A stretch of DNA of 63,472 nt, counting the filler, from Welwitschia mirabilis (lineage: Eukaryota), in NCBI GenBank assembly GCA_051453625.1. It is 6 parts of one record of this genome, joined end to end, with 100 filler letters (N's around TTAATTAATTAA, not from the genome) between each part and the next. Parts side by side here need not be neighbours in the genome. Positions count along the whole stretch, not along the records: positions 9,068 to 39,818 come from JBOZIK010000001.1; 5 more parts are not named here. One strand, written 5' to 3'. Position numbers and translations under genes: made by a program. How positions within the stretch are numbered: position 1 is the stretch's first letter; each line of letters begins with the position of its first letter. The notes below the pieces were generated by a model, which saw nothing but the letters and a program-made list of their open reading frames with translations, did not search any database and was not told where the DNA came from. Below, in pieces: positions 1 to 63,472 of this stretch.

Positions 1-1417
1 ATTATGGAAAAATAAATTGCTTTTCTTTATTTATTTCTAGTACTTCCACATGATCACTCTACTTTTTGGATTTTAGTTTTTGTTTTGACATAGTAGCTTA
101 TGAGTTTCTATCTTTTACAACTTTTTATTTTATCATCCATTGCTTGATAACATTAGCATACTTGACATTGTCATAATCATTGCCTCATTAAGTGGAACTT
201 TATAAATTTTTACATTATGTCAAATATCATTAATCAAGTAATTTTATACTTGTTACTAAGGGAATTTGTTAGGTTAGCATTTAGGGTAATAAAGCAATAT
301 TCTTTATGTTTTTAGTTGTCCATTTTCATTTTGTTTTTATTTTGTTGGATTTTGAAAGTCATTTATTCATACTTTTTTCAGCATCATATCATGGACCTAA
401 TTATTTTCTAGTTATGTTTTCGAAAGGATGGTTGTTTCTTTTTCACAGGTTTCCTTGATCAAATGAGTTCTAGCTTTCCATGCATTTGGGTACATTGAGG
501 CATCTTCGTGAGCTATACTTCTTCCCTTTAGTGCATTTTCTTCTACTATCTCCTTTTCCTCCTCCATCATGCTTTGTTTTTCAGGTTGATTCTTTGTTTT
601 TGCAGGTTGCTATCTTTTTTTTGTTGCTTGTCTGCATTCTTTGTTTTTCTGAAATTTTTCTAGCTTCACTTACCTTTCCAAATAGCTGTTTGATGTCTAT
701 CATCCACCTATGTCATCCCATGATAGAGTGGATGACACTCTCTTTTTTTGATGGTGCAATCCAAGATGTCTTACTTCTCCTGTGGAGGAAGGGGGTTGAG
801 GGGGAAGGGGGGATAGGACATACTTCTGGGCATTACTCTATTTTTTTAGCATAAAATTTTTAATTTCTAAGCCTTCATGATCTAATTTTATATTAGGTTG
901 TTTGAAGATGTTTTCATGCTATTTGTATAAATTCTTTATAGTATTCATGCATTTTATCATGCAAGATCCAGTAGCATTTTCACATGTTTTGGTATAGCCA
1001 TGTTTTTCGATCATCTGAATTATATATACTTACTTTTGTTCCTTGCCTTTTTGATGATACTAATGAATTTCAAGACATCATGTTTAATAAATAGCGCTAC
1101 TTAAGCTATTACATTAGTCCATTATCATTGTTCTATAATATGCATACACAGCTTCAATTTTTATGAGCCATCAAGTACCTTTTTATGATGATTACCATAT
1201 GTGTATTACATTTTTTTCATTTTATAGTGACATACATAAGTAGGGGGCTTAGGAAATTTTTTTAGCACTTATATTAATTACCTATTAATGATATCATTTT
1301 TCTATGAACTCAATTTGAATCCTTTTAAACATAGATTTATTTATCTTAGATAAATTAGCTCACAATCTAGTTGATCACTTGCTTTGTTAGGGACTGACAA
1401 GGCTAAGTAGAGGGCTA
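1..1417 (+). mobile_element. 3' internal region of an Athila-like Ty3/gypsy element (subfamily B), ending in a PPT; no accessory ORF visible
   Basis: Patchy similarity to 12170-12240 (gtccattttcattttg...aaagtcat). The pre-LTR block ttgttagggactgacaaggctaagtagagggcta matches 15459-15491. Confidence 0.7.
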
Positions 1418-2615
1418 TGTTGTGATGCTAATTTGTGAGTATTTGATAGTGTGTTTTGAGTACTTTTTTAGGACATTCATATAAGTTTTGATGCAATACT
1501 AATGACTATGAAGATGTGATAAGATGATCAATAAAACATGTAATACTTAGCATTTTTGGTAGTTTCTCAGGCTTGTTCTGATACTGTAGAAGTGGAAGAA
1601 GGGATTTATGATGAAAAAGACTAACTTACCTTGGAGAATGGAGCAAAGGAAGACTTTTGTCCCCTCAGTTGTCCCCATGACACCCACGATGACCAAACTG
1701 ATGACATGAATAGAGCCTGTGATACCGATAATAACACATGAAGCACATGTTGATAGGGCATCATTCGCTCAGTCGTCCAGACAACAGGCAGAACAATGGC
1801 ATCAGTAACATGTGCCAATAACCCATGGGATAGACGGTGTCATATGGGCATACAAACTAAGCAATTTAGACCACATCGTCCCCTCTGTCGTGTGGATGAC
1901 AGTCGAGATGACAACTGTTTTCACATGTTTACAATAAATATCATTGTAAATGGCATCAAATAACCCATGTGGGTTGTTAGGGTTTCTATTTCCCGCCTTT
2001 AGGGTTTTCCCTCCAAATCTTTAAGTAAAAAACTATAAATACCCTTTTCCTCCTTTATTTTCACTCCATCTTTTGTACTTGATACTTGTGATAGAAGATT
2101 GAAGGGCAAGAGATCCATCCTGTGCTATAGAAAGGAGTCTTCTTGGTGTCAGGCTGTGTCTCTTTCATTGAGATGCTGTTGTTCTGATTGTAAGTGGATG
2201 TTGTTCTAATTTCTCTTGGATTAATAAAATTTCCTCTTTCATTTTAATATTGTGAATGTCCCTTATAGTTTAAGTTAATTATAGTTAAGTGATAAGCTTT
2301 GATTTATTTTTATTATAAGGGCAACTTTGTTAAGGTTGATCTTGATTAGTAGTAGTAGATTTGCATGGTATTTTACTTCATTTCATTTCCATTTAGCATT
2401 CCATTTACTTGTTTATTTTATTTCAGTTTTTCTATAAGACAAAAAGAGCAAAAATACTTTGGCAAAGCAATTCTCTAACTCTAAGCCTAGTTTCCTTCGT
2501 TGGATTACGACATTTGGGTAAACTTCCATCTATACTAGAGTGTGTTTTCTACAAATTAATTGATTTACAGGTCTACCTAAAGGATTTTCAGATTGCATAA
2601 ATTCACACTGGAATA
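1418..2615 (+). repeat. 3' LTR of Athila-like subfamily B (~1.2 kb)
   Basis: Starts TGTTGTGATGC directly after the PPT, like the LTR at 15492. Its 3' end (2455-2615) aligns with the reverse complement of the LTR end at 32547-32707. Terminal CA has decayed to TA. Confidence 0.8.
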
Positions 2616-5472
2616 GTCTTTTCATAGCTGCCTGTTGATTGTAGTCTCCTCTACTTTTGGTATCTCTTGTTCTTCAATGCTAACCCTTATTTGTCTATGT
2701 GGTAAAGTAAAAGGTGAATGACTAGGAGTATTGAATGATCATTATTTTACTAAATTAGATGAGATTTATGAAGGGAAAAAGTTTGATAAACTTGGGGATT
2801 CTAACAATTGGGATTTATAACATAAATCATATTGGAAGGATGAAATCTCTGAAGTTAATTAAAATGTCTAATACCCAAATTGCTGAATTGTGTTTACACA
2901 AAATGATTTTCCAATTAAAGTTTCAAGTAATACAAGGAATAGTTATTATTTTGTTATAGCGATATGTGTCCTTGGAATGATAAGTGATATGTCATTATTG
3001 GTATTATCTCAAAAAAAAAATCAAGTAGCTCCTCTTCATGCTTTGAAAATTTACTTTTAACTGGTTGTGGATGCTTTGATAAAGTCAAGTGCTCATTTAT
3101 GTTTGTAGTTTCTATATGTAGTGCTAAACCATCACCAAATTGAATTACTTCTAAGACATCATGCTTGAGGGAGATCCCTGTTATGATTAAAATGGAGAAA
3201 TGAATTCCTTCCTTGGCTACTATTTTGCAGTGGACAAGACTTATGTTAGACAAGAAATTTTCTATCATGGTTACTTATCTTGAATTTCATCATGAGTTAT
3301 AATAGCAAATTACAGCCAGTTTCATGTTACAGATTACAGTTAACATCATCATACCTCTTTCGTCACAAATAGTACTCCCCCTCCAAAAGAAATGTTGATT
3401 CTTCTTAGGATAATAATGCATCCTTTTTAAGTTACATTACCAATGTAAATTCATACTCTACCAACGTGACAATATGCTCTACCCATTATTCTGCAATGTT
3501 TGAGAGTACTACATCTTTTAACTATATCATACCCTTTAGAACCACATCCAGGCAATCCAGCGATGCTGTTCATGTAACCTCTTCCTTCGCAAATGCCACT
3601 TATCAGGCTGCACCTACACCCATCTTTGACAGGTGTCCTCCATCATGCCATGAAGACTATCTCCATCCTTTATCAAGAGAGAAGGAGGGGATAGAGTGTG
3701 ATATATTTGAAAAAAAGAAAAATAAAAAATAATAAGAGGGAATTCCTCTCGGGGTCTTGGGTACCAATTCAAGTGTCATTGATGGGATGTTCCATAAAAA
3801 GTTCCAGTGGATATAAAAAAAAAGGGCATTAAAAACACCTTTAAAGACATCTTCAGTGCAGTGCTCATTCTTAGCCTAAAGAAAAAGTACATTGTTCTGG
3901 TGTATTATTCTTTATTAAACCCTGGGAAAGTTCAGGGCCATCAACATTTAGTTAATATGTAATTACTATTTAAAGGATACAAGCCTTACAGAAGGTTATT
4001 TAAATCATCCTCATCATTTCATCAATGTTAAATGTGGTGGTTGGAAGAACATATGACATGCGAGTTACAGTTTATCCTAAGGACTTGATAAGCTAGGCCA
4101 ATTCCCTATTAGTCCCATAAATTAAACCTTGAAATAACATGGTCTCACTGGGATTCCATATCAAGACCCTGTATTTGATAAAGGTGGAACTCACAAAGTG
4201 AAGTTAATAAGGATATATTCCATTTCTTTTCTATCCAAAAAAAAAGAAAAAGATTAGTTCATAGTTTTTTTGGGTTGGTATCTATCGAATCAACATTAGC
4301 CCCTTTCATAGAACTTCGTCATTCAACAATTCAGATTCATGTGATTGATGATCTAGAAGAGGATAGCCTCATTGAACTTTTGGACATTATAGCTTACCCC
4401 CTTTTTAACATAAGGTGGAATATGAATAAGCCTCATGTCAAAAAAAAAAAAGATAACTAAACACTTATATAACAAAGATTTCCATGTATGCAAGCCATTT
4501 TACTTCAAATGCCAAGATCCAAAATGACTAAAAAGGGATTCAAGCAAATAATAAGAACACAGCTCAAAGGAAATTTAAACATGTGCATAGAACAAATGGT
4601 GAATGTGTGATTCGATGGCAATGGAAGATGGCGAATGATGTAATAATGGAAATAATAGAGAGAAATGCATGATTGGCTAAAGTAGAAATAAATTAAACTA
4701 ATTGTATAACAGATGGAAGGTAATGAAAGGGGAGACAAACAAAATGAGACTGAGAATCAAGGAAAAGCATATGACAAAAGGAGTCTAGGCACTAATGGGT
4801 AATGAATTAGCTAAAAAGAAAATAGTCTTCAATAGATTTAGAGTAAATGTGAGAGATGACTTTGAGATAATCAATTGTGAATACCAGGAAAAGACTAGGT
4901 AGAAATGGACAAACAAAGATGTGAAGAAGATTGATTAAACATCTTTAAATGTTACCTTAAAAATGTTTATTAGTATGAATCATGAAATTATTCTATGTCA
5001 TTAACAATGGTTTAATTATAAACAACACAGAGTATCATGTGACTAGAACAGCGATTATGATGATGTCTATAGGTGTTCTATGGAGTATCGATGTAATGTC
5101 AGGACTATAGCTCAATCTAATCATCAGCTATAATAGCAAGTGAAACCTTGACAATTTTACTAAGCAATAATCAATATGTTCTGAATACTCACAAGGTCAT
5201 AGCTTTGGAGTTATGGAATATCAATTCAATGGAATTTTTAAAAATCACCATCTATCATGATGAGGGAAGTGCAACCACTGTCAAGAGCATAAGGATTCAC
5301 AATCTAAAGCCAGAATGTGACCAACTGATGCCCCGGTGAATTTCCCATAGCTACCATATCACACTACCAAAGGACCCTCTAGGGAATCTTTATCCTAGTG
5401 TACTTACGGTAGAACATCATGATTTTTTTTTTTGGAACATTGATTGATCATTAAGATGATAAAGTATAAGAT
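2616..5472 (-). mobile_element. 3' internal region of a diverged Athila-like element, cut by the LTR ending at 2615
   Basis: 4840-4935 resembles 60120-60215, and 5255-5422 is homologous to 11680-11845 and 60549-60850. Confidence 0.6.
2650..3700 (-). pseudogene. Diverged, stop-riddled retrotransposon accessory ORF remnant; boundaries approximate
   Basis: The frame of ORF 2954..3268 extended upstream reads MNLHW*CNLKRMHYYPKKNQHFF, similar to LRWI...YYASETREFY. A downstream LFPFINLI resembles LPYxxLI. It lies 3' of the conserved island at 5255-5422, the same position as in the other copies. Confidence 0.4.
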
Positions 5473-5937
5473 NNNNNNNNNNNNNNNNNNNNNNNNNNNN
5501 NNNNNNNNNNNNNNNNNNNNNNNNNNNNNNNNNNNNNNNNNNNNNNNNNNNNNNNNNNNNNNNNNNNNNNNNNNNNNNNNNNNNNNNNNNNNNNNNNNNN
5601 NNNNNNNNNNNNNNNNNNNNNNNNNNNNNNNNNNNNNNNNNNNNNNNNNNNNNNNNNNNNNNNNNNNNNNNNNNNNNNNNNNNNNNNNNNNNNNNNNNNN
5701 NNNNNNNNNNNNNNNNNNNNNNNNNNNNNNNNNNNNNNNNNNNNNNNNNNNNNNNNNNNNNNNNNNNNNNNNNNNNNNNNNNNNNNNNNNNNNNNNNNNN
5801 NNNNNNNNNNNNNNNNNNNNNNNNNNNNNNNNNNNNNNNNNNNNNNNNNNNNNNNNNNNNNNNNNNNNNNNNNNNNNNNNNNNNNNNNNNNNNNNNNNNN
5901 NNNNNNNNNNNNNNNNNNNNNNNNNNNNNNNNNNNNN

Positions 5938-8900
5938 TCAGATTTGACACAAATCAATACTAGGACAGAAGAACATGACGCATTGAATTTCATAGATGTA
6001 TAAATGTCTTATGATTGGGTGAGATCCAATCTTACCATTATAAATTTCCCAAAATAGGAAAACTACTTTCATGAAAACTCGAATGTAGTTTAACATAGGA
6101 CCAAACGAAGTCAACAATCAAATACAGAAATGACTTTAACCAGGAAACTCTGCTAAGGAGTTATTTAGATAAAGATGAAAAAAAGCCTCAACTCTCGATC
6201 AAGAGAGTCTTCATACTCAATCGATTCTATCATGCCAAAAATATTATAATAATCATTAATGTAATCTTAGTTGTTGTTCATTAATAGTAAGTTCTTTCTT
6301 AGCATCTAAATTAAAAATCTCAACAAAATCATTTAAAATGCATTTCTTTGTAAAGTAAGACTTTGACCACTTAACAGTTAACCTAATGTAAAGATGTACC
6401 CAAACATAATGCAACGAAATGAGATGAATTAACTAAGAAAAATATCATTGACAAGTTCAAGCATGATTGAGTGCAAAGTGAAAATTAAGAACTACATGAC
6501 GAATTATTGAAGAAAAGAGAATGAGTAGGTAAAACATGCTGTTATCAAGTGGAAGAATGGGTTTTTTGCATAAGAAGGTAGCATGGAAGAGCTTTATATA
6601 ATAAAATGTAGGTGGATGCAATGAACTACTATGACTAAAAATGATGAGTACAAGAAGTTAGAACTTTAGAATGCAAGAAAATGATTATGAGCTCATGGGC
6701 AAATCATCGAGAACAAACGGAACCTAGCCAGAATCTAAGAGTTCTGCATTAGAAATTTGTGAAACTTTGAGTTTATAAGGATCTATAGGATCATGTTCAA
6801 AGTGCAAAAATGAAACGATTATCTTTTCTAGGATTCGAGGTGATGACGAGAAAGGCGCTCAAGATCATGCCTTAACATTTGCCACTGTATGATTTCTTTC
6901 GAGTGGCACTGAGATCTTTGATTCGATGAATTAAGCTTTTGGTAAGGTAACGAAATAATTGCCCCCCTATCCATAATCCAAGGACAACCTATAAGTAAAT
7001 TGAATGTAGTAGTATTATTAATTACATGAAATTTAATGTCCTTAACTTTTTGAGTTACCTTTACTAGTAAGGTGAGTGTTCCTTTGGATTTATCTTCACG
7101 ATCATTGAAGCCTCTAATTGTAATACTTTCTTTGAATCTAGTAGGTGTTACAAGTTCAGTTTATCTAAACAGAACGATTCAATGATATTTAATTTAGCCC
7201 CAGAATCGATAAAGGATCTAGCTACTTTAGTAGATCCAATGTTTATCAAAATGTAGGGTGGTTCAATGATTATGATTTTTCGAGAAGTGGATGATATTTC
7301 TTCAGGTTGAAGTTGAATCACTTCATGATCCTCATCATTTTTCTGAACATCTACTTGATTTTAAGTAGGTTCTTATTTTAGAGGTATTTTCAATGTTAAG
7401 CGTTCCTCACATAATCTTTCAAAGGCTTGTCTATGAGGTTTAGAGTTTTTGATTAATGAAGACAGATGGTTATACGTTTCCTCTATTTTAGAGACATGCG
7501 ATTGTAATTGAATGTTTAGTCAAGGAGTGGATCAACTTCGAATGTCTTCATGAGTTATTATAGTTTTTCTTTGTTTTCTTATATGATTTATTCTAATGAT
7601 TCATCGCCTGTTCTTTGATTACCCAAATCACGTAAGGAGCATTGTCATCTTGAATTATCACATTTTATGGTGTTTGCGACGTAGAGGCTTAAGTTAGAAA
7701 AGGGATCTTATAGATCTCAAGCTGATTATTTGCAGCTACAAGGATCATGTCGAATTTAATATCCTTGATAATGTCTTAGACGATATGTTTTAAGTTGAAA
7801 TAGTTCTCAGTATGATGTCCCCTAATCCTATGATATTCATAGTACTTTAACTTACCATAGCTTTTAGGTTTCAAAGCGTTTAGGTTTTTTCCCCTGATTG
7901 GAGGTAGTTGGAGTGGCCCCTTTCATAGTAGAATAGAAAGAATCTTCATCAAAGGTATTTCTAACATAGTGAACTTTCTCCTAGGTCTTTGAATTAAGTT
8001 TTGGTATTGAGCTTGATTCTGGTCTTAATTTTGAGTTGGATATGCCGGTTGCTGAGTTTGAGGCTATTGTTAAAATGGTTGGAGTTGTTGTTATTAAGAT
8101 GGTTGTATTTATTGTAAGCTCTATAGTTGTTAAGGAGGCAAGTAATAAGTTTGTCCTAAAACTGGCTAAAACATAAAAGCATTTGGATAGAAAGGAGGTT
8201 ATGATTATGCTTGTTATACAATTGGACTAGCGATCAGTTAAGATGAGTAGTTTTATTGAGGAGGTTAAGTAGGTTGAGAGGTTTGATCAACTGCTATGAC
8301 ATTCTTTGAATTGTTTGTTTTGTTGTTGTTGTTGTCTTTTCTCATTGATTCACCTTGTGAAGTATTGCCCTATTTTCTGGTACCTTTTTCTCTACCTACA
8401 ACTTCAATTCTTCTTGCTAATGTCACAAATTATTCAAACGTTTCGAATGCTTATATTTTGAAGTGTTCAGAAATACATGGAATGCATGACTTAGCGAAGA
8501 GGTATGCCATATTAGAGTCCACAATGGGGGTTTCTAACTATAAGGCAGTAACCCTCCATCATCGTGCATAACCTTGAATGATTTCACTAAACTATTGTTT
8601 CATTGTCGTTAAAGAATCTAATCTCATTCTTTTTGTGATCTTGATTGAATAATGTTATACGAACATCTCAAATAGTTGTTTTAGATCTATGACAGAGTGA
8701 GTTAGTAGGTAATGGTACCATTCGAGAGCTTGTCATCTAAGAGATCAACAAAATAAATGACACCTAGTGTTTCGCTCCATGTTATAAATGTGATATGAGT
8801 GCTTAAAATTTCTAACATGAATAACAGGGTCTTCAACACCTATAAATTTCTCAAAATCGGGCATTTTTCTAGGTGAGATGACTTTGTAATGGGCAGAAGG

Positions 8901-8967
8901 GTGAATTGGTGTATCATCAAAGTCCAGAGGTAATTTTTCTTAGTTTGAAGGCCTTATTTAATGTCAT
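5938..8967 (-). pseudogene. Ty3/gypsy gag-protease remnant, Tat/Ogre-like
   Basis: Minus-strand translation gives gag MPDFEKFIGVEDPVIHVRNF and ALEWYHYL, a Q/N/P-rich linker, then protease PPYILINIGSTKVARSFIDSGAKLNII (~7190-7265) and AIISLPYQKL. Many stops and frameshifts. Confidence 0.7.
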
Positions 8968-9067
8968 NNNNNNNNNNNNNNNNNNNNNNNNNNNNNNNNN
9001 NNNNNNNNNNNTTAATTAATTAANNNNNNNNNNNNNNNNNNNNNNNNNNNNNNNNNNNNNNNNNNNN
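8968..9067. other. Artificial scaffold linker (44N-TTAATTAATTAA-44N)
   Basis: Identical 100-nt construct occurs five times; the 12-mer has stops in all six frames. Confidence 0.97.
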
Positions 9068-10611
9068 TCATGTGTGATGCTAGTAATTTTACTGTGGGTG
9101 CGGTATTTTTTCCAAAAGTATAAGAAGGATTTTAAAGTTATATCTTACCATAGGAAGTCATTATCTAGAGAACAAATGAACTATACTACTACAGAAAAAG
9201 AAATGCTTGCCATTATCTTTTGCCTTGGTTCTCTTAGATACTATCTTTTAGGCTTTTACATGAATGTTTATACCAACTATACGCCTTATGACCAAGAAAT
9301 ATTCTAGCGCTCATTTGATTAAATGGATCCTTCTTATGCAAGAATTTAATTTAACCATCATAGATAAAGTAGGGAAGCACAATTCTGTGGTCGATCATTT
9401 TTCTCGACTTTCTTCTCCTCCAGATGACTTTCTCATTGATGATTCCTTTCCTGACGAGTAGCTTTTCACTATTTCTTCTTCTCATCCTCCTCCATAGTAT
9501 GCCAACATTGTCAACTATCTTGTAACTATGACAACACCATAACATTGGACCTATTTCCAGCGTAAATCTTTTCTCCATCATATAGGTAACTACGAGTGGA
9601 TCAAGCCACATTTGCACCGTAGGTGCAAAGACCAGATTATGAGAAAATGTGTGCCTAATTAGGAAATACATGAGATTCTTCATCTTTGTCATAGTGGTAT
9701 TTATGGAGGACATTTTAGTGGACACAAAACTGCCATGAAAATCCTCCATTCTGGTTTTTACTGGCCTTTTCTTTTTCGAAATTCATTTGATTTCATTAGA
9801 AGGTGTAATCCTTATCAGCATTTTAGTAGCCTTGTTCATTCATAGGAAATGCCCCTTAGACCTATTCTTGAGTGTGAGTCTTTTGATTATTGGGGTATTG
9901 ATTTTAAAGGCCCTATTCACCCACCTTTTTTTAAATAAAAATTACATTTTAGTGGCTATTAATTACATGACTAAATGAGTTTAAGCCATATCTACTTCTT
10001 TGAATGATGCTCAAATTGTCTATCATTTTCTTAGAACTCATATCTTTTAGAGGTTTTTTTTTCCTATAGTCATCATTAGTGATCAGGGTACTCATTTCAT
10101 AAATTCACTTTTTAAGAAACTTCTTATATCTATAGGTATTAAGCATAGAATAGCTTATGCTTATCATCCACAAAAAAATGGACAAGCTAAAAATGCTAAA
10201 AGAGAAATAAAGAAAATGCTTCAAAAACTTATCTCTATTAATAAAAAAAACTTGGACTTCTAAGCTTAACAATGTAATTTGGGCCTATCATACTACTCAG
10301 TGTACTTCTATTGGTTTCTCATCTTATGAACTTATTTATGATAAAGTTTGTATTTTACCAGTTGATGTGTGTTACAATTCTTATCGTACAACTCATCAAC
10401 TCAATCCTATGGACTTTTTTGAAAATCTTAAGTACAGGTTAGCACAATTAAATCATCTTGATGAAAAAAGAACTACTACCATACATCGTCAATTAATTCA
10501 TAAAGCTCAAGTAAAGTTTAAACATGATAAAAGAATTTTTCATAAAAAGTTTGAACTAGGTCAATTTGTTTTGTTGTATAACACTAGAGTTCATCTTTTG
10601 AATAAGAAATT
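9068..10611 (+). pseudogene. Athila-like pol remnant: RNase H and integrase
   Basis: CDASNF, NYTTTEKEMLAIIF, KWILLMQEFNLTIIDK, DDSFPDE, zinc-binding CHSGIYGGHF...GFYWP, WGIDFKGP, ISDQGTHF, AYHPQKNGQ. Disrupted. Confidence 0.9.
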
Positions 10612-13087
10612 NNNNNNNNNNNNNNNNNNNNNNNNNNNNNNNNNNNNNNNNNNNNNNNNNNNNNNNNNNNNNNNNNNNNNNNNNNNNNNNNNNNNNNNNN
10701 NNNNNNNNNNNNNNNNNNNNNNNNNNNNNNNNNNNNNNNNNNNNNNNNNNNNNNNNNNNNNNNNNNNNNNNNNNNNNNNNNNNNNNNNNNNNNNNNNNNN
10801 NNNNNNNNNNNNNNNNNNNNNNNNNNNNNNNNNNNNNNNNNNNNNNNNNNNNNNNNNNNNNNNNNNNNNNNNNNNNNNNNNNNNNNNNNNNNNNNNNNNN
10901 NNNNNNNNNNNNNNNNNNNNNNNNNNNNNNNNNNNNNNNNNNNNNNNNNNNNNNNNNNNNNNNNNNNNNNNNNNNNNNNNNNNNNNNNNNNNNNNNNNNN
11001 NNNNNNNNNNNNNNNNNNNNNNNNNNNNNNNNNNNNNNNNNNNNNNNNNNNNNNNNNNNNNNNNNNNNNNNNNNNNNNNNNNNNNNNNNNNNNNNNNNNN
11101 NNNNNNNNNNNNNNNNNNNNNNNNNNNNNNNNNNNNNNNNNNNNNNNNNNNNNNNNNNNNNNNNNNNNNNNNNNNNNNNNNNNNNNNNNNNNNNNNNNNN
11201 NNNNNNNNNNNNNNNNNNNNNNNNNNNNNNNNNNNNNNNNNNNNNNNNNNNNNNNNNNNNNNNNNNNNNNNNNNNNNNNNNNNNNNNNNNNNNNNNNNNN
11301 NNNNNNNNNNNNNNNNNNNNNNNNNNNNNNNNNNNNNNNNNNNNNNNNNNNNNNNNNNNNNNNNNNNNNNNNNNNNNNNNNNNNNNNNNNNNNNNNNNNN
11401 NNNNNNNNNNNNNNNNNNNNNNNNNNNNNNNNNNNNNNNNNNNNNNNNNNNNNNNNNNNNNNNNNNNNNNNNNNNNNNNNNNNNNNNNNNNNNNNNTCTA
11501 ATGGTTTTTAAAATTTAGGTTATTTGTAAGTGTTCTTTTTTGTCTTTTATCTTAATTATTCACCTTCATATTTCTTGAGTGTATGATCATGTGGGAATTT
11601 TAATTGAAAAAAGAAGAAGAAGAAGAATAAAAACAAATAAAGTCCATGATGTTTTTTATTTATTTTATCTCAAAAACATGGTCATCATAATGTCCTACTA
11701 CAAGTACATTAGGGCAAATATTTCCAAGAGGAGCCTTTAGCAGTGTAATATGGTAGTTATGGGAACTCCACTAGGAGGTCGATTGGCCATGCTTTGCAGG
11801 TCTTTACTCCTCTGACAATGGTTGCACTCCCCTCATCATGGTAAAAGAAATAAAAAACTTTGAGGTTAGGGATCAGTGATGTTCTTGGTGTCATTAAAGG
11901 CATTGCTTGTTTCCTAGACTCTTAGTATTCCCACTTGATCATTTCACTTTTAAAGATTCTAATGAGTTTGTAGAGAGAAAGTAGATGAGTTCATTTTTAA
12001 GTAACTTTTGATTTTGACATTCATTGTTCTAAACACTTGAAACTTTGGATATCACCATAACCACCGCCTTTTTGTATGAACTCATGCATATTTACTTAAT
12101 TGATGTTATGATGTTTTCCTTGGGAGTTTTCTAAGTTAATACTTAAGATAGGTAAATAATCTTCTCCTTGTGCCTTCTGTCCATTTTCATTTTGGTTTTC
12201 TTCGGTTTTCGAGTCTACTTTTCAAAGTCATATCTACATGTTTTTTATTTCTTCTTAAGACCTTAATCATTTAGTAGTTCTCTTATTGTTCCATCATGAT
12301 AAAATGTTTTTCTCAAAATGAATTTTCATAAAAAAACAATATTTTAAAAGAATGACTTTTTCCAATCTTCATGAGTTCCCTTGTAGGTTATTGAGTTCTA
12401 AGTCTATCATGCATTCATTATTCTGNNNNNNNNNNNNNNNNNNNNNNNNNNNNNNNNNNNNNNNNNNNNNNNNNNNNNNNNNNNNNNNNNNNNNNNNNNN
12501 NNNNNNNNNNNNNNNNNNNNNNNNNGGTTATTGAGTTCTAAGTCTATCATGCATTCATTATTCTGTTTGGGAACATTTATTTAGTTTTTATTAAAGGTTT
12601 TTAACCCAGATAATCTATTTTCTTCAGCCATAGTTTTTCCTTTTTGTATGTTTCTATTCCTCTTCCTTTGATTTTTTTTCTATTTTTATCGTATTTTCTC
12701 TATGCTTTATGAGTTTTTTGTCTTTTTCCTTTTTAGAACTGTCACTTTAAAGATCCTATCTAAGATTAACTTTCTTATCTAATGATTTTATTCTAAAAAA
12801 TGTTTTTTATCCCCCATTTCCCCCCTTGTTGCCTAGACGACACTGTGGTGAACGACAGACTAATTTTTACTGTTAGTGTCTTAAGTATGTCGTCGGGATG
12901 ACACGACCAGACAACAGTGTGATAAAAGTGCTGTCCAAACCCTTTTATCTTTATTTTCACTCATTTTCTCATCATTATCCTTTGTTCATTTAATAGATGA
13001 TGACCCCTCTGGCTAGTAGCAGGATTTTAGGACTTGTCCTGCCTAATTTCATGGCTAGATTTGGAAGATTTCTTCAAATTCGCAGAA

Positions 13088-14961
13088 ATGAGGTATGTTT
13101 TTCTCTCCTCTTGATTTTTCATTTTTTCTCTCTTTTTTTAGCCTTTTGATGTGTAATTTTGACATATATCAATCATTTTATCACACTGTTCATTTTGGGA
13201 CTTACGGATCTGATTTTCACCGCATATTTTTTGAGTTATGATCGCCTTTGTGTATTACGAGGAATTTTCAGGTTTTTACTTTTCGCACTCATGTTCTCAC
13301 AAACCATAAGTCAAATTATAGTAGTCGTTTAGGCAAAATTGATTAGTGCGATGTGCTCTATGACTTTACTAGATTAGATTTTTTATTTGAGTACTTTAAT
13401 TTTTCACTTCTTATGGGGTCCACTACATACATAGTGTTCGAATTTCTTCATTTTTCTGTTTTTTTTTTTTTAATTAAGAAATTTGGGACACATTACATAA
13501 TTTAGGAGGGGGTAGGACATATTTTTAGAATTTTTAATTATTTATCTATTTTAGAGGTCATTATTGTGCATCCATGTGATGTTTTCAACTTGTTTATCTG
13601 TTTTCACATAACGAGTTTAGTGTTTGTAGTTGAGTAGGCCATGTACGCATAGAGCTAGACAAGAAAAGGCTTTAGCTAAGTTTTTAGGGTAGTCAACAGG
13701 CCTTTTGGTTGAACCTAAGATATAGCATGTGGAGCCCACACACCCACCACCTCGACACGGTTGATCCTTGAGCATACAGATAGCTAGCATTCATGTCAAG
13801 AGACATTTTGGTGATTTTATGAGTCGCATAGAGTCATAGGTTAATTAGAGATTAACAAAGTTATAGCTTAGATGAATCACAGATGCACATGGTACATATT
13901 ATGCTTCTGAGACAAGAGAGTTCTATGACACCATGCATTCAGAGAGGCAACTAGAGACTCGTGATCAGCTATAGGACATGATTGTTGCATACATTTGAGA
14001 CCATGAGATTGCTATTCTTCCACCTCACATTGTATTCATCACAGATCTCGAAGGACTTGGGAGCTTACATATTCATTTAGTTAATGTGATAGAGGAGAGT
14101 CGAGCTTATGGGGCCATTTTAGATATTCCAGCTGATATGCCCACTGATCGATAGTGGGTAAATGTTACCTGGCTGACCCCCACATATAGAGTTTTACACA
14201 TAGGAATAATTTATAACATCAGTCCATTATGCCATGATAGTCATGCTATGGTTGTGCATTTACAGATTCTAGTAGCTTTCTGTTAGGGGGAGTAGATGGA
14301 GTTATCGATCTTTATCTAGAGGAGACTTAGGTCTATTATTGAGACATGACATTTATAGACATTTGGTTATTCATGCCTTCTCTTAACTTTATTCAGATAA
14401 TTAGGGATCCCTGATTCCATTGGTAAGCGATGTTTCTCACATATCCAGACTTCTGCTTGCTATTTATAGGATATAGGTATATAGATACCAGGAGAGGCAG
14501 AGAAACCTTAGGTATAGAGACCTGTAGTTGGAGCTTCATTAGAGTAGATCTAGATCCTTCTAGCTGAGACTGCCAAGTCCCTCCAAATATTTGTTCATCA
14601 GAGGTTGCAGAACTTCGAGCAGAGAGTTAAGCAGTGGATCCTATTCTTCGAGCAGAAAGTTAAGTAGTGAATCCTATCCTTCGAGCAGAGAGTTAAGCAA
14701 TGGATACTATCTATTGAGAGGAGAGCATAGCACACAGAGGATCAAACAGTAGACATGCGCCAGCACATTGTCTCCATTTAGCAGAATATGACTGTAAACC
14801 TTCCAGAGTCAGTACGTGTATAGGATGATGAGACAGTTAGGTCTATTATAGCATCTCTTGATGACTGTTTCCCCATAGATCTTAATCATCCTTTTTCCTC
14901 TTCCCCTGCTCCTAAACTAGTTCCTGAACTAGGGTTCATCATGTGTAGACGAGGGGAGTGA
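13088..14961 (+). pseudogene. Spliced accessory ('env-like'/putative plant transposon protein) gene, copy 1: exon 1 13088-13092, intron 13093-13637, exon 2 13638-14961
   Basis: ATGAG|GTATG...GTAG|GCCA joins in frame (MRPCTHRARQEK). One frame with no frameshift to TGA at 14959-14961. Motifs YYASETREFY, LTPTYRVLHIGIIYNISP, GYSCLLLTLF. More than 20 premature stops. Splicing is inferred. Confidence 0.7.
14614..14712 (+). repeat. 3 x 33-bp in-frame tandem repeat (FEQRVKQWIL[F/S])
   Basis: Units start at 14614, 14647 and 14680. Only one unit is present in the copies near 36600 and 57400. Confidence 0.92.
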
Positions 14962-15478
14962 TTTTATATTATATTTTGTATCTCCCCTTCTACACTTTTT
15001 TTTACTAAAAAAGATCTCATTATTATATAGACATATCATTTCGTTTCAGCATGGTGTAATATTTTTATCTGATTTTTACATGATTATCTATCAACTTTTT
15101 TTTAATGATAAGGATTACATATTTTGGGTAAAATTTTATAATTAAANNNNNNNNNNTATCACAGTGGGGGGTTATTTATCATGATTAATTAATTAACTAA
15201 GAAAATCAATTTCTATCGTAGGTTTTAATTTTGAAAACCCTTTGCAAGGCCTATCGTAACCTATATCGTCTAGATGATAGGACAGATGACCAAACTTTGA
15301 TGCATAATAAGTGTTTTGTTCAGTGTTCTTAATTCTTTAAAAATTCAGTCTATCTCTGAAATATTTTTTAAATATTTTTGAGATAATTTATTTAGGTATC
15401 CTAGTTACTTTTATTGTCTAAATAAGTTGGCTCGCAAATAAGGTTTACCACCTCGTTTTGTTAGGGACTGACAAAGCT

Positions 15479-15491
15479 AAGTGGAGGGCTA
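15479..15491 (+). other. Polypurine tract of A1
   Basis: aagtggagggcta immediately before the LTR TG. Confidence 0.8.
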
Positions 15492-16591
15492 TGTTGCGAT
15501 GCCAACTTACATGTATTTAATAGGATATTCTGAGTTGTTTTTCAAGTAAATTGGCAGATAAATGCTTGGATTTCATGATAATAGAGAAGCGAGATGAAAA
15601 GAATGGAAATATGCAATTTCCTAGATAAATTACAAGCATTCCAGGCGAATACAAATAAATAGTATTTTGGATAATAATTTCCTACAAATAATAAGGTTAA
15701 AGCATTGATGGAAGACCCATTAAAAGGCTATCATCCACATAATTGTCCGGATGATGTAACGGATGATAATGCCACTGCATGATGACAGGTCTGATAGACA
15801 GTCAGACTGATAGCAGATGGGATTTAACTATGAGTTGGCATTGTCTCTTATATTGTTCAGACGACTAGCTGGAAAATGCTGATAGTAATGCCTGCACTGA
15901 ATGTTCACCTAAACTTTTGCCACCTATTCTGATTTCTTTCTACAAGACAGATATGATTTCCCCTCCTATACCTTTCTATCAATTTCATTTCATGTTTTGA
16001 GTTAATAAATAGAGATTTCCCCCTTGACTCCTGATCATCTTTGATTATACCCAACATACTCATGACAGGAGATCGAGAGACCAGAGAACCATCCTATAAT
16101 TTCAGAGAGATGTTTCCTTAGTGTTGGGTAGTATTTTCCTCCATTGAGGTATGCCTACTTTGTAATACAGATGTGGTGTGCATTTTAATGTAAAACATTT
16201 CTTTTATGTTCAATGTATGAATGATCTTCTCCCTCATAGTTTATGTTATTTTAGATTTAATGACAAGCTTCTCTTATAATATAGATTATGAGAGAAAATT
16301 TTGTCAAGGTTGTTCTTGGTTAGTTTAGATGCATTGTTATTTTCTTTCCTAGATTAATCTTACACAAGTGTGTTTTATTTCATTTNNNNNNNNNNNNNNN
16401 NNNNNNNNNNNNNNNNNNNNNNNNNNNNNNNNNNNNNNNNNNNNNNCTTTTATTTTCATACTTTGGCCTTCAAGGGATTATGACATTCGAGTCACTCTCG
16501 TCTATATTAATGTATTGTTTTTGTGCATATTATTTATAGTTAATAGGATTCTAATCAAGATATAAACATTGCATAAATACACACCGTAACA
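15492..16591 (+). repeat. 3' LTR of A1 (~1.1 kb)
   Basis: TGTTGCG...CCGTAACA termini; homologous to 32708-33716, 34730-35824 (rc) and 55520-56612 (rc). Confidence 0.9.
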
Positions 16592-19500
16592 CTTTTTAAT
16601 CTCTCTATTCATATTTTTGGCTTGGTCACTAATTTGAGGATTATAAGCATATGCAGTTATATGTTCAATTCCAACGGATAAAAGAAGTTTCTAAAATAAA
16701 ATAATTTTCTTAATTACTAATGATAATTCTAGAAAAACCAAAACATTGAAAGATATGAGTTCAGANNNNNNNNNNNNNNNNNNNNNNNNNNNNNNNNNNN
16801 NNNNNNNNNNNNNNNNNNNNNNNNNNNNNNNNNNNNNNNNNNNNNNNNNNNNNNNNNNNNNNNNNNNNNNNNNNNNNNNNNNNNNNNNNNNNNNNNNNNN
16901 NNNNNNNNNNNNNNNGTTTACATTTAGGCATAGGTTTAAGGGGTGTATCTTAAAAATGAGTTAGGATACTATAACGTTGACAAGCATTACACCTTCTAGC
17001 AAAGTCAAAAGAGTCTTTAAAGAGGGTAGGCCAATAAAAACTAGAATGAAGAATTTTTATTATAGTATTTTAGCCACTAAAGTATTTCCCACATAGCTTA
17101 CAATGACAAAGGTTAAGAATCTCTAAGCTTTTCCATTCAGACATACATTTACACATGATTTGGTCTTTGCATCTTTAATAAAGATTAAATTCATTCTACT
17201 TATAGTCACCAATCCTATGGAGAAAAGACTTTCATTCATTATGATTCTAATGCTAAGATGTTTTCATGGTAATAAGGTAATTCATAATATTAGCATATCA
17301 AGGAGCAAGATGAGTAAAAGAGATGGCCTACAGTTGTTCATAGCAAATAGCTGTTCATTTAGAAAGGAGTCATTTATGGAAAGTTCATCATGAGAACAAC
17401 AGAGTCGAGATAAGTGATCTATAATGCTAATATGTTTTCTAATCTTATCAATGATGGTAAAATTAAATTCTTAAATGAGAAGGATCTACCTAATAAGTCT
17501 GATACTAAAATCTTTGTTAGTCATAAGATAGCATATGGTTGCATTATCTATGCAAACATTAGCATGAAATCCAACAAGATAGTGTATAAGATGAGAAATG
17601 CAAAAGATGATGATAGGCATTTCCTTTTAGTAGTAGTATAGTTGGATTGGGATTTGGACAAGGTTTTACTAAGATAGGATATAAGTTTAAGATCATTTTT
17701 ACATTTTGGCCAAGAATCCCATCCATATCAATGTTACTTGAGTTGCACATGAGTTTAAAATATCTACTCTGAGTGGGACCCATGATAATAGGTTTAGAAG
17801 NNNNNNNNNNNNNNNNNNNNNNNNNNNNNNNNNNNNNNNNNNNNNNNNNNNNNNNNNNNNNNNNNNNNNNNNNNNNNNNNNNNNNNNNNNNNNNNNNNNN
17901 NNNNNNNNNNNNNNNNNNNNNNNNNNNNNNNNNNNNNNNNNNNNNNNNNNNNNNNNNNNNNNNNNNNNNNNNNNNNNNNNNNNNNNNNNNNNNNNNNNNN
18001 NNNNNNNNNNNNNNNNNNNNNNNNNNNNNNNNNNNNNNNNNNNNNNNNNNNNNNNNNNNNNNNNNNNNNNNNNNNNNNNNNNNNNNNNNNNNNNNNNNNN
18101 NNNNNNNNNNNNNNNNNNNNNNNNNNNNNNNNNNNNNNNNNNNNNNNNNNNNNNNNNNNNNNNNNNNNNNNNNNNNNNNNNNNNNNNNNNNNNNNNNNNN
18201 NNNNNNNNNNNNNNNNNNNNNNNNNNNNNNNNNNNNNNNNNNNNNNNNNNNNNNNNNNNNNNNNNNNNNNNNNNNNNNNNNNNNNNNNNNNNNNNNNNNN
18301 NNNNNNNNNNNNNNNNNNNNNNNTGTATTAAAAGCAAGTTGATATGAATCATTCTAATCAAATTTAGCTTCTTTTTTAGTAATAAGTGAAGGGATTTATA
18401 AATGTTAGCATAATGATGAATAAAATGATAATAGAAACTAGCATGATCAAGGAATGATCTAATTTATTTGATATCAGTTAAAGGGTTAAGATTTTTAATG
18501 ATATCAACTTTCGCAGGGTCCATCTTAATCCCTTCATTATAAATTTGGTGACCTAAAATAATTCCATTGTTGACAAGGAGGAAACTTCTTTTCTAGCTCA
18601 AGTGTAGGCCACTCTTTATACATCAATTTAAGACTTTCTCTAATCTTTCTATGATTTGTTAAAAAATTTTACTAAAGATGAAGAAATCATCCATAAATAT
18701 TTCAATAATATCCTCTATCATATTAGAAAAAATCCCCATCATTACTCGTTGGAAAGTTCCAAGGGCATTGCAAAGTCTAAAAGGCATTCTTCTAAAAGCA
18801 AAGGTTCCAAAGGGGGAGGTAAAAGTTATTTTTTCTTAGTCTTCACTTGCTATGAAAACTTGATTGTAACTACTATACCCATCAATAAAATAATAGTAGG
18901 CATTCCCTTGGATTCTATTAAGCACTTGATCAAGAAAGGGTAAAGGGTAATAATCCTTCTTAGTATCCTCATTAAGTTTTCTAAAATCAATGCACATTCT
19001 TATTTTCCACTCTTTTTGAAACTATTATTAAAGGGCTAGTCCACTAACTATCAGATATAGCACAGATGATCCTAGCATCCATAAGTTTAATAATTTCATC
19101 TTTAACTACTTACTTAAGGATTGGTTTGAGTCTTCGTTGGGGTTGCCTAAGAGGTTTAGCATTATTCTCAAGGTAGATTTGGTGTTGGACTATGGAAAGA
19201 GGAATGGAAGATAAGTCTTTATGGGCCCAAGTAAAAGAATATTCTTTAAAAGTCAAAAGTGAGATCAGGCTAGATTCTTATTAAGGAATAAGAATATTAC
19301 TTATTATTAAAGGTTTATTTAGGTTTTTAAATAAAAAAATGTATTTTAGACCTTTGGGAAATCCTTTTAGTTCTAAGTTGGAATTTTTAGTTTAGGTGCT
19401 AAATTGCCATTAATGACTGTCATCTGAGGATGTTGTGGGGATGACATCAGAGGATGACATCCTTTAAAAAGATTTTCCATTAAGTAAACATGTTGTATTT

Positions 19501-21722
19501 TCTCCCAGTTGAAAAATTATTCGTTCTCATGCTCAAGATAGTGTATTTCAGCCAGGGTATCATATAAAATTGGTTCATGCAGCATTAATATTCTCTACTC
19601 AATTGGGCGATGCTATAAAAAGAAGGCTAGTTTAAGTTCTTCTTCTAAGTTATACTCATCTTCTATTTCGTTTTTGGTAGCATTAAAAACTTGAATGATG
19701 AACTTTTTATTACCTATGTCACATACCATCATTCTGGTCTGTGTGTCAATGATACAGTGAACAGTTGCATAAAAGGCTCTTCATAGGAGTAGTGGATAAT
19801 CTCCATCATATTCCACCTCAATGATGACTACATCTATGGGGTAAAAATCTTCCTCTATTTGGATAACTAAGTCATTGATAATTCCTAAGGGTTACTTAAT
19901 TGAGGTATCAACTAATTTCAAGATGATTCATGTAAGTTCCAATTTGTTTTTCTAACCCCAAGTCTTTTACATATGTGAAGAGGCATGATGTTTACACTAG
20001 TCTCTATGTTAATTAAAGCTTGTTGAATCCTTTTATTTCTTTTTAAGGTGACACTTACTATTGCTGCCCTAGGGTCTTTAAATTTAGGACACTTTTTCAT
20101 CACTAATTTGAATATAGATTGAGCAAGGAAAACATTACTACGAATGGTACATTTTTATTTTCTTCTTACTAGGTCTTTCTACAACTTAGAATATTTAGGA
20201 TTTTCTTACAAGAATTTCTAAAGAGATAAGTTGATTTTTATCTCTTACATTAAGGCCTTTAAGTACTCATTATAGGTAGCATGCATGTTTAATCTATTAA
20301 GCCAAGAAATACATGGTTTCTTCACTTTGTTTTCTTATAAAGAATTTTTAGTAATGGGCTTAGCATGTGATGTTGATGGAAAGATATATATGTCCAAAAT
20401 TTCTACATCATCTTCTTCATTAATTTTTTAATTATTTTTGAAATTTAAAATCTTATAGGTAGGAGGTATTGTATCATTTCCACTTCTTATTACTATCTGC
20501 AAATCTCTCTTAACTTCATTTGGATTAAGTAAAAGTTAAGATATAAGATACCTTTGTGGTCTTCGATTGATGAGAATTATTTGTTGGAGCACATTCACTA
20601 AGTTTTCAATATTATTATTAGTCTTTTCTTACATCTTTTTCAATTCTTCTATGAAATTTCTAAGTGGATCATTTTGCTTTAGTTGAAGATTGGGGTTATT
20701 TGGTTAGAAGTTTGAATTCCTGAATTTATTCTCAAAAGGTTTCCATTGTGATTATCCACCTAATCTTTGTTGAAATTGTGATTGAATTTTAAAGTTAGGT
20801 ATTCTTTTATTGAATGCACATACTACCTCAAACATCCTCTCTTTACAAGTTGGTAATAAAGGACACTCTTTAGTTTGATGAGAGTTATTTTTTACAAATA
20901 TTACATGTTGAAGTTATGTTGTCATCTTTTATTATCTTTGCATCAACTATAATTTGAGTGTACTTATCCAAAGTGGTATGAAATTCTTAATTATATTATT
21001 TAAATCATCTTTCTCTTCTTCCTTGTCATGTTTTACTTTCTTTAAATCTTTTATGATTTGGCCTACAGTTTGATTTTGCTTACAAGTGGATTTTGGTCAA
21101 GTTGAACTTATTTTTACTAGATTTTACAATAGATTCCATGCATCATTTAAAATTAAGTTCATCAAGTTACCACCATAAGAAAAATCTACAAGTTATTTTG
21201 TTTGAGTAGTTAATCCACTGTAGAAATAATCTATCAATTTGTTTTTTACAGAATTCATTAATAGGATTGGAATGGATAACTATGATAAAACACTCATAAG
21301 TTATGGCATAATCCTTGTGAGGTTGTTGTTGAAAGTTGATAACTTTCTTCCTTCTTTTTCTCATGGTAATTTTGCTCAAAATTCTTTTAATGAAACTTCT
21401 TGCGATTGATTCCATGATTTAAGACTCTCATGTGAAATGGTTTTAAACCAAAGTTTTGCCTTTTCTCTAAGCATGACTAGAAAGATAATCATGTAAATAT
21501 GATTACTAATGTGTTTCTTCCCATTTTCTAAGATAAGTACAAGTTGTTCTATGTTGGCTAAATGTTGAAGAGGATATTCTTTAGGTTCCTCCAAAAATAT
21601 TAGATAGACACTCAAGTTTTTTAATTATATGTCATCACCAGTAGGTAGATTAAAAGGATTTTGGATTTTATAATTTCTATTATAAATTAAATCTCTAAGT
21701 GTATTATTTGCATTTGAAGTTG
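16592..21722 (-). pseudogene. gag-PR-RT-RH-INT remnant of host Athila-like element H
   Basis: gag (YPLQHLANIE, LREKAKLWF), protease (KFKDPRA, ALINIETSVNIMP), RT ~18330-19260 (IFMDDF), RNase H ~17400-17800, integrase (AYAYNPQ...NREIKK) cut at 16592. Confidence 0.9.
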
Positions 21723-23188
21723 TATTAGATTATATTTTACCAATTAACATCAAACTAATGTTTTTTGTATAGCAAATTTTGTGCATTTTGTCCAAAAGAT
21801 ATGACATTACTTGCAGGTTAGAGATGGAACTAAATTGATTAATTTCTAAGCATTAGAAATCTATTATTTTATTTATCTCAAGATGGGATCGATCGGATTT
21901 TGATGGGATTGACTAAAACTGTAAACTCATGAAACCAGTGTCCCTAAACTGAATGGTAAGGGGTCGACTAGACCTGTAATGGTTTCGACTAGATTTGAAT
22001 ACCTCACAGACAGTATCCTTGGATTGAATGATAAGGGATCGACTAGATCTATGATGGGGTTTGCTGGACCTGTGCACTATGCAGCTAGTACGCCTAGATC
22101 AATTGTCATGGGGGGTTAAGCAGAACTAGGATGGGGTCGACTAGATTCAATGTAAGAAATAGGAAAGATTTTTTATCAACAAAGCAAGTGACTGGATAAA
22201 TAGTAGGCAACCAGACTGGGATTTACCGGACCCAGATGGAGTCGACCGAATAGGAAGGCATAAGAAATTGAAGTGACCGAATTTCTCTCTCAGATGACTT
22301 GTGTAACTCATGACACCACATGAGGTCAACCGGATTTTTGTGCAATCGACTAGACAGAGCAGAAAAGAAGTTTTTATAAACATTACATATTTGTTATGTA
22401 GTAGTTAGTAGCCATTTTCTACCCTTTTGTAGCCATTAGATGTGCAAATCAAATGTAATAAACCCTAAAAGCCTTCTATTATAAATACATAAGCCATAAA
22501 GGATAAAAGAACCTTTTGACCTTTCTTAATCTTTTGGAACTATTCTAATTTTGGTCAAATCTATTGGATCTAAAGGATCAAGTATTAGATTGATGTGATT
22601 ATCATTGTTGTATCTTTGCATTCACATTTCTAACTAAAGGAGATCTAATATTGGCATACTCTCTACATTTAAGGTTATATCTAGAGCTTCATTGGTTGTA
22701 CTTCTCTAAGAGGAGAGATTCATTAAATGTACTGATTCTAGAATGAGTGATATCTATGCTTTTAAGGCATCACTGCATCACTACCCTATGTGCTAAAGGT
22801 TGAGGCTAAGCCTTGAAAATCTTGTGCTAAAGGTTAAGACTAAGATTTGAAAAGTCCATTTTAAAGGTTGAGACTTAGCCTTGGAAAATTCTATTTATAA
22901 AGGTTTCAGGTAAACCTGGAATACCTAGTGGAGTAACAAAGATATGAGATCTAGCTTGGGATAAGTTGATCATCGAGAGTGGAGTAGGAGGTTTCCCAAA
23001 CCACTCTAAATCCAACTTGCATCAAAGTGGTATTTTGTGATTTCAGTTTTCAATTCTTTACTTATTGTGCACTTCTTATAATAGTTTATTTATTTATTCA
23101 AGTTGTGTTTTAGATTGTTTTCTTTCAAATTATTTGTTAAAAATTTAAAAGAACCTATTTACCCCCCTCATGGTTCTCGATCCTATCA
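21723..23188 (+). repeat. Sirevirus LTR1
   Basis: TATTAG (decayed TGTTG)...CCTATCA; GTCGAC motif array; TATA (tataaata, ~22480); 3 x ~35-bp repeats at ~22795-22900. Confidence 0.9.
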
Positions 23189-23190
23189 TT

Positions 23191-23202
23191 TGGTATTAGA
23201 GC
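23191..23202 (+). other. Primer binding site (tRNA-iMet type)
   Basis: tggtattagagc versus canonical TGGTATCAGAGC. Confidence 0.85.
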
Positions 23203-23253
23203 TAAATTAAATCTATGATAGATTTTAACTAATCTTAACCCTAGAACTCTAAA

Positions 23254-25270
23254 ATGAGTAACCCTTTTAATGGTTTTTCAACTGGGCATCCACCTACATT
23301 TGATGAGTTGAACTATGTTTATTAAAAAGCTAGCATGAGAATATTTTTTAGATCCTTAGATGCTAACATAGAAAAAGTCATCTACAAAGGTTATACTATG
23401 CCTATGTTAACCCAAACTAATGTAAATGGCAATATTATCCTAGTTTCCAAATCCCAAGACCAATGGATAGCCACAGATAAGTCAAAAACCACCATAGATG
23501 CCTATGCTCTTAGTGCAATTTTTTGTGTAATGTGTGCAGATAAGTTCAAATGATTAGTGAATTGTAACCATGCTAAGAAAGCTTGGGACATTCTTGAAGT
23601 AGCACATGAAGGAACTTTAACTATTAAACAAGCTAAACTCTAGATGATCATCTCTAAATTTGAAGATATCCATATGGATGAAGAAGAAACATTGCAGGAA
23701 TTTTTTACTAGACTTATTAATATTGTGAACTAAATGACAAGCCTTGGAGAATGCACGGAGGAAAGAAAAGTGGTAAGGAAAGTCTTGAGATCCCTACCCA
23801 AGAGATTCCAACGAAAGGTCATAGACATCAAAGAGAGTAAGAACATTAATGCAATGGCATTGGAATAACTTCAAGGTAATTTATAAACCTATAAACTTAA
23901 ATTTGTTAAAGATAAAAGAAAAGGTATTGCTTTACAATGTGTGTAAAAAGACTATAGATCTAACAGATCATATGAAAAATTTGATGATGATGAAGTGGCT
24001 TTTCTAGCTAGAAGATTCAGAAAATTTCTTCATAGGAAGAAAAAGGAAGAATAATCAAGTAGGAATGTAAAGAAAAGTCATCCAAAATAAAGAAGGGAGC
24101 AAGAAAAGATGAAATAAATCTAATGATACTCATGCAAAGGATTTGGACATACAACAAATGAGTGCCTTGACATAAGGAGAGATAAAAAAAAGTTAAAGAA
24201 TCCCTCATTCATGGCTACTTGGGATAATGAAGATGACAGGATGAGGAAAGTTATTCAGAACATGAATCAGACAGAGATAGAAGGTTATCTTTTCTGGCTT
24301 TTGTGCCATCACTCAAAAATGTTCCTAGCACATCAATGCCTGATGATTTGGATATAATCAATAAAGAAGAGGATGAGTTAGAAAACATATGTCAAGAGTT
24401 GTATAAGAAATTTGAAAAGCTAGCTAAGAGAATAAATAAGTTAAACAAAACAATGAAGACTATTAGTAAAGAAAAAGAGGAATTGGAAGAGAAATATAAT
24501 GTGCTTAAATCTGACAACATCAATCTAATTTCTCAAGTAAAATATCTTTCCTTTTCTGTAAATAATTTTTTTGGTAGCTTTTCTAAATTGGAACAGATGC
24601 TTGGAGTACGAAAACCCATTGGAGACAAATCAAGTATTGGCTTTAGTTCATAAAAATCACAGGAACAGGTAAATCAGAAGAGTAAATATGTTTCTAATCT
24701 TTCATACAATTTTTGTGGTAAATTTGGTCATTCAAAGACTTTTTGCAAAGTTAGACAATTAATGTTTTTCTCTAAAACTATAAACACTTTGCCTTTTAAG
24801 TTTGTTCCTAAGAAAAGTATATCACCTAAGTCTAATAAGACTAAGTAGATTAAAGCTAACAATCTTTAAAGTTTTCTGACATAAATAGATCTCAAAGGAC
24901 CACATACGATCAGTTGGTATCTAGACAGTGGTTACTCAAGGCATATGTCAGGAGAAAAATCAATCTTTCAACATCTAAAGAACATAAATGGAGGAGAAGT
25001 TATCCTTAGAAACAACAAAATGGTAAAATAGAAGGTACTAGATGCATCAAGAGAGGTAAGTTACCTAAACTTGATGATGTTCTTTATGTTAATGGATTGA
25101 AACATAATTTAATTAATGTGAGTCAATTATGTGATAAAGTTCATAAAGTAATATTCGAAAAATCAAAGTGAAATGTTGTAGATGAAAAAATAAATACTTC
25201 TATTTTTTCTGCAAAACATGTGGATAGTACTTATAAATTAAATGTTAAATTAATTGATCAGTTATTCCAT
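23254..25270 (+). pseudogene. Sirevirus gag + protease (internal domain A); INT/RT/RH absent
   Basis: MSNPFNGFSTGHPPTFDELNYVY*KASMRIF, AKKAWDILEVAHEG, KVLRSLPKRF, knuckle-like FCGKFGHSKTFC, protease WYLDSGYSRHMSG. No integrase or RT follows. Confidence 0.9.
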
Positions 25271-25728
25271 GTAAACCACGATGTTAGGATAAATTTTGAT
25301 AGAACTAAATGTTTGTTTATAAATTCTGATGTAATACCCGTAATCAATCTGTTAATTATGCAAATGATCTAAGAGTCCAGTCATCATCCCTTGGCTGATT
25401 ACAGGGCAGTCGATTGGATGTGATTGATCGACCAACTTGAAAGCCCTGTCACCCAAACCCCTTCCCGCGTCTCAGCGAGTCGACTGGAACCTCAAGCGAT
25501 CAACTGGATCTGACGGATTATAGTGTGGAAGTATAGTTGGTGGACCCGATTTCTTTCTTCATTTCGTCCTATTTTACTCAGTCTATAAAAGAGATAGAAC
25601 CCTAACTTGATTTCATTATATTCTAGCCCTCTCTAGCTCTTAGATCTAGTGCTTTTCTTTTAAGATCTAGAGCTCTTGCTTCCAGATCTAGTGATTTTCT
25701 TAATTATTATTACTTGGAAAGTCTTGAA

Positions 25729-26862
25729 ATGGCATAAAGCTCATCCAGAAGAAGAATAAAGGAGGCACCCTCAAAGGATCTTGTAATATTCGACCAAAGA
25801 ATGTCAGAGGAGGATATTAACAAGTTTTCTAACAAGTTTGAGAAGAAGGCTAGGTGCTAGGAGAGGTCTGTAGCCACCTCAGAGCTTAGGGAACTCAGGG
25901 AAGTCATCCAATTCCTAAGAGATCAGGATCTTGACCATTTCTTAGATGTTTCTAATTCGGCTTATCCTTTTCTTACTAGAATTTTTTATTTTAATGCTTC
26001 TTTTGATTGTGATACTAGAACACTTAAAACCCTTATTTTGAGGAAGCGGATAAGAGTGATACAAAGTCTTATTTCAGAGCTGACTGATCTTCCAAGGGGG
26101 GGATATAAAGAGTTTTGGCCTCTTTGGGACACCATAGAAGACAAGCCTGTAGTTATCAGGGAGTTTTGTGGTAAGATGCACACTTGGAAACATACTTTTT
26201 CTACTTCCTTGTTGACTTCAAAATATCATTTTCTTCATTTTATCTTTACCTATAACTTTTTACCTTTGGCTGACCATTGTAATGAGGCCTTCTGTTATTA
26301 AGCTTATTTGATGTATTTGGTAGGAACTAAGCATTCTATTGATGCTTCTACCATAATACTAAAGAATATGGCCTCATAGTTGAAGTATCATAGAACTAGG
26401 GCTTTACCATACTCTGTGCTTATCATTAGCATTTGCCACTATTTTTGAGTTAACTTTCATCCTAAGTTGGAAACCCTTCAGCCTATGTCACTGATTAGGT
26501 GTGTGACCTTGTCCCGCATGCATATCTTTGACCCCTCCAAGAAATCTTTAAAATCTCCTTATTTTAAGGAATTCTTTCCTAATGAGACCCTATCATATCT
26601 GAGATGGATTAACTCCTATATCAGACATATGAAGAAAGCCCTCATTATAGTGAGATATGATATTATGGATACCTCAGCAAAGGCTACTAGTTTATCTCAC
26701 ATAGGAGGTGATAAAGAAGAATCAAAGGAAGACTCTAAAGAAGAAGAAGAAGAAGAAGAAGAGGAGATTGAAATCTTTTATTTCAGATTATGTTTTGTGT
26801 TCTCTCATATGTCATTGATGTTAAAAGGGGGAGAATTAGTTGTGTTGTTAAAATTTTTATGA
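25729..26862 (+). pseudogene. Sirevirus 'env-like' accessory ORF (putative plant transposon protein type)
   Basis: Single frame from ATG 25729 through ORFs 26038 and 26467. AYPFLTRIFYFN, LTSKYHFLHFIFTYNFLP, IDASTIILKNM, LPYSVLIISIC, acidic poly-E tail. Several in-frame stops; true 3' end uncertain. Confidence 0.8.
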
Positions 26863-27361
26863 GTTTAGTTGTATGCTCTTGATGAGCACTTTCAGTTTTT
26901 AATCCTTTCATGTTAGACTTGTAATGTAACATTTTAATCATATTTAATGTAATGCAATTATCTATTTCAGCGTAAAAATCTTGTGTCATTTGATATGTCA
27001 TTTTGATAACCTAAACCTTATTGTGCCTTTCCAGATTATATATGTCAAATATGTTTTCCTATGATTTCATTTGAAAATCTTAAAATCTTTGTAAAATTTG
27101 AAAATGAATCACAATTTATGTCATCTGGTTTAATGTTAAATAAGTATTCATAATTACATTATGTTTATCATAAAGTTGTAACCTTTTAAACTCTAAAATG
27201 TGCATATTAAATTGGTTGCATTCAAATGTTCAAAATGCCTTAACTAGTTTCAAATTGAAATGTTATTTTACAAATAAGCATTTTGTAAGGGGTAGTTTTT
27301 TAATGAGTTCTAATTTTGTCACAACTAAGTATTATTTGCTTTTAATGTCAAAGAGAGAAAT
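26823..27361 (+). other. Multiple-PPT region typical of Sireviruses
   Basis: aaaagggggag (26823), aaggggtag (~27287) and terminal aaagagagaaat abutting LTR2. Confidence 0.7.
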
Positions 27362-28710
27362 TATTGAATTATGTTTTACCAATTGATGTCAAACTAATAT
27401 TTTCTGTGTAGAAAATTTTATGCATTTTGTGTAGAAGATATGACATTACTTGTAGGTTGAAAGATGGAACTAAATTGGTTAATTTCTTAGCACTAGAAAC
27501 CTATAGTTTTATTTACCCTCAAGCTGGGGTCGACTAGATTTTACTAGGTCGACCAGACCTATAACCTCATGAAATCAGTATCCCTAAACCAAATGGTAAG
27601 GGGTCAACTGGACCTGTAATGGAGTCGACCAAATTTGAGGACCTGACAGATAGTATCCCTGGACTGAATGATAAGGGGTCGACCGAACCTATGATGGGGT
27701 CGATCAAACCTATGCACTATGTAGCTGGTACGCTTAGACCAATGGTCATGGGGTCAATCAGACCTAGGATGAGTTTGATTAGATTCAATGCAAGAAACAG
27801 AAAATATTTTCTACCAAAAGAGTGAGCGACTAGATGAATAGCAGGTGACCAGACTAGGGTCGACCGGATGGAGCAGAAAAAAAATATTTCTAAATGTTAT
27901 GTATTTGTTATGTAGCCATTAGATAGCCATTTTCTAGCCGTTTATAGTTATTAAAGATGCATTTCAAATGTAAAAAACCTTAAAAACCTTTTAATATAAA
28001 TAGCTAAAACATAGATAACTAAAGAATCTTTTTTGAGGAACTATTTTCAATTAGAAGAATCTATTGGATCTGGAAGATCAAGCATTATACTTGGGTGCTT
28101 TTCATTTTTGTATATTGGCATTCATATTGGGTGATTTTTACTTTTATATCTTGGCAACCATATTTCTGACCAAAGGAGATCTATTATTGGCATCCTCTCT
28201 ATATTCAAGATTGGATCAAAAGCATTATTTATTATATTTTTACATGAAGAGAGCTCCATTAAGTTTAATGATTCCAAAACGAGTGATATCCATGCTTTAG
28301 AGGCATCATTATATCACTACCCTATTTTGTAAAAGGTTGAGACTAAGCCTTAAAAAATTTGTTCTAAAGATTGAGACTAAGCCTAGAAAAGTCCATTTAT
28401 AAAGGTTACAGGTAAACTTGAAATACTTGGTAAAGTAATAAAGATCCAAGATCTAGCTTGCGGATAAGCTAATCATCGAGAGTGGAGTAGGGGATTTCCT
28501 GAACCACTATAAATCCAGCTTGCATTAAATTGGTATTTCTGTGCTTTCAATTTTTGTTCTCTTTACTTCCATTATTTTCTCATATTATGTACATTCTAGA
28601 TTAGTTCATTTTTGTATACAAGTTTTAGTTTTAGATTAGATTCATTTAGAATATCATGTGGAATTTTTAAAGAACCTATTCACCCCTCCTCTATGGTTCT
28701 TGATCCTATC
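27362..28710 (+). repeat. Sirevirus LTR2 (shared central LTR)
   Basis: Colinear with LTR1; preceded by a PPT and followed by PBS tggtatcagagt (28712-28723). Confidence 0.9.
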
Positions 28711-28775
28711 TTGGTATCAGAGTAGGTTAAGTCTTTTCTTAAATCTTAACCGATCTAGACTTTAGAATCACATAA

Positions 28776-30955
28776 TGTTTACTTAGTTTGATGATTTTTC
28801 AAATATGCTCTTTTTTGATACTTGTGATTTTATCTATATATGTTGGATAACATATGGATATATTTGCAAATATATTACAACCAGTGGAAAAACCTAGGAT
28901 CTAAGTGAAAACACGACAAAACAAGGAGATTATTCTTTATGACACTTATGCCTTCATTGTAAGATATGCCAAATACATTGGATCATAATGACCATGATGT
29001 GGAAAATGAAGAACAAGAAGAGTTTGAAGACACCTATCAAGAGCTGTACTAAGAGTGTAAAAACTAACTAGAAGGATAAATGATCTGAATAAGATTATAA
29101 AATCTCTCACCAAGGAAAAGGAGGAAATGGAATTAAGTCTAAAAAAAATCAAATCCAAAAACTCCGATCTCACTCTATAGGTAAAATAATTATCTTATTT
29201 TTTAATAAATTTTCAGGTGGATCTACCAAATTGGAACAAATGCTTAGAGTTCAGAAACCTATTGGTAGCAAGTCAGGTATTAGCTTCATCTCTTAAAAAC
29301 CTCAAGGACAGTAAAGTTAGGTAACCAGTGATGGTAAGTTCCTTTAAAAAAATATTTATCATTTCTGTGAAAGAATTGGTCATTCAAAACTCATATGTAA
29401 TGCTAGAAAATTAATGTTTTCAAACTCAGTTATTACCTTTCCATTTAAGTTTATTCCTAAAGGAGATGTACCATGTAAGTCTAGAAAGACTATATGGGTA
29501 AAAGCTAATAATCTTAAAAGTTTATTAATTTAGATAGCTTTCAAAGTATTAAATAGCATAAGCTAGTATCTTGATAGTAGATGTTCAAGCCATATGATAG
29601 GAGACAAATCTAGATTCAAGCAACTAAGTCACTTTGATAGAGAAGAAGTAACTTTCGAGGACAATGGAAGAGTAAAAATAGAAGGGATTGGAAGCATTGG
29701 TGGAGGTAACCTTCCTAAAATTAATGAAGCCTTATATGTAAGTGGTTTAAGCATAATTTATCAAGCATTAGTAAAATTTGTGACAAAGGTCACAAGGTAG
29801 TTTTTGATAAATCAAAATGTGAAATTTTACATAAAAAATCAAATGATGTAATTCTTAGAGCTAGTAGAATAGATAATGTTTATAGCATAGATCAATCGTT
29901 TTCTCCGCGTTATATTTTGAATGTTCCTCAAGAAGAGCTATGGCGTTAATATTTAGATCATGTTAATTATGATTAATTAAAAATAACTATTCATAAAAAC
30001 ATTGTAAAAGGAATTCCTAAGATAAAATAGAAAAACAAGACTTGTGTAATGCATGTCAAAAGGGTAAACAAATTAAGATCTCTCATAAAAGTAAAATGCA
30101 AGCTTCCACATCTATGCCATTGGAGCTTATTCATATGGATTTAGTAGGCCTTGCTAAAACTAGAAGTCTAGGCAGAAAATATTATTTTCTTACCATGGTT
30201 GATGATTTCTCTAAGTATACTTAGGTAGCCTTTTTTGTTAAATAAGTCTAAAGCTTATAAACATGGGGTTAAATTTGTAACAAGATTCAAAACAAAAAAG
30301 GGTATACCATAAATAAAATAAGAAGTGATCATGGTGGTGAATTTGAAAATCATTTCTTTAAGAAATATTGCATTGAAAATGGAATTGATTATCAGTTTTC
30401 AGCTCTAAAAATACCAAAAAAATGGTATAGCTGAAAGAAAGAATAGAGTTCTTTAAGAAATGGCTTGAACTATACTAAATGATAAGAAAGTTCCTAAATC
30501 CTTTTGGGCTGAGGTAGTTAGCATAATATGCTATATTATTAACAGAGTATATCTTAAACTTGGTACTGATAAAACACCTTATGANNNNNNNNNNTATCAT
30601 ACTTTAAAGTCTTTGAAAGTAAATGCTATGTGCTAAAAGATAGAAAACACTTTAGTAAATTTGAGTCAAAGACAGGTGAAGATATCTTCTTAGGCTACTC
30701 AACTAGAAGTAGAGCCTATTGTGTTATTAACAAAAGAAGCTTAATAATAGAAGAGTCAATAAACATGCAAATTGATGAGATTGACATAAGAACAAATCGC
30801 AAAAATGTGAAGAAGACCATAACCACAAATATTCCCACAACCAATAAAGGTTCTACTAAAATAAATGAAGTTCAAGTAAAAAAAGGCATGCCAAAAAAAC
30901 CCAAACTTCTTAAAGATCATTCTTTAGAATCCATTGTTAGAGAATTTAACTCAAA
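28776..30955 (+). pseudogene. Sirevirus internal domain B: internally deleted gag, protease, gag-pre-integrase, integrase
   Basis: YLDSRCSSHMIGDK, CNACQKGKQ, PLELIHMDLVG, IRSDHGGEF, AERKNRVL, IFLGYSTRSRAY. Runs into a 100-N gap. Confidence 0.9.
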
Positions 30956-31055
30956 NNNNNNNNNNNNNNNNNNNNNNNNNNNNNNNNNNNNNNNNNNNNN
31001 NNNNNNNNNNNNNNNNNNNNNNNNNNNNNNNNNNNNNNNNNNNNNNNNNNNNNNN

Positions 31056-31768
31056 TTTTTAATCTTTTAAAACTACTCTCATTTTGGTCAAATCTATTTG
31101 ATCTGAAGGATTAATATTGCATTGATGTGATTATCACTGTTGTATCTTTGCATCCACATTTCTAACTGAAGGAGATCTACTATTGGCATACTCTCTACAT
31201 TTAAGATCAGATCTAGAGCTTTATTGGTTATACTTCTACAGGAGAAGAGCTCCATCAAATGTACTGATTTCAGAATGGGTGACATCTATGCTTTTGAGGC
31301 ATTACTGCATTACTACCTTGCGTGATAAAGTTTGAGACTAAGCCTTAAAAAGTCCATGCTAAAGGTTGAGACTAAGCCTTGAAAAGTCTATGCTAAAGGA
31401 TGAGACTAAGCCTAAAAAAATCTGTTTGTAAATGTTATAGATAAACTCGAAATACTTAGTGGAGTAACAAAGATCTGAGATCTAGCTTTGGATAAGCTGA
31501 TCATCAAGAGTAAAGTAAGGGGTTTTTTGAACCACTATAAATTCGACTTGCATCAAAATGGTATTTTATGCTTTCAGTTTTCGATTTTTTACTTTTATGC
31601 TTTCAGTTTTCAATTCTTTACTTTTAGTATTTTATCATATTATGCACTTCCTATAATAGTTAATTTATGTATGCAAGTTGTGTTTTAGATTATTTTATTT
31701 TAAATTATTTATTGAATTTTTGAAAGAACCTATTCACCCCTCCTCTTCTAGGGTTCTCGATCCTATCA
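31056..31768 (+). repeat. Sirevirus LTR3 (3' half; 5' half lost in the gap)
   Basis: Aligns to 22525-23188 and ends CCTATCA. Confidence 0.9.
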
Positions 31769-32707
31769 AGTTAAAGTTCCTATCATAATTGATATATTAG
31801 ATGGAGCAACTTATTTTTATTTTTGTAATGAATTTCACATAGATGAAAAAGAAGTGATGAAATTTACTTCTATGATTTTATTTTTATAATTTTATTTTAT
31901 AAAACTTGACTGTGAAATAATAAAAGTAAAAAAATCCTCTTCTTCAATTCTTGGAATTTGTATAACTAGAATGTATGTACCTAGATTTTCTTGCAGTGAA
32001 ATAATCCTTCTTTGATATTTTCTTTAATCAAGATCCACTCTCTTTGATATTTCTTGTTTTTAATAGAATTCACCATGTCCCTATATACTTCAGACAAAGA
32101 ACAAAAACCAGAATAAAAAATAGCTGATAGTTGTCCACCTACTCATAGAGATGATAGGAGAAATGACAATCAGAATAATAGAAAATTGAAATCAAAGAAA
32201 AACTGTCGTAACTAGAAAAATAGATTTTCATTCAGTTTGTAATGGGAACAACATAGAAGATGATAGTATTTTATTAGTACTATTAAAAGATAGAAAGTCT
32301 TAAAAAAAAAAAGAAAAATAAATTTAAAATTTTAAACTGTCATTTTCAATCTCATGGAGACCACTGAAAAGACAACAGTGATTTTTTTAAGCTATGGAAA
32401 ACAAAAATTGCCAACATAAACCTATTAAAATAAGAAAAAATACAATACTATTTCAAATAAATAACTTAAAACAAAATTTAAGGCACTTATCTAAATAGTG
32501 ATAATCCTCTAGCTCCTTGCGGTCTTCCCTAGAAATGATGCTAAAATGTTAGAGGTGTGAATTTATGAAATCTTAAAGTCTTTAGGCAAATCTATAAATC
32601 ATAATACTTACAGGAAGACATACACTAGTAAAACAAGAGTTAACCTAAATGTCATAATCCATTGAAGGCATTAGGCTAGGAGTTAGAAAATTAATTTCAT
32701 AAAGTAT
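31769..32707 (-). mobile_element. 5' part of host element H: LTR end (32547-32707), PBS (32526-32543) and leader
   Basis: rc reads ...cacacctctAACA ttt TAGCATCATTTCTAGGGA, a decayed TGGCGCCGTTGCCGGGGA (tRNA-Asp type). The LTR segment matches 2455-2615. Confidence 0.8.
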
Positions 32708-33716
32708 TGTTGCACTACCAACTTACACATATTTGATAGGGTATTTTGAGTAATTTTGCAGGTGAATAGATAAGTAAATGCTTGATTTCCATGATAATAA
32801 AGAGATGAGATGAAAAGAATGAAAACACATAATATTGATGATAATTTAGAACATTCTAAATAAATTTGAATAATTTACATTTTTAAAGATAACTTCTTGT
32901 AAAACATTAATGCTAAGGTAATAATTAAAGAATTATCAAAGACCATTATCCATCTAATCATCTAGATAATTATATGGATGATCATGCCAATTGATGCTGA
33001 CTATATGACTAATCGAATGATACTATTGTAACATCTGTATTGAACATTTACATAACTTTTACGACTTGTATTTTCCATTTTTCCCTTGTGTGGCGTTCTA
33101 TCTTTATTATTGCATATTTAGTCAATGAATAAAGATCTTACTCTTGACTCTTACTTGTCTTCGTTTGCATCTAAAATTCTTGTGACAGGAGATTAAAGGG
33201 CTAGAGATCCATCCTCTAGTTCTAGAGAGATGTTTCCTTAGTATTGGGTGGCAGTTCCTCCATTGAGATATGACTACTTTATAATATGGATGTGGTTCTA
33301 TTATTAATACAAAAAATTTTCTTTTATGCTTTTAATGTGTGATTGTTTCTCACCCTTATAGCTTATGTTTCTTTTGATCTGATAATAGTTTCTCTAGTGA
33401 TATAGGTTATTAGGGCAACCTTTGTTAAAGTTGTGCTTACTTAGTTTAGGTTAGATGCATTGTTGTTTTCTTTTTTTAGATTAGCTTTGCATAAGTTTTT
33501 TTTATTTTACTTTCATGTATTACAAGTTATTTGTGTAGATTGGGATGCAAGTATTTCTTTAAAAAGCAACTCTCTTATTTTTTACTTTGGCCTTTTATAG
33601 ATTCCAACATTTGGATCACTCCCATCTATATTAGTGTTTTGTATTTGTGCATTATTATTTGTGATTAAAAGGATTCTACTCAGAAAAAAAATATTGCATA
33701 AATACACATTACAACA
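32708..33716 (+). repeat. 5' LTR of Athila-like element A2, inserted into the LTR of H
   Basis: TGTTGCA...TACAACA; homologous to the other A-family LTRs. Confidence 0.9.
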
Positions 33717-33719
33717 TCT

Positions 33720-33737
33720 TAGCACCATTATCGGGGA
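33720..33737 (+). other. Primer binding site (tRNA-Asp type)
   Basis: TAGCACCATTATCGGGGA differs from TGGCGCCGTTGCCGGGGA only by G>A and C>T transitions. Confidence 0.8.
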
Positions 33738-34369
33738 AGACTACTTGGAGTTCAAGAGTTGTTATTACTTCAGTGAGTATTTTAGTTTAGATTCTTGATA
33801 TAGTAGTGATGTACCATTATCTATAATAGCATAGGTTTTCCCTTTTCGTAGAGTCAATTGTTTATTTTTCAAATAAAAATCTATTTTCTATTCTAAAATA
33901 AAAAGGCATTCATCTGCTTCATCATCTAAACAATGTGGAGTGACAACAGGTACTATGTCATGAGTTTTCTATTTTAGGTTTATGTTAAATTTTTTTAGGG
34001 TTTTTACCATTGTTCCTCCCATTGTTCAGATGAATCAAGGGGATGACAGTCTAGTTTTAGAGTTTTCTGTCTGTATTAGTCTTTCATTTTTGTTTTCTAC
34101 TTTTTCCTTTTTTTATGGTTTTTATATTTTCTGACGTCCAGGATACTGTCTGAATGACTACAAGGATGATATTGTATGCATCTGAGACTAAGAATGTATG
34201 GTAAAATCTAGTAAGAAAAAAAATACCAAAGAAAATGGATATTTATTGCTAAAAATATCAGATAAAATTTAATAGATCTAGAAATTGAAATAGGTAAAAA
34301 TAGTAAAGGTATGTAAGATTTTAAATTTCCTGCAATTTTTACTTTCATTTCTATAGAATCTAATTTTGT

Positions 34370-34729
34370 CACCATGTCTGCCTCATCCCCAAAAATAAAA
34401 ACAACATATCTCACCAAATTCAACCCCTATCATTAGAGCTCTATAACCACTATTGCTTGTACCAATGCCATGATTATTCTTAGAGATTTTATAGCAAATA
34501 AAAAATATGAAATTCAAACTCCTTTTGACTTACCTCTCGGTGATGATGTTGAAATTCGTAACTTAAATGCATATCCTACCTTTAGTGGTAAACCTGATGA
34601 AGATCCCTTACAACATATCGCTGACATAGAATAGTTAGTCCTCACTTCTAGAAACGGTAGAAAACGTATAAGTGACAGAACCTATATAGTCATCTTCCCA
34701 TGACTTTAAAAGATAAAGCAAAACTAGGG
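34370..34729 (+). pseudogene. gag N-terminal remnant of A2, truncated by the A3 insertion
   Basis: FDLPLGDDVEIRNLNAYPTFSGKPDEDPLQHIADIE...KDKAKL; homologous to H gag at 21440-21720 (rc). Confidence 0.8.
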
Positions 34730-37700
34730 TATTATGGTGTGTATTTATGCAACATTTACATTCTGATTAGAATACTGTTAATCATAAATAATATGCACAA
34801 ACACAACATACTAATATAGATGACAGTGACTCGAATGTCATAATCCATTGAAGGCCAAAATATGAAAATAAAAGAGTTACTTTCAAAATGAGAAATATTG
34901 TAATCTAACCTATAGAAATAACTTGCAATGCATGAAAATGAAATAAAACATACTTGTGCAAGGCTAACCTAGAAAAGAAAACAACAATACACCTAAACTA
35001 AGGAAGCACACCCTTGACAAAAGTTACCCTCATAATCTATATTACAAGAGAAGCTATCATCAAATCTCAAATAACATAAATTATGAGGGAGAAGATCATT
35101 TATATATTAAACAGAAAAAGAAATATTTATATTAAAAATCACACCACATCCATATTATAAAGTAGATGCACCTTAATAGAGGAAACGCCATTCAACACCA
35201 AGGAAACATCTCTCTGAAACTACAGGATGGTACTCTGATCCCTCAATCTCCTGTCATGAGTGTATTGAGTACAAACGAAGATGAGAAGAAGTCGAGGGGG
35301 AGACCTCTATTTATTGACTCAAAACATGAAATGAAATGGATAGAAAGGCATGAGAAATCCCTAACCGTTATGCAAAAATAAATCAGAATAAGTAACAAAA
35401 CTTAGGTAAACATTTAGTATAGGCGTTATAAACAGTGTCATCAGGCGGATCGTCTGGACAATAAAGGAGACGATGCCAACTCATAGTTAAATTCTCATCT
35501 GCTGTTAGTTAGACTACTAGTGAGACCTTAGTCATTATCCAGTTGGTGCGGTCGTCTGTTCTGTCCTCCAGATGATGAGATAAACAAGGGCTTCAATAGA
35601 TCTTCAATCAGTGCATTAACCTTGTTGTTTACAGGAAGTTATCATTCAAAATACAGATTATTCATATTTGCTTAGAATTCTTGTAATTTATTAAGGAAAT
35701 TGCATATTTCTATGCTTTTCATCCCAACTTTCCATTATCATGAAAACCAAGCCTTTACTTGTTAATTTACCTACAAAACTACTCAGAATATCCTATTAAA
35801 TATACATAAGTTAGCGGTGCAACATAGTCCTCCACTTAACCTTGTCAGTTCCTGATAAAACTAGGTAGTAAACCATATTTGCGAGCCAACTTGTTAGAAA
35901 ATAAAAACAACTAGGATACTTGAAGAAATTATCTCAAAAAGATTTGAATAATATTTCAAAGATTAACTGAATTTTTAAAAAATTAGAAACACTGAACAGA
36001 AACACCTATGAAGCTTTAGATATTGGTTGTCTGGTGGTGTCGTCTAGACGATGAATGAAACTATAGACTCTGTAAAGGGTTTTTAAAACTAGAACTTACG
36101 ATAAAAATTGATTTTCTCAAATAATTAATTAATCATGATGAGTAGACCCCGACTATGATAAATAGTCAAATATAAAGATTTTCCCTAAGTAAAATGCAAT
36201 TCTCATAATGAAAATCAAAAAATAATCATGTAAGATTCAGACAAAAATAGTACATCATGCTGAAAAGAAATGATATGTCTATATAATAATAAAAGATTTT
36301 AATACAAAAAAGTGTAGAAGGGGATATACAAAATATAATGCAAAATCACTGCCCTCGTCTACACATGATGAACTCAAGTTTAGTAACTAGCTCAGGATGA
36401 GGGAAAGAAGAAGGAAAATGCTCAAGATCTGCAGGGAGACAGACATCAATAAATGCTATAATAGACCTGACTGTTTCATCACCTTGGACACGTACTGACT
36501 CTGGAATGTCTACAGTCACACTCTGCTAAATGGAGACAATGCACTGATGCATGTCCATCATCTGATCCTCTATGTGTTGTACTCTTCTCTCGATAGATAG
36601 GATCCACTGATCAATTCTCTGCTTGAAGGTCTAAAAGCTCTGACCAAAAAAACCTCTGATGGTCTTAGTAGTCTCAGCTAGAAGGTCCTTGATCTTTTTT
36701 AATGAAGCTCCAATTGTAGGTCTCTGTACCTAAGGTCTCTCTTCCTCTCCTGGTACCTATATATCCAAATCCCATAAATAGCAAGCAGAAGTTTGAATAT
36801 GTGAAATACATCACTCACTTATGGGCTCTGTTATCTCAAATAGTCTAAACAAATCTAAGAGGAGACATGAATAACCAAGTGTCTATAGATGTTGTGTCTC
36901 AATCATAGACCTGAGTCTCCTCTAGATTAAAGTGAATAAATCCATCTANNNNNNNNNNGACCATAGTGTGACTATCATGGTATGATGGACTGATGTTATG
37001 AATTAGTCCTCTGTGCAAAACTCTATATGCAAGGGTTAGCTGAGTAACATTTACCCCCTATTGATCAGTGGTCGAATTAGCTGCAATGTCTAAAATGGCG
37101 TCATGAGCTCAATGCTCCTATATCCCACTAGCTGGATAAATATGCAAGCTTCCAAGTCCTCCAAGATCTATGATGACTGTAATGTGAGATGGGAGGATAG
37201 CTATCTCGTGGTCTTGAATGTATGCAACAATCATGTCTTGTAGCTGACCACGAGTGTCTGGTCGACTCTCTATATGCATGGTGTCATAGAACTCTCTTGT
37301 CTCAGAAGCATAATATGCATCACGTGAATCTATGATCCATCTAAGCCATAACTCTATCAATCTCTGATCAACCTTAGGCTCTATGCAGCCCATGAAATCT
37401 CCAAAGTGTCTCTCGACATGAATGCTAGCTGTCTGGGTGTGTGGGCTCTGCATGCTGTATCTCAGGCTTGACCAAAGGGCCTGCCTCTTACTCTATAAGA
37501 TCAGCTAAAGACTCTCCCTATCTAACTCTATGCATACATAACCTACTTAATCACAAACATAAACTCGGCATGTGAAAACAGATAAACAAGTTGAAAACAT
37601 CGCATGGATGTGCAATAACGACCTATAAAATTGATGAAAAATTATTAAAAATACTAAAAACATGTCTTGTCCCTTTTTAAAAAATGCAATGCATCCCAAA

Positions 37701-39818
37701 TTGCCTTCGTGAGAGAAAAAATGGAAAAAGTCTAAAAACTGTGTATGTTGTGGGCCCCATAAGAAGTGAAAAATCAAAATACTCAAATGAAAAATATAAT
37801 CTAATAAAGTCATAGAGCACATTACACTAATCAATTTTGCCTAAAGGACCTCTATAATTCAACTTATGGTTTATGAGAAAACAAGTGCGAAAAATAAAAA
37901 CCTAAGAATACCTCATAATACGTACAAGTGATCATAACTCAAAAAATATGCAGTGAAATTCAAATCCGTAAGTCCCAAAATGAAGAGTGCTAAAAACTAA
38001 ATAATATACATCAAAATTGTGTGTCGAAAGGCTGAAAACAGGGAAAAAAGTAAAAAACAGGAGGAGAGAGAAACAGACCTCATTTTTCAAATTTAAAGAA
38101 ATCTTGTGAATCTGGTAATAAAATCAGGTAGGATAAGTCCTAAAATGCTAGTACTAGCCAGAGGGATTATTGTTTCTCAAAAGAATGAAGGAAAATAACA
38201 AGAAAATGAGTGAAAATAAGGAAAAAGTGTTTGAACTACAGTTTTATCGCACTGTCATCCGCTAGTGTCGTCCAAATGACAGCCCTAGGATGACTAACAG
38301 AAAAATCAAGCTGTCGTTCGCACAATGTCATCTAGACAACCATGTGGATGATGGAACACCAAAAAGATTTTTAAAAGAAAAACNNNNNNNNNNNNNNNNN
38401 NNNNNNNNNNNNNNNNNNNNNNNNNNNNNNNNNNNNNNNNNNNNNNNNNNNNNNNNNNNNNNNNNNNNNNNNNNNNNNNNNNNNNNNNNNNNNNNNNNNN
38501 NNNNNNNNNNNNNNNNNNNNNNNNNNNNNNNNNNNNNNNNNNNNNNNNNNNNNNNNNNNNNNNNNNNNNNNNNNNNNNNNNNNNNNNNNNNNNNNNNNNN
38601 NNNNNNNNNNNNNNNNNNNNNNNNNNNNNNNNNNNNNNNNNNNNNNNNNNNNNNNNNNNNNNNNNNNNNNNNNNNNNNNNNNNNNNNNNNNNNNNNNNNN
38701 NNNNNNNNNNNNNNNNNNNNNNNNNNNNNNNNNNNNNNNNNNNNNNNNNNNNNNNNNNNNNNNNNNNNNNNNNNNNNNNNNNNNNNNNNNNNNNNNNNNN
38801 NNNNNNNNNNNNNNAAAAATCAAGAGGAGAGAGAAACATACCTCATTTTTGCAATTTGAATAAATCTTGCAAATTTGGCAACGAAATTAGGTAGGATAAG
38901 TCCTAGAATGCTAGTACTAGCTAGAGGGGTTATTGTCTCTTAAAAGAATGAAGGAAAATGATGAGAAAATAAGTGAAAATTAGGAAAACGAATTTGGGCC
39001 ACGGTTTTATTGGACTGTCGTCCACTCACTGTCATCTGCACAATATCGTCTGGATGACCATGTGGATGATGGAACACCAAAAAGATTTTTAAAAGAAAAA
39101 CATCAGCCATGAAAGTTAGGCTCAGATAAGACCATTAAAGTGACAGTTTTAAAAAGGAAAAGGATAGAATCCCATAAAGCACACAGAAAACACAAGAAAA
39201 ATAGAAAAACTAAAGGAAGAGGGATAGAAACATACAAAAGGGAAAAGTATGGCTAAAGAAAACGGATTATCTACGTTGAAAACCTGCAATAAAGACTGAA
39301 TGAATGTGCCCGAATAGAAAAATGAAAGCATGACAGACTTAGAACTCCATAACCTACAAGGGAACTCATAAAGATTGTGAAAAAGATGTACTTTGAAACA
39401 TTTTTTTATGAAAATGTGTTTTTAGAAAAACATTTTATCAATATTTGAATAACAAGAAAACTACTAAATGATTAAGATCCTAAAAAGGAATAAGAAAATG
39501 CGAAAATGACTTTGAAATAGTAAACTCAAAAATCAAAGAAAACCAGAGTAAAAATGAACACAAGGAACAAGAAAAGATTGTTTACCTATCTTAAGTATTC
39601 ACCAAGAAAACTCCCAAGGAAAACATCATAACATCACCTGAGTAAATATGCATAACAAAATGTATTAACTCCATAAAGTTCATTCGAAAAGGCAGTGGCT
39701 ATGGTGATATCCAAAGATTCAAGTGTGTAGAACAATGAATGTCAAAACCAAAAGTTACTTAGAAATGAATTCATCTACTTTTACTCCACAAACTCATCGG
39801 AATCTCCAAAAGTGAAAT
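34730..39818 (-). mobile_element. Athila-like element A3, 3' half (3' LTR 34730-35824, PPT 35825-35837)
   Basis: Reverse-complement colinear with ~11940-16591. Confidence 0.9.
36346..38083 (-). pseudogene. Spliced accessory gene, copy 2 (exon 1 38083-38079, intron 38078-37543, exon 2 37542-36346)
   Basis: ATGAG|GTCTG...GTAG|G; contains ORF 37118..37453 (AYYASETREFY); ends FIMCRRGQ*. Confidence 0.7.
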
Positions 39819-39918
39819 NNNNNNNNNNNNNNNNNNNNNNNNNNNNNNNNNNNNNNNNNNNNTTAATTAATTAANNNNNNNNNNNNNNNNNNNNNNNNNN
39901 NNNNNNNNNNNNNNNNNN
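39819..39918. other. Artificial scaffold linker
   Basis: 44N-TTAATTAATTAA-44N. Confidence 0.97.
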
Positions 39919-39994
39919 GGGGCAAGAGAGAGCATGTTTATTTGGAGTTGACTATCAATGAACCTTAGGTAGTAAAAATGAAGTTTAGTGAACT

Positions 39995-40182
39995 TGTCAA
40001 AATATCTATATAGCATAAATTATATTTAAATGATGATGTCCCCTTATTTGTATGAGCTTGGGATCTTATTCCTATAATAGTGACCTCTTATCAAAGTATC
40101 CATATAGCATAATTTATATTTGAATGATGATGTCCCCTTGTTTGTATGAGCTTGGGATCTTATTCCTATAGTAGTGACCTCT
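39995..40182. repeat. 2 x 94-bp direct tandem duplication
   Basis: Near-identical units start at 39995 and 40089. Confidence 0.9.
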
Positions 40183-40749
40183 TGATTTCTCTAACATTAC
40201 ACCAGTTATATTATAGAAATTACTTTGAAGGGATCTTAGTTTCATACTTTTTTCGATTTTGTAACCTTTTGGGTTGCATCTAGCAAATACTACTATCTTT
40301 GTTTTTTCCCCCTTTCATTGATACATTTACTAGTGCCATAAACCCCTTTTTTTAATACATCCCAGTTGTTATCCAACTCCTCAAAGACACCATGATTGTG
40401 TCCAAAATTTTCCATGGAGTTACTCCATCCTACAGCTATAAACAAACCTCATGTATTATTATTGTTTATCTAGGCCCCATCGTAAAAGGGTTTAGCTCTT
40501 AAGTGCTTTCAAATCGAAGGATCTCTATGAACAAAGAGTAAGTAGAGGCAACACAAGATCGAGGTATAACAATGGCACCAAGAATGGACTTATTTCGTTA
40601 GAAATTAAGGCAACAGAAAATTCTTAGTCTATCTATTAAGATGAAATTAGTTTCTAGCAAAAGAATCCTAGTTGTTATTAGGAGGTATAAATATTTAATA
40701 CCACAAATTGTCAATGTAACTAACTAAATAGATATCATATTTCAAGGCT

Positions 40750-41900
40750 TGTTAGAAATCATTTTAATTAATAAACATGAAGTTAAAAAGAAATAGAAAA
40801 ATGAAGAAAATATTGTAGAATAGAAATAATGAGAATAACAAGCTTTATGTCAATAACGTAACATTATAGCAATATCAATGATCACATCATTAAGGTATGA
40901 ACTGGTATTTATACATTAAGGGTTAGGATTTTCCATCAGGATTTTTTAGGATTTTATCCTTAACACTTTTTAACTATTAAGATTTTTGGTTAAAAACATG
41001 TAAAAATCTATAGTCATTACCATAATTATGACCTTATAACTAAAGTTCAAGATCAGAGGATTTTAATTCCCAATAGTTTAAAAGGTTATGATTACAACAT
41101 AAAGATAACATAATTGACATAGTAAGAAAAACAACCAAAGAGTAATTTTTTTTAATGACATTAGAGTGCTTAAAGAAAAAACTTAACTCGCACAATATTT
41201 ATTAGATACCCTTGAATGCCAAATAGTTATTCATGTACTAAATGTTCTCTTTGTAACTCAGAAGGTCTTGATGCTAAGTAATCCCAAGATATTTCTTAAT
41301 TATTAAAATTTTACTATATTAAACTAGCTCATCTAAATGTCTATAACTTGAGTGTTTGATGCACTAAACATTTCTAACTCCATTCCAAGGAACTTCTCAT
41401 AACATACAAACTCTTTTGTTTGTAATATACTTTATTTATCATGAAGCACTAAATTCTTTTTATGTGAATTGAATTTTCATTAATGATAATTTTGTACATA
41501 CTTTATATGGAAGAAGTAGAATAGCATATTTCTTGTACAAATTACTTCCTTACTAGTTTCAGATATTGCTAAGTAAGAATTTCTTACTATCTTCTTTCAT
41601 TTAAACATCTAAGAGATTGCTAAATATACTAATAATGTTAGGCATCTTATCACAGATTTTCTAGTGGCATGACAATCACTAAAACTTGAAGATGTCATGA
41701 ATTCTAGAGAGAGCTTAGAAAGAGACAAAGCATGTGCTTTAGCTCCAATGCCGGTGCTGGAAGTTACCCTATAGACTCTTGTTTTTAATGTTGTTATTAT
41801 TGAAGATGTTAATAATTAGAAACATCGAAATGATGACAAAGATGCATGAATTGCTAAGAAGGTAGTGGAGTTAGAGAGGAAGAAGAAATAAGGCTTAATA
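40750..41900 (-). mobile_element. Heavily decayed Ty1/copia remnant: short LTR-like block (40750-40965) and RT/RH traces
   Basis: TGTTAG...TTAACA bounded ~215-bp block. rc of ~41370-41430 gives an RT-like KEF...EKFLGMELE. Confidence 0.4.
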
Positions 41901-42000
41901 AATAATTGGAGGATTACATGTAAAATTTAACATTTGATCCATATGAAATCATAACATCTACAACATCACTTATACACATTAATTCTAGCCCATCTCTTTG

Positions 42001-42003
<3 letters not shown>

Positions 42004-42036
<33 letters not shown>
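42004..42036. repeat. (TA)n microsatellite
   Basis: Perfect TA run. Confidence 0.95.
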
Positions 42037-42039
<3 letters not shown>

Positions 42040-42494
42040 TATTTAAGGAAAAAAAATTATCTCTACTTGTTCACTTACATGTAAAAATATATATCACCTT
42101 TCTTATTCTTTTCCATTTGTTTGATGATTTCCTATTCCTTTAATACAACTTACCATTCATTTTTTAATTCCTATAGGATTTTATGATTTTGATAATAATT
42201 TCAAATTTTAGGATACCAAAAAAGTGTGTTCAGATTTCTAGAGTTTGAAATCCCTAAGATACACTACATGATGTTTATTTGTTCATTCATTTATTATACA
42301 TCATTATGAATGAACGAACAAATCATGTGAATAGAGAGTATATTTAGTTTAACTTGGCAACCTATGTTCATCCTCAAATCATTTATAAACCTTCTTGTAT
42401 TTTTCTATAACTCTCATTATAGCACATATGCAGCCTCTAGTTATGTGTGAATGCACCACATCATAAGTGAACCATAACTAATATAGACATTTAT

Positions 42495-43190
42495 AAGCCA
42501 TTGAAGCTATGCACTCTTCCTTTTATCATAGCAAATCCTTTTGAAATTTTTATCCTATTCATCTATGAACATTCCTAAGTATTTTTAAACATAGTTCTAA
42601 AAGGCATCTTAGGAGTAAAAGGATAGGATATGAAGAACAAGAAGATTGAATGTTATTTTGTTATATTCTTTTGTGTAAGCCATCGAAGCAATGCACTCTT
42701 CTTTTTATCATAGAAAATCATTTTGTTATATTTTAAACTATTTTTAAACATAGTTCTAAAAGGCATCTTAAAAGTAAAAAAAGATAGGATTTGAATAAAA
42801 AGAAGATTAAATGTTACTTTATTCTTTTGTGTGGACCATTAAAGCCATGCACTTTTCCTTTTATCATAGAAACTCATTTTTAAATTTTAAGCTTGTATAT
42901 TCATGAATATTATAAATAATTTCTAAAAATACTTCTTAAAGGCATCGAAGGAGTCAAAAGGATAGGGTTTGAATAATAAGGAGACTATTATTTTATTATC
43001 TATTTTGTATAGGTCACTAAAGCCATGCACTCTTCCTTGTACCATAGAAAATAATTTTAAAACTTTGATCCTATCCATCCATGAACATACTTAAATATCT
43101 CTAAACATAGTTCTAAAAAGTATCTTAAAAGTAAAAAGGATAGCATTTGAATAATAAGAATAATAAATGTTATTTTATTATATTCATGTT
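42495..43190. repeat. Diverged tandem array, about 4 units of ~180 bp
   Basis: Recurring a(a)gccatgcactcttccttttatcatag...aaacatagttctaaaaggcatctt...aggatagg at ~42495, 42677, 42834 and 43012; unit 2 has an internal deletion. Confidence 0.85.
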
Positions 43191-44399
43191 AAGGTTTCTA
43201 ATAGAAAATCCTACATCTTAAGAATATTAAAAGAGATTTGTTACAATAATAAAGGTGAAGTTCTCTATGTTTTATTTATAGCTAAGGGCATAGTAGTTCA
43301 ACTAGGTCATGGATTAAAATATTTGGATATCGTTATTAGCACACTATAGGATCTTAGGGATAAATGAATCATCTATTTGGGCAATTAGGGTGGTTATGCT
43401 TTAAAGGAAAGATATGATTATTAAAAGTTTGGAGTTTGATATTCCTTCTATATCTTATTTATAAATATTTTGTAACTCTTGATCTTAAGAAATATATAGA
43501 GGAGGAAGAAATTTATAATAGATAGAATAAAAACAAATGTCTTTGTAGCTATTTTATAAGTTCTTAATCATGGAATTCTAGTTTATGTATATATGCTATA
43601 TAGATTATAGAATACAAAATATGATTTAAAAAGTAAAATAAAAGGTATTCAACTAAGTTTTAATGCTAAGAAATAAGTTTTACAATACCTAACTTTAAGA
43701 AAATTCAAGACCTAGACCTTAATAATCAGAGACTTTCTTTTAATAAATTATTGAATATTTTTAACTTTTTCATATTCTTTCTAAACTATATTGTTATGTT
43801 CATGATGTTATATACTTCTAATCTTAAGAGATCGTAACATGACTTTTCATCTGATGTGACTGTTATTATCTTGTACTCAGGGCCATTTTTATGTCTTCTT
43901 GGTGTTATGTCAATTAGTTAGGTCCCTTTTGTTTTGTGTTAAAGTTATGACTCTTCTATTTTTTTGAAAGGTATGTAGTATGGTTCGATCCACATTATTA
44001 AAGTGAGTTGGGATGCCTCCCATTATCAAAGATAAAAGAATGTAAAGCCTCCCTCATTGTATTCATCTTAGAAAGAGATGAATGAAATGCTACACTTTTA
44101 ATTAGCTATGAGAATTGCTTAATGATCTATCTTTAATTTTATACTTCATACTTGCTTGAAAGCTTCATGCATGCTTAATTCCTACTTCATTCTTACTAGA
44201 TGCTTCAATATGCATGCTAAATTTAATGTGTCTCTAATGTTAATGCTATAATTATCTATCTATTTCATGTTTGAGAGAGTAATGTGCAAAATCTCATTTG
44301 CATGTCATTACTCTTAATCATATATATCAAAATTTTCATAAATCTAAAAAAAAATTCATGTTGCATGTCACATGTTATTTTTATCTCATAGCTTTCTAA

Positions 44400-44576
44400 A
44401 AAGATGTCTATAGAAACTATATATGGCTACTAATTGCATACACATCTATAGAACATTATAGACATCTTTTGTTCTTTCGTTGACCCTTGATATTGATGTC
44501 TACTACTTTATAGACATCTACTAATTGTGTAGACATCTTCTAATTTTATAGATTTCTACTATTTTTGTAAATAGTG
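44400..44576 (+). mobile_element. Possible CACTA 3' end (subterminal repeats plus TAGTG)
   Basis: tagacatct/agatgtcta repeated in both orientations, ending ...tttttgtaaaTAGTG. No matching 5' TIR found. Confidence 0.35.
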
Positions 44577-44597
44577 AAGTAAGGGTGAAGCTTCTAC

Positions 44598-45500
44598 TAA
44601 CATAATGGTATCAAAACATACAATCTTAACAATTAAGAAGAGTGGATATCTTTTTCATCCACTTGAGAGATAATTTTGGGTAATATTTTTACATTAAAAT
44701 TAGTTTGAATTAATTCTTACTTTGGAAATAGGTCGAAAGAAATTTCTAAGTACTCAATTACCATTAATAGATCTTAATATTTTAGTTATTACATTCATTT
44801 GATAAAGTTCCTCCTCCAATTTAATGATTATTAGATGTCGCTAAGCATGGATTCTTCTTTCCACTAAATCTTAATGTTCTTAATATTGAATAGTGTTGTC
44901 AATTTAAAATCAACAATAAGGTAGATGCATTAGTCAAAATAATCATAAATACTTTAGTCTCTAAAGTAATTGATATAAGAATCATGATTAGGAATACACC
45001 AAAGGCATGTTAGAAGAAACTCCAATCATAATTCAAGATTACAATCAAAATAAGAAATCAAACAAATAGGTATAGGAAGGAATTTAATAACCTCTAAATT
45101 CGAAGAGATGAGTCTCTTAATTATTTGCTTGATATAATGTATATAGTGCTAAGATATAATGTATATAGTGTTAAGAAACTTAGATGAATATGATTGTGAC
45201 TTTAATGCAAGGCAAAAATTTAATAGGATGATGGAAGTATTTTATAATGATTTTAGATTGAAGCAATGCATGATTACCCCATTTTGGACAGAGGATATTA
45301 ATTCTTAATAAAAAGTTTAAAGGACCTCAAGGTTATTCAGAATTCTAATGACAATGCATTTATGGCTAAAAATCAACGTGATAGAGAATGAAGAAATAAT
45401 GGAGATAAATGAAGAGCAAACTACTAGTGCCAAGAATTATAGGAAAGATAAAATTTTTAAAACTCTAGAGGAGTCTTTCAAAATTTTAGATGTTACCAGA
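44598..45500 (+). mobile_element. Decayed copia (Ale/Retrofit-like) PBS and gag remnant
   Basis: taaca taa TGGTATCAaaac followed by FLLWK*V and AWILLS-like gag traces. Confidence 0.4.
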
Positions 45501-45599
45501 GACTAAAAGGCCAAAATAAAAGAGGAGATATGTAATAACTTAATTAGAATTATTTGTATTACCTCCTAAAAATTTAGGTTAATTAGAATGCTTAGTGGG

Positions 45600-48500
45600 A
45601 CATAGGATTAACTTCTACATACACTATGTCACTATAATTAAATACATATTTAAGAAAATTAGACATTACATATGTTTGTTATGGAATTAAATATAGGTTA
45701 TTTTGGTTTTCAAATAACATTGATATCATAATTTTATGTTCCCTATTTCTTCTTAGTTTTTGGTTACATAGAGATATCTAATATATGGTTGATGAGCTGT
45801 AAACCTGTTATACTGCATACATAGATGAAGGTTTAGAATAATTATTAAACAATATAATAGAAGGTTAAAACTCCTATTAATAACATTCCAACTTGATATC
45901 TAGTCATTATCCAGATGTGAGTTGGTTCTACTTTGGATTGCAATATATCATCAAAAAGGCAATAAGTGATACATGAGGTGGATGCATATTTACAAGTTAC
46001 CCCTCCTTACTTTAATCATTTTAGAAAAGTGAAACATGATTTTTTAACATCAAGGGATTAGGATATTATGTCAAAGTAATTTCATACATAGGTAGAGTAG
46101 GAGAGTGATGATTAAATCCAATTACTAAAGAGTTTTAAATAAAAATGTAATGCCACCAATCTTGGTGATGAAATCTAAGTATGGAGATGATAATTATTAG
46201 AATTATCTTAATTTAGTTATCATTTAATGAGTACATCAAACAAATGCATGCATACAATCTTTACCTAATATCAATAATTAGTTGATCATTTATCTAAGAA
46301 AAATAATTCTAGCTTTATTAAATTCTTTTATTTCAAGCAATCATATATAAAAGAGGAAAAAAAACCGTATATAATCTTCATTTGACATATTAAGAGACAA
46401 GTTTGTTTAAATTATATATATCTATGTTAATGGTAATTGAGCCAGGGAAAATAGATTCCTCTTATTTAACATTGATAAAAGTATCTTTAAAATAAATCAC
46501 AATACTATTTTAAAGTTATTTTTGACAAAAAATGTTTTATGCATGAGATTATACACTCTTTAAGCCCCTCTTGTTCAAGTTCAACTAGTAAATTTTAACA
46601 TGATAATATGATTAATGAGGATAAGAAGAGTAAATGTAGAGAAAATTAAAAATATAAGAAATAATGCTTGTTTAAAAATTCATGTAATGACTCCCATCAA
46701 AGCTAGGAGATAAATATAAATGATAGTAAAGAAGAATGTGAATAAGCTCAAATGGATGAATTCATTCTAATTAGGACTTAGAAAGATCACTATGAGGATT
46801 TGAGCCTCCACCCTAGGGTCTCCACTAAAATAATTTTGAAGGCTTACAAGAAATTGATTCTATAATGGCACCTAGATAAGAATGAAAACAGACAAGAAGA
46901 AACCTGTGAGAAAATAAATAATTTAAATTAGGCAAAAGAGGTATTGGGTAATAAAAATTTGAGAATGATGTACCACATCTTAACAAATAGAAACTCACTA
47001 CTAAATATGGCAAATGATACCTTTCCCAAGGTAATTATAAAGGTGTCATTACTTTCTACGACCTTATACTCTGTACTTGTCCTTGGTTTAATTCTAAATG
47101 AATTCTTTACTCAAAAATCCAATTTTAATGCTTTAGCTATTTATGTTTTTTTGCCCTTTTATTTTTTTTCCTAGATTAAGGCTAAGCTTTATAGTATTAC
47201 CAATAATGCTCTGCAATTCAAAAATATTCCTTTGCTTTAAGGTGTAGCCCAATTTTGATGTGGGGAAAAGTTCCCTCGCCTAAATAGGGATTTCTAAATT
47301 TGTTTCTTAATAGATTTGGTTATAATTCTTAAAAGCCAAAAAAAAAAACAAAAATAAGAATACATGTAACTATAAAATAGATAAAGAAGATAAAAATCAA
47401 AGGAACTACTTAAGTTAACTAGATTGCAAGAGTGAAAAACCTCTTAAATTTCTACATATATGCATTCATATAAAAGCAAGTAAAGAACATATGGTATTAC
47501 ACAGACACACATACACACATATAGGAATATCATTAATAACATTAGAAAAGAGAAATAATACTAAGTATACATTTCTTAAGTAATTAAACAATCAAACTTA
47601 ACTTGTAGCCAAAGAATGTCATTTCTTATCTAAGAATAAAGGCCTTAATAAGAAAGGCATAAATTGTACTTTACTAAAGAACATTTAGTAAAAATGATAT
47701 AAATCGAAATTATTTTAATTACTATCCATATTATATTTTTAAATTACTAGCATAATTTTATCAAATAAATTTTCTATAAGTAATAATTAATTATTAATTG
47801 TATATAAATGAAAAAGAAATTATGATATTTCTTCTTAAAGTAGGATCATGATATGATATCCAAAAATCCACTTTATCAAGTACAGATTCCTATAAATTTA
47901 TTTTTTAATATCACACTTTAAGTTAAAAACTATGTAAATTTTTAGAAGTATTAAAATACCACACTATACTAAAAAGATCATAATTTTAAACTACTTTGAA
48001 TTTTTAAGTGATTAGAGTCTCTTTTGAAAGGCTATTCAATTCTATAATTTAAACTATTCTATTATTACAAAATACTAATTATTAGTTATAAAATCTAAAA
48101 CTAATTACTTACTATTTTCTATTTTTATTTTCTAATTTTTTCTTATGCAAAAATTTCAAAACTACCATGTACTATAATGAGATAAAATTTTCCAATTCCC
48201 ATAAATAATAAAATCAATATTTTATAAAATAATTATTTTTATAAATATTAAGAAGGAAAAAAGTCATGGTAGAGTAAAATATACTCTTTCACCCTTTTTG
48301 GTTTATGAACAAGAGTGCATGTACTTATTTATATGCCCAATAATTTCAAGATTCATAATACAAGATACAAGAAAGAAACTGTAATAATAGAATGTAATAC
48401 ACTCAATTTTTTTAATCCACTTCTTTTACTAACTACATTAAACATTTAATTTTATCAAAAAGTTTTACTTTCTTTTTAATGTGAATAAGACATATGAATA

Positions 48501-48996
48501 AATGAGTAGGATAAAGATGTCATATTCTATCGACGTAAATATAATATTATTATTTTATACTTTCTTATAAACTTTTAATTTAACAATTTTAATATGTGAA
48601 TTTGATGTCTTTACATAAGTGGAGTTATTTGATTTTAACATTTAGATACTTTTGTTGATTAAATACTTTTCTTGTGAAAAATAAAAATTTTCATGAAATA
48701 ATTATTATCATTTTTATTATATTTAATTAAAAATATCAAAATTATAAATACTTATTGAAAAATTAGCGTTAATTATTTATAATATTTTAAAAGTATTTAT
48801 AATTCAAAATTAAGCATAAAGTATATCTTTGAGATAAAGAATACAAGACTTTATTTCTTATAAAACTAAACATTAATTTCTATAAACTATCTAAATATAT
48901 AAGAATTTCATGTTAAAAATTTAATATCAAAAGTATCATAGATCAACATGTCTAATATTTAAGCAATTAAAGGTTTACAAAGTGTAGGATATAACA
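45600..48996 (-). repeat. Probable long LTR of a Tekay/Del-like chromovirus; low-coordinate end uncertain
   Basis: rc shows PPT aagtgagagagta then TGTTATATCC from 48996. 45600-46400 is homologous to 50070-50900. Confidence 0.45.
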
Positions 48997-49089
48997 TACT
49001 CTCTCACTTAGAATGATTCAGTCTTGGGAATCAAGATAAATAAAGAGTTTAAAACTCTATAGCTACATACATAAAATTCAAGAATATTT

Positions 49090-49966
49090 AGTTATTTATG
49101 TTTTATTATTTTTCCTACCTTCCAAGTAGCTTCCTCAATACTATGATTTGTCCACTTTATTTTTTACATGATAAATTTTCCTATTTCATAAAGTAATAGA
49201 TCATCAGTCTAACACTACTTTAAGCTCTTTTATAGTCGAATAATTGTGTTACATCTACATATGAAATCAATTTAACACATAAGATATATCTAAACTACAC
49301 TTTCTTAGCATGCTTATATGAAAAATGTTATGCATGTGCAAAACATCGAGGCGGTAGAGCAAACTTATAAGTCATGGATCAAATGATTTAATAAATCTAG
49401 GTGCTAATTTTGATCTATTAAATCCTTTCATTACTCATTTTATTGGTGATGCTTTAAAGAAGACATGGTCATCAATTGGAAATTCAATATTTTGGCTTTG
49501 ATGATCTAGATACATCCTTTGTCACTCTACTACTTCTTTAAATTTTTTCCTAATTGTTCTCATTTTATTTTCCATTTTCTATAACATTTTTAGTCTTATT
49601 GTTAATCTTTTCTTAAGTCTTCTTCATGTAGTTGATGTTGTGTACTTTCTACCATATAAAAGCTTTAAATAGAGCTATCTGAATTAAACTTTAATAACTA
49701 TTACTATATGTAAATTAAACTAATGATAGATATTCTTCCTACCTCTTATATCCTTAGCACCACAAGTACATTATACTAGGGTGAACTTAGTTTCTCTATT
49801 AATTATAAACATCATTGAGTCATTATCTCTTTGATTTTTTCAAAGGCCTAGGTTAAAATCCATGTAAATCATGTTTCGTTTATATTTTAAATTTAGTTAC
49901 ATTAATTTTTCTATATATCTCTTCATCCTTGGATATAAAAAGTTTTGTTTCATGTGTGGATATATT
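49090..49966 (-). pseudogene. Chromovirus (Tekay-like) integrase C-terminus with chromodomain
   Basis: rc: DHVFFKASP, KLAPRFI, HNIFHISMLRKC, KIKWTNHSIEEATWK. Confidence 0.8.
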
Positions 49967-50066
49967 NNNNNNNNNNNNNNNNNNNNNNNNNNNNNNNNNN
50001 NNNNNNNNNNTTAATTAATTAANNNNNNNNNNNNNNNNNNNNNNNNNNNNNNNNNNNNNNNNNNNN
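49967..50066. other. Artificial scaffold linker
   Basis: 44N-TTAATTAATTAA-44N. Confidence 0.97.
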
Positions 50067-50069
50067 TAT

Positions 50070-50900
50070 TAACTAACATCCACAATAGAATCTAGAATTA
50101 ATTCCTATTTAGATCATATTAAAACATATAAGATTTAAAATAATTAAATAATATAATTATTACTTAACCATAGATTCTTTTAGGTTTGCATACAATAACA
50201 ATGTCAAAATTGTTCCTTATGTTTATTTTTAACTTTTGTTTTCGCACATAAAGATATCTTATATAAAGTTGATGTGATGTTAACTTATTTTATCACATAT
50301 AATGAATAAGTTTTAGGACAGTATTTAACCAATATAAATAGGTTTCATCTCCTATTAATGGAATTTCAACTCAATATCTAGCCATTCTCCAGACATGAAT
50401 TGGTTCTACTTCAAGTTTTAGACTATACAAACATGGTTAGGCTCAACTCCATAGGCTTAAGATTTACCTCGATATACCNNNNNNNNNNCTCAAATACTAG
50501 TGATAGGTGGTACATGTGATGGATGCATCCTTACAAGTAACCCCCACTTCCTTAAAGCATCGTAGGATAGTGAAACATGATCCTTTGATACTACGAGCTC
50601 AAGATATTAAGTCGAAATAAGTCCATGCATGGGTAGGGTAGGAGAGTAATGATAAAATCCACTTCTAGAAGGGTTTATAAATAAAAGTATAATGCAATCC
50701 ACCTTGATGATGAAATTTAAGTATGGGGATGAATTATTGTTGAGATTATCTTGGTTTAATTAAATGAATACACCATACAAATACAAGCATACAATATATG
50801 GATGTTTAATGGATTATTTACTCAGTAAAAATAATTCTAATCATCAATAGGTTTATTTTAAGAAAACAATCATATAGAAGAAAAATAAAGCATATAATCT
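50070..50900. repeat. Dispersed repeat, second copy of 45600-46400 (likely LTR segment)
   Basis: Shared blocks ctcctattaat, ttggttctactt, ggatgcat..ttacaagt.acccc, gtgaaacatgat, gtaggagagt.atgat.aaatcc. Confidence 0.75.
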
Positions 50901-52608
50901 TTTTTTTAATTTTCAAATAAAACAAAAACCATACATTTTAAAAATATAAAAATAAAAAGAAATGAAATAAAACATCTACTCATTTTCTATGTTATAGTAA
51001 TTCTTTTCAAATAAGACACACTAATTCTTCCAAGTTCTATTGTAAAAACATGCTCCATTTATGGAATTAAGCCAACTTCTAACACCACTTATAATTTCTA
51101 AGTGTCTACATCAAAATAAGATTAAGTGAAATGTATGTATATTTTATCAAAAAGAAGCATTAATAAAGCTAACTGATTAGGACACACAATCTAGAATTAT
51201 TAAGTAGACAACCCTAATATTTATGCTTGAAAGGCAAGAATGAAAGCCTAAAGATTAATAAATAGTATATAAAAATGATATAAAAACAAATTGAAATTAA
51301 TTAGAAATCATATACAGTATTTTAAAATAATTTGGTACTTGCATTATATAATTTTCTATAATTATTAAAATTAGTTACAAATTTTCTTGGCTTTTAGAAA
51401 GCATTAAAACTAAAAATTTTGAATTAATTATTTAAAAATACAAAAATAAATTAGATTTATTTTTCCTAAACTAGACTCATTATACCATCTCTAAAATCTA
51501 ATTTTAATAAATTTAATTTAGTATTTATGTATTTCATAGGTCTAAACTTTAAACTGTTAAACTACCTAAATTTTAGATTTGCTAAACTAATACCCTTTAC
51601 TAAAATGGCCATAACTTTTAATATACTTGGAGTTTCTCAATGAGTAAATAGTTTTTGGAAATCTCATTAAATTATCTACAAGTTGGAGTACTCTATTTAT
51701 ATCCAAAATGTCCTATAGGATCCAAATCGGACCTATCACATTCATTAATAATGAATCAAAAAATCCTTACAAGTAAAAATTGAAACTTTTGCTTGTTGTT
51801 TTTTGCTTATAAATTTTAAGTTATTTTTATAAAATAAATTTTAAAAAATATTTTACTCTCTAAAAAATTACTGATTTAGAACTTTTAACTTTTTAACATG
51901 ATTATAGACCTTTACAAATTTTTTTAATAAATTATTACTTAGTATTAAATGAGTTATGACTTTTTATATTACGCCTCACTTTTAGAGGGAAAAAAACTTT
52001 AACTAAACTAAGAATAAGAGAAGCTAGAATAATTTATAAAATAAAAGTTAATTAAATTAAATATGAACTCATAATAAAAATTCATATTCTAAATATATAA
52101 AACACAATTATAAGTAATATAAACTCAACTGACTATGATAAATAATGCATCAATACCATAAGCCTTAGGATTTTCTAAGAAAGAGTGCCTAGCCTAAATA
52201 GATTCTTGAGGATCAGACGTGCTCACCATAATAAGACTCTAATTCAATTCTATTGTAAGATGTATTTTAACAATAATACAATGAAACACAACATGTGTAT
52301 CCAAAANNNNNNNNNACCCATTGGTCGCTTGGCCAAAATATCTATTAGACACACAGAAGCTCAGCATGTTAAGAGGTCCCTCAACTCTCTTCCTCATCTT
52401 AGTCTATGCCAATAAGAGAGAAAATAATATATATATATATATATATATTGGTATCAGCCAATGGAAGGGAAAATACAAATCATATGCATAGGTCTAATGC
52501 AAGAAATGAAGCTAAAATTATCACGAAAGTAGAGCCTACTTGGAGGGAAGAAGATTTATAATTCTTGAATAAGATTGATGAAGTGCTAAGCTCTAAGATC
52601 CTAGCTCC

Positions 52609-52708
52609 NNNNNNNNNNNNNNNNNNNNNNNNNNNNNNNNNNNNNNNNNNNNTTAATTAATTAANNNNNNNNNNNNNNNNNNNNNNNNNNNNNNNNNNNN
52701 NNNNNNNN
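52609..52708. other. Artificial scaffold linker
   Basis: 44N-TTAATTAATTAA-44N. Confidence 0.97.
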
Positions 52709-55519
52709 AAAATGGAAAGGTTAACTTTAAATACCTTTACAAAGATATGTAACTTAAAAGAGTTAAGAAAATTATGCCTACTATAGAAATTGAAAAAAAA
52801 AATCTAAAAGATCAAAGAGAGAAATCAAAAATGGAAAAAAGAAAAAAAGGAAAAATCTCCATCCAACCTAAACCAAATCCTAGAGAAGCAATAAGTAAGG
52901 TAGTAACTACTATATCTAGGAAGCAAAAAGTGATACATGAATCATAAAGAAAGAATATAAATTTAAGCAACTCCCTAAATAAAGGGGAAAAAAGGCTAAA
53001 GAAAAACAGTGGATGATGCCTCAATAGATTCTTTATATTTTCCAATGAGAAGTAAACAAATAGAACATCCAAAAGTTAAATAGGATATGAAATATTTAAT
53101 AAAGATATTAGAAGATACAAAAATATCATTACCTCTTTTAAAGTTATTGAAAGATGTACCTATGTATTGGAAATAAATGAAGAGCACATATTTAAAACAA
53201 GAGAGTAAAAAGGAAAACAAGAAGAAAAAACAAATTGAAATGGTAAGAAAGGATCAAGTTTCTTATGATTCCACATAAGTTCTTTAAAATAAATAATATG
53301 AAAAGTATAGTGATTCTAGAACACCTATGAGGGATGTAAAAATTAATGGAAAACTTAAAGTAGAATCACTTGTGGATCTTGAAGCAAGTATCAACGTTAT
53401 GGCCTATGAAACTTATGAACAATTGGGAAAACTAAAGTTAAAACCTTATCAAGGAAAAGTATATTTAGCAAATGGCTCAGCAATGATGCTTGAAGAAGTT
53501 CTAAAAGATGTAACCATTAAACTCCAAGGTTTTATTTGCTTGATAGATTTATTAGTGATGAAGGCTCAAGAAGACATCCATGCAATGATATTAGGGAGAT
53601 CTTGGATGGCTACTATAGATGCTACTATTTATTTTAGAAGGGGAGTAATGAAAATTAGTCTAAAAGATCTTAAAAAAGAGATTAAACTTTCTGATGTAAT
53701 AGTTGTTGAAGAAATGGTACAAAACATAGAAGTAAGAACCAATGCAATTTTAACACAAAAAGTCAATCTAATATTAAATAAAGAAAATGAAAAGAAATAT
53801 GATGAGGAAGATTTGATAACTCAAGAGATAGAAAAGCCTCCACTTAAAGAAGTATTAGAATATATTAAAGTAGCTCCTAATAGACTTATAGTCATAAATA
53901 GTTGTTTAACTCATTTTTAAAAAGAAAACTTAAGTCGATGTTGACTAAAATAAAAAGAGTCTTTACTTGGGATTATATAAATATTAAAGGAATAGATCCA
54001 AAAATATGTCAACGTAGAATCTATTTAGATACTTCTATCAAACCAAGCCAACAATTAGAAAGAAGATGTAACCCACACATGCAAGAGATAATTAAACTAA
54101 TCTTATGAAAATTGTGCCAAAGAAAGAAATAAATGGAGAGCATGTAAATATTTTAGAATGTTACATACTACAACTTATAAATATTACTTTCCTCTTCTAT
54201 TTATAGACCAAGTTTTAAAAATAGTATCTAGACATCAATACTATAGCTTTCTGGATGAATAAAATGGCTGTAACCAAGTCCCTATAGCTTTATAGGACTA
54301 AACCATAACAACCTTCACTTGTTATTGGGGTACTTAAGCCTATAAAGTACTACCATTTAGTTTATGTAATGCTCCTTCTACCTTTTAAAGTTTAGTAAAT
54401 AGAATTTTTCAATATATGATAAGAAGATTAGTTAAAGTATTTATGGATGATTTCTTAATGTTTGGAAATGACTTTGAAGAGTTACTCCATAGACTACAAA
54501 GAGTTTGAAAGAGATGAAAAGAAAAATTCCTTAGACTTAGCTGGTCAAAAAGTCATTTTATGATGATAGAAGGCATAGTACTAGGACATAAGGTTTCTCA
54601 AAAAGGGATTGAAACTAATTAAAAAAAAAAATTAATGCTATAAAAGACATCCCATCCCCAACCAAATTGAAAGAATTAAAATATTTCCTAGGACATGTTG
54701 GATATTATAGAAGATTCATATCCAACTTTGATAAAGTTGCTAAATCTTTAAGTAACCTCTTACAAAAGGATGTGGAATATGAATGAACTGACAAATGTCA
54801 AAATGCTTATTAAACCTTAAAATGTAAACTTTTATCAACACCTATTTTACAAGGGCCAAATTATACAAGAACATTTCACATTATGACTAATACATCTAAT
54901 CATGCTGTGAGAGCAGTTTTAGGATAAAAGATTAAGATAATAAACCTTATGCCATTTCTTACATTAGCATGAACTTCAAGCTCGCTCAACAAAACTGCAT
55001 AGTAATAGAAAAAGAATTGTTGACAGTGGTAATGGCATTAGAAAAATTCAAACATTATATTTTAGATTATGAAGTAAAAGTTCATACTAACCATAGTGCC
55101 ATTAGATTTCTAATAAATAAGAAAGAAGCAAATTTGAGAATTATGAAATGGATATTGTTAATGCAAGAGTTTGATTTAAAAATTATAGATAAAAAAGGGA
55201 TAAAGAATGTGGTAGAAAATTACCTTACAATTTCCAGATGAAGAATAAATTAATATAAGAGATGAGTTTCTAGATGAACATCTTTTTCAAGTAATAACAA
55301 ATCCATTGTATGCTAATATAGATAACTTTCTTGTAAGAAAAATCTTACCATCTTTTATAACTTACTATGCAAGAAAAATATTTCTAAGGAAATATAGAGA
55401 TTATATTTGGCATGATAATATGTTATTTAGAGAATGCAAAAATTATGTTATTAGAAAATTTATAGAATAAAACCTATAAAATGAAATCTTAAAGGAAGCT
55501 CATGAAGGAGAAGGAGGAG
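52709..55519 (+). pseudogene. Athila-like gag end-protease-RT-RNase H-integrase start, interrupted by A4
   Basis: SLVDLEASINVM, MILGRSWMAT, KGIDPKICQRRIYL, VFMDDF, FLGHVGYYRRFI, EKELLTVV, KWILLMQEFDLKIIDKKG, ILKEAHEGEGG then the LTR junction. Confidence 0.9.
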
Positions 55520-57132
55520 TGTTGCAGTGTGTATTTATACAACATTTACATCTTGAATAAAATATTATTAATTACAAATAATAATACATAAACACAACAT
55601 ACTAATATAGACGAGAGTTGACCCAAATGTCATAATTTGTCGAAGGCCAAAATAGAAAATAAGAGAGTTGCTTTTAAAAGAGAAATACTTATACCCTAAT
55701 CCATAGAAATCACTTGCAATGCATGAAAGTAAAATGAAACACACTTGTGCAAAGCTAATCTAGGAAAAGGAAACAACAATGCACTTAACCTAAACTAACC
55801 TAGCATAACCTTGACAAAGGTTACCCTCATAACCTATGTTACTAGAAAAACTATCATCAGATCAAAAGCAACATAAGCTATGAGGGTGAGAAATGACCAC
55901 ACATTGAAGCATAAAAAAGAAAATATTTTATATTAAGAATTGAACAACATCCATGTTACAACTTATCCACATCTTAATGGAGGAAGTGCCATCCAACACT
56001 AAGGAAAAATCTCTCTAAAACTACATGATGAATCTCTGACCCTTCAATCTTCTTCCATGAGAATTTCTAGTACAAACAAAGATGAGCAGGAGTCAAGGGT
56101 AAGATCTCTATTTATTCACTCAAACAAATAACAACAAAAATAGAAAGATATGGGTAAATGTAATGACCACACAAAGGGAACATAAAAATACAAGTAGTGG
56201 AAGTTTGGTGAATGTTTAGTATAGACGTTACAATAGTTTCATCTAGCTGGTCATCTGAATGATAGAGGAGATGATGCCATCTCATAATCAATCCACATTA
56301 GTTGCTAGATAGACTTCACTTAGCATCTAGTTGACATAATCATCCATACAGTTATCCAGATGATGAGCTGAATGATAGACTTCAATAATTCTTCAATTAT
56401 TACATTAGCCTCAATGTTTGTAGGAAGTTATCTTCAGAAATACAAAGTATTCATATTCATTCAGAATACTATAAATTATCATGAAGATTGCATATTTCCA
56501 TCCTTTTCATTATAGCTCTTCATTATCATGGAAATCAAGTGCTTACCTATCTATTTACCTACAAAACAACTTTAAATACTCTATCAAATATGCATAAGTT
56601 GGTAGCATAACATAGCCCCCACTTAACCTTATCAGTTCCTGATAAAACTAGGTGATAAATCATGTTTGTGAGCCAACTTATTAGATAATAAAACAACTAG
56701 AATACTTGAGGAAATTATATCAGAAAGATCTATAGAAATTACAGAGATACACAACTAAATTTTTGAAAAATCAGAAAAACTAAATAAAACACCTGTCATA
56801 AGCTCACAGTCGATCATCCTGGTTGTCATCCAGATGATGGAGAGGAAGCGAGCCTCAGAAAAGAGTTTTAAAATCTAGAACCTACTACAAAAGTTTATTT
56901 TTATAGATAATCAGTTAAACATAATAAATAGCTTCCTACTAAAATAAATAGTTAAGAATGAAAATTTGCCTAAGTATAAATAAAACCTCATCATAAGAGT
57001 TAAAGATAATCATATAAAATTAGAAAAAATGAATACACCATGCTAGGAAAAAAATGATGTATCTCTATAAGATCAAAAGAGAATTTTTAGTATAAAAAGT
57101 ATAGAAGGGGAGATGTCAAATATAATACAAAA

Positions 57133-58966
57133 TCACTCCCATCATCTACGCATGATGAACTGTGGCTCAACAGCCAGCTTAAGAGCAGGGGAAGAAGAAG
57201 TAAGATGCTTAGGATTTGTGGGGAGATAGACATCTAGAGATATGATGATGGATCTAATTGTCTTATCTCCCTAGGCATGAACCAACTCAGGAATATCTAA
57301 AGTCATACTCTACTGAATAGAGATAATGCACTAGTGCATGTTTACCATCTGGTCCTTTATGTGCTATGTTCTCCTCTCAATGAATACGATCCACTACTTA
57401 ACTGTCTATTCAAAATTCTAAATCCTTTAATTGAGTGCCTAGATACTTCTATCTATGAAACCTCTGATGGTCTCGATGGTCTCAGCTAAGATAGCTTGAA
57501 TCTATTTAAGAAAAGCTCTAATTGTAGGTCTCTGTACTTGAGGTCTCTCTGCCTTTTATAGAGCTTATATATTCATGTCATGTAGATAGTAAACAGATGT
57601 CTAAGTGTGTAAAACATGTTGCTCATGCATGGGCTCTGGTATCCCAAATCGTCTAAAAAGAGCTAAGAGGAGGCATGGATAACTAAGTGTCTGTAGCTAT
57701 CATGCCTCTATCATGGACCTAAGTCTGCTCCAGATAAAAGTCGATAAATTCATCTGCTCCCCTATTGAAAAGCTGCTAGAATCTAAAGGTGCACCACCAT
57801 GGAATGACTATTATGAAATGATGGACTGATGTTATGAATTAGTCCTCTATGTAATAATCTATAAGTAGGGGTCAACTAAGTAACATTTACCCATCATTGA
57901 TCTATAGTCAGGTTAGTTGGTATGTCTAAAATGGCATCATAAGCTCAACGCTTCTGTATTCCACTAGCTGAATGAATGTGCATACTCACAAGCCCTTCAA
58001 TATCTATGATAATAAAAATGTGTAATGGAAGTATGACTATCTCGTGATCTTGTATGAAGGTGATGATTAAGTACTGAAGCTGTCCACGAGCATCAGGTTG
58101 CCTTTCTATGTGCATGGTATTATAAAATTTTCTCGTCTCTGATACATAATAAGATTCATGCACATCTATGATCTAATGGAGCCATAAATATATCAACCTA
58201 TGATCTACCTTAGGCTCTATATGGTGCATGAAATCTCTAAAATATCACTCAACATGGATAGTAGTAGTCTGTATGCTCAAAGATTGACCATGTTGAGGTG
58301 GCATATGCATGGGCAATGCATGCTCAATCTCTAGCTCTGTCAAAGGGCTTTCCTCCTACTCTATAGCCTCAGCCATTTTCTAAACCTATCTATCTCTACA
58401 CATACGTGGCCTACTCAATTTTCGAAGACAAAAAAAATTATCATGCGAAAACAGATAGATAAGTTAAAAACATCGCATGGATGCAATAACGATCCTTGAA
58501 ATTGATAAAAAACTAGAAAAAATATTAAAAATATGTCCTGCCTCCTTCTAAAAGATGCAATGCATCTCACATTATCTAAATGTATGAAAAGAAAGGAGAA
58601 AAATGTGAAAAGTATGAAAATAATACTTTTAGTAGACCTCACATAAAGTGAAAATTGAAAGTGTTCAAATAAAAAATCTAATTTAGAAAACTCGTAGAAC
58701 ACATTGAAATGATTAATTTTGCCTAAAGGCTTACTACGTCTTTATCTATGGTTTGCAAACAAATGAGTGCAAAAAATAAAAATTTGAAAATACCTTGTAA
58801 AATATAAAAAATCTTATATCTCGAAAAATATGTGGTAAAATTTAAATCCATAAGTCCTAAAATAAAGAATGCAAAAAATTAAATGATATATGTGAAAACT
58901 ACATGTCGAAAGGCTGAAAAATAAGAGGAAAAAAGAAAAATAGAAGGAGAGATAAACATACCTCAT
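57133..58966 (-). pseudogene. Spliced accessory gene, copy 3 (exon 1 58966-58962, intron 58961-58411, exon 2 58410-57133)
   Basis: ATGAG|GTATG...GTAG|GCCACGT gives MRPR; contains ORF 57945..58163 (SYYVSETRKFY). Confidence 0.7.
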
Positions 58967-60894
58967 TTTTGCAAACCTAATGAAAACTCATGAATCTAGT
59001 AATAAAACTAAGTAGGAGAAGTTTTGAAATGCTAGTTCTAGCTAGAGAAGTTATCATCTCTTAAAAAAAAGAAGGAAAANNNNNNNNNNNNNNNNNNNNN
59101 NNNNNNNNNNNNNNNNNNNNNNNNNNNNNNNNNNNNNNNNNNNNNNNNNNNNNNNNNNNNNNNNNNNNNNNNNNNNNNNNNNNNNNNNNNNNNNNNNNNN
59201 NNNNNNNNNNNNNNNNNNNNNNNNNNNNNNNNNNNNNNNNNNNNNNNNNNNNNNNNNNNNNNNNNNNNNNNNNNNNNNNNNNNNNNNNNNNNNNNNNNNN
59301 NNNNNNNNNNNNNNNNNNNNNNNNNNNNNNNNNNNNNNNNNNNNNNNNNNNNNNNNNNNNNNNNNNNNNNNNNNNNNNNNNNNNNNNNNNNNNNNNNNNN
59401 NNNNNNNNNNNNNNNNNNNNNNNNNNNNNNNNNNNNNNNNNNNNNNNNNNNNNNNNNNNNNNNNNNNNNNNNNNNNNNNNNNNNNNNNNNNNNNNNNNNN
59501 NNNNNNNNNNNNNNAAGTTTTGAAATGCTAGTTCTAGCTAGAGAAGTTATCATCTCTTAAAAAAATGAAGGAAAATAATGAAAAGATAAGAGAAAATGAG
59601 AAAAAATTATTTGAGCCATGGTTTTATCACACTGTCATCCAGTCGCGTTATCCAGATGACAGCCCTAGGATGACTTTCATAGAAAATCAGACCATCATAT
59701 GGCCAGTGTCATCTGGACGATAAGGTGAATGATGGAGCATCAAAAATATTTTTAGAAAGAAACATATTAGCCAAAAAAGTTAGGCTCAGATATGATCATT
59801 GAGGTAGCAGTTCTAAAAAAAAGATACAAAGACAAAAAATCACACAGAAAACCAAGAAAAAAGAATAAACAACAAAAAATAAAAAACTATGAATGAAAAA
59901 AATAGATTATCTAGGTTGAAACATGTAGAAAACTATAAGAATTTGCCCAAATAAAAAATGAAAGCAAGGTAAACTCAGAAATATATAAGCTATGAAGGAG
60001 CTCATAAAAACTTATGGAATAAAAAGATGTTTTTTTAAAGGTTTTCAAATTCTCTTTGAAAAAATGATTTAACATGATTGAATAGTAAGGAAACTACTAA
60101 ATGATTAAAGTACTATGAAAGAATAAGTAAATGTGAAGATAACTTTAAAATTCTAAAATAAAAAATGAAAGAAACACAAAGTGAAAATGGACAGAAGAAA
60201 TAAGGAGAAGATTATTTATTTATTTTAAGTATTAACTTAGAAAACTCCTAAGGAAAACATTATAACATCACTTAAGTAAATATGCATGATAAAATGTATA
60301 TACTTCATAAAGTTCACTAAAAAAGGTAGTGGTTATGGTGATAGTCAAAGTTTTAAGTGTATAAAATAATAAATATCAAAATCAAAAGTTATTTAAAAAT
60401 GAACTTGCCTGCTCTTACCCCACAAACTCACCAGAATCTTCAAAAGTAAAATAACCAAGTGGGAATACTAAGAGTCTAGGAAATAAGTAATGATTTTGAT
60501 GATACTAGGGATACCACTAGTCTCTAACCTTAAAGTTTATTTCTATTTCCATGATAAGGGAAGTGCAATGACTATTAGAGGACGAGGAACCCGCGAAGCA
60601 TGGNNNNNNNNNNNNNNNNNNNNNNNNNNNNNNNNNNNNNNNNNNNNNNNNNNNNNNNNNNNNNNNNNNNNNNNNNNNNNNNNNNNNNNNNNNNNNNNNN
60701 NNNAGGGAAGTGCAATGACTATTAGAGGATGAGGAACCCGCGAAGCATGGCCAACTGACCCCCCAATGGAGTTTCCACAACTATCAACACTACCAAATGT
60801 TACTTTCAAAAATATTTACTCTGGTGCAGTAGAACATCATAGTGGCCATGTATTTTTCTTTGAAGCATAAAATATAATAGCTCATGGTCATTAT

Positions 60895-60909
60895 TTCTCT
60901 CTCTTCTCT

Positions 60910-60941
<32 letters not shown>
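60895..60941. repeat. (CT)n microsatellite
   Basis: Imperfect then perfect CT run. Confidence 0.85.
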
Positions 60942-60962
60942 AAATTCACACATGATCACAAA

Positions 60963-61062
60963 NNNNNNNNNNNNNNNNNNNNNNNNNNNNNNNNNNNNNN
61001 NNNNNNTTAATTAATTAANNNNNNNNNNNNNNNNNNNNNNNNNNNNNNNNNNNNNNNNNNNN
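60963..61062. other. Artificial scaffold linker
   Basis: 44N-TTAATTAATTAA-44N. Confidence 0.97.
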
Positions 61063-63472
61063 ATAATATCAACTTTAGAAGTGTCCATCCTAGTCCCCTC
61101 TTGAGAGATATGATGACCTAAAATAATGCCACTTTCTACAAGAAAAAGACTCTTTTCCCAACTCAAGTGGAGAACATTAGAAATGCAATAGTCTAAGACT
61201 TTCTCTGAACGATCTAAGATTTGTTCAAAAGTTTTAGCATAAATAGAGAATTCATCCATGAAAATCTCAATGGAATCCTCAAGCATATTAGAAAAGATGC
61301 TCATCATAGCATGCTAAAAAGTACCAGGAGCATTACAAAGTCCAAAAGACATGCATTTAAAAGTAAAAGTGCTGAAAGGAGAAGTAAAAGTGGCTTTGGA
61401 TTGATCCTCATTAGCAATGCAAACTTGGTTGTAACCAATATAACTGTCAAGGAAATAGTAAAAATCATAACCATGAATCCTATCAGGAATCTGGTCAACA
61501 AAAGATAAAAGACAGTGGTCTTTTTTGGTTACTTCATTTATTTTTTGAAAGTCTATGCACATGTATCATTTCCCACTCTTTTTAGGAACTACCATCAAGG
61601 GGCTAACCCACTCACTATTAGCAATGGAGTAAATGATTCCAACATTCATTAGTTTAATGATTTCATCTTTTAAAATTGTTTAAAGGCTAGATTAAGTCTA
61701 CATTAGGGTTTTATCACAGGTTTAGTATTTTCTTTAAGGTAGATTTTATGTTACACAATAGACATGGGTATGGATGTCAAATCGTTATGGGACCAAGCAA
61801 ACGCATTTACCTTAGATTGTAGAAGATAGATAAGACTTGATTGAGGGGTAAGGTTTTTGTTGATAATCAATGGTTTATTTAGGTCACTATTCAGGACAAT
61901 GTATTTTAATCCATTGTCTAAAGGTTTTAGGTTTAGGTTTAAGTTCAAATTTTTAGTTTTTGAAAAATTCTCAAAATTACAGACTTTCATCTCAGACAGC
62001 CATTTGGATATCAATGGTGGATGAATAATCTCAAAATAAGAAATCTTAGGTCTACTAAATTCTTAGACTTCTGCACAATTGACAGACTTATGCTCTCTAC
62101 TCTCTATATCAGAAAACTCAGTTTTTAGATGGTTAAACTAAAGTTGATCATCAAAAACATATAGACAGTCTACTTCTGATTTATCATCAAATAGGATTGG
62201 TTCGTGAAGTATGGACCATCTTTCCTCAATTGGATGGTTCTATAAAAATAGAGTTGGCCAAATTTATTTATCTAAACTCAAATCATTGCCTAAATCTTTT
62301 TTGAATACATGAAACACTCTTGTTGAAAATTGTTTATTCCTAAAATGATACTTCATTAATTTGCTTATTGTATCTATGATGCAGTGGGCTGTTACATAGA
62401 AAGCTCTATCCAAAAGTAAGGGATATTCACCATGGTGTTTAACTTCTAAAAAAACTACATGAATAGGTTAGAAAGATTCTTTTATCTAAATAACTAAGTC
62501 CTTAATTACACCTAACAGTTTTCTCATAGATGTACCAACTAACTCCAAGATAATTCATGTATGTTCTACTCTTTCTTCCAAAACAAGTCATTAACAAATG
62601 TGTAAGGGAATAATGTTGACACTAGATCTAATATCTTTTAAGGATTTCTTTATTCTACGGTTTTCTTCTAAAGTGATACTCACCATTACCGCCCCTAGAT
62701 CTTTAAACTTTGGACATTTTTGGCAAAGCAAATTGCTAACGGATTGAGATAGAAGACTTTATTAAAGATGGTTTGTTTTTTTTCTTTTTATTAGATCTTT
62801 TTATAGCTTATAATATCTTGGGTTTTTTACCAAAAGTTTCCAAAAAAGCAAGTTGATGCTCACATTTTGCATTAAGGATTTTAAATGATAATGAAAAAAG
62901 GGGTTTGTGTTAATCCTATTAAGTCATAAGGTAGTAGGTTTCTTGTGTAAAGGATCTTTCTTTTTGTTGCTTAACAAAAAAGGAAAAAAATGGTTTTATA
63001 AGATTTATATGTCCTCTTCCTCATCATTCTTGTCACTTTGTGATGTTGAAGCCTCATGGGTAGGAGAAGTTGTGTTATTTCCACTTCTTGTTATCACGTT
63101 ACAATCTTTTCTAACTTTATTTAGATTTAGTAAAGGTTGAGTAACAAGAGATCCTTATGGTCTTTGGTTGACAAGTATAGTTTATTATAGAATACTCATA
63201 AGGTTTTCTATGTTGATGTTTATTTTTTCTTGTGTTTTTATCAACCCCTTAATGAAATTTTTAAGAAGATCACTATGGGTTTGGAAGTTGGATGAGTTTG
63301 CCAATTTATTTAAATTGTTGAATTGAAAGTTTGAGTTCTTAAATCTATTTCTGAAAGGTTGGAAGTGATGTGTTTAAAAATTTTTAGAGTTGGGTTATTC
63401 ACTCATACTATGTTGAAAGTTGTGATTTTGAACTTGTCTTTGATTTTGGTTGTAAGTTAAAGATCTTTGGTT
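61063..63472 (-). pseudogene. Athila-like gag end-protease-RT remnant, close relative of H
   Basis: MCIDFQKINEVTKKDH, FLDSYIGYNQV, MSFGLCNAPGTF, IFMDEF, LGHHISQEG, KFKDLG. Colinear with ~18500-20800. Confidence 0.9.

Follow-up and report, generated by a model that had tools for sequence, protein, structure and literature searches.

Does an Athila-like accessory gene in Welwitschia mirabilis take its start codon from a coding exon of only five nucleotides, joined to the rest of the reading frame across an intron of about 540 nucleotides? The initial annotation of this locus proposed such a micro-exon and regarded the gene as an independent spliced transcription unit lying in the space that separates pol from the 3' LTR. 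Our results support the gene itself. The micro-exon and intron form a coherent model which the sequence allows, and the evidence does not raise it above its rivals.

Sequence material and methods

The window, i.e. the whole stretch of DNA analysed, comprises 63,472 nt of the W. mirabilis assembly GCA_051453625.1 in six record parts joined by fillers of 100 N; positions 9,068 to 39,818 are from JBOZIK010000001.1. It is AT-rich (GC 0.17–0.36 in 2-kb steps) and contains numerous N runs. The comparison set consists of the three element copies within the window, copy 1 on the plus strand and copies 2 and 3 on the minus strand, which are 70–80% identical to one another in DNA. Coding constraint was tested by counting transversion columns by codon position across the three copies. 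Splice donors were scored as matches to the nine positions of the consensus MAG^GTAAGT (^ marks a splice boundary). Pfam queries were decayed frames with 3–28 stops per query read as X. For the RNA check, four runs labelled as the same species were placed on 9068–16385 at 80% likeness.

Copies of an Athila-type element

The window holds three old, dead copies and one partial duplicate of what is, judging by its sequence, an Athila-type Ty3/gypsy retroelement; the putative label 'Athila' is based on the layout and the ORF domain only. The features that define the element and its copies are the following.

9119..10170, plus strand: pol remnants of the copy-1 element (Pfam matches on X-read frames)
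about 9119-9286, plus strand: RNase H of the copy-1 element (PF17917, E 1.3e-9)
about 9651-9824, plus strand: integrase zinc domain of the copy-1 element (PF17921, E 8.9e-7)
about 9937-10170, plus strand: integrase core of the copy-1 element (PF00665, E 9.9e-8)
13638..14961, plus strand: body of the accessory ORF, copy 1 (441 codons, 28 in-frame stops, stop codon last)
15166-15171, plus strand: G-run, polypurine-tract-like core before the 3' LTR region (motif match)
36346..38083, minus strand: copy 2 (ATGAG 38083-38079, skipped stretch 38078-37543 of 536 nt, ORF 37542-36346)
57133..58966, minus strand: copy 3 (ATGAG 58966-58962, skipped stretch 58961-58411 of 551 nt, ORF 58410-57133)
38834-38848, minus strand: fourth AAATGAGGTATGTTT instance, located where the copy-2 upstream region is partially duplicated

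Pol domains follow one another on one strand in the order known from Ty3/gypsy elements, RNase H and then integrase; the RT region is partly N, and an N run (10612–11496) comes after the copy-1 pol remnants. The long spacer between integrase and the 3' LTR contains the sense ORF 13638–14961, which in copy 1 stops about 205 nt 5' of the G-run. In the consulted parts of the sources, a G-run polypurine-tract motif is described for Athila-like elements (PMC2844528), and a spacer with a sense extra ORF near the polypurine tract is described for the Athila clade (PMC2844528, PMC7264820). LTR-like similarity among the copies extends past the G-run, up to 16385, and the 5' LTR and leader of the element are barely recognisable. 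Decay by C>T and G>A is heavy in all copies. Two frame breaks and a 10-N gap interrupt the ORF of copy 2, a single frame break interrupts that of copy 3, and the partial duplicate carrying the fourth donor motif abuts an N run (38384–38814).

The accessory gene and its former constraint

The gene is real and was formerly under purifying selection. Over 13822–14961 the transversion columns of the three copies are distributed 50/15/62 among codon positions 1/2/3 (P=2e-8), and the same test made copy pair by copy pair gives P=1.8e-6, 4e-5 and 0.018. In the downstream non-coding control the corresponding counts are 73/58/58, and in the proposed intron they are 13/22/29, with no codon periodicity. 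Indel events number 5 in the 1324 nt of the ORF, two of them multiples of three, against about 10 in the 545 nt of the proposed intron and about 40 in 1420 nt downstream. Together with the layout and a Transposase_32-type domain, this coding constraint bears out the view in the initial annotation that the gene is an Athila-type accessory gene.

The protein would have about 380–440 residues, with a predicted Transposase_32 ('Athila domain') core followed by a coiled-coil tail: in the copy-1 ORF the Transposase_32-like domain occupies residues 79–258 and the C-terminal half is coiled-coil-like. PF20167, one of two Pfam families that the initial annotation had named for checking, matches three of the six in-frame pieces (best E 1.8e-6), although all scores lie below the gathering cut-off of 45 bits, as expected for decayed queries. 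Copy 1 reaches 18.6 bits (E 0.0018) over profile positions 7–177 of 177, and copy 2 is the least decayed within the domain, with 3 stops in 159 codons. An AlphaFold model of the domain built from the three decayed rows has a mean pLDDT of 38 and is unusable. Homologue searches gave the following: an exhaustive phmmer search with copy 1 read with X had as its sole match an artefact on a 33-nt tandem repeat, word-indexed searches with copy 1 and with the copy alignment returned no match each, and among metagenome contigs the domain piece of copy 2 had 188 pattern matches, none of them a relative. The repeat in question lies inside the ORF.

14613..14711, plus strand: in-frame tandem repeat of 33 nt x 3, copy 1 only

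At its site copy 2 is without 66 nt and copy 3 without 45 nt.

Regarding the nature of the protein, copies 1 and 2 have no 19-residue window with a Kyte-Doolittle mean of at least 1.6, and the six such windows of copy 3 lie at a position where the other two copies are not hydrophobic. No membrane segment is thus consistent among the copies, which argues for an accessory protein and not an envelope protein; the 'env-like' label rests on membrane segments, which the ORF described here does not have. The closest described counterpart in layout is the ORF(+) of sunflower Athila 14, for which the consulted part of the source gives 487 aa, PF20167 at 133–312 and a predicted nuclear signal (PMC11728184). 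As far as that part goes, the two share a sense accessory ORF, PF20167, the lack of a membrane segment and a basic, nuclear-signal-like region, which is present in the Welwitschia ORF as well (PMC11728184). Unlike the Welwitschia frame, the sunflower ORF is described there as continuous, with about 130 residues ahead of the domain (PMC11728184), whereas here the frame 5' of 13638 is closed and T-rich and all copies are dead. The consulted part of another report presents an 'Athila domain' protein modelled as a coiled-coil pentamer (PMC13547354). The copies studied here are decayed and belong to a kind of retroelement accessory gene that has already been described.

The proposed micro-exon and intron

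The proposal concerns the following stretches of copy 1.

13088-13092, plus strand: ATGAG, the proposed 5-nt coding exon 1, in the context AAAAATGAG^GTATGT
13093..13637, plus strand: proposed 545-nt intron, T-rich and indel-rich
12837..13092, plus strand: exon-like island before the donor (T 33–38% against 47–58% on either side; candidate only)
13117..13141, plus strand: strong acceptor-like site (pyrimidine fraction 0.90–0.95, then (C/T)AG^CCTT; three of three copies)

The A-rich ATGAG^GT and GTAG^G motifs reported in the initial annotation are found in all three copies where it had placed them, and the spacings of 545, 536 and 551 nt are correct. In copy 1 (plus strand) AAATGAG^GTATGT lies at 13086–13098 with its GT at 13093, TTGAGTAG^GCC lies at 13630–13640 with GTAG at 13634–13637, and exon 2 starts from 13638. 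The minus-strand equivalents are ATG 38083–38081, GT 38078 and AG 37544–37543 in copy 2 (motifs 38085–38071 and 37550–37533) and ATG 58966–58964 in copy 3 (motifs 58968–58954 and 58418–58401). None of the three copies within the window is without the 536–551-nt stretch. The window contains four occurrences of the donor motif AAATGAG^GT(A/C)TGTTT and three of the acceptor motif TT(G/A)AGTAG^G. The donor 15-mer is present in all four of its instances against 0.06 expected by chance, a count that reflects repeat copies and not selection.

Joining the two motifs does put the ATG in frame with a frame of about 441 codons, as had been claimed, but the frame runs without a break through all 441 codons only in copy 1, and there with 28 stops. 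The joined frames of copies 1, 2 and 3 start with MRPCTHR, MRLCMHR and MRPRMCR and finish, in agreement with the ends given in the initial annotation, with FIMCRRGE-stop, FIMCRRGQ-stop and FIMRR-stop-WE-stop. Its remark that an alternative acceptor (13628–13629) is present in copy 1 only is also correct.

ATGAG^GT would be a good-looking putative donor. With this consensus, GAG^GTATGT of copies 1 and 3 matches at 7/9 positions each and GAG^GTCTGT of copy 2 at 6/9, and the copy-1 site is the best match within 1.2 kb 5' of the ORF; donors matching this consensus at 7/9 positions occur 1.2–1.3 times per kb per strand in the window. The acceptor at 13637 is weak, with a pyrimidine fraction of 0.5 over the previous 20 nt and two further AGs (13628 and 13633) within 12 nt. 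The demand for a pyrimidine tract and for the absence of competing AGs is looser in plants than in animals. The strong acceptor-like site has its AG at 13140–13141 in copy 1, 38033–38032 in copy 2 and 58915–58914 in copy 3. Situated 48 nt 3' of the proposed donor, it is too close to pair with ATGAG^GT and is well placed for a long-range splice.

The T-richness of the intervening stretch, which had been noted as a feature of the intron, is real (T 46–48%) but not specific, since T reaches 40–58% at 12097–12796 and 49% after the stop codon. At a finer scale T content is 33–38% in 12797–13096, rises to 57% directly after 13092 and drops again near 13637. A pyrimidine tract and AG (12835–12836) precede the exon-like island in copy 1 and in both copy-2 instances; copy 3 is N at this place. 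An inverted-repeat-looking stretch at 12790–12945 is not structured according to RNA folding (z = -0.81), and an Rfam search over the whole window gave no match. A 32-codon frame from ATG 12997 was considered as a signal peptide and rejected: it meets the donor in the wrong phase, and the ATG is ACA in both copy-2 instances.

Junction conservation against the background

The initial annotation noted that the junctions are kept while the sequence between them varies in length. Measured against the surroundings, the junctions are not kept beyond background. The fraction of three-way invariant columns is 0.625 upstream, 0.655 in the proposed intron, 0.624 in the ORF and 0.62–0.65 downstream; since most of the divergence is neutral decay after insertion and invariance is this even, 'both junctions kept' carries no weight alone. 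One of the 24 junction G positions has been lost, where 4–6 losses are predicted from a per-copy G survival of 0.75–0.83. The resulting P of 0.01–0.1 is not a valid test because the site was chosen for being conserved.

Within 12975–13720 the three copies have in common 4 ATG, 8 GT and 18 AG, and for two of these four ATGs a GT that is also conserved follows ahead of any stop. Six conserved AGs, with every phase represented, cluster at 13633–13667, so that nearly any donor phase has an in-frame partner and the in-frame join is weak evidence. A second in-frame solution is indeed available (ATG 13579, GT 13600, exon from 13669). The lesson is that motif conservation among dead repeat copies is silent on function.

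RNA reads

Five hundred and fifty-one reads were placed. None of them is at least 99% alike and nearly all are below 90%; with no near-identical read, the locus itself is silent and the reads derive from diverged relatives. Read depth is 0–2 per bin across the proposed intron and up to about 7 over 13704–14191. The four RNA runs contain no joints, whether for the junction 13092^13638 or for any other splice, and no loose read end at 13638; the depth is far too low for this to count either way. Nor do read starts pile up anywhere in these runs, again at very low depth. A loose end of three reads at 13740 was considered as a splice and rejected, as by eye it resembles the window sequence directly 5' of it and points to a diverged relative. 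The reads of expressed relatives differ from the window mainly as A>G and T>C, which indicates that CpG-type transitions dominate.

Where coding starts

Two further positions matter for the choice of the start codon.

13819-13821, plus strand: in-frame ATG, rival start codon ('DFM' column), kept in all three copies
13608..13610, plus strand: ATA in copy 1, aligned with the ATGs of copies 2 and 3 (37571-37569 and 58444-58442)

In the first 61 codons after the proposed acceptor (13639–13821) the transversions are distributed 10/7/8, without a coding signature, and in the 61 codons after 13821 they are distributed 9/1/16 (P=0.0004). Position 2 accounts for 7/25 of the transversion columns in the first 61 codons and for 15/127 of those farther downstream (P=0.043 by Fisher test, P=0.022 by binomial test). 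The codon-position signature begins where ATG 13819 lies, which puts the constrained coding start about 180 nt 3' of the proposed acceptor. Between the acceptor and this conserved ATG, a gap of 32 nt breaks the frame of copy 2. The missing signature concerns 25 transversion columns only, and a disordered, fast-evolving N-terminus could look alike.

The most likely mode of expression in active relatives is the one reported for Arabidopsis ATHILA ORF2 and barley Bagy-2. A subgenomic RNA would be spliced from the LTR-driven full-length transcript into an acceptor within the spacer between pol and the ORF, for which there are two candidates, a strong one with a pyrimidine tract at 13141 and a weak one, TAG^G, at 13637. 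The start codon would then lie within the ORF exon, ATG 13819 being the best candidate. We favour such a start after retrovirus-like subgenomic splicing tentatively, rating it at slightly below an even chance. Several points count against it. The four RNA runs, at a depth of about 7 or less, show no joint for any splice. Base composition shifts sharply at 13092/13093 and once more near 13637, which is what exon-intron-exon would give. In every copy, position -3 of ATG 13819 is T, a poor context for a plant start codon, whereas ATG 13088 sits in AAAAATGAG. A start at 13819 leaves about 18 residues ahead of the domain here, compared with about 130 in the sunflower relative. An mRNA made with acceptor 13142 would carry at least three upstream ATGs that are kept in all copies (13351, 13574 and 13579). 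Since the 5' leader is not comparable between the copies, no long-range donor has been identified, which also counts against subgenomic splicing.

Two other ATGs of the region may have arisen by decay. Three codons into exon 2 there is an in-frame ATG in copies 2 and 3, where copy 1 has ACG with its CpG; the ATG may therefore have come about by decay instead of being the original start. The same may apply to the upstream ATG 12997 of copies 1 and 3, since both copy-2 instances read ACA in its place.

We regard it as rather doubtful that the junction 13092^13638 is used in active relatives at all. The form in which it survives best, itself unlikely, places the junction within a multiply spliced RNA that active members would make from the LTR promoter: 12837–13092 would be an internal exon of about 256 nt, ending in AUG plus two bases and joined to the ORF at 13638. 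The donor, unsurpassed over the 1.2 kb 5' of the copy-1 ORF and present in four of four instances, speaks for this arrangement, as do the A-rich context of the ATG and a join that keeps the frame and meets no stop in any of the three copies. The island 12837–13092 is less T-rich than its flanks and is preceded by a pyrimidine tract and AG in three of three readable instances; excising 13093–13637 would take out the three conserved upstream ATGs that burden an mRNA spliced at 13142, and the exon-2 ATG of copies 2 and 3 can be explained as CpG decay given the ACG of copy 1. Against these points stand junctions conserved no better than background, an acceptor with a pyrimidine tract of 0.5 and two other AGs at most 12 nt away, C at donor position +3 in copy 2, and ATG 12997 of copies 1 and 3, which lies 91 nt upstream in a different frame. 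The first 61 codons of exon 2, without a coding signature and broken in copy 2 by the 32-nt gap, also argue against it, and the zero junction reads, at this depth, are uninformative.

We consider it improbable that there is no local splicing and that translation starts at the ATG about 30 nt 5' of the proposed acceptor and reads straight through. In copies 2 (37571) and 3 (58444) the ATG shares the frame of the ORF, copy 3 is open right through to the ORF, and copies 2 and 3 differ over the stretch by 6 nt, a multiple of three. Copy 1, however, has ATA (13608) and a 1-nt shift, copy 2 has an intervening TGA, the stretch contains 1-nt and 4-nt indels, and the context of the ATG is poor (C at -3). 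Moreover, 13579–13698 is without a coding signature (7/7/6). Least probable of all, and slightly below even the straight-through reading, is the independent unit of the initial annotation, with its own promoter in the pol–ORF spacer, ATGAG as first coding exon and an intron of about 540 nt: it shares all the sequence facts for and every point against the LTR-driven, multiply spliced RNA, there is no evidence for a promoter and no pile-up of read starts (at very low depth), nothing else supports an independent transcription unit, and published descriptions, in the parts consulted, have the ORF spliced from the full-length LTR transcript (PMC7197481, PMC7264820).

Comparison with known systems

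A start inside the ORF exon, which we tentatively prefer, has its precedents in the consulted parts of two reports, where Arabidopsis ATHILA ORF2 is said to be made from a spliced subgenomic RNA (PMC7197481) and the same subgenomic splicing is reported for barley Bagy-2 (PMC7264820). The likeness to the 'env'/ORF2 gene of ATHILA and Bagy-2, within what those parts cover, lies in an extra gene after pol that here, too, would be expressed by splicing the element's own RNA, with a candidate acceptor upstream of the ORF. For ATHILA and Bagy-2, gag-pol is removed from the full-length RNA, and the same parts of these sources describe no local 0.5-kb intron with a start-codon exon. In searches of the main texts of open-access papers, no Athila accessory gene was found to be described with its start codon on a micro-exon of its own. 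Among the nearest known systems there are also antisense ORFs with a different domain, from which the Welwitschia ORF differs in lying on the sense strand.

On present evidence the window contributes decayed copies of a described gene type. If the junction were confirmed, a plant retrovirus-like element would use splicing in the style of complex retroviruses, its start codon being set on a separate exon, for its accessory protein, and this would explain why gene finders miss such genes. If true, the arrangement would be a plant counterpart of deltaretrovirus tax/rex, and an Athila element would be carrying a true spliceosomal intron.

In the deltaretroviruses HTLV-1 and BLV the tax/rex mRNA is doubly spliced, and a small second exon gives the start codon plus one base. 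The trick is the same as at the putative junction studied here, where an accessory frame close to the 3' LTR would receive its start codon from a short exon upstream; the proteins and the hosts are unrelated to those of this element. Among plant Ty3/gypsy elements, Neumann et al. reportedly described in 2003 a partially spliced intron inside pol of Ogre (Tat lineage). Ogre would thus resemble the proposed arrangement in having a true spliceosomal intron in its genomic copies, and it differs in that the Ogre intron separates pol domains, while the candidate intron here precedes the accessory gene.

Acceptor-like site and reading frame near the proposed donor

The proposed donor of the accessory gene (ATGAG|GT) has the GT at 13093 in copy 1, one of three decayed Athila-type Ty3/gypsy copies. 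Two features lie close to it:

13117-13141 (+), with counterparts at 38033 and 58915 (-): pyrimidine tract followed by (C/T)AG|CCTT, 48 nt past the donor and kept in all three copies
12997-13092 (+): 32-codon frame (MMTPLASS...) that reaches the donor in another phase

Judged by its sequence, the (C/T)AG|CCTT site is more acceptor-like than the proposed acceptor (GTAG|G, exon 2 from 13638). Copies 1 and 3 carry the initiating ATG of the 32-codon frame (12997 in copy 1), where both copy-2 instances read ACA. Two instances exist in copy 2 owing to a duplication upstream of its accessory ORF, which also supplies a fourth ATGAG|GT:

38052-38383 and 38815-39101 (-): partial direct duplication, either side of the N run 38384-38814

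The arrangement could reflect a genuine tandem duplication, or it could be an artefact of the assembly.

Tandem repeat within the accessory ORF

14613-14711 (+): in-frame tandem repeat, three units of 33 nt, inside the copy 1 ORF

At this site 66 nt are missing from copy 2 and 45 nt from copy 3. The sole match in the exhaustive protein search (phmmer, in-frame stops of the copy 1 ORF translation read as X) was an artefact of this repeat.

Expression of relatives and neighbouring elements

RNA reads from diverged relatives accumulate at 11508-11995, 15412-15655 and 16144-16385 (+), at most about 9 per bin per direction, and differ from the window there mostly by A>G and T>C. Therefore, relatives of the copy-1 element family are expressed and have decayed less than the window copies. 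Immediately past the copy-1 3' LTR region lies an inverted fragment:

16930-17709 (-): second RNase H-integrase fragment, 68% identical to 9112-9865 (+)

This fragment suggests a nested or adjacent related element. Other repeat families form direct pairs at 65-80% identity:

18498-20671 with 61063-63272
21723-25195 with 27362-31768

The 100-N and 10-N runs in the window look like scaffold gaps. Pairs of 44 Ns with 12 bases between them occur at five places (8968-9067, 39819-39918, 49967-50066, 52609-52708 and 60963-61062).
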